64,000 nucleotides of DNA, taken from an uncultured Bacilli bacterium. Lineage in GTDB: Bacteria; Bacillota_I; Bacilli_A; RF39; UBA660. The translations under genes and the position numbers were made by a program. The notes beneath the pieces are model-generated. The model saw nothing but the letters and a program-made list of their open reading frames with translations. It was not told the origin of the DNA and did not search any database. The DNA is taken from NCBI GenBank assembly GCA_934086145.1, contig CAKOHV010000001.1:53731-117730 (forward strand), written 5' to 3'. This document shows, piece by piece, positions 1-64,000 of this stretch (the stretch's first letter is position 1; every line of letters begins with the position of its first letter).

Positions 1-63
1 TAATCAACTTAACAATAATTAACTTGAATTATTATTCCTAAAAAAATGGTGTTTACCCCTTGT

Positions 64-97
64 AAAAATGAGAAATAAGCGATTATTTCTCATTTTT
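64..97 (+). terminator. AT-rich hairpin (15-bp inverted repeat aaaaatgagaaataa / ttatttctcattttt) followed by T-run; probably terminates a gene upstream of the window
   Basis: Near-perfect inverted repeat read directly from the sequence, with a short loop and T-run tail. Low GC content in the stem makes it weak. Confidence 0.35.
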
Positions 98-232
98 AAC
101 TAAAAATTCGTCAAAAGCGCCATTTTTTAAGAAAAATAGTAGGTTTTCTCTTGATTTAAATTTGTATTTTTGCTATTTTTAATATGTAAGGGTAATACCT
201 TACAATTCAAAACACATGGGAGGTAATTTTTT

Positions 233-505
233 ATGGGAAAACAAGAATTAGTAGAATTTATTGCAGCCAAAGCTGGTTTAACTAAAGTTGATGCTGGTAA
301 AGCATTAGATGCTGCATTAGAAGGAATTACAGAAGGTCTTAAAAAAGAAGGCAAAGTTGCTTTAGTAGGATTCGGAACTTTCAGTTCTAAAGAAAGAGCT
401 GCAAGAGAAGGTATTAATCCATTAACTAAAGAACCACTTAAAATTCCTGCAAAAAATGTTGCTTCATTCAAAGCAGGAAGCAAATTAAAAGACGCTATCA
501 ACTAG
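233..505 (+). CDS. hup: DNA-binding protein HU
   Basis: 90-aa protein MGKQELVEFIAAKAGLTKVDAGKALDA...GFGTFSSKERAAREGINPLT with the canonical HU/IHF fold motifs. An RBS (GGGAGG) lies upstream. Confidence 0.9.
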   Translation: MGKQELVEFIAAKAGLTKVDAGKALDAALEGITEGLKKEGKVALVGFGTFSSKERAAREGINPLTKEPLKIPAKNVASFKAGSKLKDAIN

Positions 506-526
506 TGTAAAGATTGCGAAAAAAAG

Positions 527-560
527 CTATAAATGAAAATATTATTTATAGTTTTTTTTT
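527..560 (+). terminator. Rho-independent terminator after hup
   Basis: Stem ctataaat/atttatag with a 9-nt loop, followed by a T9 run. Confidence 0.55.
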
Positions 561-597
561 GCACTTTTGATATACTATAAATGAAAAGAGTGATTGT

Positions 598-1704
598 ATG
601 GCCCCAAAGCAAAAAGAAAAAAATAAAATAAACTTTAAATATTTCATGATAGGAGTTATTGGCGCCTTAATAGCCTTTATCTTACCTCAATATAATCTCG
701 TCCGACTTTCACTGATGATCATAGCTATTATTTTGTTTACCATTGCCTTTAGTAAAGAAAATAAAAAGCCTCAAGCATCATTTATGAAAAAGATCATCCT
801 CTTTTGTAGCTTCTTTTTAATCTTGGTTATCATCGATGCTATCAACGTGGTAACATTCAAAAAAATTCCCATCTTCTCTTACAATATAACCAATACCAAA
901 CAAACGCGTGTCTATAATGCCCTTGGTTATCGTGTTTGGCAATGTAATAAAGAAGACTACAAAAATTTAAAAGTAGATCCATTCTACCAAAAAGGTTATT
1001 CTTGTGATTCCGTAGACATCGAAGAAATGGATTCAAATTCCTTCTTAAACTCTGTAATTGAAAACTATGACTTATATAAAAATAGTTATCTTAAAATAAA
1101 TGGTAAAATCAGTAAAAAAAATGGTCAGAATTATCTTGAAATGCAACCTTATGAAACTAATGAAATTACGGTTAATGGCTATGTTACTTTTGCTGATAAT
1201 ATTACCTTAAAAATCCTTTTTAATAATAATGATGATGCACTTGATAAGTATGATGTTTATGATGACATAACGGTTGTTGGAATAATTAAAAATATGGAAA
1301 CACAAGATAATCACTATATTATTTATATGTATGATGCCAAAGTTGTTTCTAATATCACCGAAGAAACTTACGAAGTATCATTAACTAAAGATAGTCAATG
1401 TCAAGAACAAAACTTATTATATCAAAGTGATAATTATAATATTTATACCTATTGTACTAAGGAAGTCTTTGTTACTTCAAATTCTAAAAAATATGAATTA
1501 CCAATGGCTTTATCATCTAATAAAATTAGTCTTGATTACTTACTTGATAACTATACTAGTAAAGATGATGACTTAGAGGGGAATACCTTATATAAATTCA
1601 CTAACTATAACGTAGTTAAATGTGGTAGTAAAGATCTCATTATTGGTCCAACACAAATGACTTTCCAGGATATTACTTGTAGTAAAGAAGATAATCTAAA
1701 TTAA
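598..1704 (+). CDS. Hypothetical membrane-anchored protein (two N-terminal TM helices, Asn/Tyr-rich extracytoplasmic domain)
   Basis: Long ORF with an RBS (AGAGTGA), N-terminal hydrophobic helices and no recognisable catalytic motif. Confidence 0.55.
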   Translation: MAPKQKEKNKINFKYFMIGVIGALIAFILPQYNLVRLSLMIIAIILFTIAFSKENKKPQASFMKKIILFCSFFLILVIIDAINVVTFKKIPIFSYNITNTKQTRVYNALGYRVWQCNKEDYKNLKVDPFYQKGYSCDSVDIEEMDSNSFLNSVIENYDLYKNSYLKINGKISKKNGQNYLEMQPYETNEITVNGYVTFADNITLKILFNNNDDALDKYDVYDDITVVGIIKNMETQDNHYIIYMYDAKVVSNITEETYEVSLTKDSQCQEQNLLYQSDNYNIYTYCTKEVFVTSNSKKYELPMALSSNKISLDYLLDNYTSKDDDLEGNTLYKFTNYNVVKCGSKDLIIGPTQMTFQDITCSKEDNLN

Positions 1705-1909
1705 CTTTAAAAATAAAGCTTTATTATTTTTTCAATAATTGCTATAATATAATCAGGTATTAAAATAAATGCCAACGAATATATGAAATCTACATTAAAA
1801 ATAAACCAACAATAGATAACTTTCATAAAATAAAAGTTTTCTAGGGGGGATTCTTAAATTTTATGTAGAAAGTTATGTATTTGCAAAATAGAAGTGAGGA
1901 TGTGTAAAA

Positions 1910-2848
1910 ATGGCTAATACAAAAAAAGATGAAGTCAAAGAAGCTAAAGTAAGTTCAACTAAAACTAAAAAGACATCAAGTACTACTAGTAAAGATACTA
2001 AAAAGAGTACTAGTGTCAAAAAAGATTCAACTCCAAGTAAGGCTAAAACAACAACCGTTGTTCAAGAAGAAAATAATTATGGTAAAACACTTTTATCAGG
2101 AATCATAATTCTTTTAATCTTAGTAGCAGGCTTTTTTGGTTATAAAAAATTAAATAGTAATGATAACAAAAACAATCAGCCAAGTGTTACTTTAACTGCT
2201 GATGAAAAGAAATTTAAGAAAGATTATGAGTCTCTAAATAATACTAAAAATTCTAATGGTAACCAATACAAAACTGTTAACATAATTGATAACAATAACA
2301 TCAAATATATTTCCTTAGCTGAAGCTGCTACAATGCTTGATGAAGGAACTGGCGTCATCTACTTTGGTTTTGCTGCTTGCCCTTGGTGCCGTAATGCTGT
2401 ACCTGAACTATTAACAGCAATGACTAATACTGGTTTAGATACTATTTACTATGTCAATATTCGTGAAGATAACGATGCCGAAAAAGACGTTCGTGACTCA
2501 TGGGAATTAAATACAAGAAATAAACCATTTAAGAAAAAAGATGCTGATGAAGCTTACTACAAAATACTTGTTTCTTTAGCTAATGAATTACAAGATTATG
2601 TCATAAAAAGTGATAACAACAAAGAAATCAATACTGGCGAAAAAAGACTATATGCACCAACTATTGTTGCTGTTTTAAATGGTGAAATCGTTGGCTTCCA
2701 TGAAGGAACTGTCGAAGGTCATGACATAGATGAAAATGGCGTTTTAAGAGATCTTACTAAAGATGAAGAAGAAGCTTTAGTAAAAATTTACACTGATACG
2801 ATCACTAAAGTTAGCCAAAATGAGTGCAAAGATGATAAAGGATGCTAA
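1910..2848 (+). CDS. Membrane-anchored thioredoxin-fold protein (CPWC active-site motif) with Lys/Ser/Thr-rich N-terminal tail
   Basis: FGFAACPWCRNAVPEL thioredoxin-like CxxC motif; one TM segment (LLSGIIILLILVAGFFGY) after a low-complexity K/T/S tail; good RBS. Confidence 0.6.
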   Translation: MANTKKDEVKEAKVSSTKTKKTSSTTSKDTKKSTSVKKDSTPSKAKTTTVVQEENNYGKTLLSGIIILLILVAGFFGYKKLNSNDNKNNQPSVTLTADEKKFKKDYESLNNTKNSNGNQYKTVNIIDNNNIKYISLAEAATMLDEGTGVIYFGFAACPWCRNAVPELLTAMTNTGLDTIYYVNIREDNDAEKDVRDSWELNTRNKPFKKKDADEAYYKILVSLANELQDYVIKSDNNKEINTGEKRLYAPTIVAVLNGEIVGFHEGTVEGHDIDENGVLRDLTKDEEEALVKIYTDTITKVSQNECKDDKGC

Positions 2849-2864
2849 AAAGCATTCTTTTTAC

Positions 2865-2893
2865 TTGCCATTTTTTCAAGAAAAATATATAAT
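2865..2893 (+). promoter_or_regulatory. Sigma-A-like promoter (-35 TTGCCA, 17-nt spacer, -10 TATAAT) with a ~120-nt leader before the 3018 gene
   Basis: Hexamers and spacing read directly from the sequence. Confidence 0.4.
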
Positions 2894-3017
2894 AAAAACA
2901 ATCGTCATATTGTAAATAGATGATAGCGAGTGGTCAAAGCACTTGCACAAAAAAGATTCAAGAGAGTTTGGAGGTCAAAGTGAAAAATTACTTCTTGAAA
3001 AGAGGAGATAATTTACC

Positions 3018-4394
3018 ATGAATGCTAATGAATCTGGCTTAACAAAGGAAGAAAAAATTATGTTTTCTATCCTCGGCATCATCATTTTAATTGCAATTAG
3101 CTTTCTCATCGTTATGAGTTTTTCTAAAACTGATCGTAATTTAAAAGAAAATCCGGTAAACAATAAGCCAACAACTAAAGATAAAATTACCAAATCACAA
3201 GAAGAAACAACACCAATCAGAATTGATGAAGTAGATGAACCATCATCTAATATAATTGAACCTGTCAAAACGACTCACGTAACAAATAGTGTTACTAAAT
3301 ATAATGTTATTCATGTCAGTAATAAAAATGATTTAAAATCAGAAAATACAACTGATGAACCAACCACTACAACTGATGAAGTAATTCCGGCTATACCTGA
3401 AGTGCCTGAAAAAATAACTTGGGATATTCCTTCAACAGTTCTTCAAGAAGCCTTTGCTAAAGATACTATCTACGTTGATAATACTATCATATTGAGTAAT
3501 GGATTAACGGCTCAAGCCTTAGTAACTGTTCGTAAACTAGAAGATGATGCTTATAATATTGTTGAACTAACAGATAATAGATTTGTTGCAACCGAAGGAC
3601 TTTATAAGTATTATTATACCTATGAAAACATTACTAAAGAATTACCATTAGTCGTCAAAAAACGTCTTGAAAATATTGATATAGCTCTTTTAAGCAACGT
3701 CGCTTATACCGAAAATAGCGAATTTAGTGAAAAAGAATTTAATAACATCATTCAAAATAGTAATCAAACTCAAATTACTAAAAATGAACATGTTTATCAA
3801 CTTAATATTAATCAAACAACCAATACCAATATGGTCGCCTTATTTATTTACTTAAATCGTAAAATAGAATATGTAAATACCTCAACACCTAGTATAACTA
3901 TTGGCTCAAGTAATCCCCAAATGTGGAATGAAGACTATGAAAATGGTCGCTTGCGTCTTCTAATTAGAACTGATGAAATAACGAATAATACCCCTTTAAA
4001 AATTGAAGTAAATTGCAATGATGAAACTTATGTACTCGAATTACTAATTAACATTACTAAAAATATAATTGATAATGAAAATCCGAGTGATGACGCAGTT
4101 GATGATAAAAACCAGGGGGAAGATAATAGCAATGCTAATCAACCTCCAGCAGATAATCAAAGCCCATCCCTAGAAGATAATACCAAAGAAGAAGAGAAAC
4201 CAAATGAAACTTCTGACTTTGAAATTATCCCATCTTCATTCAGCAACTTACCTAAAATTTCATCCGCAACAGATAAAAATACCAATAATCAATTGCTGGA
4301 AGAAGCATCACCAAATACCAAACGGGTGGCTTACGAAAACATTGTAGATAATAAAACAGGACCAATTAGTGAACTTTCTTCTTTACGGACGTAG
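3018..4394 (+). CDS. Hypothetical membrane-anchored secreted protein (N-terminal TM, Thr/Asn-rich, acidic Pro/Asp-rich C-terminal tail)
   Basis: ORF with RBS AGAGGAG and a TM segment FSILGIIILIAISFLIVM. No known domain recognised. Confidence 0.5.
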   Translation: MNANESGLTKEEKIMFSILGIIILIAISFLIVMSFSKTDRNLKENPVNNKPTTKDKITKSQEETTPIRIDEVDEPSSNIIEPVKTTHVTNSVTKYNVIHVSNKNDLKSENTTDEPTTTTDEVIPAIPEVPEKITWDIPSTVLQEAFAKDTIYVDNTIILSNGLTAQALVTVRKLEDDAYNIVELTDNRFVATEGLYKYYYTYENITKELPLVVKKRLENIDIALLSNVAYTENSEFSEKEFNNIIQNSNQTQITKNEHVYQLNINQTTNTNMVALFIYLNRKIEYVNTSTPSITIGSSNPQMWNEDYENGRLRLLIRTDEITNNTPLKIEVNCNDETYVLELLINITKNIIDNENPSDDAVDDKNQGEDNSNANQPPADNQSPSLEDNTKEEEKPNETSDFEIIPSSFSNLPKISSATDKNTNNQLLEEASPNTKRVAYENIVDNKTGPISELSSLRT

Positions 4395-4497
4395 TTGAAT
4401 CTTACAAATACATCTTTTGATGTATTTTTTTCATCTTCTTTATCTTGTCGTTAAAACTAAACTAAGTTATAATAATGATGAATTAAGAGGTGAAGGC

Positions 4498-5775
4498 ATG
4501 AAAATAATTACATTACTACCCGCAGATACATATACGGTAATTAATAAAAGCATTATCACCCCTGAAGATAAAAAAAATCTTATTGCCTTATACGAGCCTA
4601 TAATTGGTCCTATTGCTTTAAGTCTCTATTTTACCTTCTTACATGACTTAAGTCTTAAAGAAATTATCTCTCTTGATTATACTCATCATCACTTAATGAC
4701 TATTATGAAAAGTAATCTTGAAACCATTAAAATAGCTCGTCAAACTTTAGAAGGTGTTGGTTTACTTAAAACCTATTATAAAGAAGGGGAAATCAATAGT
4801 TATGTCTATGAACTTTATTCTCCTTTAAGTGCTAAAGAATTCTTTGCATCGCCCATTTTTAATGTGACACTCTATAATAATATTGGTCAAAGTGAATATG
4901 ACCTTTTAAAATGCGAATATGAACTTCCTAAAATTGACTTAAAAGCCTATGAAGACATTTCTAGTTCTATCGATACAACCTTTAAATCTTCACCTAATCT
5001 TGAACCTTTTGAGACCCAAAGTCATATGAGCAGTAATTTAGCCCTAAACTCTAATATTGACTTTGACCTTATTTATTCTTCAATGCCAAAAGGCTTAATA
5101 AATCCTCATGTGTTCACTAAAAAAACCAAATATCTTATTGAACAATTAGCTTTTATCTATGACTTAGATACCCTTAAAATGATTGAACTTCTTCGGACTG
5201 TTATAACAGAGAAGGGGACATTTGATAAAGATCAACTCCGTAAAAACGCTCGTAAATATTATCAATACAATAATGGCCGTTTACCAACCCTTGTTTATCG
5301 TACCCAACCAGATTATTTAAAAACCCCAGCTGGCGATACTTCACCACTTGCCAAGATTATCTATATGTTTGAAAATACCTCACCATATGACTTCTTACGA
5401 ATTAAATATAAAGGAACTAATCCTACAAGTCGAGACTTAAGGTTACTCGAAACTTTACTAATCGATCTTGAATTAACCCCTGGTGTTGTTAATGTCTTAA
5501 TAGACTATGTTTTAAAACAAAATAATAACAAATTAAATCAAGCATATATTGAAACCATTGCTGGCCAATGGAAAAGATGCAATATCAAAACCGCTAAAGA
5601 AGCCATTGAATTAGCGAAAAAAGAACACCAAAAAACAACTAAGAAAAAAGATCCTAAAGCCAATATTAAAAATAAAAATGAAGAACCAGTTTGGTTTAAT
5701 GATAAAATAGAAAAAGAAGAAATGTCCGCCGAAGAATTAAAAGAACTAGAAGACATGTTTAAAGATTATAGGTGA
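4498..5775 (+). CDS. dnaB: Replication initiation and membrane attachment protein DnaB (Firmicutes DnaB/DnaD-like family)
   Basis: Matches the Bacillus DnaB pattern (YEPIIGPIALSLY...GVGLLKTYY...YVYELYSPL...FF) and sits immediately upstream of dnaI, as in the Bacillus dnaB-dnaI operon. The true start is taken as ATG 4498 with RBS AGAGGTGAAGG; the ORF track begins at 4417 with a non-ATG codon. Confidence 0.75.
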   Translation: MKIITLLPADTYTVINKSIITPEDKKNLIALYEPIIGPIALSLYFTFLHDLSLKEIISLDYTHHHLMTIMKSNLETIKIARQTLEGVGLLKTYYKEGEINSYVYELYSPLSAKEFFASPIFNVTLYNNIGQSEYDLLKCEYELPKIDLKAYEDISSSIDTTFKSSPNLEPFETQSHMSSNLALNSNIDFDLIYSSMPKGLINPHVFTKKTKYLIEQLAFIYDLDTLKMIELLRTVITEKGTFDKDQLRKNARKYYQYNNGRLPTLVYRTQPDYLKTPAGDTSPLAKIIYMFENTSPYDFLRIKYKGTNPTSRDLRLLETLLIDLELTPGVVNVLIDYVLKQNNNKLNQAYIETIAGQWKRCNIKTAKEAIELAKKEHQKTTKKKDPKANIKNKNEEPVWFNDKIEKEEMSAEELKELEDMFKDYR

Positions 5776-5779
5776 TTAT

Positions 5780-6664
5780 ATGGAAGCAAAAGAATATAAA
5801 AGTGATTACAATCGTCGCAGCTTAATCAATAATTATGAAAAAGCTTGTGCAACCCCTGAATTTAGAAACTTAGTAAGTAACTTAGACGTTGATGACAAAA
5901 TAGCTATGAAGTATACTACGGCTCTCGAAACAACCGTTGCAGAGCTTAAAAATTGTCAAGATTGTCCTGGCCTTGTTTATTGTCAAAATCGTTTAGAAGG
6001 GCATATGCTCATTCCTAAAAATAATAATCAACAAATTATTTTTTCTTATGTTCCTTGCCATTATGAAAAGGAACTAAAAGCTCGCGAAGAAAATAAACAT
6101 ACCCGTGATAAAGATATTTTTAATGCTAAAATATCGGAGATTGATTTGACTGACAAAAAACGTCTTCATGTCATTAAATGGCTTCGTACCTTTTTAACTA
6201 CTTATCAAAAAAACGGTGAATTTAAAGGCTTATATTTACATGGAAACTTTGGTAGCGGTAAAACATACCTTATTTCCGCCCTTTTTAATGAATTAGCCAA
6301 AAAAAGAATTAGTACGGAAATTGTCTATTTTCCGGAACTATTACGTGATATAAAAAGTGACTTTGATACATTCGCTGATCGCATTGACTACCTTGAAAAT
6401 GTTGATCTTCTCCTAATTGACGATATTGGTGCCGAAAAAGTAACCGAATGGAGTCGTGATGAAATCTTAGGAACTATTTTACAAAAAAGGATGAATAACT
6501 ATAAGACAACGTTCTTCACTTCCAATCTTAATATTACGGAACTAGAACGTCATCTTCGTATTAATTCCTACAGTGATGATGAAATTAAAGCCCGTCGAAT
6601 TATCGAACGAATTAAACAACTAACAACTGATTTAGAACTGATTAGTGAAAATAAAAGAAAGTAA
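5780..6664 (+). CDS. dnaI: Primosomal helicase loader DnaI
   Basis: N-terminal Zn-binding Cys cluster (CQDCPG...C...C), Walker A GNFGSGKTYL and DnaC/DnaI AAA+ motifs (LLLIDDIGAE). Follows dnaB. Confidence 0.85.
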   Translation: MEAKEYKSDYNRRSLINNYEKACATPEFRNLVSNLDVDDKIAMKYTTALETTVAELKNCQDCPGLVYCQNRLEGHMLIPKNNNQQIIFSYVPCHYEKELKAREENKHTRDKDIFNAKISEIDLTDKKRLHVIKWLRTFLTTYQKNGEFKGLYLHGNFGSGKTYLISALFNELAKKRISTEIVYFPELLRDIKSDFDTFADRIDYLENVDLLLIDDIGAEKVTEWSRDEILGTILQKRMNNYKTTFFTSNLNITELERHLRINSYSDDEIKARRIIERIKQLTTDLELISENKRK

Positions 6665-6726
6665 AACCATATCAAAAAAAGCCAACTTTTGTTGCTTTTT
6701 TTGATATAATTAAAAATGGTGATTAT

Positions 6727-7662
6727 ATGAAAAATTTAAGAGTAATATTTATGGGAACACCCGATTTTGCTGTTCCCGTTTTAGAAAAATTAATAACTAA
6801 CACGAATGTGATTTTGGTTGTCAGCCAACCTGACAAAAAAGTAGGGCGTAATCAAGAATTAAAATTTACCCCTGTCAAAGAAACTGCTATGCTAAATGGC
6901 ATTCCTACCTTTCAACCAGCCAAAATTAGAAATGACTATGAACCAATTTTAGCTTTGAAACCTGATTTGATTGTCACTTGTGCCTATGGCCAAATTTTAC
7001 CGGAAGCTATTTTAAATTGTCCTTCCCTAGGTTGCATTAATGTCCATGCCTCTCTTTTGCCTAAACTACGTGGTGGAGCACCTTTACATCATGCCTTAAT
7101 AGATGGCCTTGATAAAACCGGGATTACTATTATGTACATGGATAAAAAAATGGATACTGGAGATATCATCTCCCAACGTGAATATCAAATTAAAGATGAT
7201 GACAATGTTGGAACCCTTCATGACCAACTAAGTCAAATGGGTGCAGAATTACTAATTGATACCTTACCAAAAATTATAGTTGGCGCCGCTAATCCACAAA
7301 AACAAAACGAAGCTGAAGCAACCTATGCTGGGAATATTACTAGAGAACAAGAACATATTGACTTTAACAAAAGTGCTCGCGAAGTCTATAACCAAATTCG
7401 TGGCTTGTACCCATTTCCAACTGCTTATACAATTATCAATGATACCGAAATCAAAGTTCTAGAATGCTTCATTGGCCAAAAAGATAGCGAGTTTTCCTCT
7501 GGAACAATCTGTGAAATAAATAAAGACAACATAGGAATCGCAACCAAGGATAAAATAATCTATCTAACCAAAGTTAAACCATTTGGTAAAAAAGCTATGG
7601 CGGTCAAAGATTATGTTAATGGTCTTAAAAAAGAAAAAGTAATTCATACTATTGCGGAGTAA
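6727..7662 (+). CDS. fmt: Methionyl-tRNA formyltransferase
   Basis: VIFMGTPDFAVP N-terminus and the HASLLPKLRGGAPL formyltransferase motif, at typical length (311 aa). Confidence 0.9.
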   Translation: MKNLRVIFMGTPDFAVPVLEKLITNTNVILVVSQPDKKVGRNQELKFTPVKETAMLNGIPTFQPAKIRNDYEPILALKPDLIVTCAYGQILPEAILNCPSLGCINVHASLLPKLRGGAPLHHALIDGLDKTGITIMYMDKKMDTGDIISQREYQIKDDDNVGTLHDQLSQMGAELLIDTLPKIIVGAANPQKQNEAEATYAGNITREQEHIDFNKSAREVYNQIRGLYPFPTAYTIINDTEIKVLECFIGQKDSEFSSGTICEINKDNIGIATKDKIIYLTKVKPFGKKAMAVKDYVNGLKKEKVIHTIAE

Positions 7663-7664
7663 AT

Positions 7665-8258
7665 ATGCTAAAAAAAATCTTAAAAGAACATAAAGGTCTT
7701 GTCATATACAGCTTAATCATTATTGTCTTATTATTTGTAATTCTTTTTGTCCTTGATGATGACTTCATCAAAAGACATAGTAGCTTTAAATCTTTCTTTA
7801 AAACCGAGCAAGTAACAACTACCGAACAAGATAATCAAACTAAATTTCTAAGCTATGAAGAACAAATCCAAAAGTTAGAACAAAACAAATATAAGTATCA
7901 GTATGAAATTGACTATAATGGAACCTATTATGAATGTAGTGGGACTAAAAATAAAGAAGAAGATAATGGTACTTGTACCAAACCTAATGTCGTTACCTAT
8001 AATAAAGATACCTTTAATGATACTTTTGCTAAAATAAATACTAAATTCTTAGATGTTAATTATATTTTTACTTCTTTAGCAGAGTATGAACCCCAAGAAG
8101 AAAAATATGGTGAAGAAAGAGTCTTTGTTTATAAAATAAAAACAAGTAATGGAACGAATGAAATAAGTGTATATACCGACTATGAAAATATAACTAAAAT
8201 ATGTATAGCCAAAGGATATTTAACGTATATTCTAAAATATAGTGATATTGATATTTGA
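7665..8258 (+). CDS. Hypothetical protein with N-terminal TM anchor
   Basis: ORF follows fmt closely. TM segment LVIYSLIIIVLLFVILFVL. No known domain. Confidence 0.5.
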   Translation: MLKKILKEHKGLVIYSLIIIVLLFVILFVLDDDFIKRHSSFKSFFKTEQVTTTEQDNQTKFLSYEEQIQKLEQNKYKYQYEIDYNGTYYECSGTKNKEEDNGTCTKPNVVTYNKDTFNDTFAKINTKFLDVNYIFTSLAEYEPQEEKYGEERVFVYKIKTSNGTNEISVYTDYENITKICIAKGYLTYILKYSDIDI

Positions 8259-8314
8259 CAATTGATAACTCTATTGTTATTATAGTCACGATACAAAAAA
8301 AGGGGGCTATATTT

Positions 8315-9127
8315 GTGAGAAAAAAAATAAATAAAATTGAAAATAACGACAAAACAAAAGAATTGACCAAAAAGGCCATTGTTAACCTTATTACAGGGGT
8401 TAGAACTGCTGGAACTTTTGCGATTATCCCAATTTATATGAAAACAGGAGCGACAACAACTGCCTTATGTTCTGGAGCTTTCTTCCTAACGGATATGCTT
8501 GATGGAGCTCTAGCTCGTTCTTGGCATGTTCAATCATTCTTTGGGAGCTTGTTAGATGGCTTATCTGATAAAGCCTATGCGATATCTTGCATGGCCTTAT
8601 TAGCCCATGAAAATCCTATTTACTTGCTTCCCATCGGCTTAGAACTATCTATCTTAAAAATTAACTATGCTAGTATGCAAAGAGGCAACAATGTTAAATC
8701 TAGTATTTTAGGTAAAATTAAAACCGGCGTCCTTGCTTTAACAATGGTTGATGGTTTCTTTTTACTAAAACCAGAAGAATTAAAAAATATCTTAAATAAT
8801 TTAAATATTACATCATTTGATACTTTACTAAATCAAAAACCTAGTGTATTATCTAATATAGCTATAACACCATTAATAATAAGTGAGTTGATTGTTATCG
8901 GTGATTATATTGCCAAGTCTAAAAAACAAGATAAGCTTAAACAACCTGAAGAAAAAGCTAATCTTCAAAAAGAAAAAGCTCGTTTAATTGAAACTAAAGA
9001 GAATTTAGCAGCTCAAAAATTACAATTAAAGAATCGTCAAGAAGTCATTCATGACCTTTTCGATACTGAATTTTATCTTGAAAATAAAGATGGTGGCATC
9101 AAAAAACTATTATATAAAAAAGTTTAA
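8315..9127 (+). CDS. CDP-alcohol phosphatidyltransferase family protein with C-terminal coiled-coil extension
   Basis: Signature D-x2-DG-x2-AR...G-x3-D-x3-D in DMLDGALARSWHVQSFFGSLLDGLSDK. Start moved to GTG 8315, which sits behind RBS AAAGGGGG; the track ORF begins at TTG 8255. Confidence 0.6.
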   Translation: MRKKINKIENNDKTKELTKKAIVNLITGVRTAGTFAIIPIYMKTGATTTALCSGAFFLTDMLDGALARSWHVQSFFGSLLDGLSDKAYAISCMALLAHENPIYLLPIGLELSILKINYASMQRGNNVKSSILGKIKTGVLALTMVDGFFLLKPEELKNILNNLNITSFDTLLNQKPSVLSNIAITPLIISELIVIGDYIAKSKKQDKLKQPEEKANLQKEKARLIETKENLAAQKLQLKNRQEVIHDLFDTEFYLENKDGGIKKLLYKKV

Positions 9128-9150
9128 CAAACAAAGAAAGTGGAGTAAAT

Positions 9151-9645
9151 ATGGACAAGGTAGTAAGAGAGAGTGCTTTTATATTTGATGGTATTAAAAC
9201 TAAAAAAGCCCAAAAAAAAATAATTAACTTATTAAAATGTTGCAAAGAATTAAGAGATACTGCCTATCCATTAAAAAATTCTTTAGTTACTGAAGTAAAA
9301 CTCCTTGATCTGCACGCTCAAAAGCAAAAAGATTATACTTATGTTACGGGGTCTCTTTTATTAGAAGACTTACCGTCTATGGAAAAGCGTACTTTTGAAG
9401 CCTATATTACTAATAAAGACAATGAATATCATATCTTACTTGATATTACGCGTGTTGATGCTAAAGATTTACCTAATATGATTAGAACCACTGATATTAT
9501 CAAAGAAGAACAAGATAACATAATTTCCGTTACTAGTTATTGTGGAATAGGCTACCTTCATGAAAAAGTCTTTTCCCAAGAATTTACTAAAGAAGAATAC
9601 GAAGCTAATGTTGACCTTGCCCTTGAACAAATAAGTGCCTTATGA
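9151..9645 (+). CDS. Hypothetical cytoplasmic protein
   Basis: ORF with RBS GTGGAG. No domain recognised. Confidence 0.45.
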   Translation: MDKVVRESAFIFDGIKTKKAQKKIINLLKCCKELRDTAYPLKNSLVTEVKLLDLHAQKQKDYTYVTGSLLLEDLPSMEKRTFEAYITNKDNEYHILLDITRVDAKDLPNMIRTTDIIKEEQDNIISVTSYCGIGYLHEKVFSQEFTKEEYEANVDLALEQISAL

Positions 9646-9693
9646 CACTTTTTTTTCTTATCCAATATGCTATAATAAAAAAAGGGTGGTCTA

Positions 9694-11010
9694 ATGAAAA
9701 AAATATTTCCAGACATAATTTATTTATTTATCTTTCTTTTATCATTTTTTATTACAACTAAAAAAGTTAGTTTCTTTTTATTAATCCTTTTTCTCCTTTC
9801 ACTCATTACAAAATTTATCTTTAATTTAATAACTAAAAACTATCACTATACGGAACTTCCTCCCTATAAAAAATCTGCCTTTTATCCTTTAATTTTTTCC
9901 CTTATCATTGCTATTATAGCTTTCTTTAACTATCAAAGTGACTTATCCCTTTTTAAATCCTTTGTAACCTCCCTTATCTATTACTTAGTTACTTTTTTAT
10001 TACTATTACCTCCTCATTTAAAATACTATTCTAAAGAAAATTCAGTTTCTAATGCTTTTGCTTTATCTTGTACCAAGACTATTTTCTTACCACAGGTTAG
10101 TAACTCGGAACTTTCCAAATTCTTAAAAATCCTACATTGTGCTAAGCTAAACTTAATAATCTGCTCTGATAGTGAACTTTCTCCTAAACTTACTTCGTCT
10201 TTTCAAAAAGTAAGTTATGCTGATTTAGATTTGTCGAAAAGACAAAATATTATTTTACAAGAGAACCAATTAACCGCCGAGCAAATTCAAAAGTTAACCG
10301 ACCATAGAAATCTTTACTATGTTAAGGATGAAGATTTAGCAACCAGTATTTCGCAAATAAAAAAAGCTCGTGGTATAATTGACAATTTAATTAAAGCGAC
10401 GAATCTAAATACTATTTTAACTAGTGCCTTATTTTTATCTATCATTTTTACGAGTTTGTTAGGTTATCCTATGCCTTTTAATTATCTCTTACTATTAATT
10501 ATCGGTTTTAAGAAAAATATCTTCCTTACTTGCTTTGCCCCATACTTTCGTTTTGATACTGATATTATGGAACGTTCACCTCGTCAAGAAAATGCTCCTT
10601 TTTATCTAAAACAAGACTTAATTCTTTTGGTAATTTCTAGTCTCCTAGTCACTTTTGCTGTAACTATTCCGTATATGGAATCTTTATCTGCTGGCGGCTC
10701 AGCTTCCTTAGCAACAACTTTAGCTTTAAATACTTACCTTTTTTGTTTCTTGCTTTTATCTCTTCAGAATGTTACGGAAAAGGTGACAATTCTAAATCTC
10801 ATAACTATCTATCAAGATCGCCATATGCTTCTTGCCATCATTATAACTATCATCGCCATACTTGCTTTACCTTATTGCCCTTTTATTGCCATCAAATCGA
10901 CTATTTTCAGTAACTATCTTCGTTGCTTTTTGGTTGCATTCTTCCTCTTAATTACTCTCGATTTAACCAAATTAGCTCGTTTTACCACAATTAGAAAGAA
11001 GGAAAAATAA
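9694..11010 (+). CDS. Degenerate, shortened P-type ATPase-like membrane protein (likely non-catalytic relic)
   Basis: Has a decayed phosphorylation motif, IICSDSELSPKLT versus canonical ICSDKTGTLT. Its C-terminal TM region aligns to the intact ATPase at 33127 (LGYPMPFNYLLLLI...DTDIMERSPRQENAPF vs FGYDIPLVAIQLLWLN...EKDVMNAKPRSTKESLF). The nucleotide-binding domain is absent and the protein is 438 aa. Confidence 0.5.
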   Translation: MKKIFPDIIYLFIFLLSFFITTKKVSFFLLILFLLSLITKFIFNLITKNYHYTELPPYKKSAFYPLIFSLIIAIIAFFNYQSDLSLFKSFVTSLIYYLVTFLLLLPPHLKYYSKENSVSNAFALSCTKTIFLPQVSNSELSKFLKILHCAKLNLIICSDSELSPKLTSSFQKVSYADLDLSKRQNIILQENQLTAEQIQKLTDHRNLYYVKDEDLATSISQIKKARGIIDNLIKATNLNTILTSALFLSIIFTSLLGYPMPFNYLLLLIIGFKKNIFLTCFAPYFRFDTDIMERSPRQENAPFYLKQDLILLVISSLLVTFAVTIPYMESLSAGGSASLATTLALNTYLFCFLLLSLQNVTEKVTILNLITIYQDRHMLLAIIITIIAILALPYCPFIAIKSTIFSNYLRCFLVAFFLLITLDLTKLARFTTIRKKEK

Positions 11011-11924
11011 TGATTAATTTAACTAAAAATATTACGGAAGCCACCTTAATTACCCATGGTGGAACTTTTCATCCTGATGATGTCTTTTCTAGCGTTTTTT
11101 TAAATAAAATATTTCCTAATTCCATCGTTTACCGCGCTAATTCGCTTCCTACAAAATTACGTGGTGACCAAATTGTTTATGATATTGGTTATGGTCGTTT
11201 TGACCACCATGGTCCTAATGCCCAAATGCGTAATGATAAAATAAAATATAGTTCCTTTGGTTTACTATGGAAAGAATATGGTCTTTCTTATCTAGCTAAA
11301 ATAACCACAGAACCAGCCAAACTTTGGCAAGTAATTGATGAAAAACTAGTTATGCAAATTGATGGCATCGATAATGGCAATTTTCCTAAAATCGAAGCTG
11401 ACTATAAACTAATGGATTTAGATAATGTGATAGATTTATTTAACAAAGCTTGGAATGAAGATGTTGATAATGATGAAGGCTTCAAACAAGCTTGCCAAGT
11501 TGCTGAAATCATCTTTGACCGTTTAATTTTGAAAGAAAAGGCTAAATTAACTGCACAAAAGCAAATTGAAAAACTAATCGCTCAAAATAATCATCAACCA
11601 ATCTTAATCTTAGATGAATATATGCCATACAATGATGCTTTATTTGATTCTGAAGACCCTTCAGCCCAAGAAATTAAAATCATTATCTTTCCTTCAAATA
11701 GGGGAGGATACAACATTAAACCACGAACTATTAGTAAGGATTCAAAAGAATTAGTTGTTAATTTTCCTTCCACATATTTAGGCTTAAGTAACGACGAACT
11801 AGCCCAAGTAAGTAACATTAAAGATGCTCGCTTCGTTCACATAAATGGCTTTTTAGCTTGTGCCAACACCTTAGATGCGGCCATCGCCCTTGCTAATCAA
11901 GCCCTTCACAACAAGGAAAATTAA
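11010..11924 (+). CDS. MYG1/UPF0160-family metal-dependent hydrolase
   Basis: N-terminal THGGTFHPDDVF...FDHHG motif characteristic of the UPF0160 (MYG1) family. Start overlaps the previous stop (ATGA). Confidence 0.7.
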   Translation: MINLTKNITEATLITHGGTFHPDDVFSSVFLNKIFPNSIVYRANSLPTKLRGDQIVYDIGYGRFDHHGPNAQMRNDKIKYSSFGLLWKEYGLSYLAKITTEPAKLWQVIDEKLVMQIDGIDNGNFPKIEADYKLMDLDNVIDLFNKAWNEDVDNDEGFKQACQVAEIIFDRLILKEKAKLTAQKQIEKLIAQNNHQPILILDEYMPYNDALFDSEDPSAQEIKIIIFPSNRGGYNIKPRTISKDSKELVVNFPSTYLGLSNDELAQVSNIKDARFVHINGFLACANTLDAAIALANQALHNKEN

Positions 11925-11968
11925 ATCCTTGTTTTTTTCTTCTTTAAACACTCTTTTCATGTTATAAT
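11879..11968. repeat. 90-bp perfect direct repeat, copy 1
   Basis: ggccatcgcccttgctaatcaagcccttcacaacaaggaaaattaaatccttgttttttt...catgttataat is identical to 12294-12383. It contains the last 46 nt of the upstream CDS and a TGnTATAAT promoter. Confidence 0.9.
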
Positions 11969-12293
11969 CCTGAATTTGACAGTTTTGAAGAAAAAAGTTT
12001 CACAATCCCTTTATTTATAAGGTTTTTGCTCCATTTAAAAAATGCGTACCATTGTATTTTTTTCAAACTTGATAATTTTTTTTGAAAAAAATTTTTGGAC
12101 ACATTGTTTAAAGCCTTATAAATAAAGCAAATTAGTATAAATTTAATAGTCAAGTGTTTAACTATGTTTAAATTTTAACATAAATTTATAAGTAAATCAA
12201 TGTCCGAATATGGTACGCATTTTGTAAAAATAAAGAAGTCCTTATTTTATGAGGCTTTGCGGGCAAAAAAAAGTTGAAACTGTCAAACTCGGG
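11969..12293. mobile_element. 325-bp non-coding element with ~20-bp imperfect terminal inverted repeats (core TTTGACAGTTT) and nested internal inverted repeats; MITE-like or small integrated element
   Basis: The 5' end cctgaatttgacagttttgaag matches the reverse complement of the 3' end (cccgagtttgacagtttcaactt). Internal inverted repeat aaaatgcgtaccat / atggtacgcatttt. Flanked by 90-bp perfect direct repeats. Confidence 0.4.
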
Positions 12294-12383
12294 GGCCATC
12301 GCCCTTGCTAATCAAGCCCTTCACAACAAGGAAAATTAAATCCTTGTTTTTTTCTTCTTTAAACACTCTTTTCATGTTATAAT
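12294..12383. repeat. 90-bp perfect direct repeat, copy 2 (carries the likely functional promoter for the 12408 gene)
   Basis: Identical to 11879-11968. Includes a pseudo 3' end encoding ...AIALANQALHNKEN* and the extended -10 tgttataat at 12375-12383. Confidence 0.9.
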
Positions 12384-12407
12384 TAGTTAGAATAGGAGTG
12401 CTATTAA

Positions 12408-15400
12408 ATGAAGAATAATAAAGAGGAATTCATAAATTATTTAATTACTGATGATGCTAAATCAAAAGAATTACTTTTAAACTTATTAGCTGAAAAAGAC
12501 TATCAATCTATTAAAAGTATAATCATGTCCCTAGACCGAATGATAAAAAAACAAGAGCTAAACAAGAATATTAAGGAAAACTTCTTATTTTTAATTGCTC
12601 AAAATATTGATGAAACAGATTTATTTGATGAAAAAATGTCTTTAAAAAAGGAATATAATTTTTTAAATGGCATGGAAATTGTCTTATTACAAAAATTACT
12701 TCGCCACAATTATCATTTTAATAGCGAACAATTAACCAACACTAAAGATGCTCTTTTACTAGAAATAATCAAATATCCTGATTCTCTTAATTGCGAAGAA
12801 GCCTTTAATATTCTTACGACCCGTATCCAAGATAAATCATTTACTATTGACCACTTTGCCGAAAGTGATATGTTAAATTATCTTAAATTAGCCAGTAAAT
12901 TAGCTAATCAAACCGGTGTAGAAGAATTAATAAATGATGAAACCTTCATTAGTTTATATAACTCTAATAACATCACTTTACCAACTATTTTATTAGCTTC
13001 TAATCACGTAAGTAAACCACGTTTAAAAATCATAACTGCGGATAAATCCAAAACTTATATTAAACAAAACCCTTCAATGATTGCGAATCTCTTAACTAGT
13101 GAAGAAGTTGCCATTCTTTGGCAAGATACCGACCTAAAAAATCTTTTTATAAATCACCAACTTCGTTATGACTGCCTTGATGCGAAAAGTCAAAAAAACT
13201 TACTTGAAAATATTGAAGTCTTTTCCTTATATTCCTTAAAGACAATCAAAGAATTTATCAAGGGCTATGAAAATAAAGAAGTCTTAATTCACCATCTTGA
13301 TTTTCTTTTCACTTATTTTACAGCCTTAAATAAAGAACCACTTGCTTATGATACCATCGATTCCTTTATTAATCTCTTTGATGAAGAAACTTTATTTATT
13401 ATCACGGATGATCCAAGATTTCCTTATCTGCAAGAAAGTATCATCCTCTACCTTATCAATAGTCTAAAACCATATTATCTTGAAAACTTTTTTACTAACG
13501 CTAAAGTTCATGAAGTTCTTTTAAATAATAAAAATGTTACTATTTATACTAAACTTCCCGTCAACATTCAAAAAGAAATTCTTGCTTCCTTAGATAAATT
13601 ATTATTAAATAACGTTAATCGTCAATTATTTTTAAATAGTAATGATGACTTAATTAAGAAAATCTTTAAACAAAATGATAATTTATACAATGAAATCTTA
13701 GATATCTGTCTTAATGAAAAGAAAGCCTTAACTTATCAAGAATTAAATCGCTTAATTAAATTAATGCCAAGTGAATTCTATGAAAAGTTAACTAATGAAG
13801 ATATTTATAAATTATCCGGTCCTACTATTATTGCTATCTTAGGTGATTCTAAAAATACTTTCCGTAAAGTCATATTAGATAATGAGATATTATGTTCACG
13901 TATCGTCAACTCAATTAATTCCACCAATATTACGATGATTCAAGCCTGTCTTTTAAAAATCACTGACCGCGAAAAAGTCTCTTTATTAACTAAAGCCCAA
14001 AACATTACCAATCCATATGGGGCCATTAGTATCATTAAAACTATGACAGATGAAATAAAAAAAGAACTTTATCAAAACCGTGCCCTTAAAAATCTAATTT
14101 TATTTAGTAGTTCCACTGATTACTTAATTGATAATTTAACGATTTCTTATCTTTTAGAAAACAAAGAATTAATTAGTAAATTATCAAATAATGCTTTAAT
14201 AGAATTCCTTACTTCTCTTAATTTAAAAGAACTAAATAACTTACTTAAAGAAGAAAGTATTCTAAGTAAAATTCTTTCAAGTGAAGTTGCTTATTCTAAC
14301 ATTATAACCTTATTGAACCATGATAATCTTTTACTTAGTAGTTTAATAAATAATCGTACTGCTAAGTATTTAGAAGCTACGACCTTAATTAAACTTCTAG
14401 AACAACTTTCCATTAATGATAAGAAGTTAATTTGTACGAATGAAGATGTCCTTTTAAAACTCTTCGATAATAATCAAGCTGTCTTAAAGACTTTTAAAAA
14501 TCTTTATGAAAAAAATAATTATCTTTTAGATAGTCTAGACTTAAAATTCTTAAATAGCCAAACTATTAAATTAAAATTTGCGCACCTCGAATATCTAACT
14601 AAACATAATGACTTACAACAACTCTTACTTGATATCTATCAAAAATATCCGTTAGATAATAAATTCCTTACTACTTTATTTAATAATGATGCTATTGGTT
14701 TTAATCATTCTCCTTTATCTAACATCTTAAAGACTATTGTTGAATCAATTGATGGTATTAATCGTAAGAAATATGGTAATTTCTTAAAAATATTTGCTAA
14801 TACTTCCTTTGCTAACTTATCCGTCTTAGAAATGAATAAAATAATAACTTATTATTTATCGGTTATTCCATGGCTTCAAACTAAAGAGGAGATAAAACGT
14901 CCGGCTGTAGTTTCTGTTCCGCGTACTTTAGAAGAAGTCCTTAACTATGAAGAAAACTATGCTAAAAATATTGAAGAAAAAATTCGTCTTAAAGATTATG
15001 ATAGTTACCAAGCCATTGTTTGTTTAAAATACTATAAAATGACCTTAGAAGAAGCGACTACCTTTATTAATCAATATGATGTAACTAAAATAACTGAAAA
15101 AGCTTATCAAAATGAAATAAATTTCTTACAAAATCTTAACCATTTCCTTCATCAATCAGAAAAAGAAATTAGAAAGAATAAAAGACTAAAAGAGTATAAA
15201 ATAACTGATATCTTTAAAATAAATAATCGTCTTCATGAATTATTCAATAAACTCTATAATTATGAATTAAACATCAATCTTAATAATTACCAACCACTTA
15301 ACGTTGCTTTATATGGTAAAGAAATTACTCTTTATGAACCAAAAGAAAAATTTACTTACTTATTAAGTTCAGTTAATCCGAAAAGAATGCTAAATTTTGC

Positions 15401-16184
15401 TGACTTTTTAAGTAGTTGGAATGATACCCTTGCTTCTTTGCCAAATGAGCAATTAACGGCGACACTTATTACTAATGATAATCTACATGTCTTTGTTCCT
15501 GAAGATATTAATTTTGGTTTTACAAAGTTAAATAATAATACTCTTGAAAATATTATCCTTCCTAATCGTTTTGGTCATTCTTTCTTTGCTTTGCCTCGTA
15601 CCTTAATCAATAATAGTTCCCAAAATCATAATCTTTTCTTCTTAAATAAGTATGAGAATAATAATCAAACCGCCAAAAATCCATATCTAACCCCTGATTA
15701 TCTTCTTTTATTTAAAGATTTAATCTTTATCGATGATGAAACTATTAAAACGGCTTACTTAGAATATGTCTATCGTACAAGTCAGTCTTTTAAAACTAAA
15801 AAAACACCAAATGGGTTACCAATTATTCTCCTCGATCGCCATAAAATAATTACTGACGAAGTAGGGGAATTAAAAGCATCTATCCTTGAATATAACGAAA
15901 ACCATAATGTTATTCTCTTAAAGAAAATTATTGAAAAATATAGTAATAATCAACTTGGTTTAGCATATTTTACTAATGAATTTCTTAATAAATTCGCTAT
16001 TCAAGAACTACTTACAACTATCGAAGAACGCTTAAAAAATTGTCATAACTTATCTGAACTAAATTTATTAAAAGAACTATTTACTGCCGAATTAACTAAG
16101 TATAACTATCTCAAAGACCCTGAAATACCTAATAAAATCCCTTATAATAAATATCTAAAAATAATCGAAAGTAAGTTAAGTTAA
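12408..16184 (+). CDS. Large (1258 aa) Leu/Asn/Lys-rich hypothetical cytoplasmic protein, no recognisable domain
   Basis: Uninterrupted 3.8-kb ORF with RBS AGGAG. No TM segments or catalytic motifs seen. Confidence 0.6.
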   Translation: MKNNKEEFINYLITDDAKSKELLLNLLAEKDYQSIKSIIMSLDRMIKKQELNKNIKENFLFLIAQNIDETDLFDEKMSLKKEYNFLNGMEIVLLQKLLRHNYHFNSEQLTNTKDALLLEIIKYPDSLNCEEAFNILTTRIQDKSFTIDHFAESDMLNYLKLASKLANQTGVEELINDETFISLYNSNNITLPTILLASNHVSKPRLKIITADKSKTYIKQNPSMIANLLTSEEVAILWQDTDLKNLFINHQLRYDCLDAKSQKNLLENIEVFSLYSLKTIKEFIKGYENKEVLIHHLDFLFTYFTALNKEPLAYDTIDSFINLFDEETLFIITDDPRFPYLQESIILYLINSLKPYYLENFFTNAKVHEVLLNNKNVTIYTKLPVNIQKEILASLDKLLLNNVNRQLFLNSNDDLIKKIFKQNDNLYNEILDICLNEKKALTYQELNRLIKLMPSEFYEKLTNEDIYKLSGPTIIAILGDSKNTFRKVILDNEILCSRIVNSINSTNITMIQACLLKITDREKVSLLTKAQNITNPYGAISIIKTMTDEIKKELYQNRALKNLILFSSSTDYLIDNLTISYLLENKELISKLSNNALIEFLTSLNLKELNNLLKEESILSKILSSEVAYSNIITLLNHDNLLLSSLINNRTAKYLEATTLIKLLEQLSINDKKLICTNEDVLLKLFDNNQAVLKTFKNLYEKNNYLLDSLDLKFLNSQTIKLKFAHLEYLTKHNDLQQLLLDIYQKYPLDNKFLTTLFNNDAIGFNHSPLSNILKTIVESIDGINRKKYGNFLKIFANTSFANLSVLEMNKIITYYLSVIPWLQTKEEIKRPAVVSVPRTLEEVLNYEENYAKNIEEKIRLKDYDSYQAIVCLKYYKMTLEEATTFINQYDVTKITEKAYQNEINFLQNLNHFLHQSEKEIRKNKRLKEYKITDIFKINNRLHELFNKLYNYELNINLNNYQPLNVALYGKEITLYEPKEKFTYLLSSVNPKRMLNFADFLSSWNDTLASLPNEQLTATLITNDNLHVFVPEDINFGFTKLNNNTLENIILPNRFGHSFFALPRTLINNSSQNHNLFFLNKYENNNQTAKNPYLTPDYLLLFKDLIFIDDETIKTAYLEYVYRTSQSFKTKKTPNGLPIILLDRHKIITDEVGELKASILEYNENHNVILLKKIIEKYSNNQLGLAYFTNEFLNKFAIQELLTTIEERLKNCHNLSELNLLKELFTAELTKYNYLKDPEIPNKIPYNKYLKIIESKLS

Positions 16185-16254
16185 GAAAAAAGACCCCAAA
16201 ACTTGCTTTGTTTCTGATAAATGTTACAATTAGTAAGAAGACGGAGAGTACCTT

Positions 16255-16893
16255 ATGCAAAAAGAAAAATTAAATTTTTATAACCTTTTTTACTTATTTA
16301 TTTTTGGTTGTCTACTAGGTTGGCTAGTAGAAGGCCTTTGGTCCTTACTAAAAAAACACCTCTTAATAAACCATTCTGCTTTAGTTATTGGTCCTTTTAA
16401 TGTCGTTTATGGCGTAGGAGCCGTTGTCTTAACTGTTATGCTTTATAAAATAAAAGATGCTAGTTTAGTTAAAATATTTAAAACTTCCTTTATAACTGGT
16501 TCTATCTTAGAATATATTATGAGTTTTCTAATGGAATATATGTTAGGATTTGTTGCTTGGAATTATAGTAAAAAATTCTTAAATATACATGGTCGTATTT
16601 GCTTAACTTATTCTATCTTTTGGGGCTTCTTAGGCATCTTTTGGATCAAATTAGTCTATCCTAAAATAAAAAAGATAATTGATAATCAAGATCATGAAAT
16701 TGGTACTAAAGTCATGAAATTCCTAATTGTCTTTCTTATCTTTGATACTTTCTTAACCTTTAGTGCCGTAAATCGTGGCAAAGACTTTGAAAGAGGGTTG
16801 CCTCCTGCTAATCGCTATGAAGAATTCTTAGATAATACCTTTGGTGTATCTTATTTAAATAATATGTATAATAATCGTTGGAATCGTCATTGA
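16255..16893 (+). CDS. Hypothetical polytopic membrane protein (~6 TM)
   Basis: Hydrophobic segments throughout, RBS GGAGAG and an upstream promoter TTGCTT-N17-TACAAT. Confidence 0.5.
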   Translation: MQKEKLNFYNLFYLFIFGCLLGWLVEGLWSLLKKHLLINHSALVIGPFNVVYGVGAVVLTVMLYKIKDASLVKIFKTSFITGSILEYIMSFLMEYMLGFVAWNYSKKFLNIHGRICLTYSIFWGFLGIFWIKLVYPKIKKIIDNQDHEIGTKVMKFLIVFLIFDTFLTFSAVNRGKDFERGLPPANRYEEFLDNTFGVSYLNNMYNNRWNRH

Positions 16894-16905
16894 TTCCTTT
16901 TTTTT
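16880..16905 (+). terminator. Rho-independent terminator overlapping the stop codon
   Basis: Stem ggaatc/gattcc with a 6-nt loop, then a T8 run. Confidence 0.6.
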
Positions 16906-16914
16906 GAGCAAAAT

Positions 16915-16943
16915 TTGACTTAATTAAAACATTCTATAATAAT
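16915..16943 (+). promoter_or_regulatory. Promoter (-35 TTGACT, AT-rich -10) for paralog gene 1. An almost identical copy precedes paralog gene 2 at ~17996-18030
   Basis: ttgacttaattaaaa...tataataatagtaaaccgaNaaataaaaaacattttttgtataaaaagggggaacc is duplicated upstream of both paralogs. Confidence 0.4.
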
Positions 16944-16996
16944 AGTAAACCGATAAATAAAAAAACATTTTTTGTATAAAAAGGGGGAACCAAAAA

Positions 16997-17878
16997 ATGA
17001 ATGTTATAGGTACTTTAGAAAAAGAATTGAAAGATCATATTTGGACACCTGATGAAATAGCTCGTTATCTTTATATAAGAAGTGGTGAATTATTTTCTTA
17101 TGATCCACGCTATTTCTATGCCGATGATGATTTAGAAACGGAAATTTTTGAACGGAAAATTGATTTAGAAAACGTTACTGATTTCCGTGTTGTTTGCGCT
17201 AGTTGGTCTAGTCAAGTTTATGTTCCGTTATTAACTGAATTGGCTAAAATACCTGCTAAGGTCCTTAGATACGGTAGTCATTGCTTAGTTGAGACCCCAA
17301 AAATAATAGGCGATGCTTGTATAAAAAATGACTTAGCTCGTATCAAAATGCGCCTTAATACCGAAGGTTATACCAATCTTAGCTATGAACAGATTGATTT
17401 AGTCGACACTGATCGCCGTATCCAATATATCGAAAACTACTACGCAACCTACAAAATTAATGCCATCGCTCAAACACTCCGAAGTGAATTTATGCGTATA
17501 AATAACATCGTTGATAGTCAATGCATTAACCCAAGTACTCTTTTTGCTTACAAAATTGCCAAATTAAAAAAATTACTTGCTACCTTTCCACTTGTAACAA
17601 GATATAATGATATTACTTTTATGATTAATTACCTTGTTCGTAAACTCTTTACCATCGATGAACGTACGCGCGTTAGGGAATCTGAATTGTACGACAAAAG
17701 GTACGAAGATTGGAATTTTGCTAAAATATTTTACTTCACCTTACCAAATGGTTGTGTCATCCACTATATCTTATCTAAGAAAAATGGTCTTTATACCTTT
17801 GAACAAGCTGACTATCAAGATATTCATAATCTCTTAAATGCTTATTCTCGTGGTGGCAATGAAATAGCATTGCATTAA
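16997..17878 (+). CDS. Hypothetical protein, paralog A of a tandem pair
   Basis: 293 aa, about three-quarters identical by eye to the 18076 ORF. RBS AAGGGGGAA. No domain recognised. Confidence 0.6.
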   Translation: MNVIGTLEKELKDHIWTPDEIARYLYIRSGELFSYDPRYFYADDDLETEIFERKIDLENVTDFRVVCASWSSQVYVPLLTELAKIPAKVLRYGSHCLVETPKIIGDACIKNDLARIKMRLNTEGYTNLSYEQIDLVDTDRRIQYIENYYATYKINAIAQTLRSEFMRINNIVDSQCINPSTLFAYKIAKLKKLLATFPLVTRYNDITFMINYLVRKLFTIDERTRVRESELYDKRYEDWNFAKIFYFTLPNGCVIHYILSKKNGLYTFEQADYQDIHNLLNAYSRGGNEIALH

Positions 17879-17905
17879 AAAGACTAAATTAATTGAATTT
17901 TCTTA

Positions 17906-17975
17906 TTATAATCCTAAGTTTGATAGCTTCTTGCTAAAAAATTTTGCTATCCCTTTGTTTATAAGACTTTGAAAA
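17906..17975. repeat. Diverged partial copy of the left end of the 11969 element (including the ttataatcc junction)
   Basis: tattataatcctaagtttgatagcttcttgctaaaaaattttgctatccctttgtttataag aligns (~70%) with tgttataatcctgaatttgacagttttgaagaaaaaagtttcacaatccctttatttataag. Confidence 0.3.
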
Positions 17976-18075
17976 ATTTTATATTTCTAAAAAAATTGAC
18001 TTAATTAAAATATCCTATATAATAGTAAACCGACAAATAAAAAACATTTTTTGTATAAAAAGGGGGAACCAAAAA

Positions 18076-18966
18076 ATGAATGTTATAGCTACTTTAGAAA
18101 AAGAATTAAAAGATTGTATTTGGACACCTGATGAAATAGCTCGTTATCTTTATATAAGAAGTGGGGAATTATTTTCCTATGATCCACGCTATTTCTATGC
18201 CGATGATGATTTAAAAAGGGAAATTTTAAATCGTAAAATCGACTTAGAAAATGTTACTGATTTCCGTGTTGTTTGCACTAGTTGGGCTAGTCAAGTTTAT
18301 GTTCCATTAGTAATTGAGCTAGCTAAATTACCAGCTAAGGTTGTTAGCTTTAGCGGTCATAGTTATGCTGAGATTCCGAATATATCTGCTGATGCTTGTA
18401 GGCTAAATGACTTGGCTCGTATCAAAATGCGTCTTAATACTGAAGGTTATATCAAACCTGGTGATCATTCATTTGACCAGACTACCTTAGTCGACATTGA
18501 TCGCCGTATTCAATATATCGAAAACTACTATGCAACATACAAAATTAATGCCATCGCTCAAACACTCCGAAGTGAATTTATGCGCATCAATAATATCGTT
18601 GATAGCCATCGCCTTGACCAAAGTAAACTTTATGCTTACAAAATTGCCAAGTTAAAAACATTACTTGCCACTTTTCCGCTTGTAACAAGCTATGATGATA
18701 TTGATTTTGCCATTAATTACCTTGGTCGTAAACTATTTACCCTCGATGAACGTACAAGCATTACAACCTGCGAATTATACGACGAAAGATACGAAGATTG
18801 GAACTTTGCTAAAATATATTGCTTCAACTTATCAAATCGTTATGTCATTTATTATATCTTATCTAAGAAAAATGGTTTTTATACCTTTGAACAAGCTGAT
18901 TATCAAGGTATACATAATCTCTTAGATGCTTATCCCCGTGGTGGCGATGAAATAGCTTTGCATTAA
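18076..18966 (+). CDS. Hypothetical protein, paralog B of a tandem pair
   Basis: 296 aa, high identity to the 16997 ORF (about three-quarters by eye), with a duplicated promoter and RBS. Confidence 0.6.
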   Translation: MNVIATLEKELKDCIWTPDEIARYLYIRSGELFSYDPRYFYADDDLKREILNRKIDLENVTDFRVVCTSWASQVYVPLVIELAKLPAKVVSFSGHSYAEIPNISADACRLNDLARIKMRLNTEGYIKPGDHSFDQTTLVDIDRRIQYIENYYATYKINAIAQTLRSEFMRINNIVDSHRLDQSKLYAYKIAKLKTLLATFPLVTSYDDIDFAINYLGRKLFTLDERTSITTCELYDERYEDWNFAKIYCFNLSNRYVIYYILSKKNGFYTFEQADYQGIHNLLDAYPRGGDEIALH

Positions 18967-19045
18967 AAAAACTAAATTAATTGACTTGTCTTACTATAAT
19001 AGATAAAATATATGATATACTTTGTAATAAAAAAGGAGGAAAAAT

Positions 19046-19894
19046 ATGCAAGAAATAATTTGTGATACTTTAGTGGATACTGCTCGTTTAGTTCCTTTTT
19101 TATTCCTTTCGTTTATAGTAATTGAACTACTGGAACATAAGCTAAGCACTAAAACCAATAATATTTTATTAAAATCAGGAAAACTTGGTCCTTTATTAGG
19201 TAGTATCTTAGGAATGATTCCTCAATGTGGTTTTTCTGTTGTCGCTACCAATCTTTACATTACGCGTATAATTTCCCTAGGAACTTTAATTGCTATTTAT
19301 CTATCAACGAGTGATGAGATGCTCCCAATTCTCTTATCAGAAAAAGCTCCTTTCAAAGATATCGCCTTAATCCTTCTAATTAAATTTGGTGTTGCTTTAA
19401 TAGTTGGTTACCTAATTAATCTCTTCTATAAAAAGAAACCTGAAGAACATGAACACTATGATATATGTCATGAAGAACATTGCGGTTGCGAACATGAACA
19501 TCACTTAATTCAATCAAGTATGATTCATACTGCCAAAACCTTAGTATACTTACTTCTAATAACTTTTATCATCAATGTTATCTTCAACTACTTTGGTAGT
19601 CCTTACTTGAGCAAAATCTTCCTTAAAGATTCTCCATTTGGACCATTTATTACTAGTTTAATTGGTTTAATCCCTAGCTGTGGCTCAAGTATCATGTTAA
19701 CAGAACTATATTTAAAAGGTGCTATCAGCTTATCATCAGTTATATCTGGGTTACTAACTGGTAGTGGAATAGCTATTTTAATCCTTTTTAAATCAAATAA
19801 AAACTTTAAAGAAAATATGAAAATTTTGGCCATTATTTACAGTACAGGCGTTCTTACTGGCTTAATAATTCACATCCTAACAAGTATTTTTTAA
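19046..19894 (+). CDS. Putative metal-ion permease (two internally repeated halves with IPQCGFS / IPSCGSS motifs and a His/Cys-rich loop HEHYDICHEEHCGCEHEHH)
   Basis: Polytopic membrane protein with a duplicated Cys-Gly-Ser motif reminiscent of the ArsP-like 10-TM heavy-metal exporter family. The metal-binding loop is evident. Family assignment is from memory. Confidence 0.45.
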   Translation: MQEIICDTLVDTARLVPFLFLSFIVIELLEHKLSTKTNNILLKSGKLGPLLGSILGMIPQCGFSVVATNLYITRIISLGTLIAIYLSTSDEMLPILLSEKAPFKDIALILLIKFGVALIVGYLINLFYKKKPEEHEHYDICHEEHCGCEHEHHLIQSSMIHTAKTLVYLLLITFIINVIFNYFGSPYLSKIFLKDSPFGPFITSLIGLIPSCGSSIMLTELYLKGAISLSSVISGLLTGSGIAILILFKSNKNFKENMKILAIIYSTGVLTGLIIHILTSIF

Positions 19895-19954
19895 CATACT
19901 TGTTTTTGTTTGCTTCTCTTTTCCAAAAAGATGGTTCAATTTAAATAAAAAGTA

Positions 19955-19989
19955 TGTTATAATTTTCGATAGGATAGGAGAGTTTTATA
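19955..19989 (+). promoter_or_regulatory. Extended -10 promoter (TGtTATAAT) plus conserved leader tcgataggataggagagtttta, upstream of giant pilin-like gene 1
   Basis: The same architecture recurs upstream of all three giant genes (19955, 24837, 29442). Confidence 0.55.
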
Positions 19990-22900
19990 GTGAATAAAAA
20001 AGGTTTTACATTAGTAGAACTACTAGCTGTCATAGCCATTTTAGGTATCTTATCGGTCGTAGCTATCGGCGCTTATAGTGGTGTAACTAATCGTTCAAAA
20101 CAAAAAGCCTATGAATCCAAAGTTTCCCAAATTGAAACTTCGGCTGCCAAATGGGCTCGTGAAAATAATATTGACCGTACAACATCAGTTTCTGTTAATA
20201 AACTAGTCGTTGAAGGCTACTTAACAGCCGATGAAGCTACGGAAAATGGTTTATCAACTATCAAAAATCCTGTTAATAACGAAAATATGATTTGTAAGAT
20301 GGTTGAAATAACTTATAAGAATGGTGAAATCCAAACAAAATTTGATGCAACTAAAAACAATTGTAGCTTAGCTGAACAAGCCTTAAATGATACCCAAATA
20401 AAAGTTGTGGCCTATCAAAAAGGTGTGGCTGGGGCATCTGCGGCAATAAGTCCTAACTCAAACAATGCTTTAGCATGGACTAACAAAGCCTTAACTTTGG
20501 TTGTTTCAAGTGATACTTACAAAGATGAAGCCCAAAATTCTAAGGAATCAAATCCAGTTGTTGCCGTATCTTTTGACTTTAATGGTAGTACAACGGAAAA
20601 GACCATCGTCATCGATAATGCTAATCCATCAAATAAAAAATCTAATGTTTATACTGGTACTACTTATCTTGATGATACAACGACTTATTACAATACTTTC
20701 AATGTTGATGCCGCTGTTATCCTTGATAGTAATGTTGTTGTTTCATATCGTTTCAAAGATGGATCAACTAAATCTCGTACCATCAATGTTCGTATCGATA
20801 AAGAAGAAGCAACAGCTTCCGTTATTGCTACATCAGATTGGGTTACAGCCACCCAAAAAGTTATCGTTAAACTAGATGATGGTAATGGTAGTGGTGCTCG
20901 TCGCTTCTACGTTGGTGTTGGCAATGCTTATAACGATCCTGGAGTTCAAAAAGTTGACTTATGTGGTGCCAATGGTAAAAATTGTAAATATGAAAAAGAA
21001 TACAATGCTCCAAGTGTTGGGGAATACAACATTTGGACTGAAGATATGGTTGGTAATATTTCCGTCCAACCTAAAAATAAAATATCAGTCAATAACGTCG
21101 ATACTTCTACACCATCATGTAACTTCGATAATATCGGAACTATGGGTCAAAATAATTGGTATGTAACCGATGTTACACCACGTATGCGTACAAGCGTCGC
21201 TGGTAATAGTGGATTATACTTTGGTATTTCTAAAACCCAAAATGGTAAAGATAATCCTAACTATTCTAATTACGTAGGTTATGGTAGTGTAGGTATCAGT
21301 CAAGCGGCCAAACTAAGTGATACTAAGGGTCAAGATTACACTTGTTACGTTAAATCACTGGCTGGTACCAAGGCCCAAAAGAAAACTAATATCAAAGTCG
21401 ATACAACCCCACCAACTATTACCGTATCACCAACTAATCAATCTAGTAGTTACGTTAAAGAAAAAACTATTACGATTAAAGCCCGTGACACGATCAGTGG
21501 TTTAGGTAAAAATAGTCGTATAGAATACGCTTGGAGTACTGATAGCAATAACGAACCATCTACTTGGCAGACAGTTGCACTTCCAGGAACTGACTATACT
21601 GGCGAAAATGGTCCAACTGATGAAAAAACAGTGACCATAACCGCCAAAGGAATGACCGGTGTTTACTACCTTTGGATCAAAGAAGGAACTATTTCTGATG
21701 CCGCCGGAAACACTAGTCAAGGCCTACAAGGCAAATCAGCCCGCTACGGACCATATAAATTTGATAACACGCCCCCTTCTTGTGAGCTTCAAGCTGATGG
21801 TACTGTCGGTGATAACTCTTGGTATACAAGCAATGTCACTATAAGCTTTAAAACGCATAGTGATAATGATAGTGGCGTTAAAAACTATGGTATAAGTAGT
21901 ACAACCGGTTCTAAAACCGCTTCCTTAACTAGTGATACAAGTTCTAAAACTTATACTGGTTACATTGAAGATAACGCCGGTAATAAGAGCTCTTGTAGTA
22001 TTACAGTCAAAAGAGATGCCACTAAACCAAGTTGTTCTTTACAAGCCGTTGGAACAAAAGGCGAAAATGATTGGTATACAAGTGATATCACTGTTAAATT
22101 TAAAACTTCAACAGACGCTATGAGTGGTCTTGCTAAAAAAGGTATTGATAATATAGCTAATGCTGAAACACTTCATGTTACTAATGACAATACCGGTACA
22201 AAATATACTGGTTATGTTAAAGATAATGCTGGTAATATTGGAACCTGTGCAGCTTCTTATAAAATCGACCAAACGCCACCTAGTTGTAGTTTAAAAACAT
22301 CTGGTACTAATGGTGATAATGGTTGGTTTAAAAGTAATGTTACTGTTGAAGTAGCAACTCACACGGATGCTACAAGTGGTGTTGATGGCTATGGCTTAAG
22401 CACTAGTGGGGCAAACTATACTACTACTAAACTAGTTCAAAAAGATGATACATCCGGTGTAAAATATACTGGTTATATCAAAGATAAAGCCGGTAATAAG
22501 GCTACTTGTGGTCCGGTAACAGTTAAAAAAGATACTAAAGCTCCATCATGTAAATTACAAGCTAGTGGAACGCTTGGTAACAATGGCTGGTATAAAAGCA
22601 ATATTGTTATTTCTTTTAAATCTCCAACAGATGCGACTAGTGGAATTGCTGCCAAAGGTATAGGTGGCTTTGATAAAGCTGATACCCTAACTGTTGACTA
22701 TAGTACAAGTGGAACAACTTACTATGGCTTTATTAAAGACAATGCTGGTAATCAAGCAATATGTAATGCAGTATACAAAGTTGATAAAACTGTTCCAACT
22801 TGTTCAATTACAGCTAGTGGATCTTATGGCTGGAATAGTTGGTACAATTCAGATGTTGAAATTTCATTGAAGAGTAGTGGAACAGATTGGCCAAGTGGTA

Positions 22901-23853
22901 TTAAAAGTTATGGAATAGGTAGTACAACAGGTGCTACAAGCGCTAAATTGACTACTGATACTAAATCTAAAACATATACAGGATATATTGAGGATGAAGC
23001 TGGTAATATAGGATCATGTGCCGTTACCGTTAAAAGAGATACTACACCACCTTCTTGTACATTAAGCAAGACTTGTACAAACTCGGGCGAAAATGGTTGG
23101 TGTAAATCAAATGTTGGTATTAAATTTAGTTCTACCTATGATGCTATGAGTGGGGTAGATGGTTATGGTATAGGTGGCTATTATAACTATCCAAGAGAAA
23201 AAACACTAGATTACGACTCTGGAGCCAATGGTGTAACATATATTGGATATATTGCCGATAAAGCTGGTAATACAAGTTCATGTTATACAACAGCTTATCG
23301 TGATACAATTCCTCCAGCATCATCAATATGTTCATCTGGCTTTAGAGTAAGTGGAACATCTGGTAATTCCGGCTGGTACCGTTCCAGCGTAACATTAACT
23401 TCTACTAGTAGTGATGTTAATTATTTCAAGGTAAATGGAGCAAGTACAAAGTATTATTCTACTTATACAATGTCTAGTGATGGTAGCCATTCCGCTGCTA
23501 TAACAATTTATGATGATGCTGGAAATAGTACTACTTGTCCGACAAAATATTTTTCAATCGATAAAACATACCCAACCCTTTGGGTTTCCAATGCTGATAA
23601 TGGTTGTCCTGCCGGCGTAAATAAAACTTACCGAACCGGTAATGTTTACGATGCCACAAGTGGATTATCAAAAGCTGATTCTTCTTACCTTATAGGTGCG
23701 GATCTTGAACATGCCGCTTACAAATCGCCAGTAACTCCAAATGGAGCCCATTCTGGAAAAGAAGGCTTTTGCTCAGGAATTGGATCGTTGTATGCATCAT
23801 GGACTCTTTGTGATATTGCAGGTAATTGTACTTATGATTCAGGTTCATGGTAG
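19990..23853 (+). CDS. Giant (1287 aa) prepilin-type protein: type IV pilin N-terminal domain + ~6 tandem ~90-aa Cys-pair Ig-like modules + conserved Cys-rich C-terminal domain
   Basis: GTG start. N-terminus MNKKGFTLVELLAVIAILGIL is the prepilin peptidase cleavage/methylation motif (G|FTLVE). Repeats begin [TK]xPSC[ES]L[QK]A.GT.G.NGWY; C-terminal EGFCSG...CDIAGNC. Paralogous to the 24870 and 29475 genes. Confidence 0.8.
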   Translation: MNKKGFTLVELLAVIAILGILSVVAIGAYSGVTNRSKQKAYESKVSQIETSAAKWARENNIDRTTSVSVNKLVVEGYLTADEATENGLSTIKNPVNNENMICKMVEITYKNGEIQTKFDATKNNCSLAEQALNDTQIKVVAYQKGVAGASAAISPNSNNALAWTNKALTLVVSSDTYKDEAQNSKESNPVVAVSFDFNGSTTEKTIVIDNANPSNKKSNVYTGTTYLDDTTTYYNTFNVDAAVILDSNVVVSYRFKDGSTKSRTINVRIDKEEATASVIATSDWVTATQKVIVKLDDGNGSGARRFYVGVGNAYNDPGVQKVDLCGANGKNCKYEKEYNAPSVGEYNIWTEDMVGNISVQPKNKISVNNVDTSTPSCNFDNIGTMGQNNWYVTDVTPRMRTSVAGNSGLYFGISKTQNGKDNPNYSNYVGYGSVGISQAAKLSDTKGQDYTCYVKSLAGTKAQKKTNIKVDTTPPTITVSPTNQSSSYVKEKTITIKARDTISGLGKNSRIEYAWSTDSNNEPSTWQTVALPGTDYTGENGPTDEKTVTITAKGMTGVYYLWIKEGTISDAAGNTSQGLQGKSARYGPYKFDNTPPSCELQADGTVGDNSWYTSNVTISFKTHSDNDSGVKNYGISSTTGSKTASLTSDTSSKTYTGYIEDNAGNKSSCSITVKRDATKPSCSLQAVGTKGENDWYTSDITVKFKTSTDAMSGLAKKGIDNIANAETLHVTNDNTGTKYTGYVKDNAGNIGTCAASYKIDQTPPSCSLKTSGTNGDNGWFKSNVTVEVATHTDATSGVDGYGLSTSGANYTTTKLVQKDDTSGVKYTGYIKDKAGNKATCGPVTVKKDTKAPSCKLQASGTLGNNGWYKSNIVISFKSPTDATSGIAAKGIGGFDKADTLTVDYSTSGTTYYGFIKDNAGNQAICNAVYKVDKTVPTCSITASGSYGWNSWYNSDVEISLKSSGTDWPSGIKSYGIGSTTGATSAKLTTDTKSKTYTGYIEDEAGNIGSCAVTVKRDTTPPSCTLSKTCTNSGENGWCKSNVGIKFSSTYDAMSGVDGYGIGGYYNYPREKTLDYDSGANGVTYIGYIADKAGNTSSCYTTAYRDTIPPASSICSSGFRVSGTSGNSGWYRSSVTLTSTSSDVNYFKVNGASTKYYSTYTMSSDGSHSAAITIYDDAGNSTTCPTKYFSIDKTYPTLWVSNADNGCPAGVNKTYRTGNVYDATSGLSKADSSYLIGADLEHAAYKSPVTPNGAHSGKEGFCSGIGSLYASWTLCDIAGNCTYDSGSW
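21770..23310 (+). repeat. Array of ~90-aa Ig-like coding repeats inside giant pilin-like gene 1 (approximate bounds)
   Basis: Recurring PSC-x-L...NGWY...D..SG...YTGY..D.AGN..C modules. Bounds estimated by eye. Confidence 0.45.
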
Positions 23854-23868
23854 AATAGAGGAGATAAA

Positions 23869-24669
23869 ATGAAAAAAGATAAGAAAAAAATAATTATAAT
23901 AAGCTTAATTGCTGTTGCAGTTATTGCTTTAATTGTTATCATCGTTGTAGCTTGCTTACCTAAAAAAAATAAAACAGAAGACAAAAAGCAGGACGAAGCT
24001 CCAATTTACACACCAGAAATTGCTGCTGCTCAATTAAAGGACTATGAAATAGGCAACTTTAAATTTCATGATATAAAAGTTCTTCCTGCTTGTGCTAAAG
24101 AAGAAGAGTGCTTTTTAGCTAATAGCTACTTTAGACAAATCAGTTATAAAGAAGATAATGCCGTAATTAATGAAGCTTTAACAACTATCAATAATAAAAC
24201 TAATGAATATTATGATCGTATAAATGCTCCAGAAAATACAAAATCATGTGACAAATATGTTAGAAATCTATACTATAAACCATCTGTTGAAACTTTTGAA
24301 AATGACCAATACATTAGTATTGCTGTTTCTAATAATCTTGGAGCACTATGTGATGCCAAATCTCTTTATGAAGATGGTGAATATTACATCTATAGTAAAG
24401 AAAGTCAAACAATGCTAACTAAAGAAGAAATATTAACTTCTTTCAATCTAACAGAAGCTGATATTCTTAGCAAAATTAATAAATACTATAAAAAAGATAC
24501 TTTAGCTGATTTAGATTACAATATCTTTATTAGTGTAACTGGGGAATTAAAAATAACATTCCTTGGCGATGATGGTCGTTATTATATTACTCTTCAAGAA
24601 TTGTATAAAGAAAGTCAAGATGATCAAAAAAATCAAAGTAGTGGTCTTACCGATATTGATTTTGAATAG
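23869..24669 (+). CDS. Hypothetical N-terminally membrane-anchored protein co-transcribed with giant pilin-like gene 1
   Basis: Starts 15 nt after the pilin stop with RBS AGAGGAG. TM segment IIIISLIAVAVIALIVIIVVA. Cys-containing extracytoplasmic domain. Confidence 0.55.
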   Translation: MKKDKKKIIIISLIAVAVIALIVIIVVACLPKKNKTEDKKQDEAPIYTPEIAAAQLKDYEIGNFKFHDIKVLPACAKEEECFLANSYFRQISYKEDNAVINEALTTINNKTNEYYDRINAPENTKSCDKYVRNLYYKPSVETFENDQYISIAVSNNLGALCDAKSLYEDGEYYIYSKESQTMLTKEEILTSFNLTEADILSKINKYYKKDTLADLDYNIFISVTGELKITFLGDDGRYYITLQELYKESQDDQKNQSSGLTDIDFE

Positions 24670-24679
24670 TGAACTTCTT

Positions 24680-24710
24680 AAGCTTACACCTAAAAGTGTA
24701 GGCTTTTTTT
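24680..24710 (+). terminator. Rho-independent terminator
   Basis: Stem aagcttacac/gtgtaggctt (9 of 10 paired) with a 6-nt loop, then a T7 run. Confidence 0.65.
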
Positions 24711-24836
24711 AATACTTTTACACTTTAAAATTTTAATTTTTTTCTTAACTAAGCCCTTTAAAATCGAGGACTTTTAAAAGAAGAAAATTAAAATTCAACA
24801 AAAATGAAAAAGATATCACAAATTTATAAAAATGTA

Positions 24837-24869
24837 TGGTATAATTCTCGATAGAATAGAGGCGTTTAT
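24837..24869 (+). promoter_or_regulatory. Extended -10 promoter (TGgTATAAT) + conserved leader, upstream of giant gene 2
   Basis: tatggtataattctcgatagaatagaggcgtttatATG; homologous to the elements at 19955 and 29442. Confidence 0.55.
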
Positions 24870-27800
24870 ATGCATAATAAAAAAGGTTTTACATTAGTTG
24901 AATTATTAGCTGTTGTAGCCATTCTTGGTATATTATCCATTGTTGCTATCGGTGCTTATAGTGGCATAACCAATAGATCAAAACAAAAAGCCTATGAATC
25001 TAAAGTTTCGCAAATCGAAACATCAGCTGCTAAATGGGCTCGTGAAAACAATATTGATCGTACAACTTCCATTTCTGTTAACAAACTGGTTGTTGAAGGT
25101 TACTTAACGGCTGATGAAGCAACTGAAAATGGTTTATCAACTATCAAAAATCCTGTTAATAACGAAAATATGATTTGTAAGATGGTTGAAATAACTTATA
25201 AAAATGGTGAGATTCAAACCAAATTTATTGATAATAAAAATAATTGTACGCTTGCTGAGCAAGCTCTAAATGATACGAAGATAAAAGTTGTTGCGTACCA
25301 AAAAGGGGTTACGGGAGCATCTGCTGCTTTAAGTCCTAATTCAAACAATGCCTTAGCATGGACAAACAAAGCCTTAACTTTAGTTGTTTCTAGTGATAAT
25401 TATAAAGATGAAGCCCAAAATAGTCGTGAAACCAATCCTATTGTTTCAGTATCCTTCGATTTTAATGGTAATACAACTGAAAAAAATGTTGTCATTGATA
25501 GTACTAATCCTTCTAAAAAGAAGTCTAATGTTTATACAGGTAACACCTATATTGATAATATTGATGCTTATTACAATGTTTTCAACGTTGATGCAACTGT
25601 CATTCTTGATAGTAACGTAGTTGTTTCATACCGCTTTAAAGATGGTTCAACTAAATCACGTACTATCAACGTTCGTATTGATAAAGAAGAAGCAACCGCT
25701 TCCGTTATTGCTACATCAGATTGGGTTACAGCCACCCAAAAAGTAATCGTTAAACTAGACGATGGTAATGGTAGTGGTGCGCGTCGCTTCTATGTTGGCG
25801 TTGGTAATTCTTACAATGCACCAGGCGTTAATAAAGTTGAATTATGTGATGCCAACGGCAAAAATTGTAAATATGAAAAAGAATACAATGCTCCAAGTGT
25901 TGGAGAATACAACATTTGGACTGAAGATATGGTTGGTAATATTTCCGTCCAACCTAAAAATAAAATCTCAGTCAATAACGTCGATACTTCTACACCATCA
26001 TGTAACTTCGATAATATCGGAACTATGGGTCAAGGCAACTGGTATATAACTGATGTTATCCCACGTATGCGTACAAGCGTCGCTGGTAATAGTGGTTTAT
26101 ACTTTGGTATTTCTAAAATTCAAAATGGTAAAGATAATCCTAATTATTCTAATTACGTTGGGTATGGTAGTATAGGTATCAGCCAAGCTGCTAAATTAAG
26201 TGATACTAAGGGTCAAGATTATATTTGTTATGTAAAATCATTAGCGGGTACAAAAACCCAGAAGAAAACTAATATTAAAGTTGATACAATTCCACCAACT
26301 ATTACCATATCACCAACTAATCAATCTAGTAGTTATGTTAAAGAAAAAACTATTACAATTAAAGCTCGTGATACTATTAGTGGTTTAGGTAAAAATAGTC
26401 GTGTAGAATATGCTTGGAGTACCGACAGCAATAACGAACCATCTACTTGGCAAACGGTTGCTCTTCCAGGAACTGACTATACTGGGGAAAATGGTCCAAC
26501 TGATGAAAAATCAGTAACCATAACCGCTAAAGGTATGACTGGTGTTTACTACCTTTGGATTAAAAAAGGAACAATTTCTGATGCTGCTGGTAATGCTAGT
26601 GAAGGCTCTCAAGGCAAATCAGTAAGATATGGTCCTTTCAAATTTGATAACACACCACCTTCTTGTGAATTGCAAGCTGCTGGTACTATCGGTGATAACG
26701 CTTGGTATACAAGCAATGTCACTATAAGCTTTAAAACGCATAGTGATAATGATAGTGGCGTTAAAAACTATGGTTTAAGTAGTATAACGGGTTCTAAAAC
26801 CGCTTCCTTAACTAGTGATATAAGTTCTAAAACTTATACTGGTTACATTGAAGATAACGCCGGTAATAAGAGTTCTTGTAGTATTACAGTTAAAAGAGAT
26901 GCTACTAAACCAACTTGTTCTTTAGAAGCTAAAGGAACCAAAGGCACAAATAATTGGTTTACTAGTGATATCACGGTCAAATTTAAAACATCAACTGATG
27001 CTATGAGCGGCCTCGTAAGAAAAGGAATAAATAGTATCAATAATGCTGATACACTACGGGTTACAACTGACAACACTGGTACAAAATATATTGGTTATGT
27101 TAAAGATAATGCGGGAAATGTCGGAACCTGTGAAGCAACTTACAAGATTGATAAAACAGCTCCTACATGTGCCCTTAAAGTTACAGGAAATCTTGGTGAT
27201 AATGGTTGGTATAAGAGTAATACTACGATTACAGTTGATACTCATACTGATGCCACAAGTGGTGTCGATGGTTATGGTTTAAGTACCAATGGTTCAATTA
27301 ATTATACCAATACTTACCTCACTCAGACTCTTGATACCAAAGGTGTAATATACACTGGTTATATTAAAGATAAAGCTGGTAATACGGCAACTTGTGGCCC
27401 AGTAACTATTAAAAAGGATAGTAAAGCTCCATCATGTCAATTACAGGCTTCTGGTACTAAAGGCGAAGACAATTGGTATGTAACTAACGTTAACGTTAGT
27501 TTCAAAGCTCCATCAGACGCCACAAGTGGTATTGCCAAAAAAGGTATTGGTGGTTTTGATAATGCTGATACTCTTACCATAAATTATGATACAACTGGTA
27601 CAACATATTATGGTTTTATTAAAGATAATGCTGGTAACTCAGCGATTTGTAATGCTACTTATAAAGTCGATAGAACTAAACCAACATGTTCATTAAAAAC
27701 AAGTGGTACAGCTGGTGAAAATGGTTGGTACCGAGGCGATGTTGCTGTCGAATTCGCTAGTTATAATGATTGGGCTAGTGGTATAAGTGGTCATGGTTTA

Positions 27801-29237
27801 AGTACTAACGGCACTGCAAATTATACTAATACCAAACTTACCCAAACTAGCGATACCACTGGAACAACATACACTGGCTATGTCAAAGATAATGCTGGTA
27901 ATAAGAACTCTTGTAGTGTTACAGTAAAAAGAGACACTCAAGCTCCATCGTGTGAATTACAAGCCAGTGGAACCGAAGGAGAGAATGGTTGGTATAAAAG
28001 TGGTATTACTGTTTCCTTTAAATCCGCCACTGATACCACAAGCGGAATTGCTCTAAAAGGTCTAGGTGGGTATTATGGTTCAGCTACAGAAACACAAAAT
28101 GATAATACAGCTGGCAAGAATTATACCGGCTATGTCAAAGACAACGCTGGTAATACGGCAACGTGTACAGCAACTTATAAAATTGATAAAACCGTTCCAA
28201 CTTGTTCAATAACAGCTAGTGGAACTTATGGTTGGAATAGTTGGTATATTACAGATGTTGCTATTTCATTAAAGAGTAGTGGAACAGATTGGCCAAGCGG
28301 CGTTAAAAGCTATGGTATAGGAAGTTTAGGTGGCGAAAAATCAGCTACTTTAAATTACGATACTTCTTCTAAAAAATATACTGGCTATATTGAAGATGAA
28401 GCTGGTAATACGAATTTTTGTTCTATTGAAGTTAAAAGAGATGCTACTAAACCTTCTTGTACGTTAAGCAAGTCATGTTCAACCTGGGGAGAAAATGGTT
28501 GGTGTAAATCTAATGTTGGTATTAAATTTAGTTCAACTTATGATGCTATGAGTGGGGTAGATGGTTATGGTATAGGTGGCTATTATAACTATCCAAGAGA
28601 AGCAACACTAGATTACGACTCTGGAGCCAATGGTATATCGTACTTTGGATATATTGTTGATAAAGCTGGTAATACAAGTTCATGTAGTACAACAGCATAT
28701 CGTGATACAACTCCACCAGCTGCTTCATTGTGTTCTACTGCTGTTAGCAAAAGTGGAACCCTTGGTAATGAAGGATGGTACAGGTCAGATGTTACTGTAT
28801 CTACAACAAATAGTGATATAAGTTACTTTAGATTAGATGGTCAAGCTAAAACAACGCTTACAACAGATGGCTACCACACAGTCACTTTATATGATGCTGC
28901 TGGTAACAGTAGAGAGTGTGATAAAATTAAAATCGATAAAACTAATCCGACTATAGACATATTGAGTTACGTACCAGCATGTCCAAGTGATGCTAAAGTA
29001 AATTATCGTATGGGGCATGTTACTGATGCTACAAGCGGTATATCTAAAAACTCATACTATTGGGTTGGTACGAGCAAAGATGACAAAAAATATTATCCAG
29101 GAGCAACTCCTCACGAATCAAATGAAGGCGTAGAAGGTTTTTGCTCGGGGAAAAACACTTTATATACTGCATATCATACATGTGATGTAGCAGGTAATTG
29201 TATTAATGGATCTTGGTCATGGGATACAACGCCATAG
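24870..29237 (+). CDS. Giant (1455 aa) prepilin-type protein, paralog 2 (~8 Ig-like modules)
   Basis: MHNKKGFTLVELLAVVAILGIL prepilin signal. The first ~600 aa are highly similar to gene 1. More repeat modules. Same C-terminal Cys-rich domain (EGFCSG...CDVAGNC). Confidence 0.8.
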   Translation: MHNKKGFTLVELLAVVAILGILSIVAIGAYSGITNRSKQKAYESKVSQIETSAAKWARENNIDRTTSISVNKLVVEGYLTADEATENGLSTIKNPVNNENMICKMVEITYKNGEIQTKFIDNKNNCTLAEQALNDTKIKVVAYQKGVTGASAALSPNSNNALAWTNKALTLVVSSDNYKDEAQNSRETNPIVSVSFDFNGNTTEKNVVIDSTNPSKKKSNVYTGNTYIDNIDAYYNVFNVDATVILDSNVVVSYRFKDGSTKSRTINVRIDKEEATASVIATSDWVTATQKVIVKLDDGNGSGARRFYVGVGNSYNAPGVNKVELCDANGKNCKYEKEYNAPSVGEYNIWTEDMVGNISVQPKNKISVNNVDTSTPSCNFDNIGTMGQGNWYITDVIPRMRTSVAGNSGLYFGISKIQNGKDNPNYSNYVGYGSIGISQAAKLSDTKGQDYICYVKSLAGTKTQKKTNIKVDTIPPTITISPTNQSSSYVKEKTITIKARDTISGLGKNSRVEYAWSTDSNNEPSTWQTVALPGTDYTGENGPTDEKSVTITAKGMTGVYYLWIKKGTISDAAGNASEGSQGKSVRYGPFKFDNTPPSCELQAAGTIGDNAWYTSNVTISFKTHSDNDSGVKNYGLSSITGSKTASLTSDISSKTYTGYIEDNAGNKSSCSITVKRDATKPTCSLEAKGTKGTNNWFTSDITVKFKTSTDAMSGLVRKGINSINNADTLRVTTDNTGTKYIGYVKDNAGNVGTCEATYKIDKTAPTCALKVTGNLGDNGWYKSNTTITVDTHTDATSGVDGYGLSTNGSINYTNTYLTQTLDTKGVIYTGYIKDKAGNTATCGPVTIKKDSKAPSCQLQASGTKGEDNWYVTNVNVSFKAPSDATSGIAKKGIGGFDNADTLTINYDTTGTTYYGFIKDNAGNSAICNATYKVDRTKPTCSLKTSGTAGENGWYRGDVAVEFASYNDWASGISGHGLSTNGTANYTNTKLTQTSDTTGTTYTGYVKDNAGNKNSCSVTVKRDTQAPSCELQASGTEGENGWYKSGITVSFKSATDTTSGIALKGLGGYYGSATETQNDNTAGKNYTGYVKDNAGNTATCTATYKIDKTVPTCSITASGTYGWNSWYITDVAISLKSSGTDWPSGVKSYGIGSLGGEKSATLNYDTSSKKYTGYIEDEAGNTNFCSIEVKRDATKPSCTLSKSCSTWGENGWCKSNVGIKFSSTYDAMSGVDGYGIGGYYNYPREATLDYDSGANGISYFGYIVDKAGNTSSCSTTAYRDTTPPAASLCSTAVSKSGTLGNEGWYRSDVTVSTTNSDISYFRLDGQAKTTLTTDGYHTVTLYDAAGNSRECDKIKIDKTNPTIDILSYVPACPSDAKVNYRMGHVTDATSGISKNSYYWVGTSKDDKKYYPGATPHESNEGVEGFCSGKNTLYTAYHTCDVAGNCINGSWSWDTTP
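26650..28720 (+). repeat. Ig-like coding repeat array inside giant gene 2 (approximate bounds)
   Basis: Eight modules starting PSCELQAAG, PTCSLEAKG, PTCALKVTG, PSCQLQASG, PTCSLKTSG, PSCELQASG, PTCSITASG, PSCTLSKSC. Confidence 0.45.
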
Positions 29238-29298
29238 ATAAAAAATATAAAAGAATGTTTTATGTTAAACACTAAAACATAATTACTATAAATAAAAA

Positions 29299-29329
29299 AG
29301 TTAACGTTCAAGAAACGTTGGCTTTTTTT
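29299..29329 (+). terminator. Rho-independent terminator after giant gene 2
   Basis: Hairpin around aacgtt/aacgtt arms (agttaacgtt-caagaa-aacgttggct), then a T7 run. Confidence 0.5.
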
Positions 29330-29441
29330 AAATCTAAATATTTTTGATATACGTTTAATAATTGCTAAAGCAAATATGAAAAAAACTTATTTAAAAAAAT
29401 AATTTTTATTATAAAAGTTAATTTAAATCATCAAAATTGTA

Positions 29442-29474
29442 TGATATAATCATTAGTAGGATAGAGGAGTTTGT
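29442..29474 (+). promoter_or_regulatory. Extended -10 promoter (TGaTATAAT) + conserved leader, upstream of giant gene 3
   Basis: tatgatataatcattagtaggatagaggagtttgtATG. Confidence 0.55.
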
Positions 29475-32400
29475 ATGAGTAGTAAAAGAAGTCGTAGTAA
29501 AAATAATAAAAAAGGATTTACCTTAGTTGAATTGCTTGCCGTTGTTGCCATCTTAGGAATTGTATCTGTCATTGCCATTGGAGCATATAATGGAATTTCA
29601 AATCGTTCAAAACAAAAAGCTTATGATTCTAAGGTCTCTCAAATTGAAACATCAGCTGCCAAGTGGGCTCGAGAGAATAATATTGATCGAACAACATCCA
29701 TTTCTGTTAATAAATTAGTCGTTGAAGGCTACTTAACTGCTGATGAAGCGACCGAAAATGGTCTTTCCATTATTAAAAATCCTAAGACTAATGAAAATAT
29801 GATTTGTAAAATGATTGAAATAAGTTATAAAAATGGGGAAATTCAGACTAAATTCATCGATAGTAAGGACAATTGTACTTTAGCCGAGCAAGCTTTAAAT
29901 GATACTAAAATAAAAGTAATTGCCTATCAAAAAGGTGTTACTAAAACGGCTGCAGCTTTAAATCCAAACTCTAATAATATTTTACCTTGGACAAACAAAG
30001 CTGTAAGTTTAGTTGTTTCTAGCGATGCTTATAAAGATGAAGCCCAAAATAGTCGTGAAACCAATCCAATTGTTTCTACTTCTTTTGACTTTAGTGGTAA
30101 TAGTAACGAAAAGAAAGTTATTATAGATAATTCAAATCCTTCAAACAAAAAATCCAATGTATATTCTGGCAAAGCTTATGTTGACAATCCCGATGCTTAC
30201 TATAATGTCTTTAACGTTGATGCCAGCATTATTCTTGATAGTAACGTTGTTGTTACATATCGTTTCAAAGATGGTACAACAAAATCAAGAACTATTAATG
30301 TTCGTATTGATAAAGAAGAAGCTACAGCTTCTGTAATTGCTGAATCTGACTGGGTTACAAATACTCAAAAAGTAATTGTTAAAATCGACGATGGTAATGG
30401 TAGTGGAGCTCGTCGCTTCTACGTTGGAGTCGGTAATGCCTATAATGCTCCTGGAGTCGAAAAGGTTGAATTATGTGATAGCAATGGTAAAAACTGTAAA
30501 TATGAAAAAGAATATAGTGCTCCAAGTGTTGGTGAATATAACATTTGGACAGAAGACATGGTTGGCAATATTTCTGTTAATCCTAAAAATAAAATTTCTG
30601 TTAATAACGTTGATACATCTGTGCCATCATGCTACTTCGATAATATCGGAACAATGGGCCAAAATAATTGGTATGTAACAGCCGTAACACCTCGTATGAA
30701 CACTAGTACTGCCGGAATAAGTGGACTATATTATGGTATTTCTAAAGGAACCAATAATCCTAATTACAAAAATTATGTTGGGTATAATGCCGTTGGTACA
30801 AGTACCGCTGCCAAAATTAATAACGATACACAAGGTCAAGATTATACCTGTTATGTTAAATCACTTGCTGGTAATGAAGCTAAAAAGACCTCAACAATTA
30901 AAGTTGATACAACTCCACCAACTATAACAGTTAGCCCAACTAAACAAGAAACTTATGTTAAATCACAAAAAATTACCATCACAGCTAAAGATACAATTAG
31001 TGGTTTAGGTAAAAATAGTAAAATAGAATATGCTTGGAGTACTGATAGCAATAACGAACCATCTACTTGGCAAACGGTTAATCTTCCAGGAACTGACTAT
31101 ACTGGGGAGAATGGCCCAACTGATGAAAAAACAGTAACCATAACCGCCAAAGGAATGACTGGTGAATATTATCTTTGGATAAAAAAAGGTACTATAAGTG
31201 ATGTTGCTGGAAATAGTAGTGTAGGAAAAAATGGTAAGTCAATTAATTATGGTCCATTTAAATTTGATAATACTGCGCCAGAATGTGAACTCAAAGCCGA
31301 AGGAAAAAAAGGAGATAATGATTGGTATACTGGTAATGTTGAAATTAGTTTTAAATCAACTTCAGATGTTGGCAGTGGTGTTAAAAGTTATGGTATTAAT
31401 AGTACAACTGGTTCTGAAACAGCTTCCTTAACTAGTGATACAAGTTCTAAAACTTATACTGGTTACATTGAAGATAAAGCTGGTAATAAGAGTTCTTGTA
31501 GTATTATAGTAAAAAGAGACACTGAATCCCCATCATGTGAATTACAAGCAACCGGAACAAAGGGCGATGATGGTTGGTATAAAAGTGATATTAAAGTTTC
31601 CTTTAAATCAGCCACTGACAAAACAAGTGACGTTGATAAAAAAGGGATAAATGGTATTGATAAAGATGATACTCTTGATGTTTATACAGAAACCGACGAT
31701 AAAGGCGAAACTTATACAGGCCACGTAAAAGACAAAGCCGGTAATACTGGAACTTGTAAGGCAACTTACAAAATAGATAAAACAGCCCCAAGTTGTAGTA
31801 TAAAAATTTCAAGTAAACCAACTGGTAATAAAGATTGGTATGTAAGTGATAGTGTTACTATAGAGTTTGATGGTGACGTTACTGATGCCCGTAGTGGTGT
31901 AAGTGGTTATGGTTTAAGTAGTGATGGAAAAGCTAATTACAAAGATAACAAAATAACTCATACCGCAGATACTACTGGAATAACTTACATTGGCTATGCT
32001 ATAGATAAAGCCGGCAATACGACAACATGCGGTTCGGTTACCTTTAAAAAAGATTCAACAAAACCTTCTTGCTCATTAAAAACAAATTGCTCAGCTATTG
32101 GGACGCAAGTAAGTGATACAACAGACAAATATTGGTGCAAGTCAAGTACCGTAGACGTTGAATTTGCTACGACAAATGACGCTACTAGTGGGATTGTAAA
32201 AAAAGTTATAAGCACTGAAGGTGAAGCTGAAGCTAAAGATAGTATTTTTAGCAATATTCCTGATACAGGGGCTAACGGTAAAAGTTATACAGGTTTTGTG
32301 GAAGATGAAGCTGGTCATAAAGCCGATTGTAAGTTAACTGTTTATAAAGATTCAGTTGCTCCGGCAGAATCTTTATGCACCAGTACTAAGCTTAAAGAAA

Positions 32401-32978
32401 GTGTTGCCGAAGGTACTGAAGCAGGTAGAAATGACTGGTATCGAGGTAATGTTACAATAACATCAACCGATAGAGATGTCAGTTACTTTACGGTAAATGG
32501 TAAGGGAAGTTATACAAGCAGTTATACTATTGAATCTGAAGGAGAACATGAGATAAACATTACTCTATATGATGCGGCGGGTAATGGTATGAGTTGCTCA
32601 ACCAAATTTATAAAAATCGATAAAACTAATCCAATATTTATCACAACAGGAGACGATCCAGGGTGTCCGACTAAAAAAAAAGAAACTGATCCAGAATATA
32701 AAACATGGCGTAAGGGTATCGTAACAGACGATGTAAGTGGCATAGATCCGAACCCTGAATATACAAATTATAAAATTGGTGCAACAGCAGACACTATGGC
32801 TGATTTTAATCCTGCTACAAAGAAAAAAGGTGCAAAAATCGGGTACGAAGGCTTCTGCTCAGGTGGTACAGAAGTACATATAAAATACAACATCTGTGAT
32901 ATGGCAGGTAATTGCATTAAAGGCAATAATTTTTGGAAACAACCACCACCTCCACCTCCTGAAACCAAAACTTCGTAA
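29475..32978 (+). CDS. Giant (1167 aa) prepilin-type protein, paralog 3 (~4 Ig-like modules, poly-Pro C-terminal tail)
   Basis: MSSKRSRSKNNKKGFTLVELLAVVAILGIV prepilin signal with a longer leader peptide. Diverged C-terminal region ending FWKQPPPPPPETKTS. EGFCSG...CDMAGNC is retained. Confidence 0.8.
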   Translation: MSSKRSRSKNNKKGFTLVELLAVVAILGIVSVIAIGAYNGISNRSKQKAYDSKVSQIETSAAKWARENNIDRTTSISVNKLVVEGYLTADEATENGLSIIKNPKTNENMICKMIEISYKNGEIQTKFIDSKDNCTLAEQALNDTKIKVIAYQKGVTKTAAALNPNSNNILPWTNKAVSLVVSSDAYKDEAQNSRETNPIVSTSFDFSGNSNEKKVIIDNSNPSNKKSNVYSGKAYVDNPDAYYNVFNVDASIILDSNVVVTYRFKDGTTKSRTINVRIDKEEATASVIAESDWVTNTQKVIVKIDDGNGSGARRFYVGVGNAYNAPGVEKVELCDSNGKNCKYEKEYSAPSVGEYNIWTEDMVGNISVNPKNKISVNNVDTSVPSCYFDNIGTMGQNNWYVTAVTPRMNTSTAGISGLYYGISKGTNNPNYKNYVGYNAVGTSTAAKINNDTQGQDYTCYVKSLAGNEAKKTSTIKVDTTPPTITVSPTKQETYVKSQKITITAKDTISGLGKNSKIEYAWSTDSNNEPSTWQTVNLPGTDYTGENGPTDEKTVTITAKGMTGEYYLWIKKGTISDVAGNSSVGKNGKSINYGPFKFDNTAPECELKAEGKKGDNDWYTGNVEISFKSTSDVGSGVKSYGINSTTGSETASLTSDTSSKTYTGYIEDKAGNKSSCSIIVKRDTESPSCELQATGTKGDDGWYKSDIKVSFKSATDKTSDVDKKGINGIDKDDTLDVYTETDDKGETYTGHVKDKAGNTGTCKATYKIDKTAPSCSIKISSKPTGNKDWYVSDSVTIEFDGDVTDARSGVSGYGLSSDGKANYKDNKITHTADTTGITYIGYAIDKAGNTTTCGSVTFKKDSTKPSCSLKTNCSAIGTQVSDTTDKYWCKSSTVDVEFATTNDATSGIVKKVISTEGEAEAKDSIFSNIPDTGANGKSYTGFVEDEAGHKADCKLTVYKDSVAPAESLCTSTKLKESVAEGTEAGRNDWYRGNVTITSTDRDVSYFTVNGKGSYTSSYTIESEGEHEINITLYDAAGNGMSCSTKFIKIDKTNPIFITTGDDPGCPTKKKETDPEYKTWRKGIVTDDVSGIDPNPEYTNYKIGATADTMADFNPATKKKGAKIGYEGFCSGGTEVHIKYNICDMAGNCIKGNNFWKQPPPPPPETKTS
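31270..32340 (+). repeat. Ig-like coding repeat array inside giant gene 3 (approximate bounds)
   Basis: Modules starting PECELKAEG, PSCELQATG, PSCSIKISS, PSCSLKTNC. Confidence 0.4.
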
Positions 32979-32996
32979 TAAACAACTTCTTAATTA

Positions 32997-33028
32997 AAAG
33001 CTTTTGCCTTCCCAAGCAAAAGCTTTTT
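32997..33028 (+). terminator. Rho-independent terminator after giant gene 3
   Basis: Perfect 12-bp stem aaaagcttttgc/gcaaaagctttt with an 8-nt loop, then a T-run. Confidence 0.7.
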
Positions 33029-33126
33029 AAAAATAGAACAAGTTACGATAAATATGGTAAAATATAAAAAAATAGAAAGGAATATTAATTGTATGGATCT
33101 TTTATATAATTAATTAGAAAGATAAT

Positions 33127-35730
33127 ATGAATTTTTATGATAAAAATATTAAAGAAACTTTAAAATTATTAGAATCTAGTGAAGATGGTTTATCGAAGAA
33201 AGAAGCCCAAAAACGTTTAGAAAAATATGGTCCTAATGAACTACCACGACCAGCGCAAGAGAGTATTTTTCAACTATTCATTTCCCAATTTCAAAATCCC
33301 ATCGAACTTATTTTAGTCATGACTGTTATTTTTTCCTTTATTGCTAAGGAATATATTGATGGCACTGCCTTAATCTTTATTATTTTAGTTGATGTCATTA
33401 TGGGAACTTACGAAGAATGGAAAGCTCGCAAAGATGCCGAAAGTTTAACTAATATGATCAAAGTAACGGCTCGTGTTATTCGTGATGGCAAAGAAATTGA
33501 AATTCCTTCTAAAGAACTTGTCGTAGGGGATTTAATGCTTCTTGAAAGTGGCGATAAGATAAGTGCTGATGCTCGTATCATTGAATCACATAATTTTCAA
33601 GTAAATGAGTCTTCTTTAACTGGGGAAAGCCTTGGTATTGTCAAAAATAATGAAGCTTTAAAAGAAGGAATTCCTTTGGCCGAACGTAAAAATATGGCTT
33701 ATGCAGGAACCACGGTCATTACCGGTCGCGCCCAAGTTATCATAACGGCTACCTCAACGGCTACTGAAATTGGTCGCATTGCTGATAAAGTAAGTAATAC
33801 GGTTGAAGAGAAATCCCCATTAACCATCAGAATCGAAAAATTTTCTAAGCAAATCAGTATTATTATAATTTTTATTGCTATTATTACAACTTGTGTTTTA
33901 TTAAGTAAAGGTTATCCTTTAAATTCAATTTTTTTAAGTGTTATTGCCCTAAGTGTCTCAGCTATGCCTGAAGGTCTTCCTCTTGCTTTAACGATGGCCT
34001 TAACAATTGCTTCTAAAAGAATGGCTAAGAAAAATGTTATTGTAAAAAAATTAAATTCAGTCGAATCTCTGGGAAGTTGTACGGTCATTGCTTCTGATAA
34101 AACGGGCACCCTAACTGTTAATGAACAAACGGCTAAAGAAATCGTCTTGGCTGATGGTTCTAGATATGAAGTAACTGGATCTGGTTATAATGGCGATGGA
34201 AAAGTAATTCCGCTTGCGGGGGCTGACTTAGAGAGAGCTCGTGAAATTGCTTTACTTGGAGCTCTTAATAATGAAGCACACCTTGAACTAAAAGGGGATA
34301 CATGGGACTCTTTTGGTGATTCTATTGATATTGCTTTCTTAAGCTTAGCGGCTAAATTAAATATTACTTCAAAACCAACTATCATCGAAACGATTCCTTA
34401 TGAATCAGAAAATCAATTTTCAGCTGTTTTTTATCAAAAAGGCCATGATACTTACTGTACTATTAAAGGCTCATTAGAAAAAATTTTAACCTTTGCTACT
34501 CCCGAAGCTAAATATTATCAGCAAAATGAAGAATTAACTAAAAAAGGTTATCGTATTATTGCTCTTGCTGATGGTAAGGTAAATGGTACTACTTTAGCTG
34601 ATATTAAAAATTTAACTTTTAAAGGAATGGTTGCTTTCATTGATCCAATTAGAAATGAAGTTAAATCATCTTTACAAGAATGTCAAAAAGCCGGCATAAA
34701 AGTTGTTATGATAACAGGGGACCATCCTTTAACGGCCTTTGCGATAGCTAAAGAATTAGGACTATGTTCTAAGAAAGAAGAAGTTGCAACTTTTAAAGAA
34801 GTTGATGAATATCGTAAAAGAGGGGAAAAACAATTTGATGAGTTTGTTAGTAAAATAAAAGTATTTTCTCGTGTAACGCCTCTTGATAAACTAGATATTG
34901 TTAATTCTTTTAAAAGACAAGGTGAATTTATTGCGGTAACAGGTGATGGCGTTAATGATGCTCCGGCTATTAAAGCGGCCAATATTGGTATTGCTATGGG
35001 TTCCGGAACTGATGTTGCTAAAGAAACTGCTTCCATGATTGTTACTGATGATAACTTTACTTCAATTGTTGAGGGAATTAAAGAAGGACGTACGGCTTAT
35101 AGCAATATTCGTAAAATTATTTTATTCTTATTAGGTTGTGGCTTTGCTGAAGTAGCTTTCTTCCTTTTATCAATTGCTTTTGGTTATGATATTCCGCTTG
35201 TTGCTATTCAATTACTATGGTTAAACATTGTTACCGATGGGATGCAAGATGTGGCTTTATCTTTTGAAAAAACCGAAAAAGATGTCATGAATGCTAAACC
35301 TCGTTCTACAAAAGAGTCACTATTTTCTAAAGACTTAATGATTGAAGTTTTAATTTTAGGTATTACAATAACCTTTGTGGTTTTCTTAACTTGGAAATTC
35401 ATGCTTGATAATGAAACAGACCTTATAACAGCTCGTTCTGTTATCATGATGCTAATGGTTTTCGTTCAAAATGTTGACGTCTTAAATTGCCGTAGTGAAA
35501 AGAAATCCGTCTTTAAAAAGACTTTATTAGATAATAAAATGGTCTTATTAACCGTTTTTGGTTCAATTATTCTCCAAGTTATTGTTTCTGAACTTGATTT
35601 TACTGCTCAATTCTTAAAAGTAACTCCTTTAGCCCCAATAACTATTGCTAAAATATTCTTCTTATCACTAATTATTATTGCGGTCTTTGAAATTTATAAA
35701 ATTTTCCTTTTATTATTTAAGAAAGACTAA
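33127..35730 (+). CDS. Cation-translocating P-type ATPase (type IIA, Ca2+-ATPase-like)
   Basis: 867 aa with the DKTGTLT phosphorylation site (IASDKTGTLTVNE), TGES-like actuator region and GDGVNDAPAIK hinge motif. Extended -10 tggtaaaat upstream. Confidence 0.85.
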   Translation: MNFYDKNIKETLKLLESSEDGLSKKEAQKRLEKYGPNELPRPAQESIFQLFISQFQNPIELILVMTVIFSFIAKEYIDGTALIFIILVDVIMGTYEEWKARKDAESLTNMIKVTARVIRDGKEIEIPSKELVVGDLMLLESGDKISADARIIESHNFQVNESSLTGESLGIVKNNEALKEGIPLAERKNMAYAGTTVITGRAQVIITATSTATEIGRIADKVSNTVEEKSPLTIRIEKFSKQISIIIIFIAIITTCVLLSKGYPLNSIFLSVIALSVSAMPEGLPLALTMALTIASKRMAKKNVIVKKLNSVESLGSCTVIASDKTGTLTVNEQTAKEIVLADGSRYEVTGSGYNGDGKVIPLAGADLERAREIALLGALNNEAHLELKGDTWDSFGDSIDIAFLSLAAKLNITSKPTIIETIPYESENQFSAVFYQKGHDTYCTIKGSLEKILTFATPEAKYYQQNEELTKKGYRIIALADGKVNGTTLADIKNLTFKGMVAFIDPIRNEVKSSLQECQKAGIKVVMITGDHPLTAFAIAKELGLCSKKEEVATFKEVDEYRKRGEKQFDEFVSKIKVFSRVTPLDKLDIVNSFKRQGEFIAVTGDGVNDAPAIKAANIGIAMGSGTDVAKETASMIVTDDNFTSIVEGIKEGRTAYSNIRKIILFLLGCGFAEVAFFLLSIAFGYDIPLVAIQLLWLNIVTDGMQDVALSFEKTEKDVMNAKPRSTKESLFSKDLMIEVLILGITITFVVFLTWKFMLDNETDLITARSVIMMLMVFVQNVDVLNCRSEKKSVFKKTLLDNKMVLLTVFGSIILQVIVSELDFTAQFLKVTPLAPITIAKIFFLSLIIIAVFEIYKIFLLLFKKD

Positions 35731-35783
35731 GTTCTTTCTTTTTTCGTATAATGTGATAAAATTAATTAGAAAGAGGTTAACTT

Positions 35784-36572
35784 ATGAAAAAAAAATATCT
35801 TGTTCTTTTCCTTCTTATTTTATTCCTTACAAGTGGCTGTAATAGTAAAATAAAAAATAAACAAGAACAAATTACGAAAGAAATCGAACAAGCAATCGAA
35901 GATACAGAAAATGTTTCTATTATGGAAATAACGACAGCTTTTAATTATATCAACGATAATTATGAAACATTAAAGAAAAACTCAGCTGAACAAGAACAAG
36001 TCTTAAAATATGCAACTTACTTAGAAAAAATAGGGACTTCTTCTAATAAATTAACTAATAACTCTCTTACTAAACTTGGTCAAGTAACTAGAGAGTATGC
36101 TATCAGCCTAAAAGCTTCGCAAAAAGATGATATTAGAGATTTATTAGCAAAGATAAAAAGAAACCAAGCTGATTTCATCAATGAATTTTACAATACTTAT
36201 CATGAAGATAAAACGATGAATGAATACTTTACTAATGCTAAGTCTAACTTAAAAAATAAAGATAAAGAAAAAGACTTTGTTAATCTAAAAAATGCGACTA
36301 AGTATTTAAATTATTTAATAGATAATTATAAAAATCCTTTAAAGAATAGTGAAGTAACTGAAAAGACCACTTATTATCTTGAATATTTTCTAATGATTGG
36401 TCAAAAGAAGAATTGCCAAGATAATGATATTGTTAAATTTGCTCAAGCAACTAAAGAATATTTCTTAAAAAATGATAGCCAATCATTAAAAAATATTGAA
36501 AAATATTTAGAGAATATTACAAAAAATGAAGAAACATTACTTAATGATTTAGTAACTAATTATAATAAATAG
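35784..36572 (+). CDS. Putative lipoprotein (signal peptide ending LTSGC), Lys/Asn-rich helical protein
   Basis: N-terminal MKKKYLVLFLLILFLTSGC lipobox-like sequence. No catalytic domain. Confidence 0.5.
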   Translation: MKKKYLVLFLLILFLTSGCNSKIKNKQEQITKEIEQAIEDTENVSIMEITTAFNYINDNYETLKKNSAEQEQVLKYATYLEKIGTSSNKLTNNSLTKLGQVTREYAISLKASQKDDIRDLLAKIKRNQADFINEFYNTYHEDKTMNEYFTNAKSNLKNKDKEKDFVNLKNATKYLNYLIDNYKNPLKNSEVTEKTTYYLEYFLMIGQKKNCQDNDIVKFAQATKEYFLKNDSQSLKNIEKYLENITKNEETLLNDLVTNYNK

Positions 36573-36583
36573 AAGGTGATAGA

Positions 36584-37309
36584 ATGCCGGAAGTTAATAA
36601 AGCCAAGAAAGAAATTTTAAAACCATTTTATTTAATTGGGGTTATTATTATTTTTACTTTACTTGTTTTATACTTAATGAATTATTTTAATTTAATTCCT
36701 AAAGAAGTCTATAAAGCTAGTGATTTTAATATTAAGACCATTTATAGTAGAATTGATTATAATCATGATAATATTGATGATTATTCAGCTTTTGTTCTAG
36801 GGGCGCGTGCGGATGCCCAAAATCATCCTACTTATAAAAGTGCTTATTATGATACCGCTTATCCTCCCGATAATGTTGGCGTTTGTACGGATGTTATTTG
36901 GCGTGCCTTTAAAAGTGCTGGTTATTCCCTAAGAGATATGGTAAGTGAAGATATTAAAAATAACTATGATGATTATAAAAAATATGTTACAACACCTGAT
37001 TCTAATATTGATTTTCGTCGCGTGGGTCCTTTAAAAGTCTTTTTTTCCAAATATGCGCAATCGCTAACTACTGATCCGGAAGATATAGCAGCTTGGCAAC
37101 CGGGTGATATTGTCATTTTCCGTGATACTAAGCATATTGGCATTATCTCAGATAAACGTAATAAAAATGGAATACCATATGTTATTCATAATGCTGGGCA
37201 ACCAAATCGCGAAGAAGACTATCTTTTAAAAGATGAAATAACTGGACACTATCGTTTTGATGCTTCTTTAATAAGTGATGATGTTCTAAAACCTTGGCAA
37301 GACGCCTAA
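36584..37309 (+). CDS. Membrane-anchored NlpC/P60-like (DUF1287-type) papain-fold hydrolase
   Basis: Cys in GVCTDVIWRAF and His in PGDIVIFRDTKHIGIIS...YVIHNAG match the NlpC/P60 Cys-His-His arrangement. N-terminal TM. Starts 11 nt after the previous gene. Family assignment is from memory. Confidence 0.4.
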   Translation: MPEVNKAKKEILKPFYLIGVIIIFTLLVLYLMNYFNLIPKEVYKASDFNIKTIYSRIDYNHDNIDDYSAFVLGARADAQNHPTYKSAYYDTAYPPDNVGVCTDVIWRAFKSAGYSLRDMVSEDIKNNYDDYKKYVTTPDSNIDFRRVGPLKVFFSKYAQSLTTDPEDIAAWQPGDIVIFRDTKHIGIISDKRNKNGIPYVIHNAGQPNREEDYLLKDEITGHYRFDASLISDDVLKPWQDA

Positions 37310-37414
37310 AAAACTTACGAAAAAAATTTAAAAATGTTAAAATAGTAATATGACAAGTAGCCTTTATTAAAAGACCGTTTGCTACTTGTTTTGTTCTAAG
37401 AATAGGGTGGTATT

Positions 37415-37630
37415 ATGTGTTGTCTTGAAGATAATGTAAACAAATTAGCAATTTCTGATAAATTAAAAGAAAAACTTTTTTCAAATAAAATAAAAACTAT
37501 TAAAGAACTTTGGCAATTAAAAAGAAAAGAACTAAAACAATTAAATTTTAATGATCATGAAATAAATGACATTATTATTGCTTTACAGTTAGAAGGTTTA
37601 GATTTAAATAAAAAGATTTATGATAAATAG
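37415..37630 (+). CDS. Small protein resembling RNA polymerase alpha C-terminal domain (HhH) fold
   Basis: 71 aa; LAISDKLKEKLFSNKIKTIKELWQLKRKELKQLNFNDHEINDIIIALQLEGLDL fits the RpoA-CTD-like helix-hairpin-helix pattern. RBS GGGTGG. Confidence 0.35.
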   Translation: MCCLEDNVNKLAISDKLKEKLFSNKIKTIKELWQLKRKELKQLNFNDHEINDIIIALQLEGLDLNKKIYDK

Positions 37631-37718
37631 TTGTCAAATTCATGTTAAAAGATATGTAAAAGTCTAAAAGCAGTTTCAAAATTCGCCAAAATATGAAATA
37701 ATTATCATAGGTGATAGT

Positions 37719-38681
37719 ATGAAAAGGAAAGTATTTATGATGACGTTTATGGCAACGTTAATGATGCCATTTACTGTCTTTGCAGCTAATTTAACAAAGG
37801 ATGATTTATCAGCTGCTTTAACAAAATTTGGTTCAGCTTGTCAGGACTATAAGGATCAACTTGCCAACTCCGCTTGGACTTGCACGGATAATAAAAATGT
37901 TTACACCGTTGATGATACCAAAATAACTATTAAAGCCGAAGATGGTTCAACTCAAGAAGTTAACTATGTTATTAATGAAGATGGCACAATCAACTTTACT
38001 CAAGAAATCGTTTATACGAAGGGTCTAACTTATGACCAATATAAAGCCAAAAGAAAAGAGGGTAGTGCTCTTCCAAGTGTTGCTATGGTAGCTGTTGCAA
38101 TGGCTAGAGGCGCTGCTGCTCATGATATTGCAGCTTATCATTTGCTAACATTATTTTATGAACTAGCTGAAAAAAGCAAAAATGGCACAACTTCTAGCCC
38201 TAGTTATATAATTTCAGCTGATGACGTAACTGCATCAAATGATAACGGCTTGGTTATTAAAGAAAGTGAATTCCCTGAAAGAATATTAGAAGTTCTTCCT
38301 TTAGATTTCCCAAATTGGACTTATACTGATACTTATAAAGATGAAAGTGGTCAAGACTACAGCATTAATAGTTATAAGTATACGCGAAATTATACTAAAA
38401 TAGATGATAATAGTGGTAAAGTTACCCTTACAACTGTTGTTGATAGTAATGCTGATTATACTAAACTTAATGGCTTTTATGATGCTCACTTAAAAGATCT
38501 TGACATTTCTTTAGATTCAAGTAATAAGTCTCAAGATCCTACTCTTGAAGAAGAAACCAAACCTACTGAGAAGAATCCTAATACATCAGTTTTAATTTCT
38601 AAATATAGCTTAATTGCTTTAGCTGCTATCTTAATAGGCGTTGTTCTAATTAGAAAAAAAGCTTACTTCCATAAAATTTAG
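37719..38681 (+). CDS. Secreted surface protein with C-terminal sorting-signal-like tail (NPNTS + hydrophobic segment + RKK)
   Basis: Signal peptide MKRKVFMMTFMATLMMPFTVFA. C-terminus EKNPNTSVLISKYSLIALAAILIGVVLIRKKAYFHKI. Confidence 0.5.
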   Translation: MKRKVFMMTFMATLMMPFTVFAANLTKDDLSAALTKFGSACQDYKDQLANSAWTCTDNKNVYTVDDTKITIKAEDGSTQEVNYVINEDGTINFTQEIVYTKGLTYDQYKAKRKEGSALPSVAMVAVAMARGAAAHDIAAYHLLTLFYELAEKSKNGTTSSPSYIISADDVTASNDNGLVIKESEFPERILEVLPLDFPNWTYTDTYKDESGQDYSINSYKYTRNYTKIDDNSGKVTLTTVVDSNADYTKLNGFYDAHLKDLDISLDSSNKSQDPTLEEETKPTEKNPNTSVLISKYSLIALAAILIGVVLIRKKAYFHKI

Positions 38682-38747
38682 TCTTATGACTAAATTTTTT
38701 TTCGCTAAAAAAATCATTCCTTATGTTATACTTATAAAGGTGATAAA

Positions 38748-39401
38748 ATGCAATTAAAAGATTTAAATACCGAATATGATAAATTACAACAGATCTATGG
38801 TAATCCTTCATTACATTCTATCTATAATGGTGGGGAAGAAGACCATCCACAAATTTGTTTTGTTTTTATGAATCCAACTGGCCGCAATGTCGCTGCTTTA
38901 AATAACTGGACTGGTTCTTACTATCCTTGGTTAGGTACTAAAAATATCTGGGACTTATTTAATAAAATTAATTTATTAGATGATGATATTCTTACCCAAA
39001 TAAAAAAAATGAAAGGCTCTGAATGGACTCCCGCATTTAGTGAACAAGTTTATCAAAATATCAAAGAACATCATGTCTTTATTACTAATTTAGGTAAATG
39101 TACCCAAACTGATGCTCGTCCTTTGAAAGATCATTATTTTCTTGATTATTTACCCTTATTAGAAAAAGAAATTGCGATTGTTAAACCAAAGATCATTATT
39201 TTATTTGGCAATCAAGTAAGTTCTATCTTTCTAAATAAAAAAATTGCTGTTTCTGAAAATCGCAAACAGTATCATGAAAAAGAAATTGCTAATCATTCTT
39301 ATAAGTGTTTTCCTGTTTATTACCCAGTTGGTAATGGTCACTTTAATATTGATAAAGCTATTGAAGATTTAAACTGGATTATTGCCAATTATCTTACTTA
39401 A
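38748..39401 (+). CDS. Uracil-DNA glycosylase superfamily protein (MUG/SMUG-like MNPTG motif)
   Basis: FVFMNPTGRN resembles the G[IM]NPG motif of MUG/SMUG-type UDGs, at similar length (217 aa). Assignment is tentative. Confidence 0.45.
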   Translation: MQLKDLNTEYDKLQQIYGNPSLHSIYNGGEEDHPQICFVFMNPTGRNVAALNNWTGSYYPWLGTKNIWDLFNKINLLDDDILTQIKKMKGSEWTPAFSEQVYQNIKEHHVFITNLGKCTQTDARPLKDHYFLDYLPLLEKEIAIVKPKIIILFGNQVSSIFLNKKIAVSENRKQYHEKEIANHSYKCFPVYYPVGNGHFNIDKAIEDLNWIIANYLT

Positions 39402-39422
39402 TCTAAGAAAGAAGGAATAAAT

Positions 39423-39950
39423 ATGAAATTAATTATTGCTAGTGACCTGCATGGTTCACTAAAATATACCCAAAAATTAGAAGAACTTATTATTAGTGAA
39501 AATCCCGATAAAATAATTTTACTTGGTGATCTTTTATATCATGGCCCTCGTAATGCTTTACCGGAAGAATATGCTACCATGCCTGTTGCCGAAATCTTAA
39601 ATAAATATACTGCTAAAATTATTGCGGTTCGTGGTAATTGTGATGCGGAAGTTGATGATATGGTCACTGATTTTTCTTTAACTAAAGATTATGAAACAAT
39701 CAACCTTGATGGTCATCTTTTTTACTTAACACATGGCCACTTATTTGAAAAATATAAGAATCTGATTGGTGATAACTACTGTCTTTGTGGCCATACGCAC
39801 ATTTATAACTTAGAAGGAAAAAGATTAAATCCAGGAAGTGTCGGTATTCCTAAATTTCATCCCGAACATACTTGTTTCATCTATGAAAACAAGACTTTCT
39901 CTCTAGTTGATCTAGATACCAAACAAATAATTCAAGAAAAAACAATTTAA
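39423..39950 (+). CDS. YfcE/MJ0936-family metallophosphoesterase
   Basis: DLHGS...GDLLYHGPRN...GNCD...HGH...GHTH metallophosphatase motifs in a 175-aa protein. Confidence 0.8.
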   Translation: MKLIIASDLHGSLKYTQKLEELIISENPDKIILLGDLLYHGPRNALPEEYATMPVAEILNKYTAKIIAVRGNCDAEVDDMVTDFSLTKDYETINLDGHLFYLTHGHLFEKYKNLIGDNYCLCGHTHIYNLEGKRLNPGSVGIPKFHPEHTCFIYENKTFSLVDLDTKQIIQEKTI

Positions 39951-40012
39951 TAACTTTAAAATATATTAAAACTTCAAAAAATATAGTATAATAAATTTAG
40001 GTGGGTGATATC

Positions 40013-40951
40013 ATGAGGTTGAAATACATAAGTGGTTTAATGGGATTTGTTGTTGGGGATGCTATGGGAGTTCCTCTTGAATTTAAAAGCCGTGAAGAAT
40101 TATTAAAAAAACCAGTAACTAAAATGATTGGTTATCAAACTCATAATGTTCCAGAAGGAACTTGGAGTGACGATACGTCTTTACTTATTGCTTCCATCGA
40201 TTCTATTAATGCTAAATTGACCATCGACTATGATGATATTGCCTTAAAGTTTGTTTCTTGGAAATACCATGCTGATTACACCCCATACAAGGAAGTCTTT
40301 GCCATTGGCAATACCTGTAATGCAGCTATTTCTAAGTATAATGAACTAAGAAAAGATCCTTTAAGTTGTGGTCTTAAAACCCTTGATAGTAATGGTAATG
40401 GTTCCTTAATGCGTATCTTGCCAATTGCTTATTATGCGACAGCTAAACATCTTAAAGATTTTGAAATAATTGAATTAGTAAAAAACATCTCTTCGATAAC
40501 TCATGCGCATCCAATTAGTCAAATGGGCTGTTATATCTTTGTACGTTTTATTATGTTTTTACTAAATGATAAAGATAAATTTTCAGCTTATAGTATGACT
40601 AAATGTGTTGATTATTCGATGTTTGGGGAAGAAGCTTTAAATGCTTATGCTCGTCTTTTAAAAGATGATATAACTAAATACAAACTAAAAGATATCAATT
40701 CAACATCTTATATCGTTGATACCCTTGAAGCAACCATTTGGATTTCCTTAAAATCTGAAAATTATAAAGAAGCTATTATTGGTGCTATTAACCTTGGTGG
40801 GGATACTTCAACTATCGGAGCTCTTACTGGAGCTGCCTGTGGAATTATTTACGGTTATGACCAAATACCTGAACAATGGTTAGCGCAAATTGCTCGTCGC
40901 GAGTACTTAATGGATATTTTTGAAGAATTTAGTGAAAACAAGTATCAATAA
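40013..40951 (+). CDS. ADP-ribosylglycohydrolase family protein
   Basis: GFVVGDAMGVPLEF...GTWSDDTS...GGDTSTIGALTGA motifs of the DraG/ARH family. Start set at ATG 40013 behind RBS AGGTGGGTGA. Confidence 0.8.
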   Translation: MRLKYISGLMGFVVGDAMGVPLEFKSREELLKKPVTKMIGYQTHNVPEGTWSDDTSLLIASIDSINAKLTIDYDDIALKFVSWKYHADYTPYKEVFAIGNTCNAAISKYNELRKDPLSCGLKTLDSNGNGSLMRILPIAYYATAKHLKDFEIIELVKNISSITHAHPISQMGCYIFVRFIMFLLNDKDKFSAYSMTKCVDYSMFGEEALNAYARLLKDDITKYKLKDINSTSYIVDTLEATIWISLKSENYKEAIIGAINLGGDTSTIGALTGAACGIIYGYDQIPEQWLAQIARREYLMDIFEEFSENKYQ

Positions 40952-40972
40952 TTTATAAAAGGAGTCAATAAT

Positions 40973-41347
40973 ATGTTAGAAGAATTAAAAAATTATGCTA
41001 AATTACTAGATATCATGTCATATATAATTAGTATTTTATCTATTTGCTGCTGTTTTTTATTTAAAGCTTCCTTTTTATATTTAATCTTAGGAATTGTTTT
41101 AGGCATAATTGGAATCATCACGGCAATCGTTTCCCGTCTATATAAAGCAGATAAAACATCGATTGATAGTCTTATGCTTTCTTCCATTGGCTTATTCTTT
41201 AATATCTTACTGGCTTTAGCTATCTTTATTACTTTTACTAATAATAATTTACGTCCAGAAACCAAGATAACCAATGAACCATTTTCTTACTCTGATTATG
41301 ATAATTATGATTATGATTATGGGTTTGGTTATGATTATTTCAATTAA
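40973..41347 (+). CDS. Small membrane protein with Tyr/Asp-rich C-terminal tail (YSDYDNYDYDYGFGYDYFN)
   Basis: Three hydrophobic segments. RBS AGGAG. Confidence 0.5.
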   Translation: MLEELKNYAKLLDIMSYIISILSICCCFLFKASFLYLILGIVLGIIGIITAIVSRLYKADKTSIDSLMLSSIGLFFNILLALAIFITFTNNNLRPETKITNEPFSYSDYDNYDYDYGFGYDYFN

Positions 41348-41348
41348 T

Positions 41349-41369
41349 AAAGTGCGATGCACTTTTTTT
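41349..41369 (+). terminator. Rho-independent terminator
   Basis: Stem aagtgc/gcactt with loop gat, then a T7 run. Confidence 0.65.
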
Positions 41370-41434
41370 CTTTGGCTAAATATTGTCATGTAATTTCTAA
41401 TATGATACCATGTTATAGAGTAGAGGATGATTTT

Positions 41435-43249
41435 ATGAAAAAAAATATTTTATTACTATTAATACTTTTAATTCCTATAACTATAAAGGCTTATGACCAA
41501 TATTCTCTTGCTGATTATGCCTATTTTGACCCTATAAGTAACGCAAAGTGCGATGAAACCAATTATTGGACTCCTTTTTACCAAGACACCACTTGCTATC
41601 GTTTTATCACTCTTGAAGATAACGATACATCAGCGCAAGCTACCTTAAAAGTTATGTTGGATCATAATGTGGGCTTTGATACTTATCAGAACTATGCCAA
41701 TATTTTAAAACAAGTTCAAGAAAGTTGGGTTAACTATCAAGGAACTCTCGATTTAATCGATGAAGATACCGTTGTCAAATTTATGAAACTTAATGCCAAG
41801 CCTGAAATAAGTAGTGAAAACCCAAGCGCTATCAGCGTTAACAATAATGGCTTAGTATACCCTCGTTTTATGTTAAATTCCTATTACTATAATAATCAAA
41901 CATTAATTAATTACTATGGCTTTTGGTCGAAAGACTTATATCCATCTAATCAAAACTATGCTTATACTATTACAGAATATGGTAATAATCGTCTTGTTGC
42001 CTTAACTGAAAAACGTGGCATTCGTCCGGTTCTTACCGTGCGTAAACAACAACTAACCAAATCTTCATCTTCCCAAGACTTTACTTCCCAAATCACTAAA
42101 AAATATTCATATCAATATTCATCAACTAAGTATGATAATTTTACCTATAAACAACTTCAAGGCTTTACTAAAACCAAAGACAAATTAGTTTTTTACTCAA
42201 GTAATAATGCTAATCCTGAAAAAGGCTTAGTTATATCATATACGGGATCTGACTATCATACTTTATATAAAATATCTTATGATAATACTGGCCATGGTAA
42301 TGATATGACATATAATAGTAAGACTAACGAAGTATTATTAGTTGGTCCTAATAATTATAAAGAAATATTTGTTTACAATGCTGATACGATGGAACATACT
42401 AAAACTTATTCTGAGAATGTAACTGGTTATAGTGCTATTGCTTATGATAAATATAATGATTTATATTTCGGTTACAGTGGTCAAAGAATTTATGCCTTAG
42501 ATAATTCTTTTAACCGTCTATATTCCTTTGATGCTAGTTTCCTTGAAACAACCCAAGGTATGGAATATCACAATGGTTACATTTATATGACAACCTATGA
42601 AGGTGGCTGTAGTTCTTCTTATCAACTATGGTGTTTAAATACCACCTCATCAGCGCTTGTTTATGTTTATAATGCTAAACTTAATACCGATAAGACGCCA
42701 TCATCATCTTTTGGTCGTTTAGAAAAGATTATATATCTAGGACCTAAGATTGGTGAACTTGAATCTATTAGCTTTGATGATGCTGAGGCTATCTTTGGTT
42801 ATGCTACGCAATATTATGATGCCAATAATACTTATCAATTTTATACGACTTCCTTAAATAATTTGGCAAATAAACCTTCTTATACCATTAAATATCTTAT
42901 TGAAGAAAATAGTGCCAAAATCAGCATTTTATCTAATGAAGAACTGGCTTTAGCTGAAGGTTTTACCGCTGTTAGTAAGGCTATTATGGAAAAAGAAATA
43001 AAATCTACTGACTCAAATTTTTCCGTTAAAATTTGCGATAATTATAATAATTGTAGTACCGACAAAATAAACGTATCGCAACTTTTTAATACTAGTCAAG
43101 ATAATCAAAATAATATGCAAGACCCCAAGCCAAATCCATCCCCTGAAAATCCCCAAACAGGTGCCTTTGTTTCATTAGCTGTTATCATAATCGGCGGTAT
43201 CTTTAGTTTAATTGGCTTATTTGGTATTAAAAACAAATTTAAAATCTAA
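41435..43249 (+). CDS. Secreted cell-surface protein with C-terminal NPQTG sorting signal (sortase-substrate-like)
   Basis: Signal peptide MKKNILLLLILLIPITIKA. C-terminus ENPQTGAFVSLAVIIIGGIFSLIGLFGIKNKFKI, i.e. motif, hydrophobic segment and basic tail. Start set at ATG 41435 behind RBS GAGGATGA. Confidence 0.6.
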   Translation: MKKNILLLLILLIPITIKAYDQYSLADYAYFDPISNAKCDETNYWTPFYQDTTCYRFITLEDNDTSAQATLKVMLDHNVGFDTYQNYANILKQVQESWVNYQGTLDLIDEDTVVKFMKLNAKPEISSENPSAISVNNNGLVYPRFMLNSYYYNNQTLINYYGFWSKDLYPSNQNYAYTITEYGNNRLVALTEKRGIRPVLTVRKQQLTKSSSSQDFTSQITKKYSYQYSSTKYDNFTYKQLQGFTKTKDKLVFYSSNNANPEKGLVISYTGSDYHTLYKISYDNTGHGNDMTYNSKTNEVLLVGPNNYKEIFVYNADTMEHTKTYSENVTGYSAIAYDKYNDLYFGYSGQRIYALDNSFNRLYSFDASFLETTQGMEYHNGYIYMTTYEGGCSSSYQLWCLNTTSSALVYVYNAKLNTDKTPSSSFGRLEKIIYLGPKIGELESISFDDAEAIFGYATQYYDANNTYQFYTTSLNNLANKPSYTIKYLIEENSAKISILSNEELALAEGFTAVSKAIMEKEIKSTDSNFSVKICDNYNNCSTDKINVSQLFNTSQDNQNNMQDPKPNPSPENPQTGAFVSLAVIIIGGIFSLIGLFGIKNKFKI

Positions 43250-43290
43250 GCAATTGATTCGCTTATAATCATAAAAAGTGAGGTAATTAT

Positions 43291-43713
43291 ATGCTTTCCA
43301 TTGATAATAAAAAATTAAAAGTTACTAAACAAGAAATATTTGTTGGAAATATTATTAATAATGGCATTAAAGGTTATGATGCTTGGATAACCTTAGAGTT
43401 TATTAATGAGGATAATGTTAAAGGGTATCTAAATTTAGATGTCGGTTATGAAAAAAGCAATGATATAAACGTTTTTCTAAATAGAGAATATAATGGAATT
43501 CCTCTTTTTGATGATGATCAATTTATCTATTTTGAAGTCTTCGATACCGAAAAATTCCTAGATACTGAAATAGAAAGTAATATAGTAATTAAATTTGAAG
43601 ATATAAAAGACAACAAAGTAAAAGTTTCTTTTGAATTAAATGATGAATTAATTAATATAAAATATACTGGTTATTTAGGCATCGTAAATAAGTTAAATAA
43701 TACTACTAATTAA
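43291..43713 (+). CDS. Hypothetical cytoplasmic protein
   Basis: ORF with RBS GTGAGG. No domain recognised. Confidence 0.45.
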   Translation: MLSIDNKKLKVTKQEIFVGNIINNGIKGYDAWITLEFINEDNVKGYLNLDVGYEKSNDINVFLNREYNGIPLFDDDQFIYFEVFDTEKFLDTEIESNIVIKFEDIKDNKVKVSFELNDELINIKYTGYLGIVNKLNNTTN

Positions 43714-43831
43714 ATTAATGTCTATACTACCTAGCAATCTTTCCAACCCAGTTCCTTCTTTAGCAAATAATCACTATTAAAGCGAATAAAAATAAATTAA
43801 ATCTTCCTAAATGTTTTTAGGAGGATTTTAT

Positions 43832-44608
43832 ATGTATAATAAAAAAGTCGAAATAACAGGAATTAATACTAGCAATATTCAAGTCTTAAAAAATGATGAA
43901 ATGAATCAACTATTTCAAGCTTACCAAGCTGGTGATTTAACAGCTAAAGAAACCCTTGTTAATGGTAATTTAAAATTAGTTTTAAGTATTCTAAAAAGAT
44001 TTAATACCACTAAAGAAAATATCGATGATCTATTTCAAATCGGTTGTATCGGCCTCTTAAAGGCTATCGATAATTTTGATTTATCAATTGGTGTTTGCTT
44101 TAGTACTTATGCTGTTCCTTTAATCCTTGGTGAAATGAAAAGATATAATCGTGATTCAACGCCTCTTAGAATCAGTCGTAGTATTAAAGATATGGCTTAT
44201 AAAATAATTGAATTTAAAGAAAAGTATACTAATATTCATGGCTTAGAACCAACTAATGCGCAAATTGCTACTGAACTAAATATTTCTGAATACCATATTG
44301 TTTATGCTTTAAACTCTCTTAAAGAACCAGTTAGTATCTTTCAACCTATCTATAATGATGGCGGAGATACAATCTATCTTTTAGACCAAATTGCTGATCC
44401 TAAGAATTCCTTATATGATAAAGATACCTTAATTTCTTTACGTAAAGCTTTAACCTCTTTAAAAGAAAAAGAACGTAAAATATTAATTGATCGTTATATT
44501 GTTGGTAAAACTCAAGTTGAAATTGCTGATACTTTAGGAATTTCCCAAGCGCAAATTTCTCGTATCGAAAAAAATGCTATTAATAATGTTAAACGTCTTA
44601 TAAAGTAG
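43832..44608 (+). CDS. sigG: Sporulation-type RNA polymerase sigma factor, SigG-like
   Basis: Close to Bacillus SigG throughout: KKVEITGINTSNIQVLKNDEM, LVNGNLKLVLSILKRFN, DDLFQIGCIGLLKAIDNFDL, FSTYAVPLILGEMKRY, PVSIFQPIYNDGGDTIYLLDQIAD, GISQAQISRIEK. Start set at ATG 43832 behind RBS AGGAGG. Followed by ylmC/ymxH as in Bacillus. Confidence 0.7.
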   Translation: MYNKKVEITGINTSNIQVLKNDEMNQLFQAYQAGDLTAKETLVNGNLKLVLSILKRFNTTKENIDDLFQIGCIGLLKAIDNFDLSIGVCFSTYAVPLILGEMKRYNRDSTPLRISRSIKDMAYKIIEFKEKYTNIHGLEPTNAQIATELNISEYHIVYALNSLKEPVSIFQPIYNDGGDTIYLLDQIADPKNSLYDKDTLISLRKALTSLKEKERKILIDRYIVGKTQVEIADTLGISQAQISRIEKNAINNVKRLIK

Positions 44609-44638
44609 GGAAGACTCATATAATTAAATGGTGATTAT

Positions 44639-44863
44639 ATGTATCTATCAGAACTGCAAAGTAAAGACATCATTTCTTTAAAAGATGGTCGTAAATTAGG
44701 GCGAATTATTGATGCTGAGATTAATCCCCAAGGTCAAATTATCTTCCTAGTTATCGAATCTCGCCGCAGTTTTAAAAAAATTTTCTCCCATCAAGAAGAA
44801 AGTAAAATATCATATGATAGTATAAGTAAAATAGGGGAAGATGTAATCTTAATAAATATGTGA
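44639..44863 (+). CDS. YlmC/YmxH-family PRC-barrel protein
   Basis: MYLSELQSKDIISLKDGRKLGRIIDAEINPQGQIIFLVIE matches the YlmC/YmxH family; conserved position next to sigG. Confidence 0.7.
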   Translation: MYLSELQSKDIISLKDGRKLGRIIDAEINPQGQIIFLVIESRRSFKKIFSHQEESKISYDSISKIGEDVILINM

Positions 44864-44889
44864 TATAATGGACATGAGGTGCAAAGTAA

Positions 44890-45378
44890 ATGAATAAAAA
44901 AATTATTGGGGTTGCTGCTATTATTCTTTTTCTCGATCAAATAACTAAGTTGTTTGCCGAATCTTACTTAAAATTGAATAAGTCAGTTTCCATAATTTCT
45001 CATTTCTTTTCTCTTACATTATGTCATAATGAAGGAGTTGCCTGGGGCTTACTTGCTAACAAACCACTTTTAATTGCCATTGGTAGCATTGTTGCCATCG
45101 TCTTAATTTACCATTTTATTTTTTGCTTTAAAAGAAATCTTCGTAACGATATTGCTTTTGGCTTATTAATTGGTGGGATGTCAGGTAACTTAATTGATCG
45201 CATTTTTTTCGGATATGTAAGAGATTTTTTTGATTTTACAATATTTAATTATGATTATCCAGTTTTTAATATAAGTGATATAGCTATTGTTATTGGTGTC
45301 TTATTACTTATTTATGCTGTAATGAAGGGGGAAGATGTAAGTGAAAATAATTGTTCCAGAAAGTCAAAATCAAAATAG
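44890..45378 (+). CDS. lspA: Lipoprotein signal peptidase (signal peptidase II)
   Basis: LspA conserved blocks: HNEGVAWGLL, GGMSGNLIDRIFFGYVRDFFDF, NISDIAIVIG. Four TM segments. Confidence 0.8.
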   Translation: MNKKIIGVAAIILFLDQITKLFAESYLKLNKSVSIISHFFSLTLCHNEGVAWGLLANKPLLIAIGSIVAIVLIYHFIFCFKRNLRNDIAFGLLIGGMSGNLIDRIFFGYVRDFFDFTIFNYDYPVFNISDIAIVIGVLLLIYAVMKGEDVSENNCSRKSKSK

Positions 45379-46243
45379 GTTAGATAAATATTTAGCCGAC
45401 CAAACTGAATTTACTAGATCAACCATTGCTAAAATGCTTAGCGAAAATTATATAACCGTTAATGGGAATGTCGAAAAATCATCATACAAGGTTCATCCTC
45501 TTGATGAAATTGACATCAAAGATGGCTTTATCAAACAAACTGACATTTTACCAAGTAAAATGCCATTGGATATTGTTTATGAAGATCACGATATTATTAT
45601 TATCAATAAACCAAGTGGTTTAGTTGTTCATCCTGGTAATGGAAACCAAGAAAATACTTTAGTAAATGGTTTAATGTACTATACTAATTCTTTGAGTGAT
45701 TTAAATGGCGAAGAACGCCCAGGCATTGTTCATCGTCTTGATAAAGATACCTCTGGTCTTTTAGTTGTTGCTAAGAACAATAAAACACATGCTATTTTAG
45801 GAGAATATTTTAAAAATCATGACAAGATTAAAAGAGAGTATATTGCTTTATTAGTTGGGGAATTTCCTCATGATACGGCAACAATAGATGCGCCAATTGC
45901 TCGAGATACTACAGATCGCAAAAAGATGACTGTTTCTGATAAAAATGCAAAAGAAGCCGTTACACATCTTAAAGTCTTAAAAAGATATGTCGGCTATACC
46001 TTAGTTAGCCTTGTCTTAGAAACCGGTCGTACCCATCAAATTAGAGTTCATATGAAATACATTGGTTATCCAGTTTTCAACGACCCAGTCTATAACTCTA
46101 AAAAGGCCACTCCTTTTGGGCAATTCTTACACTCTAGTAAGATTGACTTAATTCATCCAACAACGCATGAATTAATGCATTTTTCCTGCCCCTTACCAAG
46201 CGAGTTCCAAGCTTTCCTAGATACCTTAGAAGAAAAAGCTTAA
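45341..46243 (+). CDS. rluD: RluA-family 23S rRNA pseudouridine synthase (RluD-like)
   Basis: S4-like N-terminal domain (RLDKYL), catalytic HRLDKDTSGLLVVAKN and RTHQIRVH motifs. GTG start overlapping the end of lspA, as in the Bacillus lspA-rluD arrangement. Confidence 0.8.
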   Translation: MKIIVPESQNQNRLDKYLADQTEFTRSTIAKMLSENYITVNGNVEKSSYKVHPLDEIDIKDGFIKQTDILPSKMPLDIVYEDHDIIIINKPSGLVVHPGNGNQENTLVNGLMYYTNSLSDLNGEERPGIVHRLDKDTSGLLVVAKNNKTHAILGEYFKNHDKIKREYIALLVGEFPHDTATIDAPIARDTTDRKKMTVSDKNAKEAVTHLKVLKRYVGYTLVSLVLETGRTHQIRVHMKYIGYPVFNDPVYNSKKATPFGQFLHSSKIDLIHPTTHELMHFSCPLPSEFQAFLDTLEEKA

Positions 46244-46620
46244 AGATTTACTAAGAATAAATCTAAAATAATAAAAAAAATACAAAATACATAAATTAAA
46301 TATGGTATTGAAAGATATTTATATTTATCATAGGTATTCTTAATTTCCAAATTAAGAAATATCGTATTTAGTAGTAATAAAAAGATATTTACTAAACTAA
46401 AGAGATAATCATTATAATAAGCAAAGAAAATAATAAATGAAAAAGATAAGATATAATTAGTAAAGACAAAGAATAATAAGTCATTCTTCATTTTATTTTC
46501 TTGGATTATATGACAGAATAAAAAAGATAATAAAGATAAAACAATTACATATATTACTAACAATACATATGTCAAGCAATTCACCCCTTTAAACTTCTTA
46601 GTAATATTATGATAAAACAA
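46240..46620 (-). CDS. Possible small hydrophobic membrane protein in an otherwise AT-rich 450-bp gap
   Basis: A 126-codon open frame on the minus strand is improbable by chance in ~75% AT DNA, and the plus strand is full of stops. However it has a TTG start, no clear RBS and Phe/Ile/Leu/Tyr/Asn-rich composition. Confidence 0.3.
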   Translation of the reverse strand: MFYHNITKKFKGVNCLTYVLLVIYVIVLSLLSFLFCHIIQENKMKNDLLFFVFTNYILSFSFIIFFAYYNDYLFSLVNIFLLLLNTIFLNLEIKNTYDKYKYLSIPYLIYVFCIFFIILDLFLVNL

Positions 46621-46689
46621 TTTAATCTATGCTATGATTAACTTTACTAGTTAAAAAAAGTAAGATAAAATTAAAAGAGGAGGAAGAAT

Positions 46690-47853
46690 ATGAGTACAGT
46701 TGTAATGAATAAAAGAGATGAACTCATTATGAAATTAGTCCATTACTTTATTACAGAAGAAAATTATAATCCCATTGTTGTTAATGGGGTAAAAGATGAA
46801 ATTTGGTTAGAAAATGATAATGGACCATATCGTATAATAAGAATTAATTCAAATAATATTTTTAATAAAGAACAATTAAGATATGATTATTTTAAAACGG
46901 AAAGTATCGTTCGTCAGATTAAGAAGAAAACCTTATCATTTAATGTTAATACGTTAACTATTTTCCTAGATGTTAATGAGGATTTAGAAATTGAAGAGCG
47001 TAAGCATATTGAAACGGCGACTATCTTTAATGATGATCCCCATATTATTAGTGAAAATATTTTAGCTGCTTTTCCTGATATTAATGAAAAGTTACTTAAT
47101 GATACGAATGGAATTGATTTGATTATTAATGTTACTAAAGATATTAATGAAAAAACTGAAAGAGAAAATAAGTCTTATGAAGAAACTTTTAAACCTAAAA
47201 AAATAATTGTTACCCCAATTTTAATTGCTTTATGTTTTATTGTTTTCTTTGGCTTAGAAATATTTGCTTTTGGTAGTATCAAAGATCTTTTTGGAGTCAC
47301 TAATATAGCAGCACTCCTATCTGGTGCTTTATATAAAGCTGAAGTTGGCAATGGTCAGATATGGCGTTTAGTAACCTACATCTTTGTTCATGGTTCCATC
47401 TTACATTTACTGGTTAATATGTATTCACTATATGTTGTTGGAACTCAAATTGAAACTTACGTCGGTAAAGTGAAGTATTTAATTATTTTCCTTGTAAGTG
47501 GCATCTGCGGTGGCCTTTTATCATGCCTACTAAGTAGTGGCTTCTCAGTTGGCGCTTCAGGAGCTATCTTTGGTTTACTTGGAGCTTTAGCTTACTTCGG
47601 TTATCATTATCGTTTATACCTTGGCAATGTTTTAAAATCTGAGATTATTCCGTTAATAATTTTAAACTTAGGAATTGGTTTTGTCCTTCCGGGCATTGAC
47701 AACTTCTGTCATATTGGTGGTCTTGTTGGCGGATTATTTGCTAGTATGGCCGTAGGTATTAAAAATAAAACTACTAAAAGTGAACAAATTAATGGGGCTA
47801 TTTGCTTAGCTATTTTCATTGCTTTTACGACCTATTTAGCTTTCTTTAGATAA
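46690..47853 (+). CDS. Rhomboid-family intramembrane serine protease with N-terminal cytoplasmic domain
   Basis: GASGAIFGLLGA catalytic serine motif and HLLVNMYSLYVVG, with catalytic His in FCHIGGLVGG. RBS AGGAGGAAG. Confidence 0.75.
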   Translation: MSTVVMNKRDELIMKLVHYFITEENYNPIVVNGVKDEIWLENDNGPYRIIRINSNNIFNKEQLRYDYFKTESIVRQIKKKTLSFNVNTLTIFLDVNEDLEIEERKHIETATIFNDDPHIISENILAAFPDINEKLLNDTNGIDLIINVTKDINEKTERENKSYEETFKPKKIIVTPILIALCFIVFFGLEIFAFGSIKDLFGVTNIAALLSGALYKAEVGNGQIWRLVTYIFVHGSILHLLVNMYSLYVVGTQIETYVGKVKYLIIFLVSGICGGLLSCLLSSGFSVGASGAIFGLLGALAYFGYHYRLYLGNVLKSEIIPLIILNLGIGFVLPGIDNFCHIGGLVGGLFASMAVGIKNKTTKSEQINGAICLAIFIAFTTYLAFFR

Positions 47854-47883
47854 AAAAACTTATTCATCACGAATAAGTTTTTT
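47852..47883. terminator. Bidirectional rho-independent terminator between convergent rhomboid (+) and lexA (-)
   Basis: Perfect 9-bp stem aacttattc/gaataagtt with loop atcac, flanked by an A7 run on one side and a T6 run on the other. Confidence 0.75.
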
Positions 47884-47888
47884 AATAT

Positions 47889-48509
47889 CTATAAACTACG
47901 ATACAAACCAATTGCCTTTCCTAAAATATAACAATTATCTAAATAAATAGGGGCCATTGTATCATTTTCTGGTTGTAAACGAATGCGATCATTTTCTTTA
48001 TAAAAAGTTTTTAAAGTAACTTCATTATCAAGCGTCATCGCGACAACAACATCCCCATTACGAGCTACTTTTTGCTTTTGCACAATAATAATATCGCCAT
48101 CATAAATTCCTTTATTAATCATTGATTCACCACTTGCTCTTAAAGTAAATACCGTTTCTTTAGCAGGAATCAAACTAGCTGGCAATGTAAACCATTCATC
48201 AGGCATTTCAATAGCTTCAATCGGACTACCACAAGTTATTTTACCCAGTAGGGGAACTTTAACCAAATCATCTCTTTTTTGCTCATATTCATTGTCTACT
48301 AAGATTTCTATTGTTCTAAATTTGGCATTTGTTTTCTTAATATAACCGGCATCTTCTAACTTTTTTAAATGGGTATGAACAGTAGCTGGACTTGACAAAC
48401 CAAGCGCAGCACCAATCTCACGCGTTGCAGGGGGATAGCCATGTTCAACAATGTATTTTTTTATATAATCTAAAACATCTTCTTGTCTTTTTGTTATCTT
48501 CTTATCCAT
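47889..48509 (-). CDS. lexA: SOS-response repressor LexA
   Basis: N-terminal wHTH (TRQEDVLDYIKKYIVEHGYPPATREIGAALGLSSPATVHTHLKKLE). S24 peptidase domain with GESM and the catalytic Lys region (DIIIVQKQKVARNGDVVVAM). Confidence 0.85.
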   Translation of the reverse strand: MDKKITKRQEDVLDYIKKYIVEHGYPPATREIGAALGLSSPATVHTHLKKLEDAGYIKKTNAKFRTIEILVDNEYEQKRDDLVKVPLLGKITCGSPIEAIEMPDEWFTLPASLIPAKETVFTLRASGESMINKGIYDGDIIIVQKQKVARNGDVVVAMTLDNEVTLKTFYKENDRIRLQPENDTMAPIYLDNCYILGKAIGLYRSL

Positions 48510-48553
48510 AGAGTACCTCCATCAAAATAATATCATAGCCATTTTTTAAAGTC

Positions 48554-48565
48554 AAACAAATGTTT
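48554..48565. promoter_or_regulatory. Putative LexA operator (Cheo-box-like AAC-N4-GTT palindrome) in the lexA / glycosyltransferase divergent intergenic region
   Basis: aAACaaatGTTt lies ~45 bp upstream of the lexA start. The Firmicutes SOS-box consensus is CGAACATATGTTCG. An adjacent second palindrome is ttacatgtaa. Confidence 0.35.
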
Positions 48566-48690
48566 ACATGTAACATTATTCATAAAAAAGCTTTTTTTGT
48601 CATTATTTTAAGTAGTAAATACATCTAGTTTCGTTAAAAGGTTTAATTTCAAGAAAAAGTATAGTATAATTTTAAGCAGAGGTTGGTAAT

Positions 48691-49824
48691 ATGAAAAAAA
48701 GAATTCTCCTAACTTATGCGATGTATGGTAATGGCCATCGCGCTGTTGCGGAATACATTGAAAATTATTTTAAAACAAAGGATCCTGAATTAGAAATATT
48801 ATCGATAGATTTATTAAAATATTCAACTCCGATTCTTGGAAATTTAAGTCAAAAAGCTACTGATTTCTTTTTACTTAAGTTTCCCTTAGGTTGGTCTTTT
48901 ATCTATAATTTATTTGACAATAAAATAAGTAGTGCCATTGCTAATCAAATGAGCGGACAGCTCTTTAAAAATAAACGTATGAAAAAGATTATTACGGATT
49001 TTAATCCGGATATGACTATTTCTACGCACTTTTTTGGTAGTAGTTTAATTGATTATTATAATCGTAAAGGGTATACAAATTGTAAACTTATCACTGTTGT
49101 AACTGATTATGAAGCTCATGCTTTATGGCTTCGTGGTTATAAAAAAGAGCAAGCTATCATTGTCGGCGACAGTGATGAAGTAAATTACTTAGTAAAAAAA
49201 GGTGTGGCTCGGGATAAAATAAAACCAATTGGTATTCCGATTAATCCTTTAACAAGTAGTGATTTTGATGCTGCGAAAGCTAAGAAAAAATATGGTTTTG
49301 CTGATGATCGTCCTTTGTGTGTATTCTTCGGTGGCGGTGGAAACGGCGGAACACATTCGCTTCCTTACATTAGACGTTTGATTAAACAAAATGTAAATGT
49401 TAACTTTATCTATATCGCTGGTAAGAACCAAATGGCCAAAGAAAAAGTTGAATATTGGCTTAAAAAGTATAACGTTTCTAATATTAAAGCTTTAGGTTAT
49501 GTAAATAATGTCCCTGAACTTTTACAGATGTGCGACTTTGTTATTACTAAACCAGGCGGAGCTCAAACAACCGAAAGCCTTTACTTTAAAAAGCCAGTTA
49601 TCATGATTAATTGCTCTGGTGGTCAAGAAATCGCCAACTATAAATACTTTGTTAAAAATGGCTATGGTCGTCGTTTCCGTACTTCCTTTATGTTTACTAA
49701 ATACTTAAAAGAAATTGCGGCTCATCCAGAAATTATCACTAAAATGCAAAAAAATATGGCGCAGAATAACAATAACCAAGCTATGGCTAAATTATATCAA
49801 ATTGCCATGGATCATTTAAAATAG
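48691..49824 (+). CDS. UgtP/MGDG-synthase-family (GT28) diacylglycerol glycosyltransferase
   Basis: N-terminal ILLTYAMYGNGHRAVAEYI and C-terminal LGYVNNVPELLQMCDFVITKPGGAQTTESL blocks align with Bacillus UgtP (ANYGNGH... ITKPGGITLTEA). Confidence 0.7.
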   Translation: MKKRILLTYAMYGNGHRAVAEYIENYFKTKDPELEILSIDLLKYSTPILGNLSQKATDFFLLKFPLGWSFIYNLFDNKISSAIANQMSGQLFKNKRMKKIITDFNPDMTISTHFFGSSLIDYYNRKGYTNCKLITVVTDYEAHALWLRGYKKEQAIIVGDSDEVNYLVKKGVARDKIKPIGIPINPLTSSDFDAAKAKKKYGFADDRPLCVFFGGGGNGGTHSLPYIRRLIKQNVNVNFIYIAGKNQMAKEKVEYWLKKYNVSNIKALGYVNNVPELLQMCDFVITKPGGAQTTESLYFKKPVIMINCSGGQEIANYKYFVKNGYGRRFRTSFMFTKYLKEIAAHPEIITKMQKNMAQNNNNQAMAKLYQIAMDHLK

Positions 49825-49845
49825 TAAAAATATCATAATTATAAA

Positions 49846-49893
49846 AAACCTATAAAGGTGGCTCAATAATCTGAGTATCCTTTATAGGTTTTT
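49846..49893 (+). terminator. Rho-independent terminator
   Basis: Perfect 13-bp stem aaacctataaagg/cctttataggttt with a 20-nt loop, then a T5 run. Confidence 0.7.
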
Positions 49894-49978
49894 ACTATTT
49901 TAAAAATAATTCATTTAATATCTTTTTAAAATTAGCTAAAATTGTTATAATATTATATAGAGTAGGAGAGTGATATGA

Positions 49979-52012
49979 ATGAATCCAGATTTGGTACATT
50001 CGTTAAATAGTTTAAGAATTCTTAGTATTGATATGATTGATCAAGCAAGTAGTGGTCATCCCGGTATATGTTTAGGTGCCGCTCCTATCATTTTTGCTCT
50101 TTTTGCTAATCATTTAAAAATAAATCCTGCTGATCCTAAATGGATTAATCGTGATCGCTTTGTTATGTCAGCTGGTCATGGGTCAGCTCTTTTATATGCC
50201 ACTTTATTCATGGCTGGATATAATATTTCCATTGATGAACTTGTTAACTTTCGTCGCTTAGACTCATTAACGCCAGGTCATCCAGAGTATGGTAAAACCC
50301 CTGGTGTCGAAGTAACAACGGGACCTCTAGGGCAAGGTTTTGCTAATGCCGTCGGAATGGCCATCGCCGAAAAATATTTACGTAACTTATTGGCTGAACA
50401 AATGCCTAAGCAAAATATTATTGATTATTATACTTATGTTTTAGCATCCGATGGGGACTTGATGGAAGGTGTTGCGACGGAGGCAGCAGCTGTTGCAGGT
50501 AATTTGGCTTTAGACAAATTAATTGTCTTATTTGATTCTAATGATGTCACTTTAGATGGTAGCTTAAAAATGTCTAGTAATGAAGATATTATTCGTAAAT
50601 ATATTGCGATGGGATGGGAAGTTGACTTCGTTCAAGAAGGTAATGATACTCGCGAAATTGATAAAGCTATTACCCGTGCTAAATATAATAAAAAACCAAC
50701 TTTAATTGAAATAAAAACCGTCATTGGTCGTGGTAGTGTCAATGAAGGTAAAAATATTGTTCATGGTAAACCATTAACCAGAGATGATATTAATAACTTA
50801 CGAAAGAAATATAAAATAACGACTAATCCCATGGAAATAACTGAAAATGCCGTTAAATTTTTACGTCTATCTATTGCTAATCGTATTAATGAACCATACA
50901 AAACTTGGCAAAAAGCTTTTCTTGATTTAAAAAAACATGCTAGTGGGGAAGTTCTTAATATTGTTCGTTTCCTTGAGAATCAAGATATTGGTTTAACATT
51001 TAGTTCCACTAATTTTAGAATTCAAAGTGATTATAATGAAGAACTTCGTGAATCCAATTCTAAATTAATGAACATTATTAGTGATCGTACAAAATTTTTC
51101 CTAGGTGGAAGTGCTGATGTTTCCTCATCATGTCACACTAATCTTTATAAAGAAATTGAAATGAGTCGTAAGTATCCAACTGGTCGTAATATTTATTTTG
51201 GGGTTCGTGAACACGCCATGGGAGCTATTTTAAATGGTCTTGCCTTAAGTGGGTTCAAAGTCTTTGGTAGTACTTTCTTAGCTTTCGCTGATTATTTAAA
51301 ACCAGCCTTACGAATGAGTGCTATGATGAATCTTCCTGTTACTTATATTTTTACCCATGATTCGGTTGCCATTGGCCAAGATGGTCCAACCCACGAACCA
51401 ATTGAACAACTAGCTATGCTTCGTTCAACTCCTAACGTTATTGATTTCCGTCCCGCTGATATCAACGAAGTTGTCGGCTGCTGGGATTATATAATGAACA
51501 ATAAAAGAACCGTCTTCTTAGCCCTTTCCAAAGACGAAGCCCATATTCTAGCAGGAACAAGTGGCGAAAAAACCAAACTAGGAGCCTATGTCGTTCGTGA
51601 AGAAAAAGACCATCTTGACGCTATCTTAGTTGCCACCGGCATCGAACTAACCACCGCCTTATTAATTAGCGAAGAATTAAAACACCAAGGCTATGACATC
51701 CGTGTTGTTTCTATGCCATCCATGAATCTTTTTAAAGCTCAAGATGCTGCTTACCAAGAAACAATCCTTCCTAAAGATGCCTTAATCATTACCATCGAAG
51801 CTGGTAGCACCATGCCATGGACTTACTTTACCCCTAAAGAAAACACGATTGGTATCGATGAATATGGCTATAGTGGCACCAAAGATGAAGTCCTTCATAA
51901 ACTACACTTTGATTACGAAAGCATCCTTAATAAAATCACTACTATCATTGGTGAACCTAAAAGCCCTTTAAATGAAACCATCGAAGAACTAATCATGGAA
52001 GATAATGCTTAA
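49979..52012 (+). CDS. tkt: Transketolase
   Basis: 677 aa with the N-terminal thiamine-diphosphate-binding motif SGHPG, GDG...E and the transketolase C-terminal domain. Extended -10 tgttataat and RBS AGGAGAG upstream. Confidence 0.9.
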   Translation: MNPDLVHSLNSLRILSIDMIDQASSGHPGICLGAAPIIFALFANHLKINPADPKWINRDRFVMSAGHGSALLYATLFMAGYNISIDELVNFRRLDSLTPGHPEYGKTPGVEVTTGPLGQGFANAVGMAIAEKYLRNLLAEQMPKQNIIDYYTYVLASDGDLMEGVATEAAAVAGNLALDKLIVLFDSNDVTLDGSLKMSSNEDIIRKYIAMGWEVDFVQEGNDTREIDKAITRAKYNKKPTLIEIKTVIGRGSVNEGKNIVHGKPLTRDDINNLRKKYKITTNPMEITENAVKFLRLSIANRINEPYKTWQKAFLDLKKHASGEVLNIVRFLENQDIGLTFSSTNFRIQSDYNEELRESNSKLMNIISDRTKFFLGGSADVSSSCHTNLYKEIEMSRKYPTGRNIYFGVREHAMGAILNGLALSGFKVFGSTFLAFADYLKPALRMSAMMNLPVTYIFTHDSVAIGQDGPTHEPIEQLAMLRSTPNVIDFRPADINEVVGCWDYIMNNKRTVFLALSKDEAHILAGTSGEKTKLGAYVVREEKDHLDAILVATGIELTTALLISEELKHQGYDIRVVSMPSMNLFKAQDAAYQETILPKDALIITIEAGSTMPWTYFTPKENTIGIDEYGYSGTKDEVLHKLHFDYESILNKITTIIGEPKSPLNETIEELIMEDNA

Positions 52013-52089
52013 CCCATTATCTTTTTTTTCGTCAAAAATAGACTTTTTCTGCTAAAACCATCCTTTAAAATAAAGATGGTGAAGAAAAA

Positions 52090-52506
52090 ATGCGAACATT
52101 CTACATATTTAAAATAAAAAAACCATATGTCATCCTAACTAAACATAATCCCTTTAATCTTTATAAAACTATTGAACATATCTCTAACGTCAAATCAGAT
52201 GAACTAAAAATAGCCACCAACTTATTTAACCAAATCTCTGATACTTTTAACAAAGACCAACTTAATAAACAACTCTTCAAAAAATATCAAAATGCTTATA
52301 GCTATACTAATCACTTAAATACTCATACAATCTACGATTATCATACTAAAGAACAAACCAAATTAATCATTTATCGTAGCTTTATTATTATCAAAAGTAC
52401 CAAGCAAATCCCCAGCTTTTTAAAAACAATTGCGACCACTAACAATCTCTTTATCTGTGATTTTAATAACAAAGACTACTTTTGGTTAGATCAAGCATTC
52501 AATTAA
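52090..52506 (+). CDS. SirA/YneE-like protein (sporulation inhibitor of replication family, DUF2522)
   Basis: The N-terminus RTFYIFKIKKPYV and C-terminus LFICDFNNKDYFWLDQ resemble Bacillus SirA (YYTYLIKEEFA ... LAMDFNSKRYGWLNP). The tkt-yneE-yneF order matches Bacillus. Sequence comparison is from memory. Confidence 0.5.
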   Translation: MRTFYIFKIKKPYVILTKHNPFNLYKTIEHISNVKSDELKIATNLFNQISDTFNKDQLNKQLFKKYQNAYSYTNHLNTHTIYDYHTKEQTKLIIYRSFIIIKSTKQIPSFLKTIATTNNLFICDFNNKDYFWLDQAFN

Positions 52507-52559
52507 ACTTGTTAAATAGTCCTAATTAAGGTAAAATAAGGATACAAAGGAGAGATAAA

Positions 52560-52769
52560 ATGTTAGCTGATATATTATACGTTTTACTTGGTGTTGTTAT
52601 TGGAGCTATTGCTGGTTTCTTTATTGCTAAAAAGGTTTTCACTAAACAATTAAAAGAAAATCCTCCAATTAATGAAAAAATGATTGAAGTTATGATGAGT
52701 AGTATGGGACGTAAACCTAGTCAAAAGCAAGTACGTCAAGTAATGCAACAAATGAACAAATATATGTGA
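52560..52769 (+). CDS. yneF: UPF0154/YneF-family small membrane protein
   Basis: 69 aa with a single N-terminal TM (LADILYVLLGVVIGAIAGFFIAKK) and conserved tail MMSSMGRKPSQKQVRQVMQQM. Confidence 0.75.
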   Translation: MLADILYVLLGVVIGAIAGFFIAKKVFTKQLKENPPINEKMIEVMMSSMGRKPSQKQVRQVMQQMNKYM

Positions 52770-52839
52770 TTTAAATAAGAATATTATTGAAGAAATAATA
52801 TTTTTTTGTTATTCTAATATTATAGAGTAAAGAGGTGTT

Positions 52840-53574
52840 GTGATGTACTCATTAAACATTATTGATAAAATATATAGTAGTAGTTATTTTACAACTTTTT
52901 TAGTCGGAGCTATCGTTTTATTAATTATTTTATTTGTTATTGTCCTTATTATGGGAATTAAAGATTCCAAAAAGATTAATCAAATAGTTGAAGAAGAGGA
53001 AGAACCGACAGATATTACTTTAAAACCATTAGAAGAATTAGAAAAAGATGAAATAAAAGAAGATGTTACTTTTGAAATTCCTTCTATTACGGCTAATTTA
53101 GAAAATTTTAAAAAGAACTTAGAAATTGAATTACAAAAGAATAATAAAGTGGAAACCTTAAATAATAGTAATAAACAATTTAAAGTTACGGAAGTAAATG
53201 AATTAGAAGATACTGTTTTATTAAATCCCGTTGAAATTACTTCTGTTGAAGAAGTTGTTGAAGAAGTTACAGAAATTAAAGAAGAGACCAAAGTTGCCGC
53301 AAGTATGCCAACTATAGCTCAGCCAGAAACTTTACCTTCTCATGATAATGTTGTAGAACAATCAAGTACTATCATTACTAATTCTACGGAAGAAGTACCA
53401 GAAAAGCCATTGAAGCAAGAACGTCCTTTAAAAACCAACTTACTTGATGAAAATCGTTATGAAGAAATTAGAAAAATTTACTTAAGTCAAACGCAAACTA
53501 CACCAAGGACCGAAACTAAAACAAGCGAAGAAGATTTTGATGATGTGTTTGAATTACCATCTTTAAAAGACTAA
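52840..53574 (+). CDS. Hypothetical N-terminally anchored acidic (Glu-rich) protein
   Basis: TM segment FTTFLVGAIVLLIILFVIVLIMG followed by a Glu/Val/Thr-rich region. Confidence 0.5.
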   Translation: MMYSLNIIDKIYSSSYFTTFLVGAIVLLIILFVIVLIMGIKDSKKINQIVEEEEEPTDITLKPLEELEKDEIKEDVTFEIPSITANLENFKKNLEIELQKNNKVETLNNSNKQFKVTEVNELEDTVLLNPVEITSVEEVVEEVTEIKEETKVAASMPTIAQPETLPSHDNVVEQSSTIITNSTEEVPEKPLKQERPLKTNLLDENRYEEIRKIYLSQTQTTPRTETKTSEEDFDDVFELPSLKD

Positions 53575-53676
53575 AAGTAAGAAAAAGAGCCTAAAATATG
53601 CCTATTTATTTGACATAATTTTATAAATCTCTTTTTTTTTGGAATCAATTTTGTTATACTAGCAATGGTGAAAAAA

Positions 53677-55587
53677 ATGACAACAACAAAGTATGATGAA
53701 AATTCTATAAAAATTTTAGAAGGCCTAGAAGCAGTGCGAAAAAGACCCGGTATGTATATTGGTTCAACTGATAAACGAGGCCTTCATCATTTAGTATGGG
53801 AAATCGTTGATAACGCCATCGATGAAAGTATCAATGGCTATGGCGATTACATAAAAATTACCTTAAATAAAGATGGCTCCATTACGGTTGAAGACCATGG
53901 CCGTGGGGTTCCAATCGGCATCCATGAAAGCGGTATGTCCACTCCTGAGGTAGTCTATACCATCTTACATGCCGGTGGTAAATTTGAAGAAGCCGGTTAC
54001 AAAGTATCAGGCGGCTTACATGGCGTAGGTGCTTCCGTTGTCAATGCCTTAAGTAAAAGAATGGAAGTAACAATCTATAAAGAAGGCGTAATTAGTAACA
54101 TAAAATTTGAAAATGGGGGACATGTTGCGCAAAAACTAAAAACTATCGGTACAACTAACCGTACTGGAACAACAGTTAATTTCCTTCCTGATCCTGAAAT
54201 TTTTAAAAGTACTAACTTTTCCTTCACAACAATTACCGAACGTATGCAAGAAAGTGCTTTCTTATTATCAGGTATAACAATTGAAGTTATCGATGAAGAA
54301 GACAAACGTAGTGTTAAATACCATTATGAAAATGGCTTAATCAATTTCGTTGAATATATTAATGAAGGAAAGAATGTCTTACATAAAGTCATTAACTTTA
54401 ATGGTATCAAACAAGGTATCGAAGTAGATATTGCTCTGCAATACCAAGAAGGTTACAATGAAAACATTTTATCTTTCGTTAACAATGTTAAAACAAGTGA
54501 TGGCGGTTCTCATGAAACTGGTTTTAAATCAGGTATTACGAAAGCCTTCAATGATTATGCTAAAGAAAATGGCATTTTAAAAGGCAAAGATAGTTCTTTT
54601 GATGGCTCTGATGTCAGAGAAGGTCTAAGTGCCGTAATAAATTTAAAAATTCCCGAAGCTCTTTTACAATTCGAAGGTCAAACTAAAGGTAAACTAGGAA
54701 CACCAGAAGCTCGTACTGTAACAGAACAAATAACTTATGAAAACATGAAATTCTTCTTAGAAGAAAATCGTGAAATAGCCCTAACTATCGTTGAAAAAGC
54801 ATCACGTAGTAAAGTTGCCCGTGAGGCAGCTCGTAAAGCGCGTGAAGCGGCCCGAAACGGTAAAGGTAAAGAGAAAAAAGATAAAATATTAAGTGGTAAA
54901 CTTGCTAAAGCAACTGGTAAAGATGCCAATAAAAATGAACTATTCTTAGTCGAAGGAGATTCAGCCGGTGGCTCTGCTAAAACAGGACGTAATCGTGAAA
55001 CTCAAGCCATCTTACCATTGCGTGGTAAAGTCTTAAACTGTGAAAAAGCATCCAACAACGATATCCATAATAACGAAGAATTAAATACCTTAACTTACGC
55101 TATCGGAGCTGGCATTGGTAATGAATTTGATGCCTCAGAATCTAATTATGGCAAAGTAATCATCATGACCGATGCCGATGACGATGGTGCTCATATTCAA
55201 ATTCTTCTTCTAACATTCTTCTATCGCTTTATGCGTCCCTTAATTGAAGAAGGAATGTTATATATTGCTAATCCTCCATTATATGCCCTTGATTTTGGCA
55301 AAAACAAAGAGTATGTTGCCACCGATGAAGAATTAGAAGAACGTAAAAAAGAAATAAAACAAAGCTATAAAGTTCAACGTTTCAAAGGACTAGGTGAAAT
55401 GGATGCCGACGAATTATATGAAACAACCATGAACCCAGAAACCCGTAGTCTAATTAAAGTTAGCATAACTGATGCCGCTTTAGCTGAAAAACGAGTATCT
55501 GTTTTAATGGGTGACAAAGTTGAACCACGTAAAGAGTGGATTGAAGAAAACGTTGACTTTACTTTAGAAGACAACTTTAGGAGGTAA
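53677..55587 (+). CDS. parE: Type II topoisomerase ATPase subunit, most likely topoisomerase IV subunit B (ParE)
   Basis: GHKL ATPase, TOPRIM and EGDSAGG motifs are evident. The ParE call over GyrB rests on its partner lacking a GyrA box and on proximity to the lexA-tkt-yneF block, as near the Bacillus par locus. Start chosen at ATG 53677 (MTTTKYDENSIKILEGLEAVRKRPGMYIGS); the track start at 53665 adds MVKK. Confidence 0.7.
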   Translation: MTTTKYDENSIKILEGLEAVRKRPGMYIGSTDKRGLHHLVWEIVDNAIDESINGYGDYIKITLNKDGSITVEDHGRGVPIGIHESGMSTPEVVYTILHAGGKFEEAGYKVSGGLHGVGASVVNALSKRMEVTIYKEGVISNIKFENGGHVAQKLKTIGTTNRTGTTVNFLPDPEIFKSTNFSFTTITERMQESAFLLSGITIEVIDEEDKRSVKYHYENGLINFVEYINEGKNVLHKVINFNGIKQGIEVDIALQYQEGYNENILSFVNNVKTSDGGSHETGFKSGITKAFNDYAKENGILKGKDSSFDGSDVREGLSAVINLKIPEALLQFEGQTKGKLGTPEARTVTEQITYENMKFFLEENREIALTIVEKASRSKVAREAARKAREAARNGKGKEKKDKILSGKLAKATGKDANKNELFLVEGDSAGGSAKTGRNRETQAILPLRGKVLNCEKASNNDIHNNEELNTLTYAIGAGIGNEFDASESNYGKVIIMTDADDDGAHIQILLLTFFYRFMRPLIEEGMLYIANPPLYALDFGKNKEYVATDEELEERKKEIKQSYKVQRFKGLGEMDADELYETTMNPETRSLIKVSITDAALAEKRVSVLMGDKVEPRKEWIEENVDFTLEDNFRR

Positions 55588-55590
55588 AAC

Positions 55591-58173
55591 ATGGCAAAAA
55601 AAGAAGAAAAAACAATCATCGAGAAAATATTTGATTATACCTTAGAAGACATCATGGGCGACCGCTTTGGTCGTTACTCTAAAAGTATCATCCAAGATCG
55701 TGCCTTACCAGATGTCCGTGATGGCTTAAAACCTGTTCAAAGAAGAATTTTATATACCATGTGGGAAGATCATAATACTTTTGACAAACCATATCGTAAA
55801 TGTGCCAAAGCGGTTGGTGATGTCATGGGTAAATACCATCCTCATGGAGATTCATCTATCTATGGAGCCATGATTTACATGTCTCAAAAATGGAAGATGC
55901 GTGAACCATTTATTGATATTCATGGTAACAATGGTTCCATCGATGGCGATGGCCCTGCTGCTTATCGTTATACCGAAACCAGACTAACTAAACTAGCTGA
56001 AATAATGCTAAAAGACATCAATCGTAATGCTATTGAAATGACTTTAAACTATTCTGATGAAGACTTAGAACCAACGGTCTTACCAGCTAACTTTCCTAAC
56101 TTACTAGTTAATGGATCAACAGGTATTTCCGCTGGTTATGCAACTAATATTCCCCCTCATAACTTAGGGGAGGTAATTGATGCGACTATTCATCGTATCG
56201 ACAATCCTAATTGTCACTTAGATACTATCTTAAACATCGTCAAAGGACCGGACTTCCCAACTGGTGGCGTTGTTGAAGGCAAAGAAGGCCTTCTTCAAGC
56301 CTATGAAACTGGTCGTGGTAAAGTTGTTTTAAAAGCCAAGACGGAAATAGTCAAAGAAAAAGGTGTTCATCAAATTATCATCCATGAAATACCATATGAT
56401 GTTTTAAAAGAACAACTTCGTAAGAAAATCGAAGATATTAAAATTGACAAAAAAGTTGATGGTATCACGGATGTTATCGATGTTTCTGACAAAGACCACA
56501 TGGCTAAATTAATCATTGAATTAAAAAAAGATGCCAATGCAGAATTAATCTTAAACTACTTATTTAAAAATACTGATTTACAAGTTAACTATAACTTTAA
56601 CATGGTTGCTATTGTTAATCGTCGTCCTAAACAACTAGGAATCTTAGAAATTTTAGATGCCTTCATTGCCCATCAAAAAGATGTTATCTTAAGAAGAACA
56701 AGATTCGACTTAGAACATGCTAAAGCTCGTCTTCATATCGTTGAAGGTCTACTAAAAGCCGTAGACATCCTTGATGAAATCATTAAGACAATTCGTGCTT
56801 CCAAAAACAAAGCTGATTCAATCGCTAACTTAGTAAGTGCTTATGACTTTACCGAAGAACAAGCAACAGCTATCGTTACGATGCAACTATATCGTCTTTC
56901 TAATACTGATGTAACACAATTACTTAATGAACAAAAAGATTTAAATATTCGTATTGAATTCTTAAATTCTATCTTAAATGATGAAAATATCTTAAAAAGA
57001 CGTATGAAACAAGAAATAGCTGAAATTAAAAAAGAATATGCTAATCCTCGTCGTACCGAAATTCGTGATGAGATAACCGAAATAAAAATCGATGCTAAAG
57101 ACATGATTAGTAAGGAAAATGTTATCGTTGTAACTACTAATGATGGTTATGTAAAACGTATTCCGCTAAAATCATATGTTAGTTCCCAAGGCGAACCAAC
57201 TACTCTTAAACCAGGTGACTTTATTCGTGGCTTCTATAGTACTACGACCGTCGATACTTTATTGATGTTTACTAACTTAGGTCACTATTTATATGTTCCA
57301 ATTCATGAAATCGTTGAAACTAAATGGAAAGAACTAGGTAAACATATTAGTAACTTAATTCAAATTGGTGCTGAAGAAAAAATAATTGCGACAATGATTT
57401 TAGATGATCCAAATCAAAATATCATCATGACTACTAAAAATGGTATAACTAAACGTACTAAGTTAGAAGATTTAATTGTTAGTCGTTATACTAAACCAAT
57501 TAATGCCATGAAATTAAAAGATGGCGATGAATTAGTTAGTGTTATCAAGGACAATTCTTCTGTTATCTTTATTACCAAAACGGGTCATTATCTAAATGTA
57601 GCTTCTGAGGAAATTCCTATTGTTGGTGCTAAAGCTGCCGGGGTTAAAGGAATCAGCCTTAAAGATGACGAAGTCGTTACTTGCTTATCTCCAGCCCAAG
57701 ACGCCGAATACCTTGCTGTCTTTACTAACAAAAATACAGCCAAACGTTTGAAAATTGCCGACTTAGAAGTTTCAACTCGTGCGAAGAAAGGTAATACTTT
57801 AATTAAAAAAGTTAAATCAACTAACTATGCCATAACAAATGCTCTTATCCTTAACAATCACGAAATCATCGGCTTAAAAATTGATGGTGACTTCAAAGAA
57901 ATCAGGGCTACTGAACTGCCAATCATGGATTTATCATCAACTGGTAGTACTATTTCTAAAGTTAACATTGATGCTTCATATATCATTCCTGAACTTGAAG
58001 AACGTAAACTAGAACTAGGAACCATTACCCCTAAACCAGCACAACAAGAACCAAACGAAGTTCAAGAAGAAATCGAAGTCCTTGATGAACCAGAAATCTT
58101 AGAACTACCTAAGACCAAACAAGAAATTGAAGAACTAACCCTTGATGATTTCTTAGATGATTTTAAATTATAA
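55591..58173 (+). CDS. parC: Type II topoisomerase subunit A, most likely topoisomerase IV subunit A (ParC)
   Basis: Catalytic-Tyr region (AAYRYTETRL) and the GyrA/ParC N-terminal domain. No QRRGGKG GyrA-box is visible in the C-terminal beta-pinwheel. RBS GGAGG. Confidence 0.7.
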   Translation: MAKKEEKTIIEKIFDYTLEDIMGDRFGRYSKSIIQDRALPDVRDGLKPVQRRILYTMWEDHNTFDKPYRKCAKAVGDVMGKYHPHGDSSIYGAMIYMSQKWKMREPFIDIHGNNGSIDGDGPAAYRYTETRLTKLAEIMLKDINRNAIEMTLNYSDEDLEPTVLPANFPNLLVNGSTGISAGYATNIPPHNLGEVIDATIHRIDNPNCHLDTILNIVKGPDFPTGGVVEGKEGLLQAYETGRGKVVLKAKTEIVKEKGVHQIIIHEIPYDVLKEQLRKKIEDIKIDKKVDGITDVIDVSDKDHMAKLIIELKKDANAELILNYLFKNTDLQVNYNFNMVAIVNRRPKQLGILEILDAFIAHQKDVILRRTRFDLEHAKARLHIVEGLLKAVDILDEIIKTIRASKNKADSIANLVSAYDFTEEQATAIVTMQLYRLSNTDVTQLLNEQKDLNIRIEFLNSILNDENILKRRMKQEIAEIKKEYANPRRTEIRDEITEIKIDAKDMISKENVIVVTTNDGYVKRIPLKSYVSSQGEPTTLKPGDFIRGFYSTTTVDTLLMFTNLGHYLYVPIHEIVETKWKELGKHISNLIQIGAEEKIIATMILDDPNQNIIMTTKNGITKRTKLEDLIVSRYTKPINAMKLKDGDELVSVIKDNSSVIFITKTGHYLNVASEEIPIVGAKAAGVKGISLKDDEVVTCLSPAQDAEYLAVFTNKNTAKRLKIADLEVSTRAKKGNTLIKKVKSTNYAITNALILNNHEIIGLKIDGDFKEIRATELPIMDLSSTGSTISKVNIDASYIIPELEERKLELGTITPKPAQQEPNEVQEEIEVLDEPEILELPKTKQEIEELTLDDFLDDFKL

Positions 58174-58179
58174 TAATAA

Positions 58180-58219
58180 AATCACTTATTAAACATAACA
58201 TTTAATAGGTGATTTTTTT
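58180..58219 (+). terminator. Rho-independent terminator whose 3' arm contains the RBS (AGGTGA) of the next gene
   Basis: 14-bp stem aatcacttattaaa/tttaataggtgatt (13 of 14 paired), loop cataaca, then a T7 run immediately followed by ATG 58220. Confidence 0.6.
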
Positions 58220-58561
58220 ATGGGAAAAGAAGAATTTAAAAACTTTGTTAAAACAAAACCTGAATTAATTGATTATATTGAAGACAATTCTATGACTTGG
58301 CAAAAATTCTATGAAATATATGATATGTATGGCGAAGACGAAAGCGTTTGGCAACGTTATAGTAAAAAAAAGACCCCAGAAAATCCTAAAGTATCTAATT
58401 TTATGGACAAAATTGATATTGATACTATTCGTTCACACATTGACACTGCGCAAAAAGCTTTAGGTGTTATTAGTGAATTAACTACTAAAGGAAATGAATC
58501 TATTTCTAACATCATTAAACCTAAAGCAGAAAGACCAATTACCAAGTTCTTTGGAGATTAA
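58220..58561 (+). CDS. Hypothetical protein (113 aa)
   Basis: ORF immediately after the parC terminator. No domain recognised. Confidence 0.45.
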   Translation: MGKEEFKNFVKTKPELIDYIEDNSMTWQKFYEIYDMYGEDESVWQRYSKKKTPENPKVSNFMDKIDIDTIRSHIDTAQKALGVISELTTKGNESISNIIKPKAERPITKFFGD

Positions 58562-58562
58562 A

Positions 58563-58781
58563 ATGAAACAAGTTGTTTTAGCTAATATCAAAAAAGATAA
58601 AATGTATGACTATCTTAAACAGAACTCTTTCTATATAAAAGATTTAAATCGTAATCCCTTACTTTACACCCAGTTTAAAGAATATATCAAAGACAAATAT
58701 CATCTACGTCTAACCGACAAAGTAGAGGGAATTATAAACGACATTGAAACAGTAAGTGATATCATGAAAGTGATAAAATAA
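58563..58781 (+). CDS. Hypothetical small protein (72 aa)
   Basis: Start chosen at ATG 58563 behind RBS GGAGA. A degraded copy of its 3' end sits at 59181-59255. Confidence 0.45.
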   Translation: MKQVVLANIKKDKMYDYLKQNSFYIKDLNRNPLLYTQFKEYIKDKYHLRLTDKVEGIINDIETVSDIMKVIK

Positions 58782-59017
58782 TGGTATTAACAAAACTTGA
58801 TGACATTAGGAATCTTAATTGTGTAACTCATTATCGTTATGCAAATTACCCTTTAGTGATACCAGTAAATACACTTATCACAGAAACAAAATTTGTCTTT
58901 AAACATGACACTAAAGTCGGTACGCCTATTTATGCATTTCAATTTATTTTTTGCACAAATGGTGATACAGGTGCCGAGTATCCTGTAATTCGTTGCATAA
59001 GTGAGAGAATTAAATAA
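58781..59017 (+). CDS. Hypothetical small protein (78 aa)
   Basis: ATGA overlap with the upstream gene, so translationally coupled. Confidence 0.4.
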   Translation: MVLTKLDDIRNLNCVTHYRYANYPLVIPVNTLITETKFVFKHDTKVGTPIYAFQFIFCTNGDTGAEYPVIRCISERIK

Positions 59018-59037
59018 TTAATTGCATTTACTAATAG

Positions 59038-59067
59038 AAGATGATAGAAAATATCATCTCTTTTTTT
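59038..59067 (+). terminator. Rho-independent terminator (gatgat...atcatc family)
   Basis: Stem agatgata/tatcatct with loop gaaaa, then a T7 run. Same core motif as the terminators at 60093 and 61186. Confidence 0.65.
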
Positions 59068-59180
59068 CTTTTGATTAAACACAGTACTTTTACATTAAAA
59101 ATAATAATTTTTTATAAATGACAAGATAAGGAAGAATTACTTTACACTAATTAAAAAAATATCAAAAATAGCTACATCCC

Positions 59181-59255
59181 GCGTATAACCGCCAAAATAA
59201 AGGGTATTATAACTAATGCAAAAACAATAGACGATATCATGAAAGCGATAAAATA
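59181..59255 (+). pseudogene. Fossil 3' fragment of the 58563-58781 gene
   Basis: gcgtataaccgccaaaataaagggtattataactaatgcaaaaacaatagacgatatcatgaaagcgataaaatag is ~75% identical by eye to the last 75 nt of the 58563 gene (...ggaattataaacgacattgaaacagtaagtgatatcatgaaagtgataaaataa). No start codon or RBS. Confidence 0.35.
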
Positions 59256-59340
59256 GTGTAAATCGTTTGAAACTGTGTTGAAATTGTGAAGAAAAGATAG
59301 TAAAATATAATCTATAAAATAGAAAGAAAGGTAGAGAAAA

Positions 59341-60078
59341 ATGAAAAAAATGAAAAATAATAGAAAAGGTTTTACATTAGTAGAATTATTGGCCGTTATC
59401 GTTATCCTTGCTATTTTAATGGTAGCAGCTGGATCAGCCGTAATGTCAACAATGAATAATGCTAAAGTTAATACATTTAAGAATGAGGCATTATCAGCAA
59501 TTAACATGGCTACTAACATGTATACTGAAATTTCTATGAACTCTGATGATGCAGGAAATTATTTAGTAAATGATACCGATGCTAAATACAAAGGAATGTG
59601 TGTAACATTACAAGGTCTTGTAAACAATGGTTACTTAGAAAAAGATTTACATGATGGAACTACTTACGGAACTATTATTGTTGAAGTACCATTCGATGGT
59701 GGCGCAACTAAATACTCAATTTGGACTTCTGATGGAACTTATGGTATCCAAGGATATGAAAAGAACAAAATCAGTAAGTTGAAATTTACTAGTGCAAACA
59801 ACAACGTAATTACTAATGATTACACAGTTGGTGGCAGTGGTATTGTAACTAAATTAAATGGTATTAAAGCTATAAATAATGCTACTCATTCAACAGTAGC
59901 TAGTGGTCAAACAGCAAATACTATAGCAAGTGCAGATGTAGCAACTAATAAATTTAAGTATCCTTCTGATGGTACTGTTGGACCAAAAGTTGCTTCAATT
60001 CAAACAATTGGCGGTGCTAATGGTGGTACTGGTACAACTTATAACAATATAACTTGTATAAATAACAAAATTCAATAA
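59341..60078 (+). CDS. Type IV pilin-like protein (245 aa), tandem copy 1; candidate major pilin
   Basis: MKKMKNNRKGFTLVELLAVIVILAILMVAAGSAV is a class III prepilin signal (G|FTLVE) plus hydrophobic alpha-1 helix. RBS AAAGGTAGAG. Identical protein to the 60429 gene. Confidence 0.75.
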   Translation: MKKMKNNRKGFTLVELLAVIVILAILMVAAGSAVMSTMNNAKVNTFKNEALSAINMATNMYTEISMNSDDAGNYLVNDTDAKYKGMCVTLQGLVNNGYLEKDLHDGTTYGTIIVEVPFDGGATKYSIWTSDGTYGIQGYEKNKISKLKFTSANNNVITNDYTVGGSGIVTKLNGIKAINNATHSTVASGQTANTIASADVATNKFKYPSDGTVGPKVASIQTIGGANGGTGTTYNNITCINNKIQ

Positions 60079-60092
60079 TTAGTTATTGAATT

Positions 60093-60124
60093 AAAAAGGA
60101 TGATGACAAATATCATCTTTTTTT
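60093..60124 (+). terminator. Rho-independent terminator (gatgat...atcatc family)
   Basis: aaaaaggatgatgacaaatatcatcttttttt. Confidence 0.6.
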
Positions 60125-60428
60125 CTGCCTATTTTATCTACTACAATCGCATATTTTTTAAGAAATTGTTTATAAAAAAATACAGTATAAAATTATTACT
60201 ATTGTAAGAGAAAAATAATTATTATGTTTTACTTTACATCAAATGAAAAAATATAAATAATAGAGAATTAAGTATATTTGCCTAAATATAGGGCATGATA
60301 AAAAATATAGAGGTGATCTGCTACATTGTAAATGTGATAAATTTGTGTCAAATATATAGAAATATGTTGAAATTGTGAAAAAAAAATAGTAGAATTAATA
60401 TGAAAATAGATAGAAAGGAAGAAGGAAA

Positions 60429-61166
60429 ATGAAGAAAATGAAAAACAATAGAAAAGGTTTTACATTAGTAGAATTATTGGCCGTTATCGTTATTCTTGCT
60501 ATTTTAATGGTAGCAGCTGGATCAGCCGTAATGTCAACGATGAATAATGCTAAAGTTAATACATTTAAGAATGAGGCATTATCAGCAATTAACATGGCTA
60601 CTAACATGTATACTGAAATTTCTATGAACTCTGATGATGCAGGAAATTATTTAGTAAATGATACCGATGCTAAATACAAAGGAATGTGTGTAACATTACA
60701 AGGTCTTGTAAACAATGGTTACTTAGAAAAAGATTTACATGATGGAACTACTTACGGAACTATTATTGTTGAAGTACCATTCGATGGTGGCGCAACTAAA
60801 TACTCAATTTGGACTTCTGATGGAACTTATGGTATCCAAGGATATGAAAAGAACAAAATCAGTAAGTTGAAATTTACTAGTGCAAACAACAACGTAATTA
60901 CTAATGATTACACAGTTGGTGGCAGTGGTATTGTAACTAAATTAAATGGTATTAAAGCTATAAATAATGCTACTCATTCAACAGTAGCTAGTGGTCAAAC
61001 AGCAAATACTATAGCAAGTGCAGATGTAGCAACTAATAAATTTAAGTATCCTTCTGATGGTACTGTTGGACCAAAAGTTGCTTCAATTCAAACAATTGGC
61101 GGTGCTAATGGTGGTACTGGTACAACTTATAACAATATAACTTGTATAAATAACAAAATTCAATAA
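60429..61166 (+). CDS. Type IV pilin-like protein (245 aa), tandem copy 2
   Basis: Encodes a protein identical to the 59341 gene with only a few synonymous nucleotide differences. Its own RBS GGAAGAAGGA. Confidence 0.75.
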   Translation: MKKMKNNRKGFTLVELLAVIVILAILMVAAGSAVMSTMNNAKVNTFKNEALSAINMATNMYTEISMNSDDAGNYLVNDTDAKYKGMCVTLQGLVNNGYLEKDLHDGTTYGTIIVEVPFDGGATKYSIWTSDGTYGIQGYEKNKISKLKFTSANNNVITNDYTVGGSGIVTKLNGIKAINNATHSTVASGQTANTIASADVATNKFKYPSDGTVGPKVASIQTIGGANGGTGTTYNNITCINNKIQ

Positions 61167-61170
61167 TTGA

Positions 61171-61216
61171 TTGTTGTTTAGCAACAAAAAGGTGATGATT
61201 AATATCATCTTTTTTT
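61171..61216 (+). terminator. Two consecutive hairpins (ttgttg-tttag-caacaa, then gatgat-taat-atcatc + T7), the second being a rho-independent terminator
   Basis: Read directly from the sequence; shares the gatgat/atcatc core with the two upstream terminators. Confidence 0.55.
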
Positions 61217-61415
61217 GTGCTTTTAAATAAACTTAAGCCAATAATTGTTATTAAAAGATACTTGTAGTTTCAATAAGTTATAAAAACATTATTCATAATA
61301 ACTTTCTTCTTTTAAAACGTCGTCAATTTCTTGCCTTTTTTCTAACTTCTTTATTGCATTTTGGCCCTCGACAATGTATGATTAAGGTAGTGAAAATAAT
61401 GCGAGGGTGGTTTTG

Positions 61416-64000
61416 ATGAAAAAAACTAAAGTTGTTATAATTGGTGCCGGTCCGGCTGGGTTGACTGCCGGTTATGAATTACTAAAAAAGGATAAAAATT
61501 ACGATGTAACAATACTCGAATCTTCAAATGATATTGGGGGAATATCTAAAACAATTAATTATAATGGTAATCGAATGGATATCGGCGGGCATCGTTTCTT
61601 TTCTAAGGACCCTAAGGTCAATGAATTTTGGCAAGAAATTTTACCATTACAAGGGAAGCCTTCTATTGATGACCTTGATTTAAAGCGTGAAAAAAAACTT
61701 GCTGAAAACGGACCTGATCCGCAAAAAGAAGATTGCATCATGCTTAAACGTCATCGTGTTTCAAGAATATATTATCTTAATAAATTTTTTGATTATCCGG
61801 TCAGCCTATCTTGGTCAACTATTAAAAATTTAGGCTTCGTTAGAACGATGAAAAGTGGCTTTAGTTACTTAAAAAGTTTGCTTTGGAAAAAAGAAGAGGA
61901 TTCTTTAGAAAATTTTTATATAAATCGTTTTGGCAAGAAACTATATAGTATGTTCTTTGAAGGCTACACCGAAAAATTGTGGGGAAGACATCCTAAAGAA
62001 ATTGATGCCTCTTGGGGTAGCCAACGTGTCAAAGGTATTTCTATTACCGAAGTTTTAAAAAATGCTTTTTCTAAAATGTTTCATCTAAAAAATAAAAAAG
62101 TTGAAACTTCTCTGATTGAAGAATATTACTATCCCAAATATGGTCCAGGTCAACTTTGGGAACAGGTAGCAATCGAATTTGAAAAAATGGGTGGCAAAGT
62201 TTTAAAAAATCATGAAGTTACCAAAATAAATGTTCAAGATAAAAAAATCGTTAGTGTTGTATGTCAAGAAAAAGAAATTCAAGGCGACATCTTTATTTCA
62301 TCGATGCCTATAAAAGACTTAATTGCGGATATGAATAATGTCCCTGAAAAAATCGCCGATATTGCCAACAATTTACCATATCGTGACTTTGTTACGGTTG
62401 GCTTACTTGTTAAAAACTTAAAAATAAAAAATCAAACGGCTATTAAAACATATAATGAACTTGTTCCTGATTGTTGGATTTACGTTCAAGATACTAAGGT
62501 CAAATTAGGCCGTATTCAAATTTTTAATAACTGGAGTCCTTACTTAGTTAAAAATCCGAAAAATACAGTATGGCTTGGTCTTGAATATTTCTGTAATGAA
62601 GGAGACCAATTTTGGAATCTAAGTGAAGAAGAGTGTGTCAAATTAGCAATAAATGAACTAGAAAAAATCGGTATCATTGATTCTAACCAAGTAATCGATT
62701 CACATCGTGAAAAAATTAAAAAAGCTTATCCTGCTTACTTTGATAGTTATGAGCATATTGATGAAGTTATTACATACTTAAATGAAATTCCTAATCTTTA
62801 TTGCGTAGGTCGTAATGGCCAACATCGTTATAACAATATGGATCATTCTATGATGACTTCCTTTAACACTGTAGAATGTATTATAAATAATAATCCTGAC
62901 AAAAGTAGCATCTGGAATGTTAATACGGAGCAAGAATACCATGAAAGTGCCGAAGAAACAAAAAAAATTAAGAAAAAACCTAACTTTAATATCCCATTTT
63001 TAAATAAAAAGAATTTTTTATTGCTATATTTACTTGTTTCTATCTTTTTAATTACTGCTCCATGGTATATTGATAACGATAGTTGGTTTATCTTTACCCA
63101 TGGCCGCTATATTTTAAATAATGGTTTTCCTTATATTGAACCATTTACTATCCATGAGGGCTTAAACTTTGTAATGCAACAATGGCTCTTTGCTCTCATC
63201 CTATATTTATGTAAATTTAAATTTGGTGTTAAATCATTGTTTTTCTTTGTTGTTACTGTCAATCTCTTAATCGTTTTTGTTCTTCATAAGTTATGTATGG
63301 TTGTTACCAAAAACAATTATAAAATAGCTATTCCTATAGCTTTCTTAATTGATTTCCTACTTATCAAGTTGACTTTTATAAGGACTCGTCCGCAAATATT
63401 TTCATATGTTTTAATTCCTTTATTTATTTATCTTATAGAATTATATCGTACGAAAGGGAATAAGAAGACTCTTTTCCTTTTACCACTTGTATCCATTCTA
63501 GAAGTCAATGTTCATGCTTCAATGTGGGCTTTCCTTTACGTTTATTCTATGCCATTTATTGCAGAATTAGTTATTCAAAAATTCACCAAAGAATCACCAA
63601 CTTATAAGGTTAAACCTTTAATTATTGCTCTCATTGCTTCAGTATTAGCTGGTTTTATCAATCCTTATGGTTATAAGGCTATGCTTTATTTCTTTACATC
63701 CATTAATAAGGGTGCTAATATTTACATATATGAAATGCAAACCCCATCGGTTTTCTCGAAGGAAGGTTTATGTAATATTTTATTAATTGGTATTTTTATA
63801 GGTTTAAGTACTATGAAGTTTATGAAAAAAGGTAAAGTTGAATGGCGTTATATTTTCTTAACTTATGGTAGTTTTATTTTAGCTTTAACTAATAAAAAAA
63901 GTATAGCTTATTTTGTTATTTTTAGCTTATACCCAGCTGCTTATTATTTAAATATTTTACTAACCAATGAAGAAGCATCTATTAAAAAGGCGCCATCTGC
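61416..64000 (+). CDS. FAD/NAD(P)-binding oxidoreductase (amine-oxidase/UDP-galactopyranose-mutase-like Rossmann N-terminus) fused to a C-terminal polytopic membrane domain; 3' end beyond the window
   Basis: [17 protein letters not shown] (GxGxxG) and ...IGGHRFFS motifs. A frame-0 hand translation stays open to position 64000. From ~63000 the product is a run of hydrophobic helices. The ORF is absent from the supplied track because it has no in-window stop. Confidence 0.55.

Follow-up and report, generated by a model that had tools for sequence, protein, structure and literature searches.

Why does a bacterium carry side by side two genes coding for the very same prepilin, and what is the role of their product? 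The question is raised by a locus of an uncultured, spore-forming Bacillota bacterium from the human gut, analysed here in a window of 64 kb (the whole stretch of DNA under study). The array at this locus comprises three tandem units, whose stand-alone type IV pilin genes (one truncated, two intact) lie as orphan, monocistronic genes downstream of parC-ylbD-ylbE. As a whole, the array is probably an old one, in which gene conversion has made the two intact genes alike and whose product is a type IV pilin. Its features are listed in Table 1.

Table 1. Features of the pilin array, in window coordinates
Feature	Position	Strand	Evidence and remarks
ylbE-like gene, 72 aa	58563..58783	+	Upstream anchor; 3' end copied with each pilin unit; weak Pfam YlbE match; conserved synteny
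5'-truncated pilin copy, unit 0	58781..59017	+	78 codons, from the C-terminal variable region and the tail
Terminator hairpin T0, of the truncated copy	59026..59065	+	Repeat family D2; -8.7 kcal/mol, followed by a T-run
ylbE 3' remnant of unit 1	59137..59258	+	74% identity to 58659-58783; repeat families D3 and D4
Promoter-like site P1, TTGAAA-17-TAAAAT	59278..59306	+	Position shared by unit 2 and relatives
Pilin gene slot 1, 245 aa, allele alpha	59341..60078	+	ORF translation, profile matches, AlphaFold2 model
Hypervariable cassette, slot 1	59842..59996	+	CDS nt 502-656; only segment differing between alpha and beta
Terminator hairpin T1	60085..60124	+	Repeat family; -10.5 kcal/mol
ylbE 3' remnant of unit 2, diverged	60229..60350	+	Third D3 copy at 60229; homologous to 59137-59258 in the 999-column alignment
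Promoter-like site P2, TTGAAA-17-TAGAAT	60367..60395	+	Promoter consensus scan
Pilin gene slot 2, 245 aa	60429..61166	+	Alpha sequence after four 5' synonymous markers specific to slot 2
Cassette, slot 2	60930..61084	+	Alpha here, beta in L086; minimum conversion tract
Terminator hairpin T2	61177..61216	+	Repeat family; -15.5 kcal/mol

As claimed in an earlier note on this DNA, the two intact genes code for the same 245-aa prepilin with few synonymous differences: their coding sequences differ at four sites (nt 6, 18, 66 and 111), all synonymous, and are strictly identical from nt 112 to two bases beyond the stop codon. Over the first 111 nt, the synonymous divergence is 3.6%. The same note had the duplicated unit running from about 80 bp upstream of the start codon through the terminator; it does reach the terminator, whereas upstream the homology begins about 200 nt before the start. 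The unit measures about 1.09 kb, and the alignment of 59137-60128 with 60229-61220 gives 92% identity over 999 columns. Ahead of the start codons, units 1 and 2 are well conserved only in the last ~65 nt, with identities of 59-75% per 60-column bin.

What was duplicated would be the intergenic promoter and the pilin gene with its terminator, preceded by the 3' end of ylbE. Analysis of the repeat families placed three ylbE remnants and three terminators across the array and, since each unit has its ylbE 3' remnant, this is a true tandem array. The gene order ylbD-ylbE-pilin is kept in relatives, and distant ones, too, have tandem pilin paralogs at this genomic site; the sister species (L002-L004) has a single pilin copy there. 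Units 1 and 2 appear intact and monocistronic, each being served by its own intrinsic terminator, ribosome-binding site and putative sigma-A-like promoter. Promoter-like sites are no more numerous in the region than expected by chance from shuffled sequences, and it is their conservation that speaks for P1 and P2. As for the codon usage of the pilin genes, it gave no signal of high expression. Rfam and tRNA scans of the window returned no match, and no riboswitch was found upstream of the pilins. A minus-strand ORF (59172-59519), antisense of the hydrophobic pilin N-terminus, was considered spurious.

Three related terminators had also been proposed, and the hairpin-plus-T7 elements T0, T1 and T2 indeed form one repeat family, with spacings of 1059 and 1092 nt. 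A consensus terminator scan misses all three, their AT-rich hairpins having too few G-C pairs. The presence of the first one is explained by the third, truncated pilin copy upstream of it. This unit 0 fragment has neither promoter, signal peptide nor alpha1 helix; it shares 57% identity (E = 9e-28) with residues 167-243 of P0012, the intact slot-0 pilin of strain L085, vs. 31% with the C-terminus of the window pilin. Near-invariant family positions are altered in it (G229 to D, N241 to S), and in L084 and L001 it is frameshifted and decayed. A deletion would have removed the promoter and the first ~167 codons of unit 0, leaving a remnant that now seems to be decaying, and T0 presumably ends the ylbD-ylbE transcript at present.

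The comparison between strains singles out one segment of the pilin genes. Strains with flanks 100% identical to those of the window have the same slot-1 gene, and their slot 2 differs in the cassette only. In L086, for instance, each 60-column bin of the locus shows 100% identity with the window, apart from slot-2 CDS nt 502-656. This cassette is 155 nt long and covers residues ~168-219, while the maximum conversion tract extends from 60540 to ~61168. Further cassettes are found elsewhere in the species: L084, even though its parC is 99.1% identical to that of the window, has two different ones, and its own two copies are identical over their first 300 nt, a pattern of concerted evolution with different tract boundaries. 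Between strains, the cassette is about 60% identical vs. 99% for the adjacent parC, and its dN/dS is about 0.6-1.2 or more vs. about 0.1 (0.08-0.16) for the core. The core is under purifying selection; the cassette is not.

The best explanation for the identity of the pair is that an old duplication underwent gene conversion recently. The duplication must be old, because its flanks have diverged by 25-40%. Repeated gene conversion would have held the coding cores alike, each slot normally having, across the species, a hypervariable cassette of its own; in the window strain, a conversion tract from slot 1 would have replaced the cassette of slot 2, which made the two genes identical. The identical pair thus appears to be a derived, strain-specific state, slot 2 normally carrying a different variable cassette. 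We infer the direction, alpha over beta, by parsimony, and beta may possibly have been imported from another strain into an alpha-alpha ancestor. Very recent copying of one gene, with no conversion involved, would equally well yield a 3' part that is 100% identical over 627 nt; it accords poorly with the drop in upstream identity and the synonymous divergence of the 5' 111 nt given above, with the more divergent strains L084 and L085, where the same two slots have orthologous flanks and different cassettes, and with the near-clonal L086 and its beta cassette in slot 2, and such a young duplication is very unlikely. That an assembler expanded or mis-threaded one pilin gene, or a pair of alpha and beta, into identical copies was also considered, as the exact repeat between the copies (627 nt or more) exceeds short-read length and several assemblies break at or in it (L001 stops where slot 1 ends, L088 stops within slot 2, and L090 begins within slot 1). 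Nevertheless, both copies have diverged flanks and four slot-specific synonymous sites; the alpha-alpha pair recurs in three further assemblies from different samples, namely L087 (with a 9-nt deletion at the start of slot 2), L089 and L090; and L084 and L086 show the two-slot structure with non-identical copies. Moreover, only 85 nt separate the last cassette-specific site (61084) from the next slot-specific one downstream (61169), so that a single read or k-mer can link both, which makes an artefact extremely improbable.

Concerning the protein itself, the prepilin sequence is MKKMKNNRKG followed by FTLVELLAVIVILAILMVAAG, and it begins MKKMKNNRKG/FTLVELLAV. The leader is short, basic and ends in Gly, and the hydrophobic segment after it has Glu at +5, as is typical of type IV pilins. 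The Pfam N_methyl profile (37.6 bits vs. a cutoff of 21.2) and TIGR02532 (31.2 vs. 16.3) both recognise it, in agreement with the prepilin identity assigned earlier; the signal is of class III. Across 61 family members, no variation occurs at G10, E15 (Glu5 of the mature chain) or C87 and almost none at C239, and the alpha1 region (residues 11-66) is, like Glu5, nearly fully conserved. The prepilin would be cleaved after Gly10 to expose an N-terminal Phe, with Glu5 behind it, and the mature pilin would comprise an alpha1 helix of ~54 residues and a beta-sheet head, whose Cys87-Cys239 pair is conserved. In the AlphaFold2 models (pLDDT 86 for the whole chain, 93 in the head; pTM 0.91), beta strands come after a long N-terminal helix. 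The head is thus predicted with confidence, yet no solved structure matches it: a Foldseek search of the head domain against solved pilins gave no significant match (best E 0.49, TM below 0.2), and a profile search of PDB sequences matched alpha1N only. A pilin fold of the head is suggested by the order of the secondary-structure elements only. Until now, this family of uncultured human and animal gut Bacilli was annotated only for its N-terminal motif.

The protein was compared with neighbouring classes. ComGC (NF040999) scores 19.7 bits vs. a cutoff of 75, over residues 9-54 only, with no comGA or comGB nearby, and GspG (TIGR01710) 28.7 bits vs. 88.85, at the N-terminus only. Flp/Tad pilins are defined by a length of 50-80 aa, a G/XXXXEY processing motif and a match to the Flp_Fap profile; the window protein has 245 aa, Leu rather than Tyr at +6 and no Flp_Fap (PF04964) match, and was not assigned to them. 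Homologous N-terminal modules, with 30-35% identity, occur inside a Tad operon at MAG locus L021.

A check for pilus assembly genes in the neighbourhood, which the earlier note had called for, yielded none across the 64 kb of the window and the ~9 kb read on its left: neither an assembly ATPase nor a platform protein nor a prepilin peptidase came to light in this stretch, and in a sister species no assembly gene was seen downstream of the pilin. PilB/GspE-class and CpaF/Tad-class systems both exist in related MAGs, but neither was traced to the window species. Among 91 sequences (90 loci and the window), a Walker-motif and phmmer scan detected an ATPase of the PilB class in L040, and the Tad ATPases that it detected were confined to L021 and L055; homologue searches with Tad and PilB-class ATPases gave thousands of matches. 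Three ATPase contexts, P0246 (GC 24.7%), P0427 (DnaI only 48% identical) and P0334 (GC 28.4%), were assigned to other species. A scan of genome contigs with the family profile brought up, among the matches listed, distant prepilins (at most 45% identity) from other MAGs and none from the window species. The pilus components of the clade are scattered singly among housekeeping genes, and the missing machinery next to the array should therefore not be read as the lack of a pilus.

Most likely, the product would be the abundant structural component of a type IV filament whose machinery is encoded elsewhere in the genome, and its variable cassette would be exposed at the filament surface. It may be the major subunit, as put forward in the earlier note; indirect indications are the promoter-like site and terminator hairpin of each copy, the hypervariable cassette and the recurring tandem copies. 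Strains with two different cassettes may build mixed or alternative filaments, and the window strain would build one type from two promoters. Two other functions have to be weighed. The protein might be a competence or secretion pseudopilin, forming a short fibre across the periplasm or wall like ComGC or GspG and no surface-exposed pilus; the weak N-terminal matches to GspG, ComGC, ComGD and ComGE, and the PilB/GspE-class ATPase of related MAGs, which also resembles ComGA, point that way. These matches, however, are far below curated cutoffs and cover alpha1N only, the protein has 245 aa against ~100 for ComGC, its cassette is hypervariable within the species and under relaxed or positive selection, and its genes are multi-copy and monocistronic with no comG-like operon, all of which makes a pseudopilin unlikely. 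Archaeal bindosome proteins provide a precedent for the prepilin signal as an export and anchoring device. If this were its general use in the clade, there would be many such cargoes, the 245-aa protein among them as a surface protein that does not polymerise, in keeping with the large expansion of GFTLVELLAV proteins in the clade (including giants of 600-1450 aa) and with a head unlike that of solved pilins. On the other hand, the conservation of alpha1 and Glu5 in the 61 relatives fits helix packing in a filament core, and a conserved core and tail around a hypervariable middle are typical of filament subunits; we find a non-polymerising protein quite improbable, and retain the filament subunit as the preferred reading.

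The occurrence of tandem, highly similar major pilins in a Gram-positive type IV pilus system, also advanced in the earlier note, has a counterpart in PilE1 and PilE2 of Streptococcus sanguinis, which are ~80% identical and form a heteropolymer (PMC6497953). These major pilins also feature in PMC10628169, and strain CGMH010 has three of them (PMC11121087). Both systems are Gram-positive, with adjacent paralogous genes of high identity and identical class III N-termini (FTLVEL...). PilE1 and PilE2 co-assemble in one filament; the pilE genes lie inside a pil operon with the machinery, whereas those of the window are orphan and monocistronic; and PilE has ~140 aa vs. 235 for the mature window pilin, with its unmatched head. 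PilE1 and PilE2 differ by a loop indel, the window-type copies of other strains by the discrete 155-nt cassette, and the window array, unlike that of S. sanguinis, includes a truncated third copy.

In Neisseria, pilE/pilS variation draws on many silent cassettes through a programmed, G4-dependent mechanism with high-frequency switching. There, as in the window, an expressed pilin is accompanied by a promoterless, 5'-truncated copy keeping the variable 3' part, and a variable segment is transferred non-reciprocally between stretches of conserved sequence. The window has a single remnant, frameshifted in sister strains, and one inferred conversion, instead of a set of conserved silent donor cassettes, and programmed antigenic variation of the pilE/pilS type was rejected. 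Because of this frameshift, unit 0 was likewise downgraded as a silent donor. No expressed allele derived from it was seen, and the one expressed gene with its cassette type is the slot-0 gene of L085, which is ancestral and intact.

Flagellin, too, has conserved ends and a hypervariable middle (PMC7018530). In both proteins, the parts forming the filament core are under strong purifying selection, and an internal surface segment is very diverse within species and swapped by recombination; flagellin nevertheless belongs to another protein superfamily, with another export and assembly machine. The ComGC and GspG pseudopilins share the prepilin-type N-terminus and Glu5 with the window pilin, which is 2-2.5 times larger, has a hypervariable segment and lies outside any comG or gsp operon.

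The array offers a clean natural case of concerted evolution among pilin genes, the core being homogenised and the surface cassette kept diverse, and one strain seems to have lost this cassette diversity via a single conversion event. As a within-species hypervariable surface locus, the cassette is useful for strain typing and a candidate target of phages or host immunity. More tentatively, and rather doubtfully in our opinion, the array might act as a minimal pilin-variation device of a Gram-positive gut commensal, whose two expressed slots (plus the remnant) swap the 155-nt cassette through gene conversion and let near-clonal populations switch between filaments of heterotypic (alpha-beta) and homotypic (alpha-alpha) make-up, e.g. 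to escape phages or antibodies, with a dispersed, possibly Tad-type machinery that also incorporates giant prepilins.

Such giant prepilins, of 1167-1455 aa, are encoded at 19990-32978 of the window, and the filament that the pilin may form could carry them, as the earlier note had suggested. Among known pilins, PilA of Myxococcus xanthus is an unusually large major pilin (PMC11046646), and PilB of S. sanguinis a minor pilin with a large C-terminal module (PMC8179133). Beyond alpha1N, no sequence or structure similarity was detected between either of them and the window pilin. PilB is nevertheless a precedent relevant to the giant prepilins.

Two tandem genes, slots 1 and 2 of a pilin array, encode the same 245-aa prepilin. 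As the earlier note had it, they differ by a few synonymous bases: nucleotide alignment gave mismatches at CDS positions 6, 18, 66 and 111 (4/4 synonymous) and none from nt 112 to 2 bases beyond the stop codon. The duplicated unit proposed there is real, but not its upstream reach of ~80 bp, since a BLAST of the region against itself gave a repeat beginning at 59137 (59137-60128 vs. 60229-61220; 92% over 999 columns), with 59-75% identity between slots 5' of the start codon.

Features of the pilin array and of the giant prepilin region
Feature	Position (strand)	Size or property	Remark
Giant prepilin	19990-23853	1287 aa	GFTLVELLAV N-terminus, weak HYR-domain match
Membrane protein	23869-24669	266 aa	Between first and second giant
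Giant prepilin	24870-29237	1455 aa	GFTLVELLAV N-terminus, weak HYR-domain match
Giant prepilin	29475-32978	1167 aa	GFTLVELLAV N-terminus, weak HYR-domain match
Truncated pilin copy, slot 0	58781-59017	78 codons	Homology to C-terminal third of pilin family
Hairpin plus T-run T0	from 59026	-8.7 kcal/mol	One repeat family with T1, T2
ylbE 3'-end remnant	59137-59258	74% identity to ylbE last 125 nt (58659-58783)	Upstream of slot 1
Promoter-like site, unit 1	59278-59306	TTGAAA-17-TAAAAT	
Pilin gene, slot 1	59341-60078 (+)	245 aa	ORF
Hairpin plus T-run T1	from 60085	-10.5 kcal/mol	Same family as T0, T2
Promoter-like site, unit 2	60367-60395	TTGAAA-17-TAGAAT	
Pilin gene, slot 2	60429-61166 (+)	245 aa	ORF, same protein as slot 1
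Hairpin plus T-run T2	from 61177	-15.5 kcal/mol	Same family as T0, T1

The array also contains a truncated third copy, slot 0. Its ORF begins on the stop codon of a ylbE-like gene and is 31% identical to the C-terminus of the window pilin, vs. 57% (E 9e-28) to P0012 over residues 167-243 of the latter. P0012 is from strain L085, where its gene, intact and the first of the pilin genes, lies 82 nt 3' of ylbE and precedes a second one that matches the window's type. The window ORF is thus the 5'-truncated remnant of a slot-0 gene, from which a ~580-nt deletion took away the promoter and the first ~167 codons. In L084 and L001, two further strains, the remnant is broken by 14- and 18-nt deletions and stop codons, and is thus a decaying pseudogene rather than a conserved ORF. 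A 21-nt piece of the ylbE-end segment occurs three times (58659, 59137 and 60229), showing that the ylbE end was copied along with each pilin unit, the signature of true tandem duplication with a unit of ~1.09 kb.

The three terminators, described earlier as related, do form a single repeat family, spaced by 1059 and 1092 nt; the first of them is part of the slot-0 remnant. Promoter-like sites occupy matching positions within units 1 and 2; as such sites are not enriched vs. shuffles in this AT-rich DNA, the one argument for the putative assignment is conservation between units and strains. The minus-strand ORFs 59172-59519 (115 aa) and 60395-60607 (70 aa), opposite the hydrophobic pilin 5' ends, are almost certainly spurious.

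The exact 245-aa protein was found on eight contigs of the public collection. L086 (148-kb contig) is 100% identical to the window in all 60-column bins of the locus, except for slot-2 CDS nt 502-656, with differences in 60 of the 155 columns (12 nt of indels among them). This hypervariable cassette is present as allele alpha in both window slots and as allele beta in slot 2 of L086 (P0122, 241 aa). In L089, L090 and L087, from other samples, slot 2 carries alpha, as in the window. In slot 2 of L087, the first ATGAAGAAA is missing through a 9-nt deletion at the gene start (4089), so that the copy begins with MKNNRKG (242 aa); the slot-2 leader has two in-frame ATGs, loss of the first being tolerated there. 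As for L084, its parC is 99.1% identical to that of the window vs. only about 91% for the pilin locus; its two cassettes are distinct from alpha, from beta and from one another, and the first 300 nt are identical between its own copies. In L001 (parC region 97% identical), the slot-1 gene is alpha-like and the contig stops exactly at its end. In a sister species (L002-L004; nt identity about 85-87%), a single pilin gene occupies the same site. The duplication is thus confined to the window species, and it arose before the strains of that species diverged.

Its conserved core is homogenised repeatedly, with tract boundaries differing among lineages, and the cassette normally differs between slots. 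For the identical pair of the window, the simplest explanation is gene conversion in which a tract from slot 1 would have overwritten slot 2, its limits lying between 60540 and about 61168 and its extent necessarily covering 60930-61084. The opposite polarity, in which an alpha-alpha ancestor would have imported beta, is the less parsimonious but still conceivable history. That one copy might instead be an assembly artefact, as the earlier note had allowed, is ruled out by the separate flanks and 5' markers of the two copies and by the alpha allele in slot 2 of three other assemblies; furthermore, the cassette-specific sites end at 61084, only 85 nt before slot-specific sites resume downstream at 61169, so single reads or k-mers connect the cassette to the slot-2 flank. 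Contigs L001, L088 and L090 do break at or within the pilin repeat, as is expected when an exact repeat of 627 nt is real.

Concerning the protein, its N-terminus (MKKMKNNRKG/FTLVELLAV) is a textbook class III signal, and the two are genuine tandem type IV pilin genes. Pfam N_methyl and TIGR02532 scores exceed the cutoffs; GspG, ComGC, ComGD, ComGE and the rest fell far under theirs, with matches confined to alpha1N, which argues against a competence pseudopilin. Among the matches listed, about 70 full-length relatives (38-93% identity) all originate from gut metagenomes or Bacilli-labelled MAGs, none being annotated past the N-terminal motif. In a 61-sequence alignment, residues 10-66 are almost invariant, Cys87 invariant, Cys239 near-invariant and the tail GGTGxTYxxIxCIN conserved; residues ~155-225 are in places unalignable. 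The dN/dS (Nei-Gojobori) is 0.08-0.16 for residues 11-165 vs. 0.6-1.2 over residues 166-222; in a single close pair it reaches about 5, on very small counts. The AlphaFold2 models are confident (pLDDT 86 full-length; 93 with pTM 0.91 for the head only) and begin with a helix of 54 residues, after which come beta strands; confidence is lowest in the cassette. Foldseek found no significant neighbour in the PDB. In a PDB sequence profile search, the matches (MshA, geopilin, S. sanguinis PilE1 and PilA) were confined to alpha1N. Such constraint on core and tail, with the middle left free, is to be expected of a subunit that polymerises and exposes a patch on its surface, and both genes are reasonable candidates for the major subunit.

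The nearest functional analogue is S. sanguinis PilE1/PilE2, adjacent genes about 80% identical with the same N-termini, which form one heteropolymeric filament (PMC6497953; PMC10628169). Unlike these, the window genes lie at an orphan location, encode a larger subunit whose head has no structural match, contain a discrete cassette, are accompanied by a truncated third copy, and are identical in the window strain. Truncated copy and cassette transfer recall Neisseria pilE/pilS, which is defined by many conserved silent donors and programmed switching; such a donor set is absent from the window locus. In overall architecture the pilin resembles flagellin, in which both ends are conserved and the middle is hypervariable (PMC7018530). 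The pair is of a known kind, here with a well-resolved micro-evolutionary history.

The window (31% G+C) belongs to a spore-forming bacterium. Genes for SpoIVA, SpoVIF, YlbD, a SirA-like protein, LexA, ParE and ParC lie in the window or its left flank. The five prepilin-type genes of the window are the two 245-aa genes and the three giants. The giants have alpha1N in common with the small pilin, and also a motif of 22 residues (50% identity; residues 124-145 of the pilin); the link between them is a candidate one. ORFs 12408-16184 (1258 aa) and 41357-43249 (630 aa) have no Pfam match at E 0.01 or better, the former being conserved within the window species (exact match on 14 contigs). A 438-aa ORF (9694-11010) resembles P-type cation ATPases in their C-terminal domain only and may be a truncated or divergent paralog; a complete P-type ATPase (867 aa) lies at 33127-35730.

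A search for assembly components in neighbouring genes found no T2SSE, T2SSF, A24 peptidase or Tad genes in the window, in the ~9 kb of left flank that was read, or downstream of the sister-species pilin. Related MAGs have these components at scattered sites. There, an orphan PilB/GspE-class ATPase (Walker A GATGAGKST; two Cys pairs, CPEC and CEHC) adjoins ProRS and a small prepilin (L040 5348-7264; P0427/L105 9520-11983), with no platform or peptidase gene in its vicinity; this clade appears to have its type IV filament genes spread one by one among housekeeping genes. Compact Tad loci also occur (P0246, P0334). The Tad operon of a Bacilli MAG (L021 5353-17472; Flp, two TadE-like genes, CpaE, CpaF, TadB, TadC) is interleaved with five T4a-like GFTLVELLAV prepilins (180-504 aa), which share 30-35% identity with the window pilin over their N-terminal ~135 residues; GFxxxE pilins within a Tad locus are unusual. 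At L055 9355-20127, the orthologous ylbD-ylbE-pilin slot holds a single 156-aa pilin, and a Tad locus (TadE, TadE, CpaE, CpaF, TadB; no Flp gene seen) begins about 6 kb downstream, after EF-P. Neither G+C content nor DnaI identity assigned any of these loci to the window species; polymerisation of the GFxxxE pilin by a PilB-class system is a conservative guess.

Throughout the clade, the region 3' of ylbD-ylbE is a conserved pilin island. In a relative of 24.5% G+C (L093 8279-10495), it holds three small prepilins (134, 137 and 164 aa) and a 56-aa ORF, with AP endonuclease 2 next in line. A distant family member (55% identity) belongs to a three-pilin tandem array (383, 228 and 230 aa; L103 8057-15661, L104 2681-11073) directly after parC; the genes after this array encode YfhO and a GT2 glycosyltransferase and may serve pilin glycosylation.
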